64,000 nt of DNA from Bugula neritina (lineage: Eukaryota > Animalia > Bryozoa): assembly GCA_964035545.1 (NCBI GenBank), contig OZ037772.1:3129538-3193537 (forward strand), written 5' to 3'. The translations under genes were made by a program, and so were the position numbers. A model generated the notes under the pieces. That model was not told the DNA's origin, made no database searches, and worked only from the letters and a program-made list of their open reading frames with translations. This document shows positions 1-64,000 of the stretch, in pieces. Within the stretch, counting starts at the first letter, position 1; every line of letters begins with the position of its first letter.

Positions 1-54
1 ATATGGTAAAACTAATACTTAACCTATTTGTAGATTCTAAACTTTTAAATTAGA

Positions 55-430
55 CCTAATAGTAATAGTAATAGTAGTAGCAGCAACCTTGCGGTAACTC
101 CTACAGTTAATCCTAGTTCTATCATCTATCAGTATCATTATGATTATCATTATGATTATTACTATCAGTATCAGTACCACCATCACCATGACTTCAAGTC
201 TAAAACTATGAGTATCAGTATGATTGACTGTGAGAGTATCACCACCACTATGAGTGGTGGTGATAGTGAGTATCACTATCACTACAATACTTAATTAGTT
301 ACTTATAGTTATACTTATACTGTGAGTTATACTACTATCACTATCAGTATCACTACGACTATCACTATCACTATCACTATCACTATCAGTATCACTATCA
401 GTATAACTATGACTATCAGTATCAGTATCC
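55..430. repeat. Low-complexity degenerate hexamer repeat (ACTATC/AGTATC-like)
   Basis: Runs of cactat/cagtat/agtaat units visible directly; source of spurious ORF 37..282. Confidence 0.8.
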
Positions 431-995
431 GTCTTCTTGGGTTAGGCAAATTTTCAACTTCCGCGCTGGGATGAAAACTCAACTAATTTTATTTTCAAAG
501 CTCACGTTTAAGGAACTACAGTGCAAGCAAAAATTATCTAATATCGATGCTTAAAAACAAAAAGAAAACCTATCCATTTCAATTCAACTAATGCCTTGGG
601 CTTGTAGCTTACTCAATGTTGCCTAACAATTCACAACATCCGCTGCGTCTTTATTGTTAGCTAGGGAACCAAAAATCCGAACGACCTACATGACGTTTTT
701 CAGACTAGGGGGCTTGTTTCTTGTGTTATGTATTATAATCTTTTCCACCGATTTTCTCAATTTGTTTTTATGACCATGGGCAAGGCCAAGGTTTCTCCCG
801 CGGATCTGCAGCAAAAATGAAGAGGATTGTTGTGAAACAGAAGTTGCATTTGTGTAGTTTATCATTAATATTATTATTAATGATATTAGTTATTGATAAT
901 ATTAATTATTATTAATAATTTCTTGAATTTTATACTCATAATGATATGATTATGTCTATTTATTATTATATCCATATAATTACCATAATATCAAT

Positions 996-1808
996 TGTAG
1001 CAGTAGCTGGCAGCATGTTTACATGCACGCTGTGTGTATGCGTGTGTCATAGCCCATCGTCATAGCATATTAATAGCCCCTAAACAAAACAATAAATTCC
1101 TACAACTGCGCAGCAAAAGCCACAATCAATGAATCAAGTGTATTGCAAAAGCCTAAGACAACAAATCTGCCAGAATATTTCTGTTCCCTTATTTGGAATT
1201 ACTTGGGGCTGGTGGTGCAATTTGGGTGACCAATGGGATCTGGAACACATCATTTTTGTTTATTTGTTGTTTGTGTATTATTCTGCTGCTGTTGGAAAGC
1301 ATTGGTTATACTGATCAGTTTCAATTAGTAGAGCCAAAGAGCAAGTTATACTACTTATAATTTTACATTAAACAAGATATATATTACTATCTATTGAAAC
1401 CTAAGAGCAGAAGCTGTATTATCAAGTTATCAGAGAAGTGCTAAAAGTTTGTCTGCTATTAATTTTTCTATCATTTATTGTCTTAATGCTGTAATATCGA
1501 TACATTTAGCTTATATTATATGAAGTGGTTTATAGCTGACATTATTTTTAATGAATTATTATGCAGTAATATTTTGCTTACTTTAATAATTTTTATGTGT
1601 GTTATTTCCTTACAGTTCTTATATTCTTGTACTTTATTTAGCCTTATATTGTGTGTATTTTATTTAGATTTCACGGTGTAGCTTTGTGAGCAAAAGTGTT
1701 ATAAGTTGGAATAAAATACTAATAACTACACTCACAAGACATCAGTTGAATTCCTAAACCTACTCTGATAAGCTTGCGATTACTAGCAGACCTAACAAAA
1801 CTGCTACA
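996..1808 (+). repeat. BEL/Pao 5' LTR (813 bp)
   Basis: Direct repeat of 8618-9430; three substitutions seen on manual comparison; AATAAA at 1710-1715. Confidence 0.97.
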
Positions 1809-1825
1809 GTGAAATCTTTAACGAG

Positions 1826-2021
1826 GTCCAGAGAGACACCTTGTGACGCCCCGTAGAGCCACACCTGAAATAAAGTCCAGAGAGACACCTTGTGACGCCC
1901 CGTAGAGCCACACCTAAAATAAAGTCCAGAAAGAGACACCGTGTGACGCCCCGTAGAGCCACACCTAAAATAAAGTCCAGAAAGAGACACCGTGTGACGC
2001 CCCGTAGAGCCACACCTAAAA
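1826..2021 (+). repeat. Four tandem 49-51 bp repeats in the BEL 5' leader
   Basis: Unit gtccaga(aa)gagacacc(t/g)tgtgacgccccgtagagccacacct(g/a)aaataaa starting at 1826, 1875, 1924, 1975. Confidence 0.95.
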
Positions 2022-2606
2022 CAATCATCTGAAGGGACAACTCCTGAAGCTCAATAAAGCTATAGTACAGGAGGGTACTAGAAGATAAGTACATCTGTGC
2101 ATTTTAATGACATATTTACCACAAAAGCTTTAACTTTATATTAATTTCTTGTGCAAATTGCAATTTTTATTATATGAGGAGTATTGTACCAGTGAATTTT
2201 ATCTCTTCATGAAAATATCTAGAATATTTACTATTTCTGGTATTATTTGAACTTTTAAAAAGTTTTTGTGTTTGTAAAGCTAATTAGGAATCAGTGCTTC
2301 CAACAAAGCAGCACTAATTAGTGTGGGTGGAGGTAATGATAAGTGTTCCTGCATCCTATTGGTGGTTTGAATTGTTCATTAGCTTCCATTGGTCCATTGT
2401 GGGATTGACCCAGTTGTGTGGCAAAAACCCAGCTGCAGTTGTCAGGCTTGCTAACCTAGCACGTAATTAATTATCAAAACAAACAATCAAGTGAGGTTGA
2501 GGTTATATTTACGGCCTGATCTACTGCCAATTTATTGCACATAGCAGCGCATTAGTTTTATAGCGAATGGTATTTGTAAGTTTTTGCTGTAATCAAAATT
2601 ATTCAA

Positions 2607-4655
2607 ATGGCCAAAGCAAATGTTAGCCTGCTTGATCTAGATGACTATTCCGACAAGAATCTAGCAGCTCCGCTAATACAACCAGTTAGCAACAAATCAT
2701 GTACTAGCAATGCAAAAGGTGAAATTGTGGCGCCAACCAAAACAAGGCCTGTACGCACAATTAAAGTTTCAAATCTTGGCAAAGAGAGCCAGAAAAATGA
2801 GCTGGCATTTTCACTATATGCTGCTATAAACAGAGAGCTTCGTGCTGTTGATGTTATTTTTAAAAGATGCCGTAATGATGCTTATATGTTAGATACTATT
2901 GATACTTGTGTTGCTGAAATAGAAACAAAAGCTGAGTCTATTACATCTGATTATGCTAAACTTTTGCAATTATCTGACAATAAAGTGGAAACAAAAATAG
3001 AAAAACACTTTGAGTCTTTTATTGGGGAAGTCGGTAAAATTACAGAAAAGATTCTAGAGATACGACAAGGTATGGCTATCCAAGAGGAGAAATGCAAGGA
3101 ACAGGAAGAGCTAGCAAGTAAGCAGAAATTATTGGAAGAAGAGCAGCGCAAGTTTGAAGAGTATCTGGCTGAGAGGGAAAAGGTTCAACTGGTAGAAGAA
3201 CAAGCCCGGCAACTACAAATGGCCGCCGCGGAATCCACACCACTGAACAGAAACTCAGTGAGAGATGAGAAGAATTTAGAAGTGCGCGTGATCAGAACTG
3301 ACCCGATAGACTTGTGGTCTGCCCCCGCAACACCCCCAAACACTGATGTTAAACCCCGGGACAATCTTCAATACTCAAGTGGCAATGAGAGAGCAAATCA
3401 CGCATTCAAAACTAGCCAGTCAAGTGATGATTCCATCCGCCAACTCACCAATAAGATTGCTCAGGGAATCAAACTTACAAGGAAAGCAGATATTGAACCA
3501 GATATCTTCAAGGGCAACACTTTAGAGTTTGATGATTGGGAATGTGATTTTGACAGTTACTTAACATCCATGGGCATAGAGGAAGGACCAGAAAGGTTGA
3601 GATACCTGAAGAAATATGTAGACGGCCCTGCAAAAGAATGTATTAGCGGACATTTTCTAATACGAACAGAGCATAGCTACTACAAAGCACGTCAGAAGCT
3701 GTCCTCAAGATATGGTAACAAACTCGACGTAGCTCGATCAATGAAAAACAAACTAGATAACTGGAAGAAGATTGCAACAGATGACCACCAAGCCCTTCAG
3801 AAGTACGCAGATTACTTGGAGAGCTGCAGAAACGCTATGAGCTCAGTATCAGGGTTAACTAGCCTTGATGATGAGCATACTAATGAGAAACTTGCAAGAG
3901 TACTACCCGATTGGGCACATAAAAAGTGGGTAGCCGTGGTGCACCGCCTGCAAAAAACAGAAATGCGATACCCCAAATTTTCCGAGTTCTCTTTATTTGT
4001 GGATGACTTAGCAGAAATGTGTTCTCTACCGTTGATGCAAAACACTGAAAGAAATGAGAAAAGAAGACCAAATACAAAATCATTCATGACTAACACAGCA
4101 AGCGCCCAGGAACCACGAAAGTGCCTGTACTGTCACCAAAAGGGTCATATCGTGGCTGAGTGTTTCAAGCTATGCGAGAAACCCTACAGCCAACCCATGA
4201 AATTTGTAACAAGTGAAATGCTGTGCTACATCTGTGCCCGGCCTGGCCATATGGCTACCAATTGTTTCTACAATGACAAGCAGATCTGCAGAAAGTGTAA
4301 AAGGCCTGGCCATGCTACATGCCTACACAAAACAAAAGAAGACTGGAATGAAGAGAACCAAGGAACAGAGCACAAAAGGCCTAGTAAATACGCCTCTCAA
4401 CAGCCATCATCAGTACAGCAGAGTGGTGAACACGAGATGAAAAGGAGTGACATCCAAGCCTCACCATCTAACTTTTCAACTTTACAAGTGCAGCAGAATG
4501 GCCTGACAGTCGATCGCCACCTTCAGCACAAGACAATAAAGATCAAACCAAACTCTCAAGTAAAAACACAAGAACGCCTACACATAACAAGATCTTCAAC
4601 ATGGGGATGCCTGTGTATGTGTCAACCACTGCTAATCCTAAAGCCAAGATTCTAG
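2607..4655 (+). CDS. gag: BEL/Pao Gag (coiled coil, capsid-like region, three Cys/His knuckles); frameshift to pol frame after ~4472
   Basis: CLYCHQKGHIVAEC, CYICARPGHMATNC, CRKCKRPGHATCLH; EPDIFKGNTLEFDDWECDF capsid-region motif. Confidence 0.9.
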   Translation: MAKANVSLLDLDDYSDKNLAAPLIQPVSNKSCTSNAKGEIVAPTKTRPVRTIKVSNLGKESQKNELAFSLYAAINRELRAVDVIFKRCRNDAYMLDTIDTCVAEIETKAESITSDYAKLLQLSDNKVETKIEKHFESFIGEVGKITEKILEIRQGMAIQEEKCKEQEELASKQKLLEEEQRKFEEYLAEREKVQLVEEQARQLQMAAAESTPLNRNSVRDEKNLEVRVIRTDPIDLWSAPATPPNTDVKPRDNLQYSSGNERANHAFKTSQSSDDSIRQLTNKIAQGIKLTRKADIEPDIFKGNTLEFDDWECDFDSYLTSMGIEEGPERLRYLKKYVDGPAKECISGHFLIRTEHSYYKARQKLSSRYGNKLDVARSMKNKLDNWKKIATDDHQALQKYADYLESCRNAMSSVSGLTSLDDEHTNEKLARVLPDWAHKKWVAVVHRLQKTEMRYPKFSEFSLFVDDLAEMCSLPLMQNTERNEKRRPNTKSFMTNTASAQEPRKCLYCHQKGHIVAECFKLCEKPYSQPMKFVTSEMLCYICARPGHMATNCFYNDKQICRKCKRPGHATCLHKTKEDWNEENQGTEHKRPSKYASQQPSSVQQSGEHEMKRSDIQASPSNFSTLQVQQNGLTVDRHLQHKTIKIKPNSQVKTQERLHITRSSTWGCLCMCQPLLILKPRF

Positions 4656-7600
4656 TGTATGCATTTCTTGACTCTGCATCAGATCACTCTTACATAACAA
4701 AAGACTTAGCCAAAAAGCTGAAACCACGACAGCTTGGAAGAAAATTGGTTGAAGTAGAAACGATGATTGGTGAAGTTCAAAAGGAGGAAGTCAACATCTT
4801 TGGTGATATGCTAATTAAAGGATATTACGGCGGTGAAGTAGCTCTTTCATCTGCCTATGAATAAAACGAAATACCCAACTCCACTGGAGAATTTGCTAAT
4901 CACACGAACATACTACAGCAACCGCACCTCAGCCACTTGGCCAGTAAACTGGCACCCCCAATGGACATACCAGTAGGTCTCTTGATTGGCGCTAACTGTA
5001 CAATGGCCTCATTTCCATTGGAAGCTGTAAAAGGGGGTGATAACATGCCATACGCCCTTCGAACGGAGCTTGGCTGGGCTGTGTTTGGTGTCGCGAAAAG
5101 CTCACACACCAAACAAAAGGTTCATGCAACTTGTCTTACTTTTGACGATAATGATGACAGCTGTTTGCTCTCACAAGAAGACTACAAGTTTATTGAGATA
5201 TTAGATAGTCAAACAGCCATTAGTGAAAGCGGCAACTATATGATGCCATTGCCATTCAAGGAGCGCCCGACTCTCCCAAATAACTTTCAACAGGCAAAGA
5301 GAAGGCTAGAGGGCCTAGAGAAGCGCTTTATGAAAGACCCTGAACTGGAAGCTGATTATAAAAAATTTATGAATGAGCTACTGGAGCAAGATCTGGCTGA
5401 GCCAGTAGATGATAACAGTGGAGCAAATGGGGAAAGGTGGTACATACCACATTTTGCAGTGAAGCATCCCCAGAAGAATAAATTGAGGGTGGTGTTTGAC
5501 TGTAAGGCCTCCTACCAGGGCACATCCTTGAATGACCATCTCCTGCAAGGCCCTGACCACATGAACTCCCTTATAGGAATACTGTGCCGTTTTAGGAGAG
5601 AGTCTATAGCAATCAGCTGTGACATACAGCAAATGTTCTATAACTTTCTTGTCACATCCGATGACAGAGATTATCTCCGGTTCATTTGGCATGACCAACA
5701 TGGCCAACATCAAACCTTCAGAATGAAGGTGCATCTTTTCGGTGCAAAGTCCTCCCCTGGTGTTGCAACATATGGCTTGAGAAAAATCGCACAGGACCAC
5801 AGCTCTGTTTCCAATGCGGCCACAATGTTCATCAACCGTGACTTTTACGTCGATGATGGTATCACCAGTGTTGCCTCAGAAGGCGAAGCGATTGCTCTTA
5901 TAAATGCGGCTCGTGACATCTGCAGCAAGGGAAACTTGCGCTTACATAAGTTTGCATCTAACAGTGCAGAAGTTCTAGCAGCACTGCCAGAGTCTGAAAG
6001 ATCTGTTCAGAACAAAGAGTTAATGGAGTTACTACCTGAACAACGCACCTTGGGTTTACAATGGGCCATGGAATCAGACACGTTCAAGTTTATCAATCAA
6101 ATCCAGAACCGACAAAATACTAGACGGGGAATTCTATCAACAGTCAGTCAGTTATATGATCCACTAGGATTCCTGGCTCCATACACACTCCTAGGAAAAA
6201 ATATATTACAGCAGGTCAACAAGGCCAATCTGGATTGGGACGATCCAATTCCTGATACCTTAGCCGACAAATGGAGCAGGTGGATGGATCAGCTACCAGC
6301 CTTAGAACAAATCAGCATTCCAAGATGCTTGAAACCGAAGAATTACGGAGAAGTTGTAAGGCGTGAATTACACAACTTTTGCGATGCCAGTGAAGATGGA
6401 ATTGGTGCGTGCTCATACATACGACAAATCAACAACAAAGGCAATGTGCAAGTCTCATTCTTGATCGGAAAGTCAAGAGTAATACTATCTAAAGGACTTT
6501 TCACAATGCCTCGCTTAGAGCTTATGGGTGCTGTAATGGCTACTTATCTGAGTAAGATGCTTCACAAGGAGCTAGATATGAAGTTTGATGCAGAGTACTT
6601 TTGGTCAGACTCAGAAATTGTGCTAGGATGGATAGCCAACACCACGAAGAAATATCATCCTTTTGTCCACAATCGAGTACGGGCTATTACATCCACCACA
6701 GAAGAAAAGCAGTGGTACGATGTGCCTGGACCTTTAAATCCAGCTGACATCGCTTCTCGGGGTAAACCCTGCGATCAACTCTCCAATACAAGCTGGTTCT
6801 CAGGACCAGGCTTTCTCAAGGAGCCTACAATCACCCTTTTAAACCAAGAGCAAAATTTCATAAACAACCTTGATCCCCAAGATCCCGAGATAAAGAAAGC
6901 GAAAGTTATGCAAACCGCTATCAGACCAACTGGCATTATTGACAAATTTCTCAAGTTTTCCACCTGGTCAAAGCTTGTACGCTCTATCACAGTCATCCGA
7001 AGCATTCATCGCAATGAAAAGAAGACCTGGTGTGTTAAACCATGTTCCGCAGAGAGTCTCCATGAAGCTGAGACGAGAATTATCTCAGCCGTTCAGCAAA
7101 GCCACTACAAAGAGGACTACAGTACAGTAAAACAAGGACAGCAATTGTCAAAATCTAAACCTCTTGCTAACCTTAACCCATTCATTGATGGAGCCGGCAT
7201 TATGCGTGTAGGTGGGAGGTTGCAGAGATCACAGGTGCTCAGCTATGAAGAGAAGCACCCCATAATTCTCCCTCGTGATGCACATGTAACGTCTCTAATA
7301 GTCCGGCACTATCACAACAGCATTTATCACCTAGGGAGAACATCTACACTAAGTGCAATTAGAACTGCAGGGTACTGGATTGTCGGAGCCACAAGACTTG
7401 TGAAGTCTATGTTGAGCAAATGTGTCACCTGCAACAGGCTGCGTGGCAAGCCTATTACTCAAATCATGTCAATGCTACCCACAGAAAGACTAAATCCAAC
7501 ACCACCATTTACAAATATAGGCATAGACTGCTTTGGACCCTTTACCGTTAAAGACAGGCGGTCAGAAGTGAAAAGATGGGGCCTCCTTGTCACGTGCATG

Positions 7601-8422
7601 TACTCCCGAGCTGTGCATATAGAGTTGTTGCCGGATATGACAACAGATTCATTTCTGAACGCTTTAAGAACACTGATCTGCATCAGAGGAGCAATAAATA
7701 TGATTTACTGTGACAGAGGGACCAACTTTGTTGGAGCTGACAACGAGCTCACAAGAGAACTCCATGCGATGGACCAAGGGTCATCTGCACTAACAACATT
7801 TTTAAAGGAAAATCGAATCACCTTCCAGTTCAACGCGCCATATTCGAGCCATGCTGGGGGTGTTTGGGAACGCCAAATTCGTAGTGTATGATCTGTATTG
7901 GAAGGTATGAAATCTACAGGTAAGTACAACAGGCTGGATACACCGGGGCTCCGTACTGCCTTCTATGAGGCAATGGCTACGGTCAATAGCCGACCATTGG
8001 CGATAAACAGCTTGAGCGATCCTGAGGCACCTATACTCACTCCAAATCATCTACTCACATCAAAATCAAGACAGATAGGACCCCCACCAGGAAAGTTTGA
8101 GACCACGGAGATCTATGGAAGAAAAATGTGGAGAAAGGCTCAACAGCTTGCTGAAGAATTCTGGAGACTATGGAAAGTTGAATACATGCAGCAGATTACA
8201 AAGCGACAAAGGTGGGAGAACCAAACACGTGATGTTCATACAGGAGATCTAGTCATGCTTATAGAAGAGAACGTATTGCGAAATGAATGGCCCTATGGAT
8301 TGGTCAAGAAAACGTTGAGAAGTGCTGATGGCAGGGTCAGAAGAGTGAAAGTAAAGACTAACGCTGGGACAACACTAGAGCGTCCGATACAGAAGCTAGT
8401 GCTGCTACAGGAGCAAGAGTAG
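4472..8422 (+). pseudogene. pol: BEL/Pao pol (aspartic protease, RT, RNase H, integrase) interrupted by in-frame stops at 4862-4864 and 7889-7891
   Basis: ORFs 4601-4864 (FLDSASDHSYI protease), 4937-7891 (RT YVDD, RH, IN HHCC and DD) and 7898-8422 (IN C-terminus) are all in one frame, which opens at 4472. Confidence 0.93.
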
Positions 8423-8607
8423 TTATAGTAGCTAGCGACATCCAACTGCCACTGTATGAGGATTACAGTGCATAGTTATAATATCCATATTTTACAATAG
8501 CCATTATATAGTTTCATGTTATTTTTATAAAAAAAAAAAAAAAAAATGAAATAAATAAATAAAAGCTAAAATAAAATTGTAAATTCTCTTTTAATTTTTG
8601 TAAAATT

Positions 8608-8617
8608 AAGGTGGGAG
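8608..8617 (+). promoter_or_regulatory. Polypurine tract of BEL element
   Basis: AAGGTGGGAG directly abutting the 3' LTR. Confidence 0.8.
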
Positions 8618-9430
8618 TGTAGCAGTAGCTGGCAGCATGTTTACATGCACGCTGTGTGTATGCGTGTGTCATAGTCCATCGTCATAGCATATTAATAGCC
8701 CCTAAACAAAACAATAAATTCCTACAACTGCGCAGCAAAAGCCACAATCAATGAATCAAGTGTATTGCAAAAGCCTAAGACAACAAATCTGCCAGAATAT
8801 TTCTGTTCCCTTATTTGGAATTACTTGGGGCTGGTGGTGCAATTTGGGTGACCAATGGGATCTGGAACACATCATTTTTGTTTATTTGTTGTTTGTGTAT
8901 TATTCTGCTGCTGTTGGAAAGCATTGGTTATCCTGATCAGTTTCAATTAGTAGAGCCAAAGAGCAAGTTATACTACTTATAATTTTACATTAAACAAGAT
9001 ATATATTACTATCTATTGAAACCTAAGAGCAGAAGCTGTATTATCAAGTTATCAGAGAAGTGCTAAAAGTTTGTCTGCTATTAATTTTTCTATCATTTAT
9101 TGTCTTAATGCTGTAATATCGATACATTTAGCTTATATTATATGAAGTGGTTTATAGCTGACATTATTTTTAATGAATTATTATGCAGTAATATTTTGCT
9201 TACTTTAATAATTTTTATGTGTGTTATTTCCTTACAGTTCTTATATTCTTGTACTTTATTTAGCCTTATATTGTGTGTATTTTATTTAGATTTCACGGTG
9301 TAGCTTTGTGAGCAAAAGTGTTATAAGTTGGAATAAAATACTAATAACTACACTCACAAGACATCAGTTGAATTCCTAAACCTACTCTGATAAGCTTGCG
9401 GTTACTAGCAGACCTAACAAAACTGCTACA
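8618..9430 (+). repeat. BEL/Pao 3' LTR (813 bp)
   Basis: Direct repeat of 996-1808, followed by TSD TCAAT. Confidence 0.97.
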
Positions 9431-9462
9431 TCAATTATAATGATAATCATAATCATAATGAT

Positions 9463-9935
9463 AGTTACCTCTAGTTACCTCCAGATTACGATCATGCTAG
9501 ACCACTAGGTAGCAGAAGCGGCATGCCTCATATGTTTACGGTTGGTCAGAAAGTAAAATGCATACAATAGTCCATAAATTGGTTGCAGTGTGTGTTGCAA
9601 TATTGTTTATCAGTACGGGTAAGTTAATCTGTCAATGTTTAGATTATTTTGTGTGTAAATTAGTCTTGCAAGGATTGTTCCCTTTAAGGTCACGGATTGT
9701 CTGTGGCAAGAAGCTGTTATAATAGCAGTTATTATTGGTGCTGACTGATCTTGGCTGTCCTAGTGTTTGGGCCCCAGTTTGGATAAAACTTTCCGGGGTA
9801 TTTATTAGTTCGTCATACGCTGCAGAGAGTGCTGGGTGATATTCTTCCTTTTGGAGTATCCTCATAAGGAGTCTTAGTCGTTGAGTTCTTCTTTTTTCAT
9901 CGAGGGCGGCCTCGTTATTGATAATGTCAATCACC
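9463..9935 (-). mobile_element. 5'-truncated non-LTR retrotransposon (LINE) 3' end with 24-bp TSD
   Basis: Minus-strand ORF ends ...YYNSFLPQTIRDLK, a typical LINE ORF2 C-terminal motif; flanked by AATGATAATCATAATCATAATGAT at 9439-9462 and 9936-9959; short tandem tail (agttacctc x2). Confidence 0.8.
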
Positions 9936-10898
9936 AATGATAATCATAATCATAATGATTATTATTTATATTTATAAATTATTATTAATATTGATATTAT
10001 AATTTTATGTTTATATTTTTGAGTTATACTTTAATAACAATATAACTATAATGATTGTCATATATCATTGAATTTGACATTTGATTTGTCATTTGATCAA
10101 TTTTGACATCGATAAGTTGATAATAATTATTATTAACATAATGATAATTTTCTTGTTGGTGTATTTTAAATAATAAAATCCTAATAGTAATAGTTGTAGC
10201 ATAAGTATAAGTTTAAGTTAACGTCTAGGCACGTCTTGAGTTTGTGATGTAACTAAATCAATATCAAGTTCAAGTTGTGATACCCTCATGATTATGATTA
10301 TAATGATCTTTGTACTTTATAGAGCATGATATTTCTTATTATTATTCTAAAACAAATGTTCATTTTCATACTTGTGTTGTTATTAAACTATATCAATAGC
10401 TAAAGGCCTGATTCTAGTTTTGAATGTTTAAAACGTACTTAACATACTGCACTTGCAGCTCTATTTTTCAAAATTCATCCTTCAGTTAATAATGCTATAT
10501 TACTAGTAACTTCTGCTACTTGGTAAGAATTTGCATACCATGCACTAAATCAACTTCATTGCAACTTTGAGCAAAGTGAAGCTACATCTGTTATACTAAT
10601 ACCTTGGTGATATTTTCTGACATATCACTTTTTTTGCTAAGAAAGTTTCTACGGTCATGTAATTCCCAACTTGTAGAAGGCATACAGTACTGACTTTTCT
10701 CTCTCGTCTATTACAGGAATATATGACATTACCTTCCTATTGCTCTTCAATTTTTTGTATTCATATTTTTTTAAATTTGTAATTACACTACACTACTGTT
10801 GTTAGGTTTGGATTTTCTCCCACATTTACAATGACAAAAATGGATTTGATTTTCACACAGAGTCTGATATGCTGTTTAGCTGTGAAGGAACTGTTAGC

Positions 10899-11955
10899 TG
10901 TGGCACGAAACCATTTGAGGAAATTCTCCTGGCAGATGCACACTCAAGGCAGATGGAAAATCGTCTCGAATCAAACAAGTCGTTGTGAAACGATTTGAAT
11001 TTTTCAAACAAGTGTGGTAACCAAACCTTGCACCAACTCAATGAAGTGTTCAATGGATCCATGTGGGCCTTCAAAGTGAGTTGGCTAATTTATTTGATAT
11101 TTATTTTTATTCATTTGATATCTAGTGAAACTATTTGCAGTATGATTTGGTCGCCATGTTGCAACTTAGAGTAACTATAACTTTGAGATTGTAAGCTAAA
11201 ATTTACACAATATGTTCATTAAAACTGTTCTCTGCTTGTCACCAATTGCAATATTAACTTTCTCTATAACCCTGGATTATATTAGCTCAGTATAATTTTT
11301 TAGGCTCAGTTCCTTAGAATATAGTGTTTTATGGTTAATTCAACTTAGCATGTTATGCACCGTCTGCTAATTTTTAGATACGTGAGACATTTTTAGAGGT
11401 GTGAGCTATGATCAAACAGTCAATCTTTTTTTACTTTGCTCTGCTATTCTTTCACCATATTCTACACTATTTTACCTTATTCTTGCACACCATTTTTTAC
11501 ATTACATTACATTCTTATTTTTACCTACTCTTACACCACATTCTACCTTATTTCACCTTATTCTTGCACCATATTCTACATTATTCTACCTTATTCTTGC
11601 ATCATATTCTACATTATTTCACCTTATTCTTGCATCATATTCTACATTATTTCACCTTATTCTTGCACTATATTTTATATTATTTTACCTCATTCTTACA
11701 CCATATTCTAACTTATTCTTACACCATATTCTACCTTATTCTTACACCACATTCTACATTATTCTTCAAGTGTTGGATGCTTGGGGAAATCCACCGACCG
11801 GATTTTCCACTGGAATACTCAACTGGGCTGGTGACTACCAGGAGTGTGGTGCCATCAGATCTACCTACGGAGAGAATGATGTCCCGGGTATGTTGCTCTA
11901 TCAGGGGAGCTACTGTTCCGAGATACACCCTAACATGGCGGCCAATGACGGACAG
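10899..11955 (+). pseudogene. NRF-6 / O-acyltransferase-like N-terminal (NRF) domain exons, disabled
   Basis: Exon ending ...CGNQTLHQLNEVFNGSMWAFK (in-frame TGA upstream, phase mismatch with next exon) and exon 11771-11955 LDAWGNPPTGFSTGILNWAGDYQEC...YQGSYC, matching the NRF consensus WA..MLDA.G..P.G...G...W.G.Y.EC. Confidence 0.72.
11445..11767. repeat. ~33-bp minisatellite (intronic)
   Basis: Unit ttattcttgcaccatattctacattatttcacc, about 9 degenerate copies. Confidence 0.85.
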
Positions 11956-12988
11956 GTACTAAGTCTATTTTAAGGTCACATCAGGTTTCTAAATTCAATT
12001 GCAGCTGCAAATTCCTTTTCAACTTTCAGTGTTTACAGGATAATGTGAGTTTTGGCAGCTTTCGCTGTCGGTATTTTGACCTTGATGAAAACTAGGTGGT
12101 GGAAAAATGAATAGCTTCAATATATGAGATGTTTTGTAGCTTCAATATGTGACATTTTTTGTAGCTTTAATATGTGAGATTTTTGTGTGTCATAAATATG
12201 AAAGGTTAAATCTTACATCAGTAGACTGGATAGTTGATGCTGTCAGATATTGAAACATAAATAAATAAGCCTTGATGGTATAAAGTTTAGACTATACTAA
12301 AATTTATGTTAGATTTCTTTCAGGCTACGTTACATCCAGAGCCTTTGCAGACACGCTGCCTGCAGCTCAGACACATGCAGACACCTGGCAATAGCTGTCA
12401 ATGAACTGATTCACTAGTGAAATAATATTGATAGTGTCTTCCATGTGTCATGTTAGATTATTGGTATAATGAGGTTACATCAGTGATGATTAAAATTACT
12501 AGTCAGCCTAGTTCACAATAATGCCTTTGCTGTCTATTTCTCTATATTCTTTACATTCCACAACACTGCTTGTCTATTTCTTTAAACCTCTACATTATAG
12601 CCTACGGCATTCATAGTTTACTGCATTAGATATGAAGTCATAGAATAAAAAAGTACCACGTTCTCATGAGTCTCACACAACCTCTGATTGGTTCTCATGA
12701 ATCTCACACAACCTCTGATTGGTCTCACTACCTGTCTAATTACAAATATTGACAGAAGAAGACTTTAGTTTATACAAAACATTCTCAATGCACTCTTCTA
12801 GAATACAAAGTTACAAGCTACAGGCTACAAAGTTATATAAGACATGCGTTATTGGAGGTGAAAAGGGTTTAATTTTCTCTTTTTATTTTGCTTTATTTAC
12901 TGATTATAGATATTTATTTTGAAAAGATTTTGTCAACCACTGGGATTTTCTGTCTAATGCCATGCTAACATGTCTATCTGATTGACAG

Positions 12989-13143
12989 GTGGGAGTGGCT
13001 TGGGTAGATGTGGGCGGAGTTGAACACAGGTTCCGGTGCGATGCGGAAGGAAACAGATATGGTGTGAATGACGACGAGTATTTAACTTTCAACCAGATGG
13101 AGTACTTGAATCAGGATAACCAATTAGTGTATGCTAACATCAG
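12989..13143 (+). other. Orphan exon-like segment of unknown protein
   Basis: ttgacag acceptor, open frame VGVAWVDVGGVEHRFRCDAEG...YANIR, possible AG|GT donor at 13143. Confidence 0.45.
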
Positions 13144-13150
13144 GTGTGTT

Positions 13151-13990
13151 ACTACTAGTAATACACATGATACTACTAGTAATACACATGATAATACTAG
13201 TAATACACATGATAATACTAGTAATACACATGATAATACTAGTAATACACATAACAATACTAGTAACACACATGATAATACTAGTGATACACATGATATT
13301 ACTAGTAATACACATGATGATACTAGTAATACACATGATAATACTAGTAATACACATGATAATACTAGTGATACACATGATAATACTAGTGATACACATG
13401 ATAATACTAGTAATACATATGATAATACTAGTAATACACATGATACTACACGTAATACACATGATAATACTAGTAATACACATGATAATACTAGTAATAC
13501 ACATGATAATACTAGTAATACACATGATAATACAAGTAATACATATGATAATACTAGTAATACACATGATAATACTAGTAATACACATGATAATACTAGT
13601 AATACACATGATAATACTAGTAATACATATGATGATACTAGTAATACACATGATAATACTAGTAACACACATGATAATACTAGTAATACACATGATACTA
13701 CTAGTAACACACATGATAATACTAGTAATACATATGATAATACTAGTAATACACATGATAATACTAGTAATACACATGATACTACTAGTAATACATATGA
13801 TAATACTAGTAATACACATAACAATACTAGTAACACACATGATAGTACTAGTAACACACATGATACTACTAGTAATACACATGATATTACTAGTAATACA
13901 CATGATAATACTAGTAATACACATGATAATACTAGTCATACACATGATAATACTAGTAATACACATGATAATACTAGTAATACAGATGAT
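13151..13990. repeat. 21-bp minisatellite (actagtaatacacatgataat), ~40 copies
   Basis: Direct reading; stop-free in several frames (TSNTHDN)n. Confidence 0.97.
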
Positions 13991-14165
13991 AGGGCTAATA
14001 ATAAATATTATGTCCAAAGCTTGAGGAGAAATCTGTGAACAAGTCAACAGTAGACATTGTGACATCCTTGGCAATTAAAATAACAAACTTCTTTATACCA
14101 ACACTAGCTTGTTCTATTCTACTTTGAATACCCATATTATGAATATCTGACGTATGTTTTATCAG

Positions 14166-15157
14166 GAAACAGAGGACTGTGTGGTGGTCTATGGAGTAGA
14201 ATACGTCTGCCTGAGAGTCCCAAACACTGATGCGGGCGGTGAGGTTAAGCAGTGTTACAAAGTCTGTACCTCTGAGGCTCAATGTCAAGGGATTCCAGGG
14301 TCCACCTGCCACCTTAGTGAGTTGTCTTCTCACAGCATACAGTTTATTAGTGTGTGTGTGTAGCAAGAGGAATATTCCTTGAAGTATGCTTATCAACTAC
14401 CTAGTATGCTGAAAAAAATGTGGGTTTTTAGTGTATAAGTGCTTTCTGACTCTCATCAGTTTGTATAATACAAGAACCCAGTAGAATCACTGAATTGGTA
14501 TAACATAGAGATATTATGTTTATCAGAAATGTACATGATGTAGCAGTGCAGCCCAATGAAGTCATTCTGAAAGTTAAATGATGCTCTTTTAGACATTGCT
14601 CTGTAGAACTCAGACTGAGCATGTGACATCCAGGTTCCGAGTGTATAGCCATCAGTGGTGGAGACGAAGGAGGTTGTTGGTGTACAGGGGGTACTCACTA
14701 CTACAATGGAGCTTGTGTACCCGACATGACTAGTAAGTGTGTATCTACAGACAAGCAGAGTGACAGATGAACTGACTGACTGACTGACTGACTCACTGAC
14801 TCACTGACTCACTGACTGACTGACTGACTGACTGACTGACTGACTGACTGACTGGCTGGCTGGCTGATTGACTGACTGACTGACTGACAGGTAAACAGAT
14901 AGGTAAATATCGATCACATATATAGTGAAGCTACCAACTGAGACCCAGACTGTGTTTTGATTTAGCATATACTGGTATATGATATCTTTCTACAATATGT
15001 TTACAGTTTACTGTACAAAGTATAGTTCCATCAGATGGACTCACTCTACTAATGTGTAAGACTCATCAAGAATGTCTACCCAATCAGATCTGTGTTAATG
15101 AGGTGTGCACACTGACGTGTAAAAGTGTAAAAGTGACTCTGAGTGTGCATTCAACCA
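14166..15157 (+). pseudogene. Degenerate exons of a Cys-rich extracellular repeat protein
   Basis: Exons with AG/GT ends: CYKVCTSEAQCQGIPGSTCH; ECIAISGGDEGGCWCTGGTHYYNGACVP (with upstream stop); CKTHQECLPNQICVNEVCTLTCK (frameshift). Confidence 0.6.
14770..14888. repeat. (ACTG)n microsatellite
   Basis: Direct reading. Confidence 0.95.
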
Positions 15158-15570
15158 GGTTAGATACTGCATACATGTCTCTATCATAGCAGCTAATTCT
15201 TTGACCATATATAAGAGTATGCAATTCTATGTCTATATATGGGAGTATTTATCTCTGTGGCCATATATGGTAACGAATGTCCTTGTGCATGTCCATATTT
15301 GGCAATATGTATCCGCGTGACCATATATGGTGTGAAAATATTTTATGATGAACTGTTTCTATGATGCATGTAGCTGTATGCGTTTATATGACCATATTAT
15401 ATAACAGCAATGTGAATAACAGTTGATGAATGTATGCATTTCTTCATGGCTGTATTTAGTAGTAAACTATCTCTATGTTCAGGATATAATATCTATTGAG
15501 CAGATTTTCTATTACACATCAGGTCTACTCTGACAGTAGCCTGTATACGTATAGATATCATTTACTGACT

Positions 15571-15671
15571 GGATGTTTTTCCTAACATCGCCCATAGCCT
15601 TTTTCGTGGCTCGAACCTATCATTTTGTGTTTACTAGGCAAACCCTCGAACCCCTAGACCATGTCTGCTAC
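15571..15671 (-). mobile_element. tRNA-derived SINE head
   Basis: Reverse complement has A-box-like TGGTCTAGGGG, B-box GGTTCGAGCC, then gatgttaggaaaaacatcc, shared with the copy at 42975. Confidence 0.6.
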
Positions 15672-16405
15672 ATGTTATTCATTTATATGGGTGTCAGTGT
15701 GAAGTTCCGGTTTGTAGGAGAACCTGGTTAAATTGGACCACAGGGACCCAGCGGACGAGATGGAGAAGATGGAGCTCCTGGTTTACAGGTATTTCACAAA
15801 CTTCTGAAACTCATACTTTTATTGTTCATTGTCTATGTATTCTCCACCATATTTTTACTAGAAGTACACTTTAATTCAGTAATAAGTTAAAATAAGATGT
15901 TGTTTCGCATTGTACAGTTTATTATTGCCTTAATATTGTGATGAGAATATTGACTGGCTTGACAATATCAGAGCAGCGATGTGATTGGCTTGACAGTATC
16001 AGAGTAGTGATGTGATTGGCTACTCTGTTCTGTTCTGCAGGGCCATGCCTACTTGTATTATGTGTTAATCTTGTGTTGCAGTGAACAGAAAGGGAGAATA
16101 GGTCATAAAAGACACCCGGGTTCTTACAGAACTGATGGAGAGGGAGGGTTCGCCCGATGTTGATGGCATACCTGGTATATCCGGCAATCCTGGAGATGCA
16201 GGAGAAAGGAGACCACCTTTTTTTGCAGGAGATACCGGCGTTCTTGGATAACCAGGTGATGTTCATGCTCAATTGAGTTCAATCTGTCAAGTTATGTTGG
16301 AATCTTTTTCGTTTTCGTTATTTTCCGTTTGTTATGTAGAAAAGGGGAAAACTCTGTCTCGGAGCATTCTTGTTTCTTCAGAGAGCTTTGGATTAATTGA
16401 TTATG

Positions 16406-16722
16406 GTCTACACAGGGGTGTAGACAAACTAAAAAACACAGGGGTGTAGACAGAATAATCTACACAGGGCTGTAGACAAACTAAGTTAGATGGGGGTGTA
16501 GACAAACTAAGCAAAATAGGGGTGTAGACAAACCAAGCAACACAGACTAACAGACTAAACTACACAAGGTGTAGACTGTAGACAGACTAAACTCGACAGG
16601 GGTGTAGACAGACTTAACTAGACAGGGGTGTAGACAGACTAAGCTACACAGGGGTGTAGACAGAATAAACTACATAGGGGTGTAGACAGACTAAACTACA
16701 CAAGGGTGTAGACAGACTAAAC
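16406..16722. repeat. ~26-bp minisatellite (ggggtgtagacagactaaactacaca)
   Basis: About 12 copies; a shorter homologous array lies at 58974-59105. Confidence 0.9.
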
Positions 16723-19423
16723 CTACTACGGACGTATATGCTGTCTCTAATCTCTCCTATAATTTGACCTTTATTTAGGGAGCAGATTTCAACTGGGCTA
16801 TTCTATAGTGACCAGTCACACTGTTTATTGTAGCAACATAGAAATCAAGTTGAAAACTAGTTGCACCTGTTGTGATGATATCAATGGGTGCTTACTGGTA
16901 GAGACGGAGTACCTGGACCTGTTGAGATCGGTTATCAGGGTAAACAAGGAGATCAAGGTCCTGCAGGTAAGAATGAGGAGTTACTCACCCTTGCTTGTGT
17001 ATTTCTGTTCTTTTCAGGTATTCTATAATATGCTGGGGTTTCCCTCACACTTATGCTATATGCTGGGGTTCTCCTCACAGCTAGTCTGCATAAAGGCAGG
17101 GTGTAGGCTAAGTAATCATATTGAATCCCAGCAGTGATTGTTACTTCAACTGACAGGATTACTATGTATGATAGTTACTTTAACTGGTTTTCATGGATCA
17201 TTTTTACCATACTGTTTACCACATGATGCATAGTCTAAGTAAAAACAAGAAAACAAAGAAATATACCAAAAATGTTGAGAAATTTTGTGTTCCAGAATTA
17301 ATAAATGACCACTTGTAATGCATACTGGTGCTGCTTGGCTCATAGGACAAGCCGGACAAGCTGGAGAACCCGGTCTGAATGGCAGAAACGGAAAGACAGG
17401 AGAAACTGGACCAGCTGGTATGCCTGGTCCAACCGGCTCAAGGGGAGTCACTGGAGAACCCGGATCTGATGGAAGGTTGTTTTTTGTGCTTTACTCTATT
17501 CAGCTTCTTAGAACTTTTTATTCAATTGGGTTTTTAAAATTTGCTGTCAATTTTCTCTGGGACGGTTTACCTGGAGTACTGGGTGCTGATGGTAAACATG
17601 GGGAGCAGGGCGTTCAAAAATCTCCTGGCTCCATGGGTCCAGTGGGAATCCCCGGTAACCAGGGAGCTGAAGGTGCTCAAGGAGACAAGGGTGATGAGTC
17701 AAAAACATTCTTTATTCAGTTTTCTCCTTATTTCAGTTCTCTGGTTTTCCACTAGTCAATCCTTTAGTTGTTTATTTGTTTTAGTTTATTTATGTTAATA
17801 CTAGGGTTGCTTCAGTGACACCGCATCATGTAATATATTACATAACAGTGCAGTATAATACACCATAATATAATATGGTATACAATACAATATTGTTACA
17901 GAAAATATTATTCACTAATATCTCACAGCTAAGTTGTGTCTCCTAAATATATTCATTACTATAGGGGCCAGCTGGGCCACAGGGTGCTTCTGAACCAACT
18001 GGATTGTCCGGGCCAACTGGTCCTCAGGGACCCCACGGAGCTTCCGGGAATTCCCGGCGAACAAGGACCTAAAGGTATGAATTAAGTTGAACCAATCTTT
18101 GTCCTTAGTTATTAGCCATCAACAGAATTTTGACTCTAAGAGTTATCCTTCTTGGTAAGAAGGTAAGGCAACTCCTAACTCATGATAATATGAATATCAT
18201 CTGCTGTTGTAGGACCCACTGATTTCCAGGGACTGCAGGGATTCCCTGGAGCTACCGGTGAAAGGGGAGATGTTGGACCAGTGGGTATTGCTGGACCACC
18301 TGGGCTACGGGGTGCTGACGGCAAACAAGGAATTACTGGTTCTCCTGGTGCTATGGGTGCAATGAGACCACCTGGACCTGATGGTGCTAAGGTAAACACT
18401 TACACTGCTAACAGGTTATTGTTACTCATCTTGTTAGTTTAGTGGTAATAAACCAATAGTCTGTATTTCTAGGGTGAACAAGGAAGAGATGGGGAAATGG
18501 GTAGTCCTGGCAGACCTGGACCTCCTGGACTTCCTGGTGAAGCCCAAGTATTTGGTTAGTTATTAGCAAAACCAAGTTATTGTTCATTACTTGTATCTTT
18601 TTCATTCTCTTTCAACTGTGTATTGGTAATATTTTGGGAATTTCATCCATAGCTTTTGATTGAAGCTTTTATTTTATTCTACCATGGGTTATGTTAGGTG
18701 CGCCCCCTATGATGATGAGTGCAATGATGTCCAACGGTAAAGGTGTACAAGCAGATGATGCAGGCGCCAACAATGAGCTCTATAATTTGTACCTCAGTGA
18801 GTAATGGCCATGATGTGCTTTGATGTTGCCTGCTTTGTTAGCTTACATCGCTACTTCCACCTTATTTCTCTCGAAACATAGGTAAGGGATGGTTCAATTT
18901 ATACTGTGTATTATATACTGTTTGTTATATTGTGAAATAGAGAAGTTGTATTCTCTATTGTTTGTTGTCAGGTGGATCCAGATGGTGGCTCCACAGCTAA
19001 TGCTATCCAGGCGTACTGTCGCAAGGAAATGAAGAGCACTTGCATCAATGCCAAGACCTCAGAGTTTGCCATCAAATCGTACATCACCCAGCAGCTAGAT
19101 AATCAGCCATTCGTTGCTAAACACATGGGAACAGCACTTGTAAGTGTTTATCTTGCATCAACCATATACCAGATACTAGTCCTCTACTATGTTGCTAGTC
19201 ACTTGATAATCTGAACAATCACTGGCTTCTTCTTCTTAAGCTGAGCGAGTTGTTGGTATGACTATTCCCTTTGCTGATTGTAGATGTATAAACTCAGTAG
19301 CAGTAGAAGACGCATTCGGTAGGAAGAATAAGTCAGTCATTTTATATACAGTTGGTAATAAAGAATACACAGCAATATTTAGCAGCTTCCAATATTCCGT
19401 TCTGCAGAATGATTGCAAGGTAT

Positions 19424-19575
19424 GTAAATCAGACCTATATACTGTAAATCTGACCTATATACTGTAAATCTGACCTATATAGCGTAAATTTGACTTATAT
19501 AGTGTAAATCTGACCTATATAGTGTAAATCTGACCTATATAGTGTAAATCTAATCTATATAGCGTAAATTCTACC
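19424..19575. repeat. 20-bp intronic minisatellite (gtaaatctgacctatatagt)
   Basis: About 7 copies. Confidence 0.85.
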
Positions 19576-20602
19576 TACATATGAACATGATTGCGATAGT
19601 TGCATCTTTTTTTCTATTAAGATGGAATATAGCTTGCCTTTGAAGCTTTTTAACAACTACTTATGAGTTCAACCCAAAAGCCACTTTGATTTCTGTGCGA
19701 GTTTAGAATTTAGAGTTTGCCCTCTGCCATTTTGTAGTATTCCAAATACTATCAGAAGCTCAGACAGTGATTGAGATTGACACCAAGACCCCCACCCACT
19801 TGCCTATTATTGACATAGCTCCTGGTGACATCTGGACCACCCACAAAGAGTTTGGGGTTCAGCTTGGAGAAGTCTGCTTTTCATAGACTCATACCTAACA
19901 ACAGTGTCATTTGGCTGATTTGTAAGACTGTTCCTGATTAGATAATTAGTGGCCAATCAGAGAATGCAATCAATGTTTGGTTGGCTGAGACCAGCAGTCG
20001 GATTTTTATATAACCTAATTGTAAATGAAATATTTGATTACTCTAAATTAATTTATCCGAGACTTCCAAGGCAGTGATGGTGATTTTTGTACATATAACT
20101 TTGAAGAAGTTTAGCTATAGGGTTTATGCTGTCTTTTAATTATTCCACCATAACCTGAGATTGTGAGTAGTAATTCTAGAATGAGATAGGGAGGGTGTTA
20201 TGCCCCACCTTATGGTTTTATATATTTAGAAACCGTTGTTAATTTAGTAATTCTGTTGGTGCTACATTTTTGAATTTATTTAATCCAATCATTTCTCTAA
20301 TATTGCAAAATATATTTTACCATACAGCACTACACAACTTATTTCTCAGCTTGTAAATTTCATCATCAAAATTATTATAGTACTAAAGTTTGTCACAGAT
20401 TTCTGATAAGCTGCAGTTTTCAGATCTGATTATTTAACCTATTCATCCTGAAATGAGACATTGTTAGTTTGAAATGGAATTTTACATATATTTTAGTTAC
20501 TTAGTTCCAACTGTGTTGACCATATCAACATTTTAAATTTTACTTTGGCTGCTATGAAGTATATAAGCAAATGGCATTAAGTTATTAATATATAATAAGG
20601 TT

Positions 20603-20930
20603 TGCAAAGACTTAATATACCAAGCAACTGTTACAAGACATGACAATAACTCCAGCCAATCATACATAGGACTTTGTTCAACTACCTTCAAAGCCAGACT
20701 CAACAACCATAAAGCCTCTTTCCTACATGCAGATAAAGCCAACAGCACACAACTCAGCAGACACATCCGGGATTTAGAACAAAAACAACACGAAATTCAG
20801 CCTAAAATGGATCATTTTAAAAATTTGTAAATCATACTCAAACCTAATCAACAGATGTAGCTTATGAAGCTATGAGAAATATGTAATTTTGAAACAACCG
20901 GAGTTATCCACTCTCAACAAACGCAAAGAG
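20603..20930 (+). mobile_element. Penelope-like element fragment (GIY-YIG endonuclease), frameshifted
   Basis: Manual translation: LIYQATVTRHDNNSSQSYIGLCSTTFKARLNNHKASF..STQLSRHIRDL, then in a shifted frame KWIILKICKSYSNLINRCSL*SYEKYVILKQPELSTLNKRKE. Confidence 0.85.
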
Positions 20931-21132
20931 CGAAGTGTGAGAATTCCACGCTAGTGACCTGCCACACACAGTGCGTGTGTTGCGAGTGCAAAATATTATT
21001 AGCAAATGATGTTAGCGTTAAACTTTACTGCTCGCCTACGGACGTTTGTTTTTAAACAGCGTCACCGGGCAAAGTAATTTGGATATTATAAAAGCGGAAA
21101 TGTAAAATTTATAAAACTGTTTTAATTCAGCT

Positions 21133-21680
21133 CAGTATATTATGTTATACAGTATACTATGTTATACAGTATACTATGTTATACAGTGTATTATGTTATA
21201 CAGTATATTATGTTATACAGTATATTATGTTATACAGTATATTATGTTATACAGTATACTATGTTATACAGTATACTATGTTATACAGTATACTATGTTA
21301 TACAGTATACTATGTTATACAGTATATTATGTTATACAGTATATACTACGTTATACAGTATATACTACGTTATACAGTATACTATGTTATACAGTATACT
21401 ATGTTATACAGTATATTATGTTATACAGTATACTATGTTATACAGTATATTATGTTATACAGTATGCTATGTTATACAGTATATTATGTTATACAGTATA
21501 CTATGTTATACAGTATATTATGTTATACAGTATACTATGTTATACAGTATACTATGTTATACAGTATATTATGTTATACAGTATATTATGCTATACAGTA
21601 TACTATGTTATACAGTATACTATGCTATACGGTATACTATGTTATACGGTATACTATGTTATACAGTATATTATGGTATA
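21133..21680. repeat. 17-bp minisatellite (atgttatacagtatact), ~32 copies
   Basis: Direct reading. Confidence 0.97.
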
Positions 21681-21776
21681 TTAATCAACATACAAATGAG
21701 ATGCTCTTGTCAGTCTATTATTATACACTGGAACTGGGTTACTCTCTCACCTTCCCTCACCTTAGCTTAGCTAGAC

Positions 21777-22860
21777 CAGTGCTTCCCAAGTGATGAAGAT
21801 TTTTATTTCTAAAAATTTCACAGTTTGTTACCAGCTCTTTGAGCTCTTGCCTTGTTTTCAAGATTACATGTACTGCATATGTATAACTACAACTCCTTCA
21901 TTTTATGTAGTTCATATATTTATCCACACTACACTCTACAATCTAAGTTTACTTCTACATCCATGTGTCTATTATTCACTCTACCCTAGCTGCTACCCCT
22001 CCTACTAGGAATGATCGAAGGTTCGGAAGTTTTAATTGGAAGCAAAACCAACAGGAAGTTTAAGCAGCAATGCAAGCTCATTTCTATAAACTATACACAC
22101 TGCATACATATAGTGGATATATTTCCTGTGTTCCAGTGCAATCATCACATCATCACTCTTCATTATAGCAGCATCAATCCTTTCAAAGCTGAACTCAAGT
22201 TGTGACCTTGACATAATTCTATGATACAACTATCCTCACACTCAATAAATTATTAGAAAAAGAACCTGTTCCAGAGATATCTTTCAAAAAGCATTTCTGC
22301 AAATATATTTGAACTTTTAAGATTATTTGACAGTATTTCTCTGAGCTACCTTCATAAGAGAGTTACATGAGAGTGTCATTGAGCTGGTTTGCAGTGAAGA
22401 ATGATTTTTTGAGTTCTGTGTTTTCACAAGCAAACTCTACCCACACATTGCTGACTACACTAACAGTTTTAGTGCCATTCAGCACCAGGTTTTTATATAA
22501 GATAGGATTCCTTCAATTAATATGCTAATGGTTAGGAATCACCAAATCAAACTGCCTTGACCTGCAAAGTGACCTACAATGTACAGCTTGTCAAAACCCA
22601 AGTCAAACTTAAGCAAGCTGCAGCACAAATTCACCAGCTTCAGCCATCATATTAATAATTGAACTGCTCTGTGCTTTTTACATGCATAATATAATAATCA
22701 TAATCTTATATTATAATCAAATATACTAGAACAAATATAGACTTCTATTGTATATTATGCCTATCATTCATAAATTGCACTTATAGAAAGAGGGGAACTT
22801 AATAGTAAACAGTTATGGAAGGGGGGGATGGTATGGTATGAAAAAGGTTCGGAACCACTG
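21777..22860 (-). mobile_element. Non-autonomous hAT-like DNA transposon
   Basis: Imperfect TIRs CAGTGCTTCCCAA / TTCGGAACCACTG; flanks agctagac / tgctagag (degenerate 8-bp TSD); right end is the reverse complement of the left ends at 25634 and 28334. Confidence 0.6.
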
Positions 22861-25144
22861 TGCTAGAGGAACCACCACACCTCTACCATAGCATCACATC
22901 CCTCTGCCATCTTGATTGCAGCCTGCCAGTTAAGAAAATTCAGGATTAATCAGATATTCAGTGATGTCGCTGAATATGCTAGTACTAAACAGCTCAACTT
23001 AAACATTATAAAAATATTTTACATAATGAAAGTACAAACAAAAAGATGCAAGTGCTAGCTGACACTCAAGACTACTAATAAGAGACAAAGTCCTTGTAAA
23101 GATTTTGCTACTAAAAAGGACATAGATGTTATCGGTATTTTTGTAATTTGAAAATATACAGGACCGGAATTGGATATTCTAAAATAGCTCAATTGAAAAA
23201 CATGCACACCTGGTGCCCTGGATAATTTTTCAGATTTCAACCTTAGAGTTGTCTCTCTTCGACGCTAAAATATAGCGCTCCGCTCACTGAATGCAACATT
23301 TCTTTCACGTGATTATTATAGAGCCGACCTTTGTAGTTGAGTGACGTGTAATAATCCTTCTGCGCGCAGAACTTCCTCGTTATTTTTGGTTTTATTCAAT
23401 ACTGATATTGTGCCTTTTCTCAGTTACTAGCTACCAAGTTTCTTACCAGTTTACAGACTGACACTATTGACTCTCGTGAGGTGAGAACAGTTCGAGTCAT
23501 CTCATCATTTCTCAAATTAATCAGGTACCCGTACTTTAATACTTGCAGTTAGATTTACTATTTTAGTATTTACTATTAGTATTACTATTACTATTAGTAT
23601 TAGTATTAGTATAAGTATTAGTATTTAGTATTTTACTATTTTAATTCTAGATTTACTTTTACTTTTATTTTTAGTTTGGCTTTTAGCCTTTAGGCTTTAG
23701 GTTTAACTTTAAGTCTAGGCTTATAACTTATATAATATCAATATAAGATTACGCTTAAGACTAAGTTATGTTTAAATTATAAGTTATATAAATTAAAATT
23801 CTTACAGTTAATGTTATAATATTATTATTTATTAAATATAATTGTTTCTCTTTGAGTCTTTGATTTGAAATTTACAATAGACATAGTAATACCATAGCCC
23901 ATAGGCATATGATCAATAATTAATTAATTATAATGATTTATCGAATAATATAAATATGAAGATCGTATTAATGATATTAAATTTATTATTATTATAAAAG
24001 ATTTAATCGACTTCAAGTTTAGGTTCAAGTTTTAATACTGAAAAATTAATCTACTAGTAGTAGTACTAGTACTACTACTAGTACTACTACGTCTACAGTA
24101 GTAGTAGTGGTAGTAGCCTACGATTACAGATTACTATTACGTACTACAAGTATTAGTCTATTCGTAATACATGTACTATTAGATTACTCTTAGTATTGCT
24201 ATTCGATTTACTGTTGGTATAACTATATAGGAATTAAGACTAAGTATTTCAGTTTCGCACTATTTTGTTTATATAAATATTTGTATTAACTTCAAGTATT
24301 ACTATTAGTAATCACAATTAGTATTGATATTGCATCTCCTATTAGGATTACTGCTATTAATATTAGTATTGGTGTATGAGTAATTACTAATTAATATTAG
24401 TAATTTTTACTCATTGCATTACATTTACTATAAGTATAACTATAAAGTGTAAGTTACTATTATTGCTCTACTATAACTATCAGTATTAGATTTAGTGTTG
24501 CAGTTGGTTTTACTGCCAGGTCCCCTACCATCATTAAATTTATACATAATGATAATCTTGGTGATTATCACCCAATATTGACTCATATGACTAGGTTAGC
24601 CATATTTATATGATCTACTATTGTTGTAAACATAAAAATATGAGGTTAGTGTTAATAAATCATTTGCTAGGTAAGAGTGTAGAATAAATAATTGGCTAGA
24701 GATGAGTGTAGAAGCTGCCAACTCATGAAACAACTACACCTGACCTAACAGAAGCACAAACATGTTGAATTAGTATGTTTCACACCACCATAGTTTCTAT
24801 TAAATGATTTAATAGCAAACTAGCGGTTGATGGCTTTTTCCCTGGCTGGTGGAAAAGGGAATCTAAGTAACATATTAAATCAAAAACCTATTCAGTGATT
24901 ACAATGGAAACAATAGAGCCTTTGTTAGAGAGTTAAAGCTGTGAGCTCAGCATGTTGTAGCTGACTATCATGTATACCAGTGTTATTAACTGCTTTTGTT
25001 TAACATTATTTTTCATGTCTTTGTTTTGTATGGTTTATTGTTAAGGGTTAAGTCTTTGATTTGGAAACCTTCACAGATGTAGTGTGAAATATTATGCTAA
25101 GAGTATGTGTATCTTTTACAGGATTTCCTTATCATATAACCAAG

Positions 25145-28100
25145 ATGGCAGAATCCAGAGTTGTGAAAAAGAGACTCAACAATTCGTATCGCTGTGGGTA
25201 CTGCTCGCAGTACTTCAACAAACTTGAAGATCCCAGAACTCTGCCCTGTCTGCATGTGTACTGCATGAGATGTTTGAAGACTGACATAGGTGGTAGGAAG
25301 GATCATATCAGATGTGCTTATTGTAGGTGAGTTACAGTACATAACACAATATATCATGTCATAGGCTTGCGTATGATTTTCTCACTATCATCTAGGAGTT
25401 GTCTGATCTGTGTCTATGAAAAGCAAACAATACTGTATATTCTATGTGAACTCTGGTTACTAACTTGTGGAGTGTGTGGATATCTTTGCATTAGGTAGAA
25501 AAAGTAACTGTTATGTAGATTACATCATCAGCTGTCCTCTCTTGTTGAATTGTGGTGCTGTTAGACGTCATGGGATTGGGGTTGTCTCCTCATTATATTA
25601 CTTTGTTCTCATACAGTACAAGACTTGTTAGAGCAGTTATTCCCAACCTTTTCCATACCATTCCCACTTTCATACATGTTTACTATTAAGTCCCCTCCCT
25701 TTCGACAATCGGAAATTTTTTATGACTGTCATAATGATAATATAGATAACAATGCAACATTCTTCTCTTACATTTGAATATAATATAATTATTTCTGATA
25801 ATTATATTATTATGCATGTATAAAACACAGAGCAGTTCAATTATTAATATTATGGCTGCAGCTGATGACATTGTGTCAGCTTGCTTTCAAACCTCCCACC
25901 CCAACCCCTAAACCCCAACCCCAATATTGAAAATGTAATTAAAAACACATTCATGTAGAAGTAGACTGAGATTGCAGAATTGGTTAAATAGATGAGCTAA
26001 GATGAAGGCTTATAGATATACAGGTACATGTAACTTGCAAGGGCTCAAAGTCTTCAACAAACTGCTTGAAATTTCTGAAATCAAAATCCAGGCTTCCCCT
26101 AAAAAGCCCAAATTCCCTCTTATAGGGGGATTCTCCCAGGTTGGGAACTACTGTGTTGAATTGACTTGTGTTTACTATCTCCTTTCCTGTGATTATAAAC
26201 ATGTATGATGTTGTCATGACAACACAGTTGCTGTGGCACAAAGTACAGTTTACTAGTATGTAGTGATTGTGTAGTGAGAGTGGAGTGTCTGGTTATTGTC
26301 CATGCTTATGTGTGATCTGTAAGGAGTAGAATTATATTATTTTAATATAATGTTTAGAAAGGTACTTTTATAATGGCAGTTTGCTCAATAGCTTTAGTTC
26401 TAATGCGATAGACTCATAGCTCTGGAGTCTAGCAGCTGCTACTATTACCACTAGCTGTTCAAAATTCTGCCAACATCCGGGCTGCCAAAGTGTAATAGCC
26501 ATTGACAAGGCCAAGCAGTCACTGGGAAATTATTTGACTAAAGAGCAGGTCTTATGACAATTAGTAGTCAGTCCCTTAGACAGGAATCAGTGATTCTGTG
26601 ACCTATTAAGTTAAATCCAGAGCTGAACTTTTGATTGATTATTAGATAGCCTTCACAATTGTATTTGGTACAATATAATATTATGGGGTGTCAATGAGTG
26701 TCTAATATAATAGTGTCTACTTTAGCTTTGATGAGTTGATTACTTCTTCTACTATCAGTCAGTTGTATAATTAAGTGTTACTTTGTACTGAGTCATGAAT
26801 AGTGTTGAAGATTTGGGCCTCTATTATGCCAACCCCCCCCCCCTCTGACTTAGACTGTGACCCAACCTGCTGCACATACATAGTAGTACTACACTGAAGA
26901 TAGTTAACATGTGTATGTGTCATCTTACTAGTAATGGATTACTAAGTACAAGTTATCCTGTGACTCACTCTTCTTATGCTAGCTGCATGAGATAGGCAAC
27001 TCACAGTGACACTGCACTCACAGTGCACTAGCTCTTGACACATTGCCAAGGATGATGAAATGGCAGTTTCGCGCCACTCCTAGCAGTTAGAGTGGCAGGG
27101 AATAGTTGTAGTATGTTGTAGTATTGGCTCCTCAGAATTCACTCCTCAGTAATTAGTTGCATTGCACAAACTTGCAACAAAAGTGAATAATTATTGACAA
27201 TATGGCCTCCACTCAGTAGTTAACTAGTAATTTATCTATCATTTTACTCTACAAGTTACAGTTGAGTCTATTTGTTGAGTAGCAGTTCTTTGTCATGAGT
27301 GACTATTTTCCAGCATATTAGTACATAATATAGTCAAGTGTGTTTGTGTGATAGCCTGTGGTCTATATAATGAATGTGTGTTGATGAGTGATGAGTATTT
27401 ATTTGAGTATTTGTCAAGGACATAGCTGTGTGTGTGGATGGAGTATTTCATTACTTGAGATATACTAAACACAGCTAACACAGGTAACATACTGATTGCT
27501 ATATATTGTAGGAAAGATCACTATGATATCACAGATCCCACAACACTACCAGTAGCTCAGCATGGAGACCCCTTAGAATACAAGTCTCCACCCAAACCTG
27601 CACCCATTCCCTGCGATGTGTGTAAAGGTGGAACACAAGCTGCTGTGTTTTGTCTTGAGAGTCAAAAGAAATTGTGTCAGCAGCATCAAGAAGTGAGTCT
27701 TTCTTATATAATTTCTCAAGATTAGTTACTAAACCAGTTCTGGTTTGTGTGTAGAAAATTATTGAAAAGAAATGTTGAGTCTGTGTGACTTTTTATACTA
27801 AACACACAGTTTCACAGTGCAGTGAGTCAACTATGACAGACTTGTTGGTGAAAATACAACCAACTAAACTGTTGACCTTTATTATACAGAATCACAGAGA
27901 GCTGATGGGAGATAGACATCAGTTTATTGACATTGAGGTCTACAGAGCTTCTCCCCAAAGATATACTATCACTGAATGTGAACATCATAAAGAGGAACAG
28001 CTGACAGAAGTGTGTTCCAAGTGTCACCAGATATTCTGTATGAGATGTGATATGAGGACTGGCTGTAAGGATAAGACAGGTATTTACTTGCTGTTTCTAT

Positions 28101-31100
28101 TTCTGTAGAGAGAAACTGAGAAATATTACAAGAACCTGTTATTTATTATTTTATTACTAAAGTGAGTTATGTAACAGTAAAAGAGGAAGTAAGTTTGCCA
28201 GCATTAAGGTTTGTGTGAGACAGAAGTGGATAGTGCAGGAGTTTATATTCTCACTGTTATGTTGAATATTTAGTATATTTCATCCTTCAAGTGTCTGTTT
28301 CCTTGAAAAGATGGTATAGGCATAGCTTTAACTCAGTGGTGTCCCACCTTCTTCATACCATCCTCCTTTTTATGATTATTTTCTATTAAGTTTTCCGCCT
28401 TTTTGATAAAATTGTAATTTCATTTATAAAGAAAATCTGGGACAGGTTGTTTTCCTAATAACTCATTGAGTGTAGAAAAAAGCACTTTGTGTTTGACATG
28501 AATTAGTGTCTGCCACAGCTTCAGTTCAGCTTTGAAAGCATTGATGCTGGTATTAAAAGCAGTGAGTTGATGATTATACTCATTCATTTTAGGTTCAAAG
28601 TTTTTAGTACAGCAAATATAACTACTAGGTATGCAGTAAATAGTTTATGGAGATCAGTTTGACTGGCTGCAAAAACTTCCTGTTGGTTTTTACTTTCAAT
28701 AAACCTTTTAGCCTCCATTTGTAGTAGGAGGGGTAGCAGCTAGAGTAGAGTGAATATTAGACACATGGATGTAGAAGTAAACTTAGATTGTAGAGTGTAA
28801 TGTGGATAAATAAATGAACTACATAAAACGAAGGAGTTATAATTGTACATATTCATGTAACCTGGAACACAAGGCAAGAGCTCAAAAAGCTGATAACAAA
28901 CTCTGTGAAATTTTAGAAATGAAAACCCCTAAAAACTCAAATTTCCTGTGAAGGGGAAATTCCCCCAAGGTTGAGAGCAACTGCTTTAATTTTTTCAACT
29001 ATTTCATTCCAAGTGCAGTGATTAATGAGCTAACCTCTGACATCTTTCTAGTCCAACCAACTGTCTAGTTATTACATAGTATGTGTATAGTGATACATCA
29101 TCAACCTGTAGGTACAGGTAGTAGGTGTAGAATAAGTACAATGTCATATCTATAACAATGTTTTTATAAATAGTGTGATTTTATGTATACAGAGGAGACA
29201 GTAGCATCCCATGACTTGGCATCTTTGAGTGATTTGTCTTGTGAATTACGAGAAAGTCTGACTGGTGGAATAGAGACTCTGTCTGAGAAAGTTGCAGAGT
29301 TGAATGACATCTCAAAGGATGCCTGGAAAGAACTGAGTAAAATAGAAGATGAAGTGAAGAAGATGGTTGCCAGAGTAAACGCTGTAGCTGACGCTCAGGT
29401 ATGCTGACATGGTGATATCATCTAATGTATTTCTGTTTGTCTGAAATTAGGTTTTGCATTTGGTCTTTGAGTTGTAATCAGAAATGAATTTTATTTGCCA
29501 TTAAAGTATTATCATTCTGTGAACAAGTAGCAGTAGTCATTCATCACATGTTACTCAGTGCAGAGGAACCTGTCAATACAGATGACTCACTCATCCTTCT
29601 GCAACTGTAAATCACTCACACAGAGAGGTTGGCTAGGCGAGTGATTGACAGGTGTCAGAGGGAGACTAGTCACGTGATGTACTAGCTCTCTGCTCTGTAT
29701 AGAGTGTCACGTGACTGAGTCATTGTCCACTCAGTGGGTGATCTGTTATTTTCATTTCAAGTGTAGAGGTTGTGAGGTGCAGATGTGGTCACACTGTGTT
29801 ACTATTTATTAGATAGAAGAGATTAGAAAGAAAGCTACAAACCTGAGGCTAGAAATATATGGATATTTGAAGAGCTGCACACAGATAGTGGATAATTATA
29901 GAATAGAGCTGGCCTTGAGTAAGACAATGGGCAGACAGTCTCTGCTGGACACAGTACAACATGCAGTTGATAAGTTCAATGATGCAGGGATTGTGAGAGA
30001 CTACAAAGAGATGAGTGAGAAGATGGAAAAGGCTACAGATATTGGTGTAATAGAGAAGTGTGTACTTCCAGACAGCATCTTGGTACCAACATGTAGGTGG
30101 AGTCTATAAATAGTAACACTAACTATAAATAACTTTCTGCTTGTAATTAGTTGAGTTGTTTTCACTGAGTATTTAATAGTATTTAAACATCTTTTAGTTT
30201 TAAGTTTGAAAAGCTGTTCCCACCTCCTCAGGTGATGAGATTCTCAAGTTATAGAATTGTTATTTTGTTGTTGCAGACAGTGAAGACAGTCTGGGACTGA
30301 AGCTGCTGCAGCCACCATCTTCTCTACAGTCTGATGGACTTCCTGTACGTGACTGGTGTGACACAGTAAACATCTCAGCTGATGGACATCTGATGTGTGG
30401 GACACTAGAAGGTGTAGAAGTAATAAATAGAGAGACTCTGGGTACTATCAGCTCAGTGAAACACACCAACACTACACGGTGGTGGGAGATAATCCAACCT
30501 GAAGGGGTGATGGTTGGCAGCTCGTATAACGAAGAGGAGGAAACAGCTGAAGTCTCACTTCTTGATCCGAACTCCTTTGAGAAGACTCGCTCTCTCTACA
30601 AGCAGCCAGTAGATGTACTCACTTACTATAGAATAGCTCAGCACGACTCACTGCTCTGTATTGTAGACTGGAGAGAGAAACAGCTGGTAGTCTGCAACCT
30701 AGTAGACAATAAAATACAGAAGTTCCCACTTCCTGAGATGGAGATCCCTCACCCTGTATGCATCCTCCCAGACTCAACTCTCCTCATAGGAGACTGCACT
30801 GCAGATGGTGCAGTGAAAAGATATAAAGTGGAGAACACAACTCTCACTCTAATGTGGGAATTCCCTCACATCTCACATCCAACTGGTATTTCCTTTGATC
30901 CAACATCTGAACTGATTCACATCTGTACACTGTATGGACCTCTCCTCATCCTCTCACTTGAAGGTAAATACTCTGTTTATTATAGTAAGTTTATTTATTT
31001 TATATATAATTATAATAAACTCTCTATTCAGTCTTCCTTTCCAAGGGTTCACCTGGTAGAGTAGAGGATAGGGACTCCACACTGCTGAGTGAGTTGGTGC

Positions 31101-31779
31101 TGCAAGGGGTTCAAACCCACCTATCAGCATGTCTAGTTAGTATACTATGCAAGTGTTTTACAGTAATTTTAGAGGTGCTCAGTCTAACAACTGTACAGAC
31201 TGCCAGCTACACATGAGTTATGAGTTGTAGTTTGACTTCAGTCTAGTGCTGCTGTTGTTTTGGTCATCAGATAATTTAAATATGAATTATTTGATACTTT
31301 TTGACTGCCATTACTGAGACTATGTAATTTGATGATGGCTGGTAGAGCAGTGTTTGCTGGTGGGACTCAGGTGGCTGTGGTTGGTTCTTGTTAAGTATTT
31401 TATATGTGATAATGTTGGAGTAGCTGCAGTGGTATTAGAAGTACACACGTGGGTGTGTTCTTGTTAAGAGCCACAGGCTAAGTTTGTGAGTCAAGGTCAA
31501 TATTGTTGTATAATGAGACACTATTTTCTGCTCTATTTGAGTATTTACTTCATGCATGTAACCTGCTTAGTTGCATCTTTAAAGGCAGTCTGTCTGTTTC
31601 TCTCAATACACACTAACTGATACAATATGATGCTATTATTTACAGGTCAACTGGTGCTTACTGTTCCCAGAGAAAGTCTTGGTGTGAGTGACTGGGTGTG
31701 GGACATTGCTGTGTGTAACAGAGACACAGTGTTTCTAGCATGTAGAGATGGTTTGAGGAGATACACAATAAAATACTAA
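25145..31779 (+). CDS. TRIM/RBCC-type E3 ligase (RING, two B-boxes, coiled coil, C-terminal NHL-like beta-propeller), ~619 aa; exons 25145-25326, 27512-27692, 27890-28079, 29193-29398, 29813-30092, 30277-30963, 31646-31779
   Basis: RING CGYC..LPCLHVYCMRC..IRCAYCR; B-box CDVC..AAVFCLESQKKLCQQH; B-box CEHHKEEQL..VCSKCHQIFCMRC; propeller-like PHPVCILPDSTLLIGD and PTGISFDP; all GT-AG junctions phase-compatible, total 1860 nt, no stops. Confidence 0.88.
25634..26153 (+). mobile_element. hAT-like MITE in TRIM intron
   Basis: TIRs CAGTTATTCCCAACC / GGTTGGGAACTACTG; internal similarity to 28334-28983. Confidence 0.7.
28334..28983 (+). mobile_element. hAT-like MITE in TRIM intron
   Basis: TIRs CAGTGGTGTCCCACC / GGTTGAGAGCAACTG; 8-bp TSD ctttaact / ctttaatt. 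Confidence 0.7.
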
Positions 31780-31959
31780 ACTTATCAGCTACAGTCTACT
31801 AATAATCAGCTCAGTCAGTGAGGTCCTGAGAGATGAATTGGATAATATTTGTCATCAACATAATTATTTCATCACAATTCATCAATACACACACTCTGTA
31901 TTTATAGTTAGATATGAGATGTTTTACTGTATCAAATATGTGTTGTTATTTTACCATCT

Positions 31960-31965
31960 AATAAA
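31960..31965 (+). terminator. Putative polyadenylation signal of the TRIM gene
   Basis: AATAAA ~180 nt after the stop codon. Confidence 0.5.
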
Positions 31966-33349
31966 GTTTTATTTGTTAGTGAAAATATAGTCTGTTTTCA
32001 TGCCTCATTAGCTTTAGTTCAAGTTGAGTTCACTTACTAAAAAATAATCTTTACTGGAGCAGTAACTGTAAATGACTTGTCTGCGGGAGAATTTATTCAC
32101 TGAATTGACATGCAGGTGCAAGTAACTCCAACATGACTAAGTAAATTTATTCCAACCATTCACAATGTTATACATTCCATTGCTGTGCAAACAATAGCAT
32201 TGAGTAGCCAATCAAATTGTTTCCTGTCATGCATTCAGGAATCTGATAAATAATATATAAGGCAATCAACTAGATATAAACACTGTATTACTCTACACAT
32301 GAGCTGTCTGTGATGTAGCTGCTTTGTGAAATGTGTGTAATTTGATGAGTTTAGTTCAATTGGTTGCAGTTTAATTATGACATGTTCACCATTATGTAAT
32401 ATTAGAGGACAACTCCTATCCAGTGTGCAGTGGTAGTATACTATTAGTCAAAGGAAGTGCTCAGTATAATATAAATAGCTGACCACTCCTACACCAACAC
32501 TCCTGAACACCAGGTAGACGACAAGAACTCTTGAACACCACTCAGGTTGAGGGACTCCACCCACCCAGGCACCCCTGAACACCATCCAAGGCAGACGTGT
32601 TCTGGATCACAGTCTTAACTCCTCACAGACTAAGACAGGAGCTGGAGTCATCCCCACAGCCAAGCAACCCATGCCAATATACCAACCCTAGCTGACCTGA
32701 ATACTACAACTTATATATTATAGTATTCGGAATAACTCCAAAATAGCATATTTCTGTTAAAATAACATTAATAATAAACAGATAAATTATATATTTACTG
32801 ATTCAATCACTATTTGAGTTTTCAAATTGAAATTCAATAAGAGACATCAGCAAGTAATAATCATATGTTATGTAATAATACATGCAACAAAAAGGCATCA
32901 CTCTAAAATTTTACAAAATGTATTAGCAGTTATCTATACTGAGATTATAATGTAATAATAATGTTGTATAAAGTACTAAACTATCAACCCCCCTCTCATA
33001 TTATTATTTAACCTTTGACCTACAAACAATGATTTCTTGTTGCTATACTGTCTTTTTTTTAGTTGGCTCATAGAAACAGTTCCAATCTAACAATGTAGTG
33101 TTGATACAAATCAGAGTATATAAGCTCAACAATAAAACATAAGAAATAAATATCCTCAATATCTTAAGGAATATTCCAGAGAACACTGCAGGCTAAGCTA
33201 AGATATTTTACAATTACATGCAGTTGACATATCTACATGAATTGTGGACCATTTTGGTGCTTCTGTGTGCACAGACAAGTTGTAATGACTCTAACAGAAA
33301 CTTTCTCAGTAGGTTTCAGTTCATCTTGAATATAGTACAGCTTGTTGTC

Positions 33350-33610
33350 ATTTGGCCTCAATATTATTGATGATACACTACCTTGTTTGGCCTCAATAGT
33401 ATTGATGATACACTACCTTGTTTGGCCTCAATAGTATTAATGGTACACTACCTTGTTTGGCCTCAATATTATTATTGATGATACACTACCTTGTTTGGCC
33501 TCAATAGTATTGATGGTACACTACCTTGTTTGGCCTCAATAGTATTGATGGTACACTACCTAGTTTGGCCTCAACAGTATTAATGGTACACTACATTGTT
33601 TGGCCTCATT
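33350..33610. repeat. 35-bp minisatellite (ttgtttggcctcaatagtattgatggtacactacc), ~7 copies
   Basis: Direct reading. Confidence 0.9.
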
Positions 33611-34420
33611 AGTCTCGCTAATATAAAATTAAGAGCACAACTTGCAAGATTTAACTAATTTAACTTGGTTCATATTATGATGTTAATATGTTGACATTTA
33701 TAACCTCTGATATATTTCTATGTTTATAACCTATCAATATGCTCTGATCTACAGTCTTTATTGCCATTCAAGGTGTTGCTCACTGCTGGTCAACCCCATT
33801 AACCCCCAACTTACTGTCTACATAGAAAACTGTCTACTCTCCCTCCATGGTACATAGCTCATACAATGTGTATAATTATTTGCTTTTGCACATTCATTAC
33901 ATAAAATACCAGCCATTGTGCTAAAAGTAGAGTTTTGTTGTAGTCTCACATATTGGAACATGGCCTTAAGATTAGTAGTTTCTGAGGCTTTTATTAAGCT
34001 AATGCAGGAGAAAATTGCTAAGAATTTACTGCAGTGAATCTTTGTATAAACATTACTTATGAAATGCATATCTGTGGAATATTTGATCTACTCTGTATCA
34101 TGTAAACTAACTTACACACAAGTTATATACAGCTACTACTTGATAAGGAAGAAATAGACTTACACTAACAGAGTTATTGACATGAAAAAGTAAATAATAT
34201 TTAAATTGTGATGACTAAGTAAGTGGATGAGTCATAAAACCAGTCAAAAAATAATTTCTACAAACAAACTTTATTGAGTAAATGTGACTACAGAGTCTTG
34301 ACAACATAGCAGAGTGAATATGTTACATAATCATTACTAATCAACATCAAATACTGCATATAAGCAGTGCAAGTCCTGTGGAATATATAATATTATACTG
34401 TGAGTAGAACACAATAATAT

Positions 34421-37250
34421 GGCAACATACTGAAATATACTGCGACACATTGAAATATACTGCAACATACTGAAATACACTCTGACATACTGAAATAGAC
34501 TGCAACATACTGCAACATACTGCAACATACTACAACATACTGCAACATACTTCAATATACTGCGACACCTTGAAGTATACTGTAATATACAGAATTGTAC
34601 TGTAAAATACTGAAACATACGACAACATTATGAAATATACTGCAAGATATTGAATTACACTGTAACATACTGAAATATACTGCAACATACTGAAAGATAC
34701 TTCAACATACTGAAAGATACTTAAAGATATTGAAACATACTGAAATGCACTGTAGGATATTGAAATGCACTGCAACACATTGAAATATACTGCAACACAA
34801 TGAAACATACAGCAACATACTGAAATATACTGCGACACATTGAAATATACTGCAACATACTGAAATATACTGCAAGATACTGCAACATACTGAAAAACAC
34901 TGCAACATACTGCAATATACTGCAACATACTGCAACATATTGAAATACACTGTCACATATTGAAATACACTGCAACACATTGAAATATACTGCAACACAC
35001 GGAAACATACGGCAACATACTGAAATATACTGCGACACACTGAAGTATACTGTAATATACAGAAATGTACTGTAAAGTACTGAAACATACGGCAACATAC
35101 TGAAATATACTGCGACACATTGAAATATACTGCAACATACTGAAATATACTGCAAGATACTGCAACATACTGAAATACACTGTGACATACTGAAAAACAC
35201 TGCAACATACTGCAATATACTGCAACATACTGCAACATACTGCAACATATTGAAATAAACTGTAACATATTGAAATACACTGCAACACATTGAAATATAC
35301 TGCAACACACGCAAACATACGGCAACATACTGAAATATACTGCAACATACTGAATTACACTGCAACATACTGAAGTATACTTCAACATTCTGAAATATAC
35401 CTAAAAATATTGAAACATACTGAAATACACTGTAGGATATTGAAATACACCGCAACACATTAGAATATACTGCCACATACCTAATTATATGGTAACCTAG
35501 TGAAATATGTTGCAAACTACTGAAATATACTGCGACACCTTGAAATACACTGCAATATACTGAAATATACTGCAAGATACTGCAACATACTGAAATACAC
35601 TGCGACATACTGAAATACACTGCAACATACTGCAACATACTGAAATACACTGCAACACATTGAAATGTACTGCAACACACTGAAGTATACTGTAATATAC
35701 AGAAATGTACTGTAACATACTGAAACATATGACAACATACTGAATTGTACTGCAACATACTGAATTACACTGTAACATATTGAAATACACTGCAACACAT
35801 TGAAATACACTGCAACATACTGAAATATATGGTAAACTACTGAAATATAGTGTAACAAATTGAAACATACCGCAACATACTGAAATACACTGCAACACAC
35901 TAAAGTATACTGTAATATACAGAAATGTTCTGTAAAATACTGAAACATACGACAATCTACTAAAATACACTGCAACATATTGAAATACATTGCAACATAC
36001 TGAAATAGACTTAAACCTTCTGAAATAAACCCAAAAATATTGAAACATACTGAAATACACTGTAGGATATTGAAATACACCACAACATATTGGAATACAC
36101 TGCAACATACCGAAATATATGGTAACCTACTGAAATATGTTGCAAACTACTGAAATACACTGCAACATACTGCAATATACTGAAATATGCTGTAGCATAT
36201 TGAAGTATACTGTAATATTATACAGAAATGTACTGTAACATACTGAAACATACGTCATTATACTGAAATGTACAGCAAGATACTGAAATGTAATGCAACA
36301 TACTGAAATATACCGCAACATACTGCAACATACTGAAATACACTGTAACATAATGAAGTGCACTGCAACACACTGAAACATACGGCAACATACCGAAACA
36401 TACTGTGACATACTGAAACATACTGCAAGATACTGCAACATACCGAAATGCGCTGTGACATACCGAAATGCACTGCAACATACTGCAACATACTGCAACA
36501 TACTGAAATACACTGTAACATATTGAACTACACTGCAACATACTGCAACATAGTGAAATACACTGAAACATATTAAAATACACTGCAACACATTGAAATA
36601 TACTGCAACACACTGCAACATACGGCAACATACTTAAGTATACTGCGACACATTGAAATATACTGCAATATACTGAAATATACTGTAACATACTGCAAGA
36701 TACTGCAACATACTGAAATACACTGTGACATACTGAGATACACTGCAACATACTGCAACATACTGAAATACATTGTAACATATTGAAATACACTGCAACA
36801 CATTGAAATATCCTGCAACACACTGAAACATACGGCAACATACTGAAATATACTGCGACACATTGAAATATACTGCAACATACTGAAATACACTGCAACA
36901 TACTAAAATAGACTGCAACATACTGCAACATACTGCAACATATTGAAATACACTGTAACATATTGAAATACACTGCAACACATTGAAATATCCTGCAACA
37001 CACTGAAACATACGGCAACATACTGAAATACACTGCAACGCATTGGAATATACTGCAACATACTGAAACACACTGCAACATACTGCAACATACTGCGACA
37101 CATAGAAATATACTGCAATATACTGCAACATACTGAAATACACTGTGACATACTGAAATACACTGCAACATACTGCAACATACTGAAATACACTGTAACT
37201 TATTGAAATGCACTGCAACACATTAAAATATACTGCAACACGCTGAAACA
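34421..37250. repeat. 2.8-kb satellite of variant 10-mers (tgcaacatac / tgaaatatac / tgaaatacac)
   Basis: Strict 10-bp register visible in the blocks; source of many spurious Cys/Val/Tyr ORFs. Confidence 0.97.
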
Positions 37251-37284
37251 TAATTATATTATATTTAACATGTACTATTGATGA

Positions 37285-37904
37285 CCTCACTGAGCTGATT
37301 ATTAGTAAACTGTAGGTGATAAGTTTAGTATTTTATTGTGTATCTCCTCAGACCATCTTCACATGCTAGAAACACTGTGTCTCTCTTATACACAGCAATG
37401 TCCAACACCAAGTCACTAACACCAAGACTTTCTCTGGGAATCGTTACCATCAGTTCACCTTTAAAAAATATAATGTCAGATTGAATCAGTTTGAGACAAA
37501 CAGACAGACTACAGTGATATCACAACAGCTGACACAACTACATGCAAGTTTTTAGTTTCCAGTATAATATAGTAACTGAAATATATTCGATAATAATACA
37601 ATAAATTTCAAATATATTTCTCACTCAGAAAGACTTCCTTTAAAGATGCAACTAAGCAGATTATATATATAATATAAGTATTACATACATGAAGTAAATA
37701 TTCTAACAGAAAATAGTGTCTCATTATACAACTGTATTGACCTTGACCCACAAACTTAGCCTTTGGGTCTTATATAGAACACACCCACATGTCTACTTCT
37801 AATAATACTGCTACTGCAGCTACTCCAACATTATCACATATTAAATACTTAACAAGAACCAACCACAGTCACCTGAGTTCAACCAGCAAACACGGCTCTA
37901 GCAG
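37285..37904 (-). pseudogene. Inverted paralogous fragment of the TRIM gene: part of last intron, terminal exon (37325-37458) and start of 3' UTR
   Basis: Reverse complement similar to 31339-31825; 134-nt exon GELMVTIPRESLGVSDLVLDIAVYKRDTVFLACEDGLRRYTIKY* with intact AG acceptor. Confidence 0.9.
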
Positions 37905-38155
37905 AGTACCCGGGTAGTAGGCTTGCAGGTCGGAGTGTTATCTGGCCACCCCATAGTCTAGAAAGGAAATATTCCGGAACTAAACCAAGTGTCCAGCACA
38001 TCCTCATCTCTATAACAGGCAGGAAATGGAACAATGTTCAGAGTTCTCTGCCAAACTGAAACTGGGGTTAATTTACTCAAAGGAAATGTCTAGTCCGTGA
38101 AGAAAAGAAAGTAAATTATCAATAAGTAGTTAGAGAAATGTAGCTCGCTGCTTTA

Positions 38156-38480
38156 CATACTCAATATATACTCAATACATACTCAATATATACTCAATAC
38201 ATACTCAATACATACTCAATACATACTCAATATATACTCAATATATACTCAATATCTACTCAATACATACTCAATATATACTCAATATACTCAATATATA
38301 CTCAATATACACTCAATATATGTTCAATACATACTCAATACATACCCAATATATACTCAATATATACTCAATACATACTCAATATATACTCAATATATAC
38401 TCAATATATACTCAATACATACTCAATATATACTCAATATATACTCAATATATACTCAATACATACTCAATATATACGTA
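38156..38480. repeat. 12-bp minisatellite (atatactcaata), ~27 copies
   Basis: Direct reading. Confidence 0.95.
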
Positions 38481-39635
38481 ACATACACTTGAGCTGTCAT
38501 ATGGAATAGACTTACCCTGGCTAAGACTGATGACATTTGGATGTACGTTAAACTTTATTGCTGCCTTTGACAGCGCTTCATGTATATACTATGCAGTACT
38601 AATATTTTATATATTATACATAATATATAATACAAGTACCTCTACAGCCTTGGTTGCCATATCGTCACACGCCACATACCACTGTGGTTTGGGTATCGGC
38701 TCAATGATATCTTTAGATCGACTATAACACAAGAGAACACAGTGTGGAGGTCATTGTTAACAGACAGACTCACATAGTAACAGTTCAACTCAACAGAATT
38801 GTAAAATATGGTGGATATGTTAATGGAGCTATTCTTTAGGAGAACAAGAGAGGACAACTTCTATTACATTGAGATCTGTAACTATGAGTCATTTTACTTA
38901 ATTTAGCACACAGAGCCATATACCTCTAGCTTTTAGCTATTGTTCACAGTTGAGCTGCTAATTCATCATTTTAATGTAAGAAACTATACACATTAGCAGC
39001 TAAACTGTGAAAAATAGCCAAGAACCAGAGATATATGGTGTGTACTAAACTAAGTAAAATGACTCACAAGTAAACATGACTAGGAAAAGTTCAGGATCTA
39101 ACTGGACGTTTATGAAGAAAATGTAATGGAACTTGTAGAAATCTAACAAGTTGGGATAAAATTGTAGAGAGAAGACGACTCACCTACATACAGGAACTAC
39201 CATAGGGTTGTCTTCCTTTCCTTTGTATAGCCCCAAGTCTTCCAACCTTTTCTGAACAGCTTTACAGGCATCAAACCTGCACATGAAACTTACATGGAGT
39301 ATAAATTGCTAATAGACTCACACCTGTCACCTGCTCACACCTGTCACCTGTACACAAATGGTATTAAACCACTAAAACCTATGTAGATCAATATTATCTT
39401 GCTATCAAGTTGACTAATTGTGAAACAGCCAAAATAGGAAAATAAGACCTTGTAGTGCAGTGAGCAAGGCAAGTTCAAGCCATACAACTTTAACATGTTG
39501 CATTACAGAAGAAAGACCTGCTTCATTTTGGTAAATAACTATAGGTAATATTGGGAGTTACGCCACCTTTGAGTAACAACATGGAGTTGTGTTTCTTTTC
39601 ATAAACGCAAAAAGGTAAAAATTACTTGTTTCTTC

Positions 39636-39770
39636 GAGGTAGCACAACTCCTAATTGTGTGACATATTTCTAAGTTGAAATGGTTTTTTCTTGCATTTTA
39701 TATTATATAATGCAAGGAAAAACCATATCAACTTAGAAATATGTCACACAATTAGGAATTATGCCGCCTC
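39636..39770. repeat. Near-perfect 135-bp palindrome (foldback)
   Basis: Arms ...cctaattgtgtgacatatttctaagttga...ttgcatt and aatgcaa...tcaacttagaaatatgtcacacaattagg... Confidence 0.9.
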
Positions 39771-39968
39771 TTTGTCAAAAACACGGATTACTAGATTCAC
39801 ACACCAAACAGTACTCGCTGCTATATGAATAGACTTCAATTTAGTTCTCCCTCTGTATCTCAGTAAGCTGAGGGACCTGACACCTCAATTCATGACACAG
39901 TAGAATTCTTACCATAGCAGAATACCATATTTAACACACGGATCTGTTAAATTATTTTGTCCCTACAC

Positions 39969-40199
39969 ACAACAGGCTATGAATATACAGGACAACAGGC
40001 TATGAATATACAGGACAGCAGGCTATGAATATACAGGACAACAGGCTATGAATATACAGGACAACGGGTTATGAATATACAGGACAACAGGCTATGAAAA
40101 TACAGGACAACAGGCTATGAATATACAAGACAACAGGCTATGAATATACAGGACAACAGGCTATGAATATACAGGACAACAGGCTATGAATATACAGGA
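39969..40199. repeat. 23-bp minisatellite (acaacaggctatgaatatacagg), 10 copies
   Basis: Direct reading; lies at the donor end of a VARS intron. Confidence 0.95.
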
Positions 40200-42974
40200 A
40201 ACAGAGCACCTGTCCCAAACTCCATCTCCACAAAGTCGTAAGCCACAATAGGTATTCTCCTGTCAGCAAAAGGATGTCTCACAAATTTCCCGTGTAAGTG
40301 TTTGTATCGGCCGTCTTCAGGGTGGACAGCCACGGCAGTGTCACCTACAATAGTAACCAGACTTTATAGACTCTCACAGTATTGAGTATTGATATACAAT
40401 TATATACTTACAGAGTGTTTACCAGATCCAACTTCACAGTCACTATACTCAGAGTACACAACTCCCAGTAAGTTAGTATCAAGCTAATTAACCACTAACC
40501 CCCTATTCACACTTACCGTATCGTACGCCGTAACAGCAAATATCAGCCATTTTTACAAATGTCTGAGCTTCCTGTACGGTGTTGCGGTACGGTAGGATCA
40601 AGCACTGTTTGATTCAAATAAGTTGCGGCGGACTCCTATGGGACAGAAAAACTTTTGCGTTAATTCATTGGATATAAATGTCCAATGTAGCGTCATAGAT
40701 CGTACCTAATAGCGGTTTTTGAAAACTTCAACCCGCACCTTAAACCAGTATGGAATAAAAAAATTAAAGAACTTAGGCTATCTCAAGTTCTCCACTACTG
40801 CTCCTAAGTGAGAAAGTAAGAATAGTTAGAGAGATCTACTGGAGTTACTTCAACTGGCAGCAAAAGTCAGCCATTATTACATTGCTAAGCAACAAAGCTA
40901 TTAGTGACATTGATGTCTCCTAACCCAACATAGTTTCTAATCTAGTTGTGGTCACAATGATCTCTACGTCAGAGTCTTCTATTTTATATGCAAAGGAAAG
41001 GAGAACTCCGAACTCCACCTTCTCCTTGTAGCCCGGCACAGAGAGCATAGTCCTTCCTGTCAACTCTACTTTGTCTACCTGCAATCAGTGATACAACTCT
41101 CTCAGACTATACAGGTCAAAGGTTAAACTGTAGTGTGTGCCTCTGAGTCACTGCGTCCTCATTCTTTTCTATTAGTTCACATTGTGTAAATGTATGCTCG
41201 TACGAATGAATATGTGGCTGTGGTCTCATTGATGTATTCATTCAAAGATAGTCATAATGTAATATATCAGGCTGTGTCTGAATACTACTATTAGGTTAGT
41301 TACCACCAACACACAAGTCTCGCAGTGAATAAACAGTTGACGTACACACAGCCGGGAGTCAGACTGATACTGTACGATATACCTCAATATCAGAGATGGC
41401 AGAGTTGAGAGTACAGGACCAGTTGACCAGTCGGTTAGCTCTGTAGATCACACCTTTCTCGTGCATTCTGATAAACGCTTCGTTCACCGCTTTCACAGAT
41501 TTCTAATAAACAATTATATATGAGTCACGTGTCAAGTGTGAACTGATTGGAGATCAGGCCTCATGATTAACCAATCATAGAGAGGATAACACACTGAGTC
41601 AGTAAACAGCCGACACGACATATAGACTCCACTACTCAAACATAATACATGTATAGAGAGGATAACTCCTCACCTCATCCATAGTGAACGTAGTTCTGTC
41701 CCAGTCATAAGACCCGCCCACTTTCCTCAACTGATGGTAGATTCTGTCTCCTTTTCTATAGAAATTATATAATAACACTGACCAATCGTTGTGCTGCAAA
41801 ACATATATTAGCAACTTAAATAATGAGACCAATGATAGAGTGTGACGAAGTAAACCTATATTTAACTTTTTGTATATTCAATTATATATAAGAATTTTAT
41901 CATATTAACGCTATTATATTATCTTATATCAAACTGTAGCAACTGCACACCAATAAGATAAAATAAAAACTTAAACCCGAATACTAAGTCGCTATGAACT
42001 GCATTTTCAAGATAAAATATTCCCTTACTGGTTCTTCCAGTCCCACACTCGTCTCACAAACTCATCTCTTCCCAAATCGTGTCGAGTTTTATTCTCTTCT
42101 CTAGTGAGTTTTTTCTCGACGACAACTTGAGTGGCTATTCCTGCGTGATCACATCCGGGCACAAACAGTGTCACCTTCCCATTCATCCGGTGCCTGACAA
42201 TACAACAGAACTGACACCTGCAAACACCTGAGAATGCAAGCATATCAGACACCTGTAGATATTCTGGAAAGGTGCTGAGAGAAATATCTGTGGTTGAAAC
42301 AACATCAATATAATAGATGAATGACTTATGCCAACCGGTACTTAACACAAATTTTATCAGCATTCAAAAAAGAATTAACAGGGGGATGTTTATAGCCTGT
42401 CTGTGGAATATGTCAAAGTGACTTGGCAAGATGCCGAAATGTCATGTAGTCACCACCAGAGGAATGGTGTCTACTGTTACATGCTATAAGCTACGTACAC
42501 CACCAGTTTAGTGACTAGGTAAGTACGGAGTTGTCTCATCTATATGAATGAACATCTTACCACCGAACTATCGCATCCTCAACTGCCCCCGTGAGGGCGT
42601 GTCCTAGGTGAAGAGTCCCGGTCACATTAGGGGGAGGGATCATGATGATAAACTTCTCTTCAGGTGTGAGTTTCAGCACATCTCTACCTGTTACAAAGCA
42701 ACCAATCACATCTCTCTCGGTTACAAAGTAAAAAGCAACCAATCACAGTAACTGTTACAACAGAGTAACAAATCACACCTCTACGTGTTAGAAGTAACCA
42801 ATCACACATTATAGACTTTACTAGGATAAGAAGTGTACCTTTGAGATTATACTCAGGTTTGAAGAATCCTTCCTTCTCCCACCAAGAGTACCAGGCAGCT
42901 TCCACATAGGACGGGGAGTAAGAATCAGGCATGGGATACGTCGTGTCTAGAATAACAGAAAACTATAAAGTATA

Positions 42975-43095
42975 GGGGAGCAGCTGTGGTCTAGGGGTTA
43001 GAGCGTTTGTCTAGTGAACATGAAGCCATTGTTTGACAAAGGCCATTGTGATGTTAGGAAGAGCATCCAGTCATAATTGCTCCTGTGCCACATCT
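42975..43095 (+). mobile_element. tRNA-derived SINE fragment
   Basis: gcagctgTGGTCTAGGGGttagagcgtttgtctagtgaaca ... gatgttaggaagagcatcc; homologous to 15571-15671. Confidence 0.55.
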
Positions 43096-45499
43096 AAATA
43101 AGTCCTTAGCCTGTTTTAACAAAAATGCTTTCCACCAGGAGTCTCTCACAAGGTTGGTGACTATACACTGATATCTAGATATACTAAGTTGAGACTTGTC
43201 TTCTACTGGTCCATACAGTTCAAATATGATAAACACATGTATAAATACAATAATCTATTCATAGCCCATAGTCTAACCACCAACAAGGACGAATAAATAA
43301 GACTGTGGCCTGACACTACTACTACTACAACTTATATAACTTACACACAACAGATTGTTAGGAGTATTTGAATCTGAGGCTATCCAATGTATGAGTAGGG
43401 CAGCCCTAAATGTAGGATATTGGAATACCATGTCTTATTACTACAGTCTGAAGCAGTGTTTATACCTTCACGATTTTCAGTCAGAAATTCAATTTTGCCG
43501 AGTCGCATTTCATTCTAAAAGCCAATCATCAAAATTTTTGCTTTGTACATGCCTAATCAAATAATTTTAGAGTAACAATCAAAGGGAATGATAACTCCTT
43601 TAGATATGGGGTATTCATGTTTATAATTACATCGGCTGTCTTTTTCAATTATCACTTTTATGCTGTCAACTTAATTTATTACGTTTTCAAAGGGCATCAA
43701 ATAGTGATTAAGCGAGTTATATTTGAGTATTACAGAGTGAGCTTCCTTATTAATATGATTTCAACAATTTTAAGTAAGACTGCTTACACACATAACTGTG
43801 TGTTCACTACCGAGCAGTGTACACTGATAAATCAGTGCTTCAACTGAAACTTGTAAGTAAAGGAATGAAGAGCTCAATTGAGTATAAAATGTAGAGAATA
43901 ATTGAACTGAACCTTTCTTATGGCCAACTGGTGTGTCATCGACATACGTTACTACAGCCTTCTCCTTTTTCTCTTTCACTTTTTTCTAGAAAAAAAAATC
44001 AAATTTGAAGAAAATAAAATGGAAATTGTTAGCTGCAGATACAGACAACTTCCAGGTAAAAGTACAGCCATACAGTCCCAATACGAATATGTAATTCAAG
44101 TAACACTTTCATGTAGAAGTACAACCATAAATATGAATAGAAAGTAACACAAATATATACATTTAGGAGCAGTAGTGTAGAAATCGAGATAGCCTAGGTT
44201 CTTTAATCTTATCAAATTTTGGTTTGGGGTTTGGGTTGAAATTCTTACAAAAACACAACTTCTTATGCTACATTTCTAATCTAGAACACAGGCTTTCTCA
44301 ATTTCTCCATTACTGCACCTACCTTAGTATATATAGAACCTGTAACTAACTAAACAGACACCTCAGTAGTCGTGGCAGACTCTGCCTTCTGTTTAGCCTG
44401 CTTAGCTTGAAACTTGGCTAGTTTAGCAGCTTTAGCAGCTTCTTTCTTCAACTCTTTCTCAGATTTCACCTTTACCTCGCCAGTTGGCGCATCACCAGGG
44501 TTCACTTCCGACATGTTCGTTTATTGTGAGACTTTCCTTAAAACACAATCAGCCGGCATGGAACTAATAGATATCTCAATACTAAACATACAAACTACTG
44601 ACCCAGTATAGTTATAGACAGATATCTTAATACTAATAATATAAACTAATGGCTCAGTATTGCGTTAGTTATGCGTGGGGGTTCAGTGATAACACTCCTA
44701 TAAACCACACAGTTCAATAATAAAAGACTGTGACTTTTCACGAACAGACATTTCATCTCTGATTCTAATGAAAAATCACGAAATTTTCAGACAAACGATA
44801 CTGCATTTCAACTTTGTGACTATCACATAATAATAATCATTGTCATTTGAAAGATTCTGCTAAAATCGAAATGCCAATGTTAATCACAAGGTCAACCATA
44901 AATGACTCAGTCTGATGACTGACAATTATGCTTAATGATTAATTAGTAAGATGAATAGATTGCAAGTGATCAGCATGATGATGGTGATGATTGCTTTTCA
45001 CCATCAAAGGTCAAACTTTGTAATTGCAGCTTGAAATGTAAAATTAAACAATATTACTTTTATTTAATTATACAAGTATAACTTACTATCATAACAACAT
45101 TCAACTTTATGTAGTCATTATGAACATGATAACGGTTTACCTTTTACTTTAGGTGATAATTATACTATTCACGATTATCATTATGTCTACCATTATGATT
45201 ATCTCAACTTTAACTTATCAATTACGATAATTAACCATTTGTTTTTAATGATAAAAACTTAAATCATTGAATGAACATTAAAAATGATTTAATTTCACAC
45301 TTTTATTATCATAACTATGAAATTATTATTAATAGGCATATTTGATTTTTAGATTACAATAATAATTATCAAATCATGGTATAGAATTAAATAATTATTA
45401 TAGTTAATATTATTATAAATATAATTAATATAATTGTATTTATTGAAACTAAAATAGTAAGGTAAACTAAATGAATTATCGACATGAGTATGAGTAGGC

Positions 45500-45990
45500 A
45501 GTATGAGAAGGTGCAGCAGCAATTTGAGATCCCCGTTTGCAATACCTCATCAAAGATATAGAACAGGTGCAAAATAATGCAATCAGATTCATTGCTAAAT
45601 TGAAAGGCAGAGACAGTATCACTGTGGCACGTGACAAACTAAACCTAGAATCTCTCCCCGACAGACGCTTCAAGCTGAGGCACAAGTTACTGTTGCGACT
45701 TCTATCTAATGAGGGAAATCAGGCATCTCTAACCAACTCCTATGAACTGATGAACAGTAAAACCTAAAAGACTAGGTTTACTAAGGCATCAAGCAGGGAC
45801 GATCCCCCAACCATTTTTGCAAAATCAGCAGCCTACTACAGCAGCTTCTTTCCAAAAACAGCCCGAGAGCTTAAGTCTATACTAAATAATTAGTCAATAC
45901 ACCAGAGTGAGAGTTGTATATGTGCAACATACTGAAAATACTTGCTAGCCTGTAATCGGCAACTGTAGAGGTGTGCCTCTTGCTACATGC
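45500..45990 (+). mobile_element. Degenerate LINE 3' end fragment
   Basis: AAI*DPRLQYLIKDIEQVQNNAIRFI..LNLESLPDRR...YYSSFFPKTAREL, a LINE ORF2 C-terminus related to 9463-9935. Confidence 0.8.
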
Positions 45991-46690
45991 TCTAATGATA
46001 ATCTTGATCATAATCAATATGAATATCAATATCATGTTATACTTATTCAATAATTATAACTGATTGATTCTTATTCATATTAATAATGAATAAAAATTAT
46101 ATTAACACTACAACTTACTTAATTAGAGTATTAGTATTAGTATTACTATTACTATCACTTACAACTTGCTTATGCAAGAGAATTAAAATATCTTTAAAGC
46201 GTAGCATCCTTTTCAAGCAAAATAAGGATAATAAGTTTCGTCAAATTGAGTTAAAAACTACAACTTATAGGTCACAAGTATAAAGCAAAGTCATCACTAA
46301 TCCTAGTGGGTACGGCAAGCATATAGCATAATTTATTTTACAATGCGACAAGATTATCTAGACGGTGCGCTTACGCCTCTCATTGTAGTTAAGCAATACC
46401 AATTGTATGGTTTTTATGACTTTAAAATCCGTTTTTGAGAAGCAAGGGCCTAGATAGAAATTAATGATCGATATTGACTCGCTAAGAGTACTCATGTAAA
46501 CCCGCAAACTACAACTTTTAACTTGACCGCAAAGCTGGAAGTACGATAAGCGTCGCCGTATTGATTTCAGGCGAATTTTAGTTGATTTCTTTCAAACTGC
46601 TGAGAAGTAATATTTGCTTCCATTTTATGTCTGTATCAGCCATCAGGGCTATCGCGATACAATTATAAATGTTCTTAATTCAATCAATAT

Positions 46691-46995
46691 TGTGGTGGCT
46701 CGTGGAGCTACCAGCAACACAATACGCGAGGTTGCATATTGACCCGGAACAATGTATTAGCCAATTAGCTAAGCTGTTGTATTAGTAATAGTAGCCGCTT
46801 CGCGCTACTAGCTCAGTTGAGGATAGTGCTGTAAACTAAATAGACGTGCGTATCATTACTGTTGTACATTGGATTTTTATTATGTATTCTTGTATTAAAT
46901 ATAACGATATCTGCTCGACTTAACTGGTGAAGTTTCTCTAGTGTTAAATAGACTCTCTTGGTGGCACATCAACCCTAAATCTGAAAACTATAACA
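46691..46995 (+). repeat. Gypsy 5' LTR
   Basis: Direct repeat of 53828-54132. Confidence 0.97.
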
Positions 46996-46996
46996 G

Positions 46997-47014
46997 TGGT
47001 GGCAGCGGTGGGAT
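46997..47014 (+). promoter_or_regulatory. Primer-binding site, tRNA-Leu (AAG/TAG type)
   Basis: TGGTGGCAGCGGTGGGAT is complementary to the conserved metazoan tRNA-Leu 3' end ATCCCACCGCTGCCA-CCA. Confidence 0.9.
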
Positions 47015-47028
47015 AGTGTATATCAAAG

Positions 47029-47895
47029 ATGGAGACTGAAAATGCTAGAATGCAACCACCCCCAGTAGAAGGTGAGCGTAGAAATGCTGTTAATCCTGTG
47101 AATCGTGAAGGAGAAGAAGCTTATAGACATTGCTTGAAAGCTCCCACCTTTACTGGGTCGGAAGATGTCGAACAATTTATACAAGAACTTAGAGAGGTAA
47201 TGGAAGTTGCTCAATGGCCGCATAGAGTGGCCCTTATCCAATTGCGGAGGGCGGTGACGGAGCAAGCCAAGCCGTACGGAGTGGGAACGGACGTAGACGG
47301 CATACTGGCTGCACTGCGGGCCCGTTTTGGCACCTCCGTCATAGACGCTAGGACCAAGCTGGAGAGATTGTGCCGCACCCCGCGGACCTCGCTGCAAGAA
47401 CATGCCGCGACGGTGAAGAAGCTGGCGCAGATTGCATATAGCGATCTGCCAGCACAACACCAAGAGCGTTACACCTATGACGCCTTTGTCCAGTCCCTAA
47501 ACGACCTGGGCCTAGACCATCACCTACGAGCTAAAGGGATAACCAGAATAGAGGATGCCCTGAAGGCTGGAGAAGCTTACCTGTTGGCTACCCAAATGCA
47601 TCGAGCACAAAGGAACCCCCCAGTAGTTGGAGTCAGCGCTGCCAGGGCTACGACAGGCTCCGGAGCCCTCCCGCTGGAAGCCGAAGTGGACCGCATGGTA
47701 GAGATGCTGGGACAATTGGTAACCATTCTGGCCGGTGCTGGCCCCGGTCAGGCCTTGCGGATGCCCCCAACATCTGTGGGGCAGGGCTGGAGTAGCGCTG
47801 ATCAGGACCAGGGACAGAAAGGACGACCCCAATACCAGGGGGCGTTAAACTGTCACGGCCCGCGGACACACTCCCTCCCCGCGGGCCGCAACTAA
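47029..47895 (+). CDS. gag: Gypsy Gag (288 aa, no CCHC knuckle)
   Basis: ORF directly after the PBS; KAPTFTGSEDVEQFI capsid-like start; helical capsid-like composition. Confidence 0.85.
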   Translation: METENARMQPPPVEGERRNAVNPVNREGEEAYRHCLKAPTFTGSEDVEQFIQELREVMEVAQWPHRVALIQLRRAVTEQAKPYGVGTDVDGILAALRARFGTSVIDARTKLERLCRTPRTSLQEHAATVKKLAQIAYSDLPAQHQERYTYDAFVQSLNDLGLDHHLRAKGITRIEDALKAGEAYLLATQMHRAQRNPPVVGVSAARATTGSGALPLEAEVDRMVEMLGQLVTILAGAGPGQALRMPPTSVGQGWSSADQDQGQKGRPQYQGALNCHGPRTHSLPAGRN

Positions 47896-47901
47896 AGGAG
47901 T
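47844..47901 (+). promoter_or_regulatory. Candidate -1 programmed ribosomal frameshift signal
   Basis: G_TTA_AAC in gag phase, followed by 10-bp stem CGGCCCGCGG/CCGCGGGCCG; loop ACTCC can pair with downstream GGAGT; -1 frame is open to 48305. Confidence 0.75.
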
Positions 47902-50900
47902 ATGGTGGAACGCGCCGTCGTCTGTCCGTACGGACACGGCGGAACATTCCACCCGAGTGGCAGGTACCACGCAGGACTAGTAGGCCCGCACAACGGCCCA
48001 GTACCTTCTCCCTGCCACTCGCTAACCGGTTTCACCGGTTACCTCGGGAAGAGGAGCCCGCCACGGAAATGGAGCCAGAAGGCCCAGTGGAGAGGCCCAA
48101 ACCCCGCCGGCACCAACCTCGCCGCCGGAAGCCCCGTAAACCACGGGTGAAACCCCCGCCGTCCTGTCAAACCAGGACAGCACATGCGGGGGGGGGTGAA
48201 AGTACAACCACATGGAGAGAGCTATTTCCTACCCGGAAAGGTGGCCGGCAACGCCGTCACTTTCCTGCTCGACTCCGGTTGTACTACCAACCTTCTCAGT
48301 CGTAGAGTCTTTGAGGCACTGCCCCGCCGGGACAGGGATAGAGTACGACCGTATACTGGAGAACATGGCACCCTGGCAGACGGGTCATGTATCCCCTTTT
48401 ATGGTATTATCGAGCTCCCTGGGCGTGTCCGAGATCAGGCTGTACAGGAGACCTTTATCATAGGTCAACTGGAAGAAGATGCTATCCTCGGAATGCCCTT
48501 CTTGAAGCAGCACCAGTGCCGAATAGATTTCAGTAAGTCGGTGGTGCTGATGGGCGGGCGAGAACTCGCCTGTGTGGATAAGTTTGGGCGTCCCCTGGTG
48601 GGCGGTGTTCAGGTAGTTCGAAACTGCACCGTACCCGGACGCTCCAGAGCTACCATCCACTGCCGAGTGAACAGCAACCGGATAGCCAGGCTCGGGGTCG
48701 TTGAAAGCGCGCACGAAAAGATCCAACTCGCCAGTAGTTTAAACCGACTAACTGAGCGAGGGGAGGTCTTAGTGCAGTGCGTCAACCCCTTTACCGAGCC
48801 CATTGAGCTCCCAGCTGGGTCAATGCTGGGCCGGTTCCATTTCGTCCAGGAAGAGGACGTGGGCCCGTCGCTGGGTGACGCGACGGAGGCACCCCCTCGA
48901 CACCCTATTCAGGGACGAGGGGCAGTCCCAACACATCTCCGGGAGTTATACGAAACAGCCAGTGGCGGCTGCGCGAGTAACAGAGAACGCCAAGCTATGG
49001 CCAAGTTACTACGCGACTACGGTGATGTGTTCAGCAGCGGAGAGCATGACGTGGGACTGACTGGAATTGTCAGACACGAAATACCGCTGACTGCAGGGAC
49101 AGTCCCTGTCCGGCAACCCACGCGCAGGCTGGGGCCGGAGAAAGAGAAGGAGGTTAGCCAACAAGTACGGGATCTTCTGGACCGGGGACTGATAGAGCCC
49201 GCCCATAGTGCGTGGAGCTCGCCAGTCGTACTGGTCCGGAAGAAAGACGGCAGTTGGCGGTTCTGTGTGGACTACCGCAAACTCAATAGCGTAACCATAC
49301 AGGACGCCTACCCTCTACCTCGTATTGACGAGTCATTGGACGCCCTAGCCGGCAGCAAGTACTTTAGTACGTTAGACTTGCTAAGCGACTACTGGCAGGT
49401 TCCTCTGAGTCCCGACGCCCAAGAGAAAGCGGCGTTTATCACACGGGACGGTTTGTGGAAGTGGAAGGTGCTGCCCTTCGGGTTAACCTCCGCCCCAGCC
49501 ACCTTCCAGAGGCTGATGGAACAAGTCCTTAGCGGACTCCATTGGAAGACACTGCTAGTCTACCTCGATGATGTCATCGTAATCTCTCCAGACTTCGAGA
49601 CACATGTCAGTCGTCTGCAGGAGGTTTTCGAGAGACTCCGAGGTGCCGGTCTTAAGCTCAAACCTTCCAAGTGCGCTCTGTTGCAGCCGGAGGTCAAGTA
49701 CCTGGGGCACAGTGTCGGTCGAAACGGCGTGGCAACGGATCCCGAAAAGGTACGGGCAGTAGAAGACTGGGTCACCCCCCAAGACTTGACCGGACTCCGG
49801 GCTTTCTTGGGGCTGGTAGGGTATTACAGGCAATACATACCAGACTTTGCGGGCATAGCCCAGCCGTTAAACCGGCTTACCGCAAAGGGAGTGACGTGGC
49901 AGTGGACTCCAGTCGAACAAGAAGCGTTCGACCGCCTCAAGGGCTGCCTCCTAACGGCGCCCATCTTGGCCTACCCAGACCCCACTCTGGAGTACATCCT
50001 AGACACGGACGCCAGTGACCAGAATGTTGGCGCTGTGCTGTCACAAGTGCAGGAAGGCCGAGAGGTAGTAGTAGCCTACTACAGCAAGTCTCTCTCTCCC
50101 GCTGAACGAAATTACTGCACTACCCGCAAGGAGCTGCTGGCAGTAATCAAGTCAGTGAAGCACTTCAGACCATACCTATAGGGCAGGAAGTTCCGGCTGC
50201 GTACGGATCATGCCTCGCTGATCTGGTTGTGCAGGAGAGCAGAGCCCTCTAGTCAGGTCGCCCGGTGGCTCGAAATCTTAGCTGAATTCTCGTACCGGAT
50301 CGAACACCTACCGGGCAAGAGACACAGCAATGCGGATGGGTTGAGTCGCCGACCTGACGGAGGTTGCAAACAGTGTCTCAACATTGAGAGGAGAGATGGA
50401 GGTCCCCCACGATGTGAGTTGGAGACGCTGGCTCATCACGGAGCACCGTTTGACTGGGATCAAGGTCAACTCAGGCAAAGAGTTGACGAGTCCCCGGAGG
50501 ATGTACAAAACCTCCGCGCCAACCCTGTACTGGCCGGTAATGTTCGAGAGCTGAAGAAGCTCCAAGAAGAGCTGCCTGGAGTCGTGGCAGACATATACCG
50601 GGCCAAAAGGGAAGGGCGACGACCCAGCGAGGAACGCATACGACAGGGATGCGCCGAGTTCCGGCTATACTGTCAGCGTTGGGACTCGCTGCGGATCGGG
50701 CAGGATGAATTGCTAACCATCTCTCTAGCCGCCAGCGGCAGACACCCGGAAAGGAAGAGGGTAGTCTGCCCCACAGCCATCCGCCGTGAGTTGATTTGGG
50801 ATACCCACAAGCAGGCCCACGCAGGGGTCAAGCGAGTGATATCCAAATTACGACTCCGGTGGTATTGGCCGCAGATGGAGCGTGACGTCCGGCTCAGAGT

Positions 50901-52470
50901 CAAACAGTGTGAGATCTGCCAGGCCAGTAAGCATAGCCGCCCCCCTGGTGAAGCAGGACGGCGGAGGCTATATGCTGGTAGGCCCTGGCAAGTAGTCGCT
51001 GTAGACCTGGTCGGACCCATGCCCCTGACCCCCAGAGGCAATAATTGGATTCTAGTACTAACCGACCACTTTACTAGGTGGGCGGATGCTCTGGCTATCC
51101 CAGATGCATCAGCCCCAACAGTGGCCAGGGCGCTAGACCAACATGTATTCTGTTATTTTGGGCTTCCCGAACAGATACACTCTGATCAAGGCGCTCAATT
51201 CCAGTCTCAACTGATGAGCGACCTTTGCCACCTCTGGGGAGTAAATCAGAGCAGGACCACCCCCTACCACCCTCAAGGTAACGGGGTGGTGGAGCGCAAT
51301 AACCGGATGCTAGGTGATGCACTCCGGAGTCTCCTCCTTGGACGAGGTCAAGAGGAATGGGATACGGTGTTGCCGCAAGTCATGCGTGCATATCGTAGCA
51401 CCCCACACACCAGTACTGGTGAGACCCCAAACCTCTTGATGCTCGGGAGAGAGACTCGTGTCCCTGACCATCTCACCTATCACGTTCCAGAGCAAGACAA
51501 CTCGGTTCACGAGTATGCCAGTGAACTAGTGGAACGGATGAAGGCCGCACACGATATACTGCGTCAACAGCAGTGGAAGGTGCGGCACGAAGATTCCGAT
51601 GAACCCCCTCTCTATCAAAGGGGAGATAAGGTGTGGATGGTCAATTACCGTAGGCGCCGCGGACAGGCTGACAAGCTGAAGCCTAAGTTTGTAGGCCCCT
51701 ACGTGGTCGTCGAGGCTATGCCCAATCATACGTACAAGATTGAGCGCTCAGGACAGGTGTCTATCCAGAATGAGTCTCGCTTGAAACCGTATTGGGCTAG
51801 CCCTGACGGAGTGGGAGAAGCCCCCCCGTTGTTAGAGCCCAGGAGGCAGACAACGACGCGCGGGCGACGGCGGCATGGACCTGAATACGAAGTGGTCATA
51901 CCGCGGGAGGAAAACTTGGTGAGAGAGGAGCGGCAGCTTTTGTCAACAGAAGCGTGTCCGCCACCGCCAAGTCTAATTCCTTCACTTCCAGAAACCGAGC
52001 CGGTTCCGGAAGTGCAAACCCCCACGGAGGGAGGGGCTCCATCCGGAGAACAAGAAGAGGTGACCACTAACGGTGAAGTAGAGACGCCATTAGAGGCCCC
52101 TACTAACGAACCGGCAAGCGTGTCACCCCCCCTAGAAAGGGGACAGTGTACGAGGAAACCCCCACCGTATTTGAAAGACTTCATATGTGACTGCATTAGA
52201 AGCGGCGCACATGAAAGTCTAGGGGAAAACCGTACGATAAAATGTTGGAGTTGTGAACCCCACGCAAATATCAACTTTTGCGAGGGCGGAATAGTGGGAG
52301 GAATTAATGCGCGTAAAGCAAATAGTTCCGACCTCGTGCCTCAGAAACGATGCTCAGCCTTTTCTTATGCTGACATCGCCAAAGGCAGACTTATCTCACA
52401 ACCAGCTCCAACCTTACCAAGAACGTTGAGTATGGACATTAATACCGAGTTCCCAGGTAAGCCAGTATAA
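47850..52470 (+). pseudogene. pol: Gypsy pol (protease, RT, RNase H, integrase) with one extra G in the G9 run 48188-48196 and TAG at 50179-50181
   Basis: LLDSGC protease; LPFGL and YLDD RT; DTDAS and TDH RNase H; HHCC plus DLVGP/SDQG/VERNN integrase; ORFs 48184-50181 and 50227-52470 share a frame. Confidence 0.95.
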
Positions 52471-52487
52471 GTCTTGTATTCCTATTC

Positions 52488-53561
52488 ATGGAAACGGGCT
52501 CGATGCCAGTAAATTCTGAACTAATTCAGCAGATTGAATCAGAATTACTGGGAACCACGTTTCATGTGAATGACGATGAAGACACTGTAATGGCCGACGG
52601 TCTGTTAGACCTGGAGCTAGACACTGTTCTTGGTCAGTCCACACATGATTCATCAGTTCCTCGAGTGCATTCCAAAAGCTGTGACTCTCAGGCTAGCAAC
52701 GGTCGACAGTCACTAGAATTATGTTGTAAAGATCCACCGCGATCTAACAATAATTCTACTTTTGTAGACACACTCGCGCCCGTCTCTACGGGCATGCCTT
52801 CTCTAGAGATGGCATGGGACCCAGAGCCGGCCCCAACAACTCCTACCACCAGGCAACTGCCACCCCAGTTGGAAGCAACCTCCAACTGGATTACCCCTGC
52901 CACAGAGAGAGAAATCAGGACCCATCAAGGAGGTGAGAGTAATCGTGAATGCAACCTCTGCCAGCAGCGATTCACAACCCACCGCAGACTAAAGGTGCAC
53001 TTGCCGCAGCACTACATCACCACTTTCTGCCCTTGCGGAGAATATAGCTATAATCGTGATTACCTACTGAGGCACCAACGTACTATGCAGTGCTATCAAG
53101 GACATGTCTATGAAGTAGACGAATCATCATATCCTGCCTTTCTCAACGCCATCAAACCACTCATCACTGACTCAGCTCGGCTATCTCGCCTGGAGCAAGG
53201 CTTCCCTTCCCCGCGACCCATCATCTCTGGAGCCGCAGATAAACCTACACAGTCTGCTAACTCTCCACCTCACAGTCCTATACGCATGCCGCATACCTTT
53301 CCTCGTGTCGTACTACAGAGAGTAGACACAAATGCGTATACACTCCCTCCTCCTCTTCCATCCTCAGAGCGGAAACGACACAGGCAGCCAACTTCCTCTC
53401 GCTCGTCCCCCTGGGCCCGTAACCTACGTGAGGTAGAAGCTAGGGCGCATGACTTGGAGCAAGAAGTGTACAGGCTGGCCCCACGGGTACAGGCAGCCTC
53501 CAGTGAACTCAAATATTTACAGGAGTCTATTAAACGCATGAAGCGTGCGGCCCGCAGTTAA
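52488..53561 (+). CDS. Gypsy ORF3: zinc-finger / coiled-coil accessory protein (357 aa), not env
   Basis: Inside the LTR boundaries; CNLCQQRFTTHRRLKVHLPQH (C2H2) and CPCGEYSYNRDYLLRHQRTMQC (second finger); acidic N-terminus; RKRHR basic patch; C-terminal heptad helix; no signal peptide or TM segment. Confidence 0.8.
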   Translation: METGSMPVNSELIQQIESELLGTTFHVNDDEDTVMADGLLDLELDTVLGQSTHDSSVPRVHSKSCDSQASNGRQSLELCCKDPPRSNNNSTFVDTLAPVSTGMPSLEMAWDPEPAPTTPTTRQLPPQLEATSNWITPATEREIRTHQGGESNRECNLCQQRFTTHRRLKVHLPQHYITTFCPCGEYSYNRDYLLRHQRTMQCYQGHVYEVDESSYPAFLNAIKPLITDSARLSRLEQGFPSPRPIISGAADKPTQSANSPPHSPIRMPHTFPRVVLQRVDTNAYTLPPPLPSSERKRHRQPTSSRSSPWARNLREVEARAHDLEQEVYRLAPRVQAASSELKYLQESIKRMKRAARS

Positions 53562-53815
53562 CTCGAGTCTACCTACAACTCCCTACTACTCATTCCCCTA
53601 CCTCTCTCTGGCATTCCCTACCGTAATGGTGGCACGTACTCTATATGTAGATAGGACCTTCTCTTGCTTATTACTTAGTGCACGTTATATATACCTGTAT
53701 ATTTTACCAGTTGTTGTCTTTTTTTTTATATACTTTTATACTGTTCTCTTACCCCCCCACAACGAAGTATACGTTTTTATGTGAATCTTATTTTATCAGA
53801 AAGTGGGCTTTCTGC

Positions 53816-53827
53816 TGGAGGGGGCAG
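53816..53827 (+). promoter_or_regulatory. Gypsy polypurine tract
   Basis: TGGAGGGGGCAG before the 3' LTR. Confidence 0.8.
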
Positions 53828-54132
53828 TGTGGTGGCTCAAGGAGCTACCAGCAACACAATACGCGAGGTTGCATATTGACCCGGAACAATGTATTAGCCA
53901 ATTAGCTAAGCTGTTGTATTAGTAATAGTAGCCGCTTCGCGCTACTAGCTCAGTTGAGGATAGTGCTGTAAACTAAATAGACGTGCGTATCATTACTGTT
54001 GTACATTGGATTTTTATTATGTATTCTTGTATTAAATATAACGATATCTACTCGACTTAACTGGTGAAGTTTCTCTAGTGTTAAATAGACTCTCTTGGTG
54101 GCACATCAACCCTAAATCTGAAAACTATAACA
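53828..54132 (+). repeat. Gypsy 3' LTR
   Basis: Direct repeat of 46691-46995, followed by ATAT. Confidence 0.97.
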
Positions 54133-54262
54133 ATATTATGAAATAAATAATGTAGGATATTCAATTTTGACTATGTAGAATAATCTCAATCTGAATAAGT
54201 ATTATTTATTTATTGTAACACTTGCACTTCGTCTTACTCTTACTCTTAGACAGATAACATAC

Positions 54263-54569
54263 TGTTATAATTTTCAGATTTAGGGTTGATGTGCTATCCA
54301 GAGAGTCTATTTATCTATTATAGAACTGCACCAGGATAAGTCGAGTGAACGAGTATATTTTACACACAACTATACATTATAAAAACGCGATACATTATTC
54401 CCAAACAAGTTACACATCTAATCTATTTCACACTCTAGCTTCGACTGAGTTAGCAGCGGGAAACTACAATTGCTGCTAACTATCAACTACGCTAATTGGC
54501 TATCCATTGTTCCGGGTCAATTACGCGACCCTACATGTTGTGCTGCTGGTAGTTCCACGAACCACCACA
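54263..54569 (-). mobile_element. Solo LTR of a related Gypsy family, inverted
   Basis: Ends are the reverse complement of the adjacent LTR ends, with a diverged middle; own 4-bp TSD ATAC (54259-54262, 54570-54573). Confidence 0.92.
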
Positions 54570-54650
54570 ATACTCATAGTACATACTCATACTGGTAGTG
54601 ATACTCAATCCCATACTCAATCTCATACTGAGTCTGATACTCATAGTCAT

Positions 54651-56960
54651 AGTTATATTACTAGTTTATATTACCAAGTTATATTACCAAGTTATATTAC
54701 TAGTTTATATTACCAAGTTATATTGTTAGTTTATGTTACCAAGTTATATTACTGGTTTATATTACTAGTTTATATTACCAAGTTATATTACTAGTTTATA
54801 TTACCAAGTTATATTACTAGTTTATGTTACCAAGTTATATTACTAGTTTATATTACCAAGTTATATTACTAGTTTATATTACCAAGTTATATTACTAGTT
54901 TATATTACCAAGTTATATTACTAGTTTATGTTACCAAGTTATATTACTAGTTTATATTACCAAGTTATACTACCAAGTTATATTACTAGTTTATGTTACC
55001 AAGTTATATTACTAGTTTATGTTACCAAGTTATATTACTAGTTTATGTTACCAAGTTATATTACTAGTTTATGTTACCAAGTTATATTACTAGTTTATAT
55101 TACCAAGTTATATTACTAGTTTATGTAACCAAGTTATATTACTAGTTTATGTTACCAGTTTATGTTACCAAGTTATATCACTAGTTTATATTACCAAGTT
55201 ATACTACCAAGTTATATTACTAGTTTATGTTACGAAGTTATATTACTAGTTTATGTTATCAAGTTATATTACTAGTTTATGTTACCAAGTTATATTACTA
55301 GTTTATGTTACCAAGTTATATTACTAGTTTATGTTACCAAGTTATATTACTAGTTTATGTTACCAAGTTATATTACTAGTTTATGTAACCAAGTTATATT
55401 ACTAGTTTATATCACCAAGTTATATTACTAGTTTATATTACCAAGTTATATTACTAGTTTATGTTACCAAGTTATATTACTAGTTTATATTACCAAGTTA
55501 TATTACTAGTTTATATTACCAAGTTATATTACTAGTTTATATTACCAAGTTATATTGTTAGTTTATGTTACCAAGTTATATTACTGGTTTATAATACCAA
55601 GTTATATTACTAGTTTATATTACCAAGTTATATTACTAGTTTATATTACCAAGTTATATTACTAGTTTATGTTACCAAGTTATATTACTAGTTTATATTA
55701 CCAAGTTATATTACTAGTTTATATTACCAAGTTATATTACTAGTTTATATTACCAAGTTATATTACTAGTTTATGTTACCAAGTTATATTACTGGTTTAT
55801 ATTACCAAGTTATACTACGAAGTTATATTACTAGTTTATGTTATCAAGTTATATTACTAGTTTATATTACCAAGTTATATTACTAGTTTATGTTACCAAG
55901 TTATATTGTTAGTTTATGTTACCAAGTTATATTACTAGTTTATATTACCAGTTTATGTTACCAAGTTATAATACTAGTTTATGTTACCAAGTTATACTAC
56001 TAGTTTATGTAACCAAGTTATATTACTAGTTTATATTACCAGTTTATGTTACCAAGTTATAATACTAGTTTATGTTACCAAGTTATACTACTAGTTTATG
56101 TTACCAAGTTATATTACTAGTTTATGTTACCAAGTTACATTACTAGTTTATGCTACCAAGTTATATTACTAGTTTATGTTACCAAGTTATATTACTAGTT
56201 TATGTTACGAAGTTATATTACTAGTTTATATTACCAAGTTATATTACCAGTTTATGTTACCAAGTTATATTACTAGTTTATGTTACCAAGTTATATTACT
56301 AGTTTATGTTACCAAGTTATATTACTAGTTTATGTTACCAAGTTATATTACTAGTTTATGTTACCAAGTTATATTACTAGTTTATGTTACCAAGTTATAT
56401 TACTAGTTTATGTTACGAAGTTATATTACTAGTTTATGTTACCAAGTTATATTACTAGTTTATATTACCAAGTTATATTACTAGTTTATGTAACCAAGTT
56501 ATATTACTAGTTTATGTTACCAGTTTATGTTACCAAGTTATATCACTAGTTTATATTACCAAGTTATACTACCAAGTTATATTACTAGTTTATGTTACCA
56601 AGTTATATCACTAGTTTATATTACCAAGTTATACTACTAGTTTATGTTACGAAGTTATATTACTAGTTTATGTTACCAAGTTATATTACTAGTTTATATT
56701 ACCAAGTTATATTACTAGTTTATGTAACCAAGTTATATTACTAGTTTATGTTACCAGTTTATGTTACCAAGTTATATCACTAGTTTATATTACCAAGTTA
56801 TACTACCAAGTTATATTACTAGTTTATGTTACGAAGTTATATTACTAGTTTATGTTATCAAGTTATATTACTAGTTTATATTACCAAGTTATATTACTAG
56901 TTTATGTAACCAAGTTATATTACTAGTTTATATTACCAAGTTATCTTACTAGTTTATACT
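54651..56960. repeat. 2.3-kb satellite; 26-bp unit made of two related 13-mers (ttactagtttat(a/g) + ttaccaagttata)
   Basis: Direct reading. Confidence 0.97.
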
Positions 56961-57058
56961 GCTAGTATTCAACAACTACCCTCCAGCACATCTCAACTCT
57001 GACGCAACTAAACTGACTAATCATCTGAATAGTTTATAGTTTTTGTTGAACTCTTCAG

Positions 57059-57667
57059 ACCTCTGAGAACTGTGCGTATGGCTTCACCTGCGAGTGTGGT
57101 GCCTGTGTTGGGATATGTGACCTTGACAGAGACTGTGGGAAGCTGCTGATCTGTTTGGAGAAAAGATGTTATCAGCAGGCCTCACCAGATGACAGAACTG
57201 TTGTCTGGGATCTTTATCACTCTGAACTAGTAGAATGTTCTTCAGGTTTGAATACGAAATCGTTGACCTTTGCTCCATTGCAGTTTAAAAGTGTTGCTTT
57301 TTGTTGTACTTATATCTGTGCTGGCCAGGATTTTTGAATGATTTTTGTTATGTATTTACGTAACAGAGTGTAAAATTAAAGCTGAATTTGCTTTATTTTC
57401 TATATATTTTGTTTGTGATTATCAGCATTTTTATTTGTAGAGATAAAATTTATCAAAAGAGTTTCATACACTTGTATTTACTTAGACTCAGACTGTGTTG
57501 GTGTGTGTGTGGGGGGACTTTGCTCAGACACCTGCAAGTACGAGCTGTCATGCACACTTGGCAGGACGTGTCAAGGTGGCAGGTGCTTCTATCCGTGTAC
57601 TGACAACACAGCCTGTCCTAGTGATGGACAGATCTGTCACCATGGTGTCTGTAAAGCGGGCTGTCAG
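57059..57667 (+). other. Two orphan in-frame exons (57059-57245, 57486-57667) of a Cys-rich repeat extracellular protein
   Basis: AG/GT-bounded, phase-compatible, stop-free: CAYGFTCECGACVGICDLDRDC...CSSDSDCVGVCVGGLCSDTC...CPSDGQICHHGVCKAGCQ. Confidence 0.7.
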
Positions 57668-57696
57668 GTGAGTAGTCACTATGACTTATACTGTGA

Positions 57697-57795
57697 GTTA
57701 GTATAGTTACTCTGTTAGTATAGTTACTCTGTTAGCATAGTTACTCTGTTAGTATAGTTACTCTGTTAGTATAGTTACTTTGTTAGTATAGTTAC
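57697..57795. repeat. 17-bp minisatellite (gttagtatagttactct)
   Basis: About 5-6 copies. Confidence 0.85.
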
Positions 57796-58376
57796 AGTAA
57801 CAGTTTGCTAATCATAATAACTTTCACTGTTAGTTGCTCGACAAGATATTCTACATCTCTTGTAGCCACAACCAAAGTGGTGTCTATATATCCTGCTAGT
57901 GACTTGAGTAATGACTCATATGTAATTGTAGTTGATTACATATCTAATGTAATTGATTTTTGCAATTACTTTACAATTACATCTCAATTACATTAAACTT
58001 TTAAATCTTAAAATCTTAAGAAATTCATTCTTTTTTAACATGCGTACTGTTAAATAACAAGTACAGATTAAGTCAATGTAGTATAGTATCACTTTTGCGA
58101 ACAAAGCACGTTCACCCCTGTCAAAATTGCCCCTGCTAGTTGGACCCTAGAGGTGAAATTGCATAACTTCCATTTGTCCTTTGTGAGAACAAAAGTAATT
58201 GTAATTGTAATTATTTGCATTGCCATGTAATTGTAATTAATTGCTTTACAATGTAGTTTTGTACTGTAATTAATTACATTTATTTCAACTGTAATTATAA
58301 TTGTAATTGACAAATTCTCATGTAATTGTAATTAGTTACATTCACATGTAATTGACCCCAACAACCCTGGTTTATT

Positions 58377-61300
58377 ATGGAGCTCATACTTTTATTGTTC
58401 AAGGTCTAGATGTATTCTCCACCATGTTTTTACTAGAAGTAAACTTTAATTTGGTAATAAGTATAAAATAAACTGTTGTTTCGCATTGTAGAGTTTATTA
58501 TTGCCTGAATATTGTATTGAGAATATTGGCTTAACAATATCAGTGCAGCGATGTGATTGGCCTGACAATATCAAAGTAGTGATGTGATTGGCTACTCTGT
58601 TCTGTTTTGCAGGGCCATGCCTACTTGTATTATGTGTTAATCTTGTTTTGCAGTGAACAGAAAGGGGTAATGGGTCCCAAAAGACACCCGGGATCTTACC
58701 ATGGAGAGGAAGGGTTCACCCGATGTTGATGGCCTGCCTGGTATATCCGGCAATCCTGGAGATGCAGGAGAAAGGAGACCACCTTGTTTTTCAGGAGATA
58801 CCGGACTTTTTGGAGAACCAGGTAGTGTTTATGCTCAATTGAGTTTAATCTGTCAAGTTATGTTGGGATCTTTTTCGTTTTCGTTATTTTATGTTTGTTA
58901 CGTGGAAAAAGGAAAAAACTCTGTCTTGGAGCATTTTGGTTTTTTCAGAGAGCTTTGGATTATTTGATTATGGTCTACACAGGGGTGTAGACAAACTAAA
59001 CTAGACAGGGGTGTAGACAAACTAAACTAGACAGGGGTGTAGACAGACCAAACTACACAGGGCTGTAGACAGACTAGACTAACCAGTGGTCTAGATGGAC
59101 TAAACCTCCTACGAACTTACAATTACCTTGCGTCATTAGTCTCTATTCTCTCCTATAATTTGACCTTTATTTAGCGAGCAGATTTCTAGTAGGCTATTCT
59201 ATAGTGACCAGTCACACTGTTTATTATAGCAACATAGAAATCAAGTTGAAAACTAGTTGCACCTGTTGTGATGCTATCAATGGGTGCTTACCGGTAGAGA
59301 CGGAGTACCTGGACCTGTTGAGATAGGATATCAGGGTAAACAAGGAGATCAAGGTCCTGCAGCTAAGAATGAGGAGTTACTCGCCCTTGCTTGTGTATTT
59401 CTGTTCTTTTTAGGTATTCTATAATATGCTGGGGTTTCCCTCACAGCTATTATATATGCTGGAATTCCCCTCACACCTATGATATATGCCGGGGTTTCCC
59501 TCACAGCTATGCTATATGCTGGGGTTTCCCTCACAGATATGCTATATGCTGGGGTTCTCCTCACAGCTAGTCTGCACTAAGGCAGGGAGTAGGCTAAGTA
59601 ATCATATTGAATCCCAGCAGTGCTTGTTACTTCAACTGACAGGATTACTATGTATGATAGTTGCTCTGACTGGTTTCAATGGATCATTTTTACCATACTT
59701 TTTACCACATGATGCATTGTCTTAGTAAAAACAAGAAAACAAAGAAATATACCAGAAATGTTGAGAAATGTGGTGTTCCAGAATTAATAAATGACCACTT
59801 GTAATGCATACTGGTGCTGCTTGGTTCATAGGACCTGTCGAACAAGCTGGAGAACCTGGTCTGGATGGCAGAAATGGAAAGACAGGAGAAACTGCACGAA
59901 CTGGTATGCCTGGTCCAACTGGCTCAAGGGGGGTCACTGGAGAACCCGAATCTAATGGAAGGTATTTTTTGTGCTTTACTCTACCCTATTCAGCTTCTTG
60001 GAACTTTTTTTTTGATTTAGTTTTTATAATTTGTTGTCAATTTTTTCAGAGACGGTTTACCTGGTGTACTGGGTGCTGATGGTAGACCTGGGGAGCAGGG
60101 CGTTCAAAAATCTCCTGGCTCCATGGGTCCAGTGGGAATCCCCGGTAACCAGGGACCTGAAGGTGCTCAAGGAGACAAGGGTGATAAGGCAGGAACATTC
60201 TTTATTCAGTTTTCTATTTATTTCAGTTCTCTGGTTTTCCACTAGTCAATCTTTTAGTTGTTTATTTGTTTTAGTTTATTTATGTTAATACTAAAGTTGC
60301 TTCAGTGACATCACATGATGTAATATATTACACAACAATGCAGTATAATACACCATAATATAATATGTTATACAATACAATAATATTACAGAAAATATAA
60401 TTCACTAATATCTCACAGCTAAGTTGTGTCTCCTAAATATATTCATTACTATAGGGGCCAGCTGGGCCACAGGGTGCTTCTGGACCAACTGGATTGTCTG
60501 GGCCAACTGGTCCTCAGGGACCCCACGGAGCTTCCGGGAATTCCCGGCGAACAAGGACCTAAAGGTATGAATGAAGTTGAACCAATCTTTGTCCTTAGTT
60601 ATTGGCCATCAACAGAATCTTGACTCTAAGAGTTATCCTTCTTAGTAGGAAGGTAAGGCAACTCCTAACTCATGATAATATGAATATCATCTGCTGTTGA
60701 AAGACCCACTGGTTTCCAGGGACCTCAGGGATTGCCCGGAGCTCCTGTTATTGATGGTGAAAGGGGAGATGTCGGGCCAGTTGGTATTGCTGGACCACCC
60801 AGGCTACGGGGTTCTGATGGCAAACAAGGAATTACTGGTCCTCCTGGTGCTATGGGTGCTATGGGACCACCTGAACCTGATGGTGCTAAGGTAAACACTT
60901 ACACTGCTAACAGGTTATCGTTATTCATCTTGTTAGTTTAGTGGTAATAAACCAATATTCTGTATTTCTAGGGTGAACAAGGGAGAGATGGGGAAATGGA
61001 TAGTCCCGGTAGACCTGGACCTCCTGGTGAAGCCCCAGTATTTGGTTAGCTATTAGTAAAACCGAATCATTGTTCATTACTTGTATCTTTTTCATTTTCT
61101 TTCAGCTGTTTATTGGTAATCTTTTGCGAATTTCATCCATAGCCTGTGATTGAAGCTTTTATTTTATTCTACCATGGGTTATGTTAGGTGCGCCCCCTAT
61201 GATGATAAGTGCAATGATGTCCAACGGTAAAGGTGTACAAGCAGATGATGCAGGCGCCAACAATGAGCTCTATAATATGTACCTCAGTGAGTAATGGCCA

Positions 61301-61682
61301 TGATGTGCTTTGATGTTGCCTGCTTTGTAGTGGAAAGGCTCTTTTAAATGCTGTTTTGGAACTCAAATGATGGACTTGTTTCAAATTGTGTGTATGTTTT
61401 TGCAGACAAAAATTTTTATAATTTACTGTTAGAAACTATTGTAATAAAAATAAAGACAGCTGTTATAATGTATTTTTCCTCCTAGTATTGATGATTGACA
61501 TTCTTCCTTGATGAGTCACCTATTTAGTTCGTTTCTTCAGTTAAATGTTGCTACATTCTGACAGATTATATAATATTGGTTTCATTGCTGTTAGCTTACA
61601 TCACTACTTCCACCTTATGTTTCTAGAAACAAAAGTAAGGGACAGGTACAATCTATACTATATATTATATACTGTTTGTTAC
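58377..61682 (+). pseudogene. Collagen pseudogene segment, copy 2 (duplicate of ~15770-18925, lacking COLFI exons)
   Basis: Colinear exon and intron similarity with copy 1; Gly-X-Y remnants. Confidence 0.9.
59425..59568. repeat. 29-30 bp minisatellite (tatgctggggtttccctcacagctatgcta), 5 copies versus 2 in copy 1 (17028-17082)
   Basis: Direct reading. Confidence 0.85.
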
Positions 61683-61931
61683 TTTATATATTCCATAATA
61701 TCTACTGTGTATTATTATACTCTGTGATATCTACTGTGTATTATATACCAGCATTGAACTCTGTTATCTGCAACTATTTCTCCACGAATACTTTACATAG
61801 TTTGACTGTTCTAAGCAAAACTGCGAGTAATTGCAGTGTAACTGTACTGCAGTTTAAAGCTTTTTTTTTAAGATAAAGCTAAATCTTAGCCACTGTTATA
61901 GTGTAGATAGATGCTGCAGGTCTTTCAGTGT

Positions 61932-62130
61932 CTCACCTGCCTGCCACAGACCTGCCTCACCTGCCTGCCACAGACCTGCCTCACCTGCCCGCCACAGATA
62001 TGTCTCACCTGCCTGCCACAGATGTGCCTCACCTGCCCGCCACAGACCTGCCTCACCTGCCTGCCACAGACCTGCCTCACCTGCCCGCCACAGATGTGCC
62101 TCACCTGCCCGCCACAGACGTGTGTCACTT
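61932..62130. repeat. 24-bp minisatellite (ctcacctgcctgccacagacctgc), 8 copies
   Basis: Direct reading. Confidence 0.95.
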
Positions 62131-62765
62131 GCAGTAAATGGTAAATAGTATTATAATGAGTGTTAATGAGAGATGAGCTCCATTACATATAAATGTTATT
62201 AATTACATTTAATTAGGTTCTCACAGGGGATAAATAGAAGTTATAAAATCTTACTCCTGGGGTCCAACTATGTGAGGCAATTTTAACAGTAGCTAATCTT
62301 CTTTGTTCTCAGCAGTGATTACTAGTGGATACAAGACTGCATTGAATTATTCTGAACTTGTTTAAATAAATACTTGGTATAGTAGAAAAATTATAAATTT
62401 TGTTTTAAGATTTAAACTTTGAAATATAATAGATATGCAATTACGAAGTAATTTTAAAACCTAATTACATTTCTAGATGTGTAATATATGTTCTACAATT
62501 ACAGTTTTATACATCAATAACAAATTACATTAATTTACTTGAAAAAAAATAATTAATCACAGCTAATTACAAATTACATTCTCTCAAACTCTGGTGGTAA
62601 TGGTTAATAACTGGCAGACTCAAGTATCTGTGTGCAGAAGTTTTTAGGGCTACTGATGATATTTAAAAACATTTTCTATTTGGTTTTTCACACTTCTAAC
62701 TTTTGTCCACCATATTTAAGGGATAAGAGTATGAAAGCTGGTGTGTACTAAATGAAGTAAACTGA

Positions 62766-62768
<3 letters not shown>

Positions 62769-62815
<47 letters not shown>

Positions 62816-63018
62816 CATATATATAGATATATATACATTATATATATATAATATATATATAATAAATTATTATAATAATTATTATATATATATATATATA
62901 CATACATATATATAGATATATATACATTATATATATATAATATATATATAATAAATTATTATAATAATTATTATATATATATATATATATATACATACAT
63001 ATATATATATATATATAC

Positions 63019-63116
<98 letters not shown>

Positions 63117-63210
63117 CATATATATAGATATATATATACATTATATATAATATATATATATATATATATACATACATATATATATATGTATATATATATA
63201 CATTATATAT
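62769..63210. repeat. (TA)n compound microsatellite
   Basis: Direct reading. Confidence 0.97.
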
Positions 63211-64000
63211 ACATAATATAGCTATAAACATGCACGTATATAAAGAAAATAACATTCATGCAACTGGTAGTAAATACTGTTTAGTATGAGCTTCTACTAA
63301 TTTTGCTACGGCATGTAGCTGCATTATAATAAATAGCGATTTTAGGAGATCCTAAAGCACTTTATAGTCGTTTATGCAGAATTTTTCTTTCAGTCCAATA
63401 TATGAAACTTATAAAAATAATTTTAGAGAGAACATGCACTAGCCGAAAATCAATTTGTTTTCAATAAAGTATATCATAGACCTGCATACTTTGTGCAGGA
63501 AAGAAGAGAGAGCCACAAAGGAAGAGCCACGCCTACCATGTCCAATGAAAACGGACCTGTCATACTAAGTAGCTACAGACCTGCTATACGAGATAGAAAC
63601 AAACCTGCCATATTGCACAAAACTGAACCTGCAGTACTGAGCAAAGAGCAACCAATCAAATATTCCAAGCAAAGAGAAAACAATTCAGCATTGTGGAAAA
63701 ACCTCCCCAGGGGGATCAGCAAACTCCGACAGCTGGTCAAAGTTTTAGCTACAGAAAAGGAAGAATTGCCGAGTATAGTGATGATTCAGTGAGGAAAACC
63801 GCATGCTAACCTTGTTCTGGTAACCACTACACAACTGTGAAGAGAAAGAGCTGTAAAGCTACACAACTTTGAGAGATTTCTCATACAGACAGCTGTTCTA
63901 TAGGAAGTGTTACATAAGAGTTGTGACTATTGACTATTATATACAGGGCTGTAAGGATGTGGACACAATTTTAAGATTCCTTATTTTAGGAATCCAATAC

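Follow-up and report, generated by a model that had tools for sequence, protein, structure and literature searches.

Long terminal repeat (LTR) retrotransposons that prime reverse transcription with their own RNA are best described in the Tf1/sushi group of Ty3/gypsy chromoviruses. Tf1 and Tf2 of Schizosaccharomyces pombe lack a tRNA-type primer-binding site (PBS) and instead pair about 11 nucleotides (nt) of their own R region with the sequence past the LTR, and RNase H of Tf1 cuts the self-primer between bases 11 and 12 (PMC7175516, PMC5341516). Self-primers have also been predicted, from complementarity alone, in the plant and fungal lineages Tcn1 (Ty3/gypsy) and TAR (Ty1/copia) (PMC6317226), none of which belongs to BEL/Pao and for none of which an intron in the primer has been reported. 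A PBS without the initial TGG is likewise found in the half-tRNA-primed elements copia, Ty5, Bianca, and Osser, where it matches internal parts of tRNA-Met or tRNA-Ile (PMC6317226). For the BEL/Pao superfamily, the ICTV 2021 profile describes the Belpaoviridae as tRNA primed, with an 18-nt PBS for tRNA-Arg or tRNA-Gly (PMC8742986), and neither the main BEL/Pao survey nor the Sinbad paper mentions a PBS. The open full-text literature, a search scope outside of which subscription journals fall, returned nothing that links self-priming or an LTR intron to BEL/Pao, in agreement with the suspicion voiced in the preliminary description of this locus that self-priming was undescribed in the superfamily.

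The element analyzed here occupies positions 996 to 9430 of a 64,000-nt stretch of the Bugula neritina genome (contig OZ037772.1, positions 3,129,538 to 3,193,537), referred to below as the window. Its features are as follows, all on the plus strand.

991-995, plus strand: target-site duplication TCAAT, 5' copy; the identical 5-mer at 9431-9435 also lies directly beside the LTRs
996-1808, plus strand: 5' LTR, 813 bp, with TG..CA ends and the terminal inverted repeat TGTAGC/GCTACA
1442-1446, plus strand: end of LTR exon 1; both LTRs of the window copy have TAAAA here, and nearly all sister copies have TAAAG
1447-1667, plus strand: GT-AG intron inside the LTR, 221 nt; the donor is GTTTGT, and the acceptor AG (1666-1667) follows a stretch rich in pyrimidines
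1668-1674, plus strand: first bases of LTR exon 2, ATTTCAC, which would form the 3' portion of the candidate self-primer and are the exact complement of 1809-1815
1710-1715, plus strand: AATAAA polyadenylation signal, 43 nt past the acceptor
1809-1820, plus strand: PBS, GTGAAATCTTTA, beginning at the first base past the LTR
1832-2021, plus strand: 3.8 tandem copies of a 51-bp repeat, located in the leader directly past the PBS
2607-4655, plus strand: gag open reading frame, with DUF1759 and zf-CCHC (Pfam)
4937-7891, plus strand: pol open reading frame piece, with RVT_1, Peptidase_A17/Pao, Integrase_H2C2, and rve (Pfam)
7898-8422, plus strand: integrase C-terminal piece, with DUF5641, separated from pol by a stop in the window copy
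8608-8617, plus strand: polypurine tract, AAGGTGGGAG, directly before the 3' LTR
8618-9430, plus strand: 3' LTR, with the same intron at 9069-9289 and the same primer halves
9431-9435, plus strand: target-site duplication TCAAT, 3' copy

Both the LTR anatomy and the Pfam domains identify the element as a BEL/Pao LTR retrotransposon, as the preliminary description had proposed. The LTRs are paired, have TG..CA ends, and are accompanied by a target-site duplication and a polypurine tract; Gag carries DUF1759 and a zinc knuckle, and Pol carries reverse transcriptase, Peptidase_A17 (Pao), the integrase core, and DUF5641. Among named proteins, the closest are of the BEL/Pao type and come from Watersipora subatra (66% identity). 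The Pol profile in Pfam is that of Pao/BEL and not of gypsy, which places the element in a superfamily different from that of the Tf1/sushi clade. In its gag-pol organization, domains, LTRs, and polypurine tract, the element matches the Belpaoviridae as described by the ICTV (PMC8742986); the tRNA PBS of that description is what it lacks. A direct-repeat search and a position-by-position comparison found 3 mismatches between the two LTRs over 813 bp. The frame of the window copy is broken between 4655 and 4937 and carries a further stop at 7889-7891, and sister copies in the same genome have a single open frame of 1,953 amino acids. Most related elements have the polypurine motif GGTGGGAG or GGGGGGAG in front of their 3' LTR, and this motif differs in the J family, family E, Patella, Actinostola, and Lineus; an AAUAAA-type signal shortly past the acceptor is likewise present in most related LTRs.

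Several observations concern the element and its surroundings more broadly. The 51-bp leader repeat has an analog in a copy of family A (L037), with the common core CGTAGAGCC, and such repeats may be a conserved packaging or Gag-binding signal. Contigs of sequencing runs X1, X2, and X4 have a second joint, at 4627-5069, that skips 441 nt in frame from the end of gag to the start of pol; the ends of the skipped segment are AC..AG, which is not a canonical intron, and the skip could reflect a deletion subfamily or unusual processing. Elsewhere in the window, a tandem array with a 21-nt period and at least 40 units (13021-14100) and microsatellite-like repeats of the ATCACT type (1-430) are unrelated to the element.

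Directly past the 5' LTR, where a tRNA-type PBS would show TGG, no TGG is present. Instead, GTGAAATCT (1809-1817) and the LTR-internal AGATTTCAC (1666-1674) are exact reverse complements, so that the bases after the LTR can pair with RNA of the element's own LTR, as first pointed out in the preliminary description. All bases on which that description relied are located where it had placed them (1666-1674, the GG at 1675-1676, 1677-1682, 1803-1808, 1809-1817, 1635-1640, and 1710-1715). Within the 216-Mb genome, roughly 8 full-length copies and another 25 or so LTR copies retain both halves of the complement, and the PBS at 1809-1820 is kept in all full-length copies. A second stem, between TGTAGC and GCTACA, was also part of the original proposal; it exists in the window's family and is not conserved elsewhere, some elements keeping TGT/ACA only. 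At 996-1001, the motif TGTAGC also forms the terminal inverted repeat of the LTR itself.

LTR ends of related families were collected from the same genome (62%, about 47%, and about 30% Pol identity to the window element), and elements in other species were located by protein homology search followed by retrieval of the encoding contigs. Sister families have an exact unspliced complement of 8 to 9 nt at offset 0, that is, from the first base past the LTR, with the LTR-internal site lying 88 to 180 nt upstream. Base changes between families are compensated between the LTR site and the post-LTR site, as the following pairs show.

Family A: LTR site AGACTTCAC, post-LTR site GTGAAGTCT
Families B and E: LTR site AGTTTTTAC, post-LTR site GTAAAAACT
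Family F: LTR site AGTTTTCAC, post-LTR site GTGAAAACT
Family D: LTR site AGTTTCAC, post-LTR site GTGAAACT
Danio rerio and Patella vulgata: LTR site AGTTTTCAC, post-LTR site GTGAAAACT
Xenopus laevis: LTR site AGTTCCAC, post-LTR site GTGGAACT
Watersipora subatra: both 9-mers identical to those of the window

The unspliced complement is weaker in Actinostola, at 7 nt, and in an old copy from Lineus, where 8 of 9 nt match; the LTRs of this Lineus copy are 94.6% alike, and it retains AGATTCCAC in the 3' LTR only. Family C, known from a single copy, has an imperfect site (GT AA GAAACT versus AGTTTCAC), and no LTR pair was obtained at a Lingula locus. A 9-nt complement of the sequence at offset 0 is present in the own LTR of 9 of the 14 related elements, compared to 0.55% of controls, for which 9-mers located 10 to 190 nt further downstream were taken and their complement was sought in the same LTR. 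The 9-nt complement is thus in excess of chance.

The preliminary description took A1666 as the transcript start, so that the first 9 nt of the unspliced RNA would serve as the primer and be cut free at the GG bulge. The exact 9-nt complement in the unspliced DNA of most families would agree with this, the T-rich/AG context fits a loose initiator consensus, and an AT-rich stretch lies about 30 nt upstream. However, the same context, a pyrimidine tract followed by AG, is that of a canonical splice acceptor. In every family, the complement starts with AG after a pyrimidine-rich stretch (for example, tttatttAG, tacttccAG, and ttatttcAG), and AG 1666-1667 is the 3' splice site of an intron. The donor reads GCTAAAG/GTTTGT in nearly all sister LTRs and GCTAAAA/GTTTGT in the window (1446/1447); together with the acceptor at 1667/1668, this delimits an intron of exactly 221 nt that has the GT..AG ends and the pyrimidine tract before AG of spliceosomal introns. 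The TATA-like TATTTA at 1635-1640, earlier noted about 30 nt upstream of the supposed start, is present, but it lies inside this intron. A 26-nt tandem duplication at the 3' end of the intron (1618-1667) has created a second tatttAG motif at 1636-1642.

The joined form is also present in RNA. Contigs of two runs, X2 (library type RNA-Seq) and X3, have a 221-nt skip with its joint placed from 1444 to 1666, and the same joint occurs as a loose end in run X1. These run data are assembled contigs rather than raw reads, and X2 is the only run recorded as RNA-Seq, the others being RNA by our guess. The acceptor AG mimics the AG that ends exon 1 in sister copies, and this identity explains why the aligner put the joint at 1444/1666 rather than at the donor. 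Two other interpretations of these contigs were set aside: an aberrant strand transfer for the 1444-to-1666 joint, abandoned after sister copies had revealed the canonical donor, and a reading of the contig ends at 1445, 1666, and 1808 as RNA ends, which are explained by graph branch points. A junction search of the genome DNA found no copy of the splice junction of the window's family. Introns homologous to that of the window are present in 11 other elements. Collectively, these observations show that the LTR contains an intron and that it is spliced.

Splicing lengthens the complement. In sister copies, the junction TAAAG^ATTTCAC is the exact 12-nt complement of 1809-1820, the 5 nt contributed by exon 1 (1442-1446) being the complement of PBS bases 1816-1820. 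The sequence directly 3' of the 5' LTR is therefore complementary to the element's own R, as in Tf1-type elements, over 9 nt in the unspliced form and 12 nt in the spliced form. The window copy itself departs from this pattern: both of its LTRs have A at 1446, where nearly all other copies have G, so that its spliced junction would pair over only 7+4 nt with one mismatch. The preliminary description had conceded that tttag at 1663-1667 might be just a splice acceptor with coincidental pairing. The acceptor is real, but the pairing is not coincidental, and the junction extends the complement.

Intron-less LTRs, lacking exactly the predicted intron, occur as DNA copies in families J, D, and B (loci G000:C2:24646470-24646791 [L096], C6 [L098], C3:6955699-6956317 [L100], and C1 [L101]) and are 98 to 99% (J and D) or 90 to 98% (B) identical to the intron-bearing LTRs. 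The family J junction is present at 18 genome sites, several of them paired 4.7 to 5.6 kb apart. Among four fetched LTRs of this family, the three closest are about 99% identical to the intron-bearing LTR minus a 129-nt GT..AG segment, and two of these three are 5' LTRs followed by the same PBS as in the intron-bearing copy. Family D has 16 junction sites, including both LTRs of a copy with an open frame of 2,105 amino acids, and family B has 3. The same junction search found no intron-less copies in family F, family E, or the window's family. The intron-less LTRs are retro-copies of spliced RNA. In family D, the match between PBS and primer is 12 nt in the copy with intron-less LTRs and 11 nt in the intron-bearing copy, as would be expected if the PBS had been recopied from the primer. 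A different kind of loss was observed in family A, where the 3' LTR of copy L037 (G000:C2:1813300-1823299, minus strand) lacks 334 nt of the 5' LTR, including the donor, the intron, and the primer; the direct repeat TAAAGTGTT bounds this segment, which indicates a deletion and not a splice.

The split complement was then sought across families and species by taking every GT..AG pair 40 to 600 nt apart in each LTR and requiring that the complement of the junction begin at the first post-LTR base. A junction complement of 11 to 13 nt was recovered in 12 of the 14 elements, comprising seven Bugula neritina families and the elements of Watersipora, Danio, Xenopus, Patella, and Actinostola, each with a single best intron of 78 to 290 nt. 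Family C and the old Lineus copy, the latter with no donor found, are not a clean fit. The contiguous complement reaches 13 nt in families A, B, and E; 12 nt in families F and J, the window's sister copy, Watersipora, and Danio; and 11 nt in family D, Patella, Actinostola, and Xenopus. At control offsets (155 per element), at least 11 nt were reached in 8 of 2,170 cases, several of which are leaders with repeated sequence, and family D has a visible second PBS-like copy. In the leader of one family D element (L042), two instances of the PBS-like GTGAAACTCTT, separated by 27 nt, lie past the 5' LTR.

When the primers are lined up with the PBS from their 3' ends, positions 1 to 11 form Watson-Crick pairs in all 132 of 132 cells, and 9 of these 11 positions show two or more pair types, the covariation for which the preliminary description had suggested looking in related families. 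Position 12 pairs in 9 of the 12 elements and position 13 at chance level. In all of these elements the 3' end of the primer lies flush with the boundary between LTR and PBS, and in 10 of the 12 it is followed by G. The complementarity of junction and PBS, its position, its conservation, and its covariation hold across two deep BEL/Pao lineages. As judged from sequence, the layout extends from a sea anemone (Cnidaria) through Bryozoa and Mollusca to fish and amphibians, the latter represented by a frog; a partial match comes from the old, decayed copy in Lineus (Nemertea).

These comparisons also weigh against a primer formed by the first 9 nt of an unspliced RNA. The upstream donors lengthen the complement by 4 to 7 nt in 12 of the 14 elements. 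In family J (30% Pol identity), the unspliced complement is only GGTAC, leaving a primer of 5 nt, and the spliced CAATATT^GGTAC provides 12 nt. The unspliced Actinostola complement would be mismatched at its first base, and the junction removes this mismatch to give 11 nt. With the splice seen both in RNA contigs and as intron-less DNA, we regard a transcript start at 1666 as very unlikely, and the 9-nt primer first proposed gives way to a candidate spliced one of 12 nt in the sister copies and 11 to 13 nt in the other families.

A host tRNA half or fragment ending in ...TTTCAC-3', used as in copia and Ty5, would be another source of the primer, its likeness to the LTR then being incidental. 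In favor of this, bryozoan, fish, and limpet elements have the PBS GTGAAAACT in common, and the core TTTTCAC is presumably similar to the anticodon loop of tRNA-Glu(UUC). The longest match of the window PBS region to host tRNAs is 6 nt among 42 distinct tRNAs, a partial set that lacks nuclear Glu, Gly, Asp, and Leu genes, among others, because the Rfam scan of the genome scored 63 of 18,702 candidates. The earlier conclusion that the element has no tRNA-type PBS holds within this set, as does the absence of the 18-nt PBS for a tRNA 3' end given by the ICTV, a trait that describes the family rather than defines it. The 9-mer combined with a T-loop motif matched the genome 29 times, as did the reversed control (29 matches), placing the 9-mer in a tRNA context at chance level, and no anticodon-arm fit was found among the matches looked at. 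A dense cluster of 13 AT-rich tRNA genes on a 65-kb contig (G000:C214:41100-45400; L058) looks organellar or bacterial rather than nuclear. The covariation decides against a tRNA primer: nine or more primer/PBS variants are each an exact match to the exons of their own LTR, including the exon 1 bases that differ between families. We consider a tRNA fragment extremely improbable as the primer, and the window PBS, in contrast to those of copia, Ty5, Bianca, and Osser, matches the element's own LTR.

Tf1-like self-priming is the best explanation of a PBS that is not of the tRNA type, pairs with the element's own LTR RNA, and is conserved and covarying in this pairing. We therefore hypothesize that the element primes reverse transcription with its own RNA as Tf1 does, with a primer assembled by splicing, and we hold this to be probable. 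Transcription would start inside the LTR, upstream of 1446, and the 221-nt intron at 1447-1667 would be removed from the LTR RNA. The junction TAAAG^ATTTCAC of the sister copies would then fold back onto 1809-1820, and, by analogy with Tf1, the element's RNase H would cut after the last C of the primer (1674), leaving a 3' end that reverse transcriptase could extend into U5. Priming may take place in cis or in trans. Such an extension would account for the exact coincidence of the LTR end with the start of the pairing. For the predicted release of the primer 3'-OH by RNase H, the only support, and an indirect one, comes from the exact end of the duplex at the LTR/U5 border and from the G that follows in 10 of 12 elements. 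The analogy with Tf1 is incomplete, which counts against this explanation: with a complement that crosses from one exon to the next, exon 1 bases must lie upstream, and the primer would not be the capped 5' end of the RNA, unlike the primer of Tf1. It is also interrupted in the DNA by an intron of 78 to 290 nt.

The junction and the PBS might instead pair for another purpose, such as leader folding for packaging, dimerization, or translation control, with another primer acting in reverse transcription. The helix is missing from some predicted folds. With an arbitrary 30-nt exon 1, minimum-free-energy folds contain the primer:PBS helix in 4 of 12 elements, and forcing it in four others cost 2 to 9 kcal/mol under the same assumed exon 1, so that folding weighs neither for the self-priming model nor against it. 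However, the duplex starts in every element at the first post-U5 base, the defining position of a PBS; the element offers no other PBS; and the 12-nt match in the intron-less copy of family D, versus 11 nt in the intron-bearing copy, fits recopying of a PBS. We regard such another role as unlikely and favor self-priming by the spliced junction.

Self-priming through a spliced junction would have consequences for the two LTRs of a single RNA. The intron copy in the 3' R region would have to escape splicing if an intron-bearing LTR is to be rebuilt, and a spliced 3' R template would yield intron-less LTRs. More tentatively, and with somewhat less than even confidence, we propose that splicing is an obligatory license for reverse transcription in an ancient BEL/Pao lineage spanning animal phyla, and that replication would depend either on one RNA having its two identical introns spliced asymmetrically or on a spliced RNA that primes an unspliced one in trans. 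In Tf2, RNA processing likewise decides whether a transcript bears a usable self-primer, through an alternative start site (PMC5341516); the switch in BEL/Pao would be splicing.

Self-priming is established in the Tf1/sushi group and predicted in a copia lineage, and BEL/Pao would be the third LTR superfamily in which it occurs. A large BEL/Pao assemblage lacks a tRNA site and has a complement of its own LTR instead, and PBS finders based on tRNAs would miss the PBS in these elements, which the split primer explains. What appears to be new is a primer split by a conserved intron inside the LTR, for which we found no report in the open literature searched. The intron-less LTR copies are a DNA record of past splicing and provide natural intron-less variants. 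Such a primer would tie retrotransposition to the host spliceosome, and it raises the question of how two copies of one intron are treated differently within a single genomic RNA.

What the first reader, a model, noticed from the sequence alone, without database searches (positions are those of the whole stretch)
52488..53561. Gypsy retrotransposon encoding its own zinc-finger transcription-factor-like protein in the env slot
Seen: an intact 357-aa ORF starts 17 nt after the pol stop and lies within the LTRs. It has an acidic/hydrophobic N-terminus (DDEDTVMADGLLDLELD), a canonical C2H2 finger (~52950-53012), a second CxC...H finger, a Pro/Ser linker, a basic RKRHR patch and a C-terminal coiled coil. 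It lacks a signal peptide and TM helix, so it is not env. It is intronless and undamaged, whereas pol carries lesions. Known: third ORFs in Ty3/Gypsy elements are usually env or uncharacterised, and complex retroviruses encode transactivators. Inference: an element-encoded nuclear regulator (LTR transactivator, anti-silencing factor or integration tether), a candidate undescribed accessory system.
Basis: partly seen in the sequence, partly recalled or inferred. Interest (0 to 1): 0.85.

Follow-up and report, generated by a model that had tools for sequence, protein, structure and literature searches.

The report
Gypsy retrotransposon's own zinc-finger gene
A young jumping gene (a Gypsy retrotransposon) of an animal carries, where retroviruses keep their envelope gene, an intact extra gene for a two-zinc-finger protein that selection keeps unchanged; the protein likely works in the nucleus to promote the element's own expression, and relatives of it also appear as probable host genes in moss animals (bryozoans).

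Summary
A 357-aa ORF (52488-53561) starts 17 nt after the pol stop, inside a 7,442-nt Gypsy element with 99%-identical LTRs. Variants among copies are 30 silent to 10 replacement (pN/pS 0.11-0.14), so it is under purifying selection. It has no membrane segment, so it is not env. It belongs to a family with no Pfam model (146 held proteins, 50 clusters) built on a roughly 115-aa domain: a C2H2 finger, a 5-residue linker and a CxC-x12-H finger (AlphaFold pLDDT 94; only weak matches to C2H2 pairs), usually followed by a C-terminal heptad helix. One distant sister element carries a homologue directly before its PPT and LTR. Function is untested. Best guess: nuclear regulator at the DNA or chromatin level (0.45); rival: CERV/Rev-like RNA exporter (0.25). 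This scan noted a similar ORF in a sea-urchin Gypsy element before (unchecked). Interest 0.6.

The parts
46691..46995 (+). 5' LTR, 305 nt, TG..CA; preceded by target-site duplication ATAT (46687-46690)
   Evidence: an empty-site contig in run X2 skips 7,446 nt = element plus 4
46997..47014 (+). primer-binding site, tRNA-Leu type
   Evidence: sequence; the same 12-mer is assigned to Leu tRNAs (1 mismatch) in supplements of PMC13524379; identical 18-mer in L067
47029..47895 (+). gag ORF (no Pfam match, no zinc knuckle found)
   Evidence: 40% identical over 150 aa to gag of L067
47802..48305 (+). N-terminal pol frame, -1 to gag; slippery-like GTTAAAC at 47844 followed by a 10-bp hairpin (likely programmed frameshift)
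   Evidence: hairpin z -2.25; 47811-48050 is the most structured of 46 windows, z -5.9; same overlap layout in L067
48151..50181 (+). pol: protease, reverse transcriptase, first part of RNase H; ends in a premature in-frame stop; begins after a frame change
   Evidence: Pfam Asp_protease_2, RVT_1, RT_RNaseH
50182..52470 (+). pol: rest of RNase H, integrase (H2C2, core, SH3-like) and a low-complexity tail; order PR-RT-RH-IN = Ty3/Gypsy
   Evidence: Pfam
52488..53561 (+). ORF3, 357 aa: acidic disordered N-terminus, zinc-finger-pair domain, Pro/Ser linker, basic patch, C-terminal helix
52878..53222 (+). conserved zinc-finger-pair domain (aa 131-245): W134, helix, C2H2 finger, 5-residue linker, CxC-x12-H-(C) finger, hydrophobic-x-V-D strand, helices
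   Evidence: alignment of 79; model pLDDT 94.2, pTM 0.84
53409..53555 (+). C-terminal long helix (aa 308-356), predicted coiled coil
   Evidence: model pLDDT 85-97; heptad score above shuffles in 50 of 70 members with a tail of 80 aa or more
53817..53827 (+). polypurine tract
   Evidence: sequence
53828..54132 (+). 3' LTR, 3 mismatches to the 5' LTR; followed by ATAT (54133-54136)

Best explanation
ORF3 is a conserved accessory gene of a Gypsy retrotransposon lineage, kept by purifying selection, whose product likely acts in the nucleus as a DNA- or chromatin-level activator of the element's own expression. Shown: the gene, its place between pol and the polypurine tract, selection on its protein, the family and its zinc-ligand pattern. 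Predicted: a compact two-finger domain, disordered flanks and a long C-terminal helix. Inferred: the basic patch takes it into the nucleus, the helix makes it a dimer or oligomer, the basic face of the finger pair binds element DNA, and the acidic, hydrophobic N-terminus recruits co-activators or counters silencing. It probably works in trans, so a copy with broken pol could still supply it.
For: Selection: 30 silent against 10 replacement variants among the 40 of 50 rows shown for ORF3, pN/pS 0.11-0.14, binomial p 3e-9 or lower; no indel listed; the integrase segment gives 11:3. Family: 60 hits of 2,052 candidates, 214 representatives. Second element: L067, the 1 true hit of 131 pattern loci, has a 35%-identical core (E 5e-16) in an ORF ending 21 nt before PPT-LTR-PBS-gag-protease. 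Layout of a transcription factor: N-terminal region net negative in 15 of 21 cluster representatives, finger pair, basic patch, heptad helix. Finger-1 helix positions +2, +3, +5 are Arg/Lys in 64, 56 and 59 of 79 rows. The top structural rows are mostly DNA-bound C2H2 pairs (Kaiso Z 3.7, rmsd 2.7, 57 aligned), and a homologue's language-model neighbours include C2H2 and fruitless-type clusters (0.94): leads only.
Against: No function was tested. Structural matches are weak (best Z 3.7, none at 5; Foldseek E 0.3) and cover only the fingers. The His-to-Cys linker is 5 residues in 120 of 130 matched cores, not the 7 of canonical DNA-wrapping arrays (recalled), and helix position +6 is Val/Leu/Ile in 58 of 79. 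The basic helix residues stay alike although the LTRs of the window and L067 share nothing alignable, which fits backbone, RNA or protein binding as well as LTR recognition. The acidic segment M35-L44 also fits a nuclear-export consensus. ORF3 itself lacks the acidic hydrophobic-xx-LL motif seen in 5 of 21 distant clusters. Element context is shown for only two members. Transcription of ORF3 is not shown.
Confidence: 0.45

Rival explanations
1. ORF3 would be a CERV/Rev-like RNA regulator: it would bind unspliced element RNA through the finger pair, oligomerise through the helix, and carry the RNA out of the nucleus.
For: Same slot and similar parts as CERV (candidate NLS, candidate NES, leucine zipper, Cys-rich finger; PMC10309623 passages). 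M35-L44 fits the class-1a export pattern (recalled) in ORF3 and in 21 of 31 close homologues that cover it. Non-canonical linker. gag-pol RNA folds better than shuffles over most of its length. Donor-like sites at 47070 and 52455.
Against: No likeness to CERV was tested or seen; CERV is a 5-exon product, ORF3 has its own conserved ATG start. The export pattern is broken in 10 of 31 and such patterns are common by chance. No spliced joint in the one RNA run (very low cover). Probable host genes with the domain fit a general nuclear factor.
Confidence: 0.25
2. ORF3 would be an integration or nuclear-import helper that tethers the integrase complex to chromatin, as a chromodomain does in chromoviruses.
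For: It adjoins integrase; P0180 (894 aa) begins with a stretch like a Gypsy pol tail (recalled motif) in frame with the domain, which hints at fusion in one element.
Against: Two searches of longer proteins found no fusion (0 of 1,748 and 0 of 7,990 candidates; weak by the tool's own note). P0180 has no Pfam integrase match. In the window ORF3 is in another frame than pol.
Confidence: 0.1
3. ORF3 would act on the host: a mimic or competitor of a host zinc-finger family, blunting a defence or changing cell state to the element's advantage.
For: Probable host genes carry the same domain; a Watersipora two-domain model groups with ORF3's branch (97/85).
Against: No target known; the host genes may as well be domesticated copies; their genomic context was not seen.
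Confidence: 0.13
4. ORF3 would be a passively carried host fragment or an env remnant without use to the element.
For: Lower third-position GC than pol (0.47 against 0.59-0.62) and no excess RNA folding over most of it mark it as a separate module; host relatives exist.
Against: Purifying selection among copies; full-length homologues at about 50% identity with the same start and end; same slot in a distant element; no membrane segment (3 of 146 members exceed hydropathy 1.6).
Confidence: 0.04

Closest known systems
CERV of Cer1, a Ty3/Gypsy element of C. elegans (PMC10309623; abstract, outline and passages read)
   Same: [quoted passage not shown]
   Different: CERV is made from a 5-exon spliced mRNA sharing exons with gag, has a C4-type loop and M and G domains, is restricted to nematodes, and is shown to export RNA. 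ORF3 is a single frame with its own ATG, a C2H2 plus CxC-H finger pair, and no tested function. Homology was not tested.
Additional ORFs of plant and fungal LTR retrotransposons: Grande gene23, Retand, PvRetro13, Boty (PMC7264820; parts 1-2 of 3 of the text read)
   Same: Extra gene between pol and 3' LTR, present in most copies and conserved like other element genes; some products are nuclear; proposed to act like retroviral accessory proteins.
   Different: Those are antisense, in plants or fungi, and no C2H2 domain is reported for them in that review; ORF3 is sense-strand in an animal element.
Env of errantiviruses (PMC13524379; passages and a supplement search)
   Same: Same slot and orientation in animal Ty3/Gypsy elements; some use the same Leu primer site.
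   Different: Env is a membrane fusogen; ORF3 has no hydrophobic segment and carries zinc fingers. 'zinc' and 'C2H2' do not occur in that paper's main text.
Classical C2H2 (Kruppel-type) finger pairs: Kaiso, ZBTB7A, tramtrack
   Same: Finger 1 fits the C2H2 pattern; the best structural rows are mostly such pairs (Z 3.0-3.7, 50-57 residues).
   Different: Below Pfam cut-off (15.6 against 25.2 bits); 5-residue linker, CxC second finger with variable fourth ligand, and conserved flanking helix and strand elements that make one roughly 115-aa domain.
Retroviral Tat/Tax/Rev-type accessory regulators (named in PMC7264820; details recalled)
   Same: Small element-encoded nuclear regulators from the 3' part of the genome.
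   Different: No sequence or fold match in the viral structure library (best E 0.3); analogy only.

Membership tests
Ty3/Gypsy LTR retrotransposon | pol order PR-RT-RH-IN | tested here: met
   Pfam order
Ty3/Gypsy LTR retrotransposon | LTRs with TG..CA, PBS, PPT, target-site duplication | tested here: met
Ty3/Gypsy LTR retrotransposon | placement in a named clade by RT phylogeny | not tested
   no reference RT set was fetched
Env (errantivirus or retroviral) | signal peptide and membrane anchor | tested here: not met
   highest 19-residue hydropathy 0.63; 3 of 146 members above 1.6
Env (errantivirus or retroviral) | fusogen fold | tested here: inconclusive
   the only folded parts are a 115-aa finger domain and one helix; no fusogen among listed rows
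Conserved additional ORF (accessory gene) of LTR retrotransposons | present across copies and under purifying selection | tested here: met
   all 30 bins covered by 479 contigs of run X2; 30 silent to 10 replacement
Conserved additional ORF (accessory gene) of LTR retrotransposons | same slot in diverged sister elements | tested here: met
   one case, L067; context of the other homologues not seen
Conserved additional ORF (accessory gene) of LTR retrotransposons | no similar genes outside elements | tested here: not met
   4 of 30 clusters hold Bugula or Watersipora gene models; three of these proteins share a separate N-terminal domain; their genomic context was not seen
Conserved additional ORF (accessory gene) of LTR retrotransposons | transcribed and translated | tested here: inconclusive
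   4 contigs of depth 2-3 in one RNA run; contigs show no strand, and DNA may be in the run
Classical tandem C2H2 transcription factor | C-x2-C-x12-H-x3-H finger | tested here: met
   finger 1; C155, C158, H171, H175 in 76, 79, 78, 78 of 79 rows; Pfam score below cut-off
Classical tandem C2H2 transcription factor | canonical 7-residue TGEKP-type linker and second C-x2-C finger (recalled definition) | tested here: not met
   linker 5 in 120 of 130, CxC in 130 of 130 matched cores
Classical tandem C2H2 transcription factor | sequence-specific DNA binding and transactivation | not testable with these tools
   needs SELEX, ChIP, reporter assay
CERV/Rev-type RNA export factor | NLS, NES and oligomerisation element | tested here: inconclusive
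   motif patterns only
CERV/Rev-type RNA export factor | sequence or fold homology to CERV | not tested
CERV/Rev-type RNA export factor | required for export of unspliced genomic RNA | not testable with these tools
   bench work

The most novel reading that the evidence does not exclude
An old lineage of marine-invertebrate Gypsy retrotransposons encodes its own transcription factor, built on an undescribed two-finger domain, to switch on or shield its LTR, and hosts have domesticated that domain more than once into genes of their own: a retrotransposon as both user and source of a zinc-finger transcription-factor family.
Probability: 0.25. Interest if true: 0.85.

Novelty: new variant of a known kind. 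Interest (0 to 1): 0.6.

Why it matters
LTR retrotransposons without env are usually treated as gag-pol only and dependent on host factors. A selected, widespread zinc-finger gene in the env slot points to retrovirus-like self-regulation in animal Gypsy elements beyond the one tested case (CERV). The small, well-modelled domain can be assayed directly, which bears on the open question of what conserved additional ORFs do (PMC7264820). Its probable host relatives offer a case to test whether retrotransposons seed host zinc-finger families or capture them.

Tried and rejected
No whole genome is held, so copies and host paralogues could not be mapped. Locus searches with ORF3 or integrase found nothing in viral or metagenome contigs; the PBS pattern found 0 viral contigs; the motif pattern gave 131 loci (8 + 84 + 39) of which 130 were pattern-only chance matches. 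Searches for longer or fused forms: none (weak). Fold searches gave no significant match; this does not show a new fold. The Atlas did not answer for ORF3 itself. RNA run X1: sparse contigs, no joints; it cannot show strand, level or splicing, and no silent control stretch was laid on purpose. Splice-like sites: the donor at 47070 is out of phase with the two AGs just before the ORF3 ATG (my reading of the sequence); not pursued. The fold upstream of the ATG (z -4.1) was dropped as an IRES or response element because 6 of 46 windows in pol reach -4 or lower. Rfam: 0 matches. The acidic hydrophobic-xx-LL motif (5 of 21 against 0.7 expected) was chosen after seeing some of these sequences, so its p-value is inflated. 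'ORF3 intact, pol broken' was rejected as evidence. P0172 and P0193, ordinary multi-finger proteins among the weak hits, were left out of the alignments. Eight paper searches showed no description of this family; Repbase, Dfam, GyDB, most subscription journals and preprint supplements could not be searched and may hold it.

Full report
The element. The window holds a 7,442-nt LTR retrotransposon at 46691-54132. Its LTRs are 305 nt with 3 mismatches, begin TG, end CA, and are flanked by ATAT. A contig of run X2 joins the flanks across 7,446 nt, which fixes the borders and shows an empty site. A Leu-type primer site follows the 5' LTR and a purine tract precedes the 3' LTR. Pfam gives protease, RT, RNase H, integrase in Ty3/Gypsy order. 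gag and pol overlap in the -1 frame with a slippery-like heptamer and hairpin, as in the sister element L067. pol is broken twice in this copy: a frame change within 48151-48305 (not resolved by the 12 of 13 indel rows shown) and an in-frame stop at 50179-50181 that looks private to this copy. The host is not given; AT-rich DNA and bryozoan relatives of ORF3 suggest a marine invertebrate (inference).

The ORF. 52488-53561, 357 aa, 17 nt after the pol stop, in another frame. It is far beyond chance (about 3e-7). The full-length model has two confident parts, residues about 121-240 and the helix 308-356, with disordered regions between.

Selection. 479 contigs of X2 cover all 30 bins of the ORF3 stretch; no indel was listed. 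Of the 40 variant rows shown (50 in all, best supported kept), 30 are silent and 10 change a residue; pN/pS is 0.106 or 0.138 by the transition weight, binomial p 2e-11 or 3e-9. The pol rows give 6:5 and 11:3. These are single-site counts from contigs of mixed copies and alleles, not a codon model, but the excess is large.

The family. 60 proteins of 2,052 candidates, eleven of them full-length at 49-74% identity with matching start and end; 214 representatives at E 0.001, 150 listed. A profile of the core found it whole in 146 of the 210 proteins then held, in 50 clusters at 55% core identity. The core is W134, a helix, C155-x2-C158..H171-x3-H175, five residues, C181-x-C183-x12-H196, a variable fourth ligand (Cys five residues on in 70 of 130), then V210-D211 and helices. 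No Pfam family reaches its cut-off for ORF3. The core model has pLDDT 94.2. Solved structures match only the fingers and weakly, viral models not at all significantly. 50 of 70 members with a long enough tail have a heptad helix above shuffles; 61 of 70 have a basic patch by a lax pattern without control.

Context in other elements. Of 131 loci from a motif scan, one, L067, holds the domain (108 bits). There an ORF of at least 726 aa with a 35%-identical core ends 21 nt before a purine tract, a 719-nt LTR, the same primer site, gag (40% identical) and protease. I read this as a Gypsy element assembled through its collapsed LTR, with the gene in the same slot (inference; integrase is not on the contig). 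P0180 begins with a pol-tail-like stretch (recalled motif). For all other homologues the context is unseen.

Host relatives. Of 30 clusters looked up, 4 hold named gene models from Watersipora subatra and Bugula neritina, two labelled as isoforms; 26 have metagenome or run-assembly sources only. Three of the named proteins from the two genera share a further N-terminal domain that ORF3 lacks, as orthologous host genes would. In a 37-row tree of cores (LG+G4; 25 of the 62 rows left out, among them most long branches) one Watersipora model groups with ORF3's branch (97/85) and the others lie on the side of L067; holding them together is rejected (AU p 0.0016; the group was tested after a first tree was seen, long branches remain, no root). 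So the domain has crossed between element and host at least twice, or was captured more than once; direction is open, repeated domestication being the simpler reading.

Mechanism. Shown: gene, slot, selection, family. Predicted: fold and helix. Inferred: a nuclear, oligomeric, nucleic-acid-binding regulator. I favour action on DNA or chromatin (0.45) for the acidic N-terminus (net negative in 15 of 21 cluster representatives), the basic finger-1 helix, likeness to DNA-binding C2H2 pairs (weak) and the probable host genes. Against: short linker, hydrophobic +6 position, and helix residues that stay alike while the LTRs do not. The RNA-export rival (0.25) rests on CERV and an export-signal pattern in 21 of 31 close homologues. 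Tether (0.10), host-directed mimic (0.13) and passenger or env remnant (0.04) follow. How ORF3 is expressed is unknown; RNA run X1 gave four low-depth contigs and no joint.

What is known. CERV occupies the env slot of Cer1 and is a tested nuclear export factor (PMC10309623; abstract, outline, passages). Conserved additional ORFs, some nuclear, are reviewed for plants and Botrytis (PMC7264820; two of three parts read). A survey of env-bearing animal Gypsy elements has no mention of zinc fingers in its main text (PMC13524379; passages, supplement search for the primer site only). Passages of PMC12440569, PMC13269885, PMC8220671 and PMC10547256 showed no such gene. Eight searches found no description; repeat databases could not be searched. 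Earlier unchecked notes of this scan report a C2H2/RS ORF in the env slot of a sea-urchin Gypsy element, antisense zinc-cluster genes in fungal ones and a Cys/His ORF3 in a euglenid one; I could not test whether the first is the same family, and sequence look-ups gave nothing.

Verdict. Real, selected, not env, not a canonical tandem C2H2 factor, not confined to elements. A new variant of a known kind (env-slot accessory regulator) on an apparently undescribed domain. Interest 0.6; the boldest reading has probability 0.25 and interest 0.85.

Noticed in passing
window 46687-54136: The insertion is polymorphic: one contig of run X2 joins the two flanks and skips 7,446 nt, element plus target duplication. 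Many diverged copies are in that run (7,571 contigs laid, repeats of the flanks included).
   Followed up: yes
window 54261-54569 (-): An older inverted solo-LTR-like sequence, 73% identical to the element's LTR, lies 128 nt after the 3' LTR; a contig of X1 continues it with a similar polypurine region, so a sister family probably exists in this host.
   Followed up: partly
window 47802-48050: Likely -1 frameshift signal at the gag/pol overlap; strongest RNA folding of the element. gag-pol RNA folds better than shuffles over most windows, most of ORF3 does not.
   Followed up: partly
window 47029-47895: gag shows no zinc knuckle, whereas gag of L067 has one.
   Followed up: no
P0146, P0209, P0215 (N-terminal 60-80 aa): Bugula and Watersipora gene models share an N-terminal domain with no Pfam match in front of the finger pair; the two Bugula models have consecutive locus numbers; P0061/P0214, P0087 and P0215 carry the finger-pair domain twice.
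   Followed up: partly
window 52590-52619 (ORF3 aa 35-44): The conserved acidic segment reads equally as an activation-domain motif, an export signal, or a clathrin-box-like motif (all recalled patterns); conserved in the close subfamily only.
   Followed up: partly
window 2580-7891 (+): A BEL/Pao retrotransposon: gag with DUF1759 and zinc knuckle, pol with RT, Peptidase_A17 and integrase.
   Followed up: no
window about 11760-11920 (+): Exon-sized match to the NRF (nose resistant to fluoxetine) N-terminal domain, E 7.5e-8, probably a host gene exon.
   Followed up: no
window 34300-37400, 54660-57000, 13000-14050, 21100-21800, 62770-63160: Long minisatellite and microsatellite arrays that produce spurious long ORFs.
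   Followed up: no
window 30255-31064 (+): 269-codon open frame with no Pfam match at E 0.01; lies near interspersed inverted repeats at 31339-31818 / 37286-37904.
   Followed up: no
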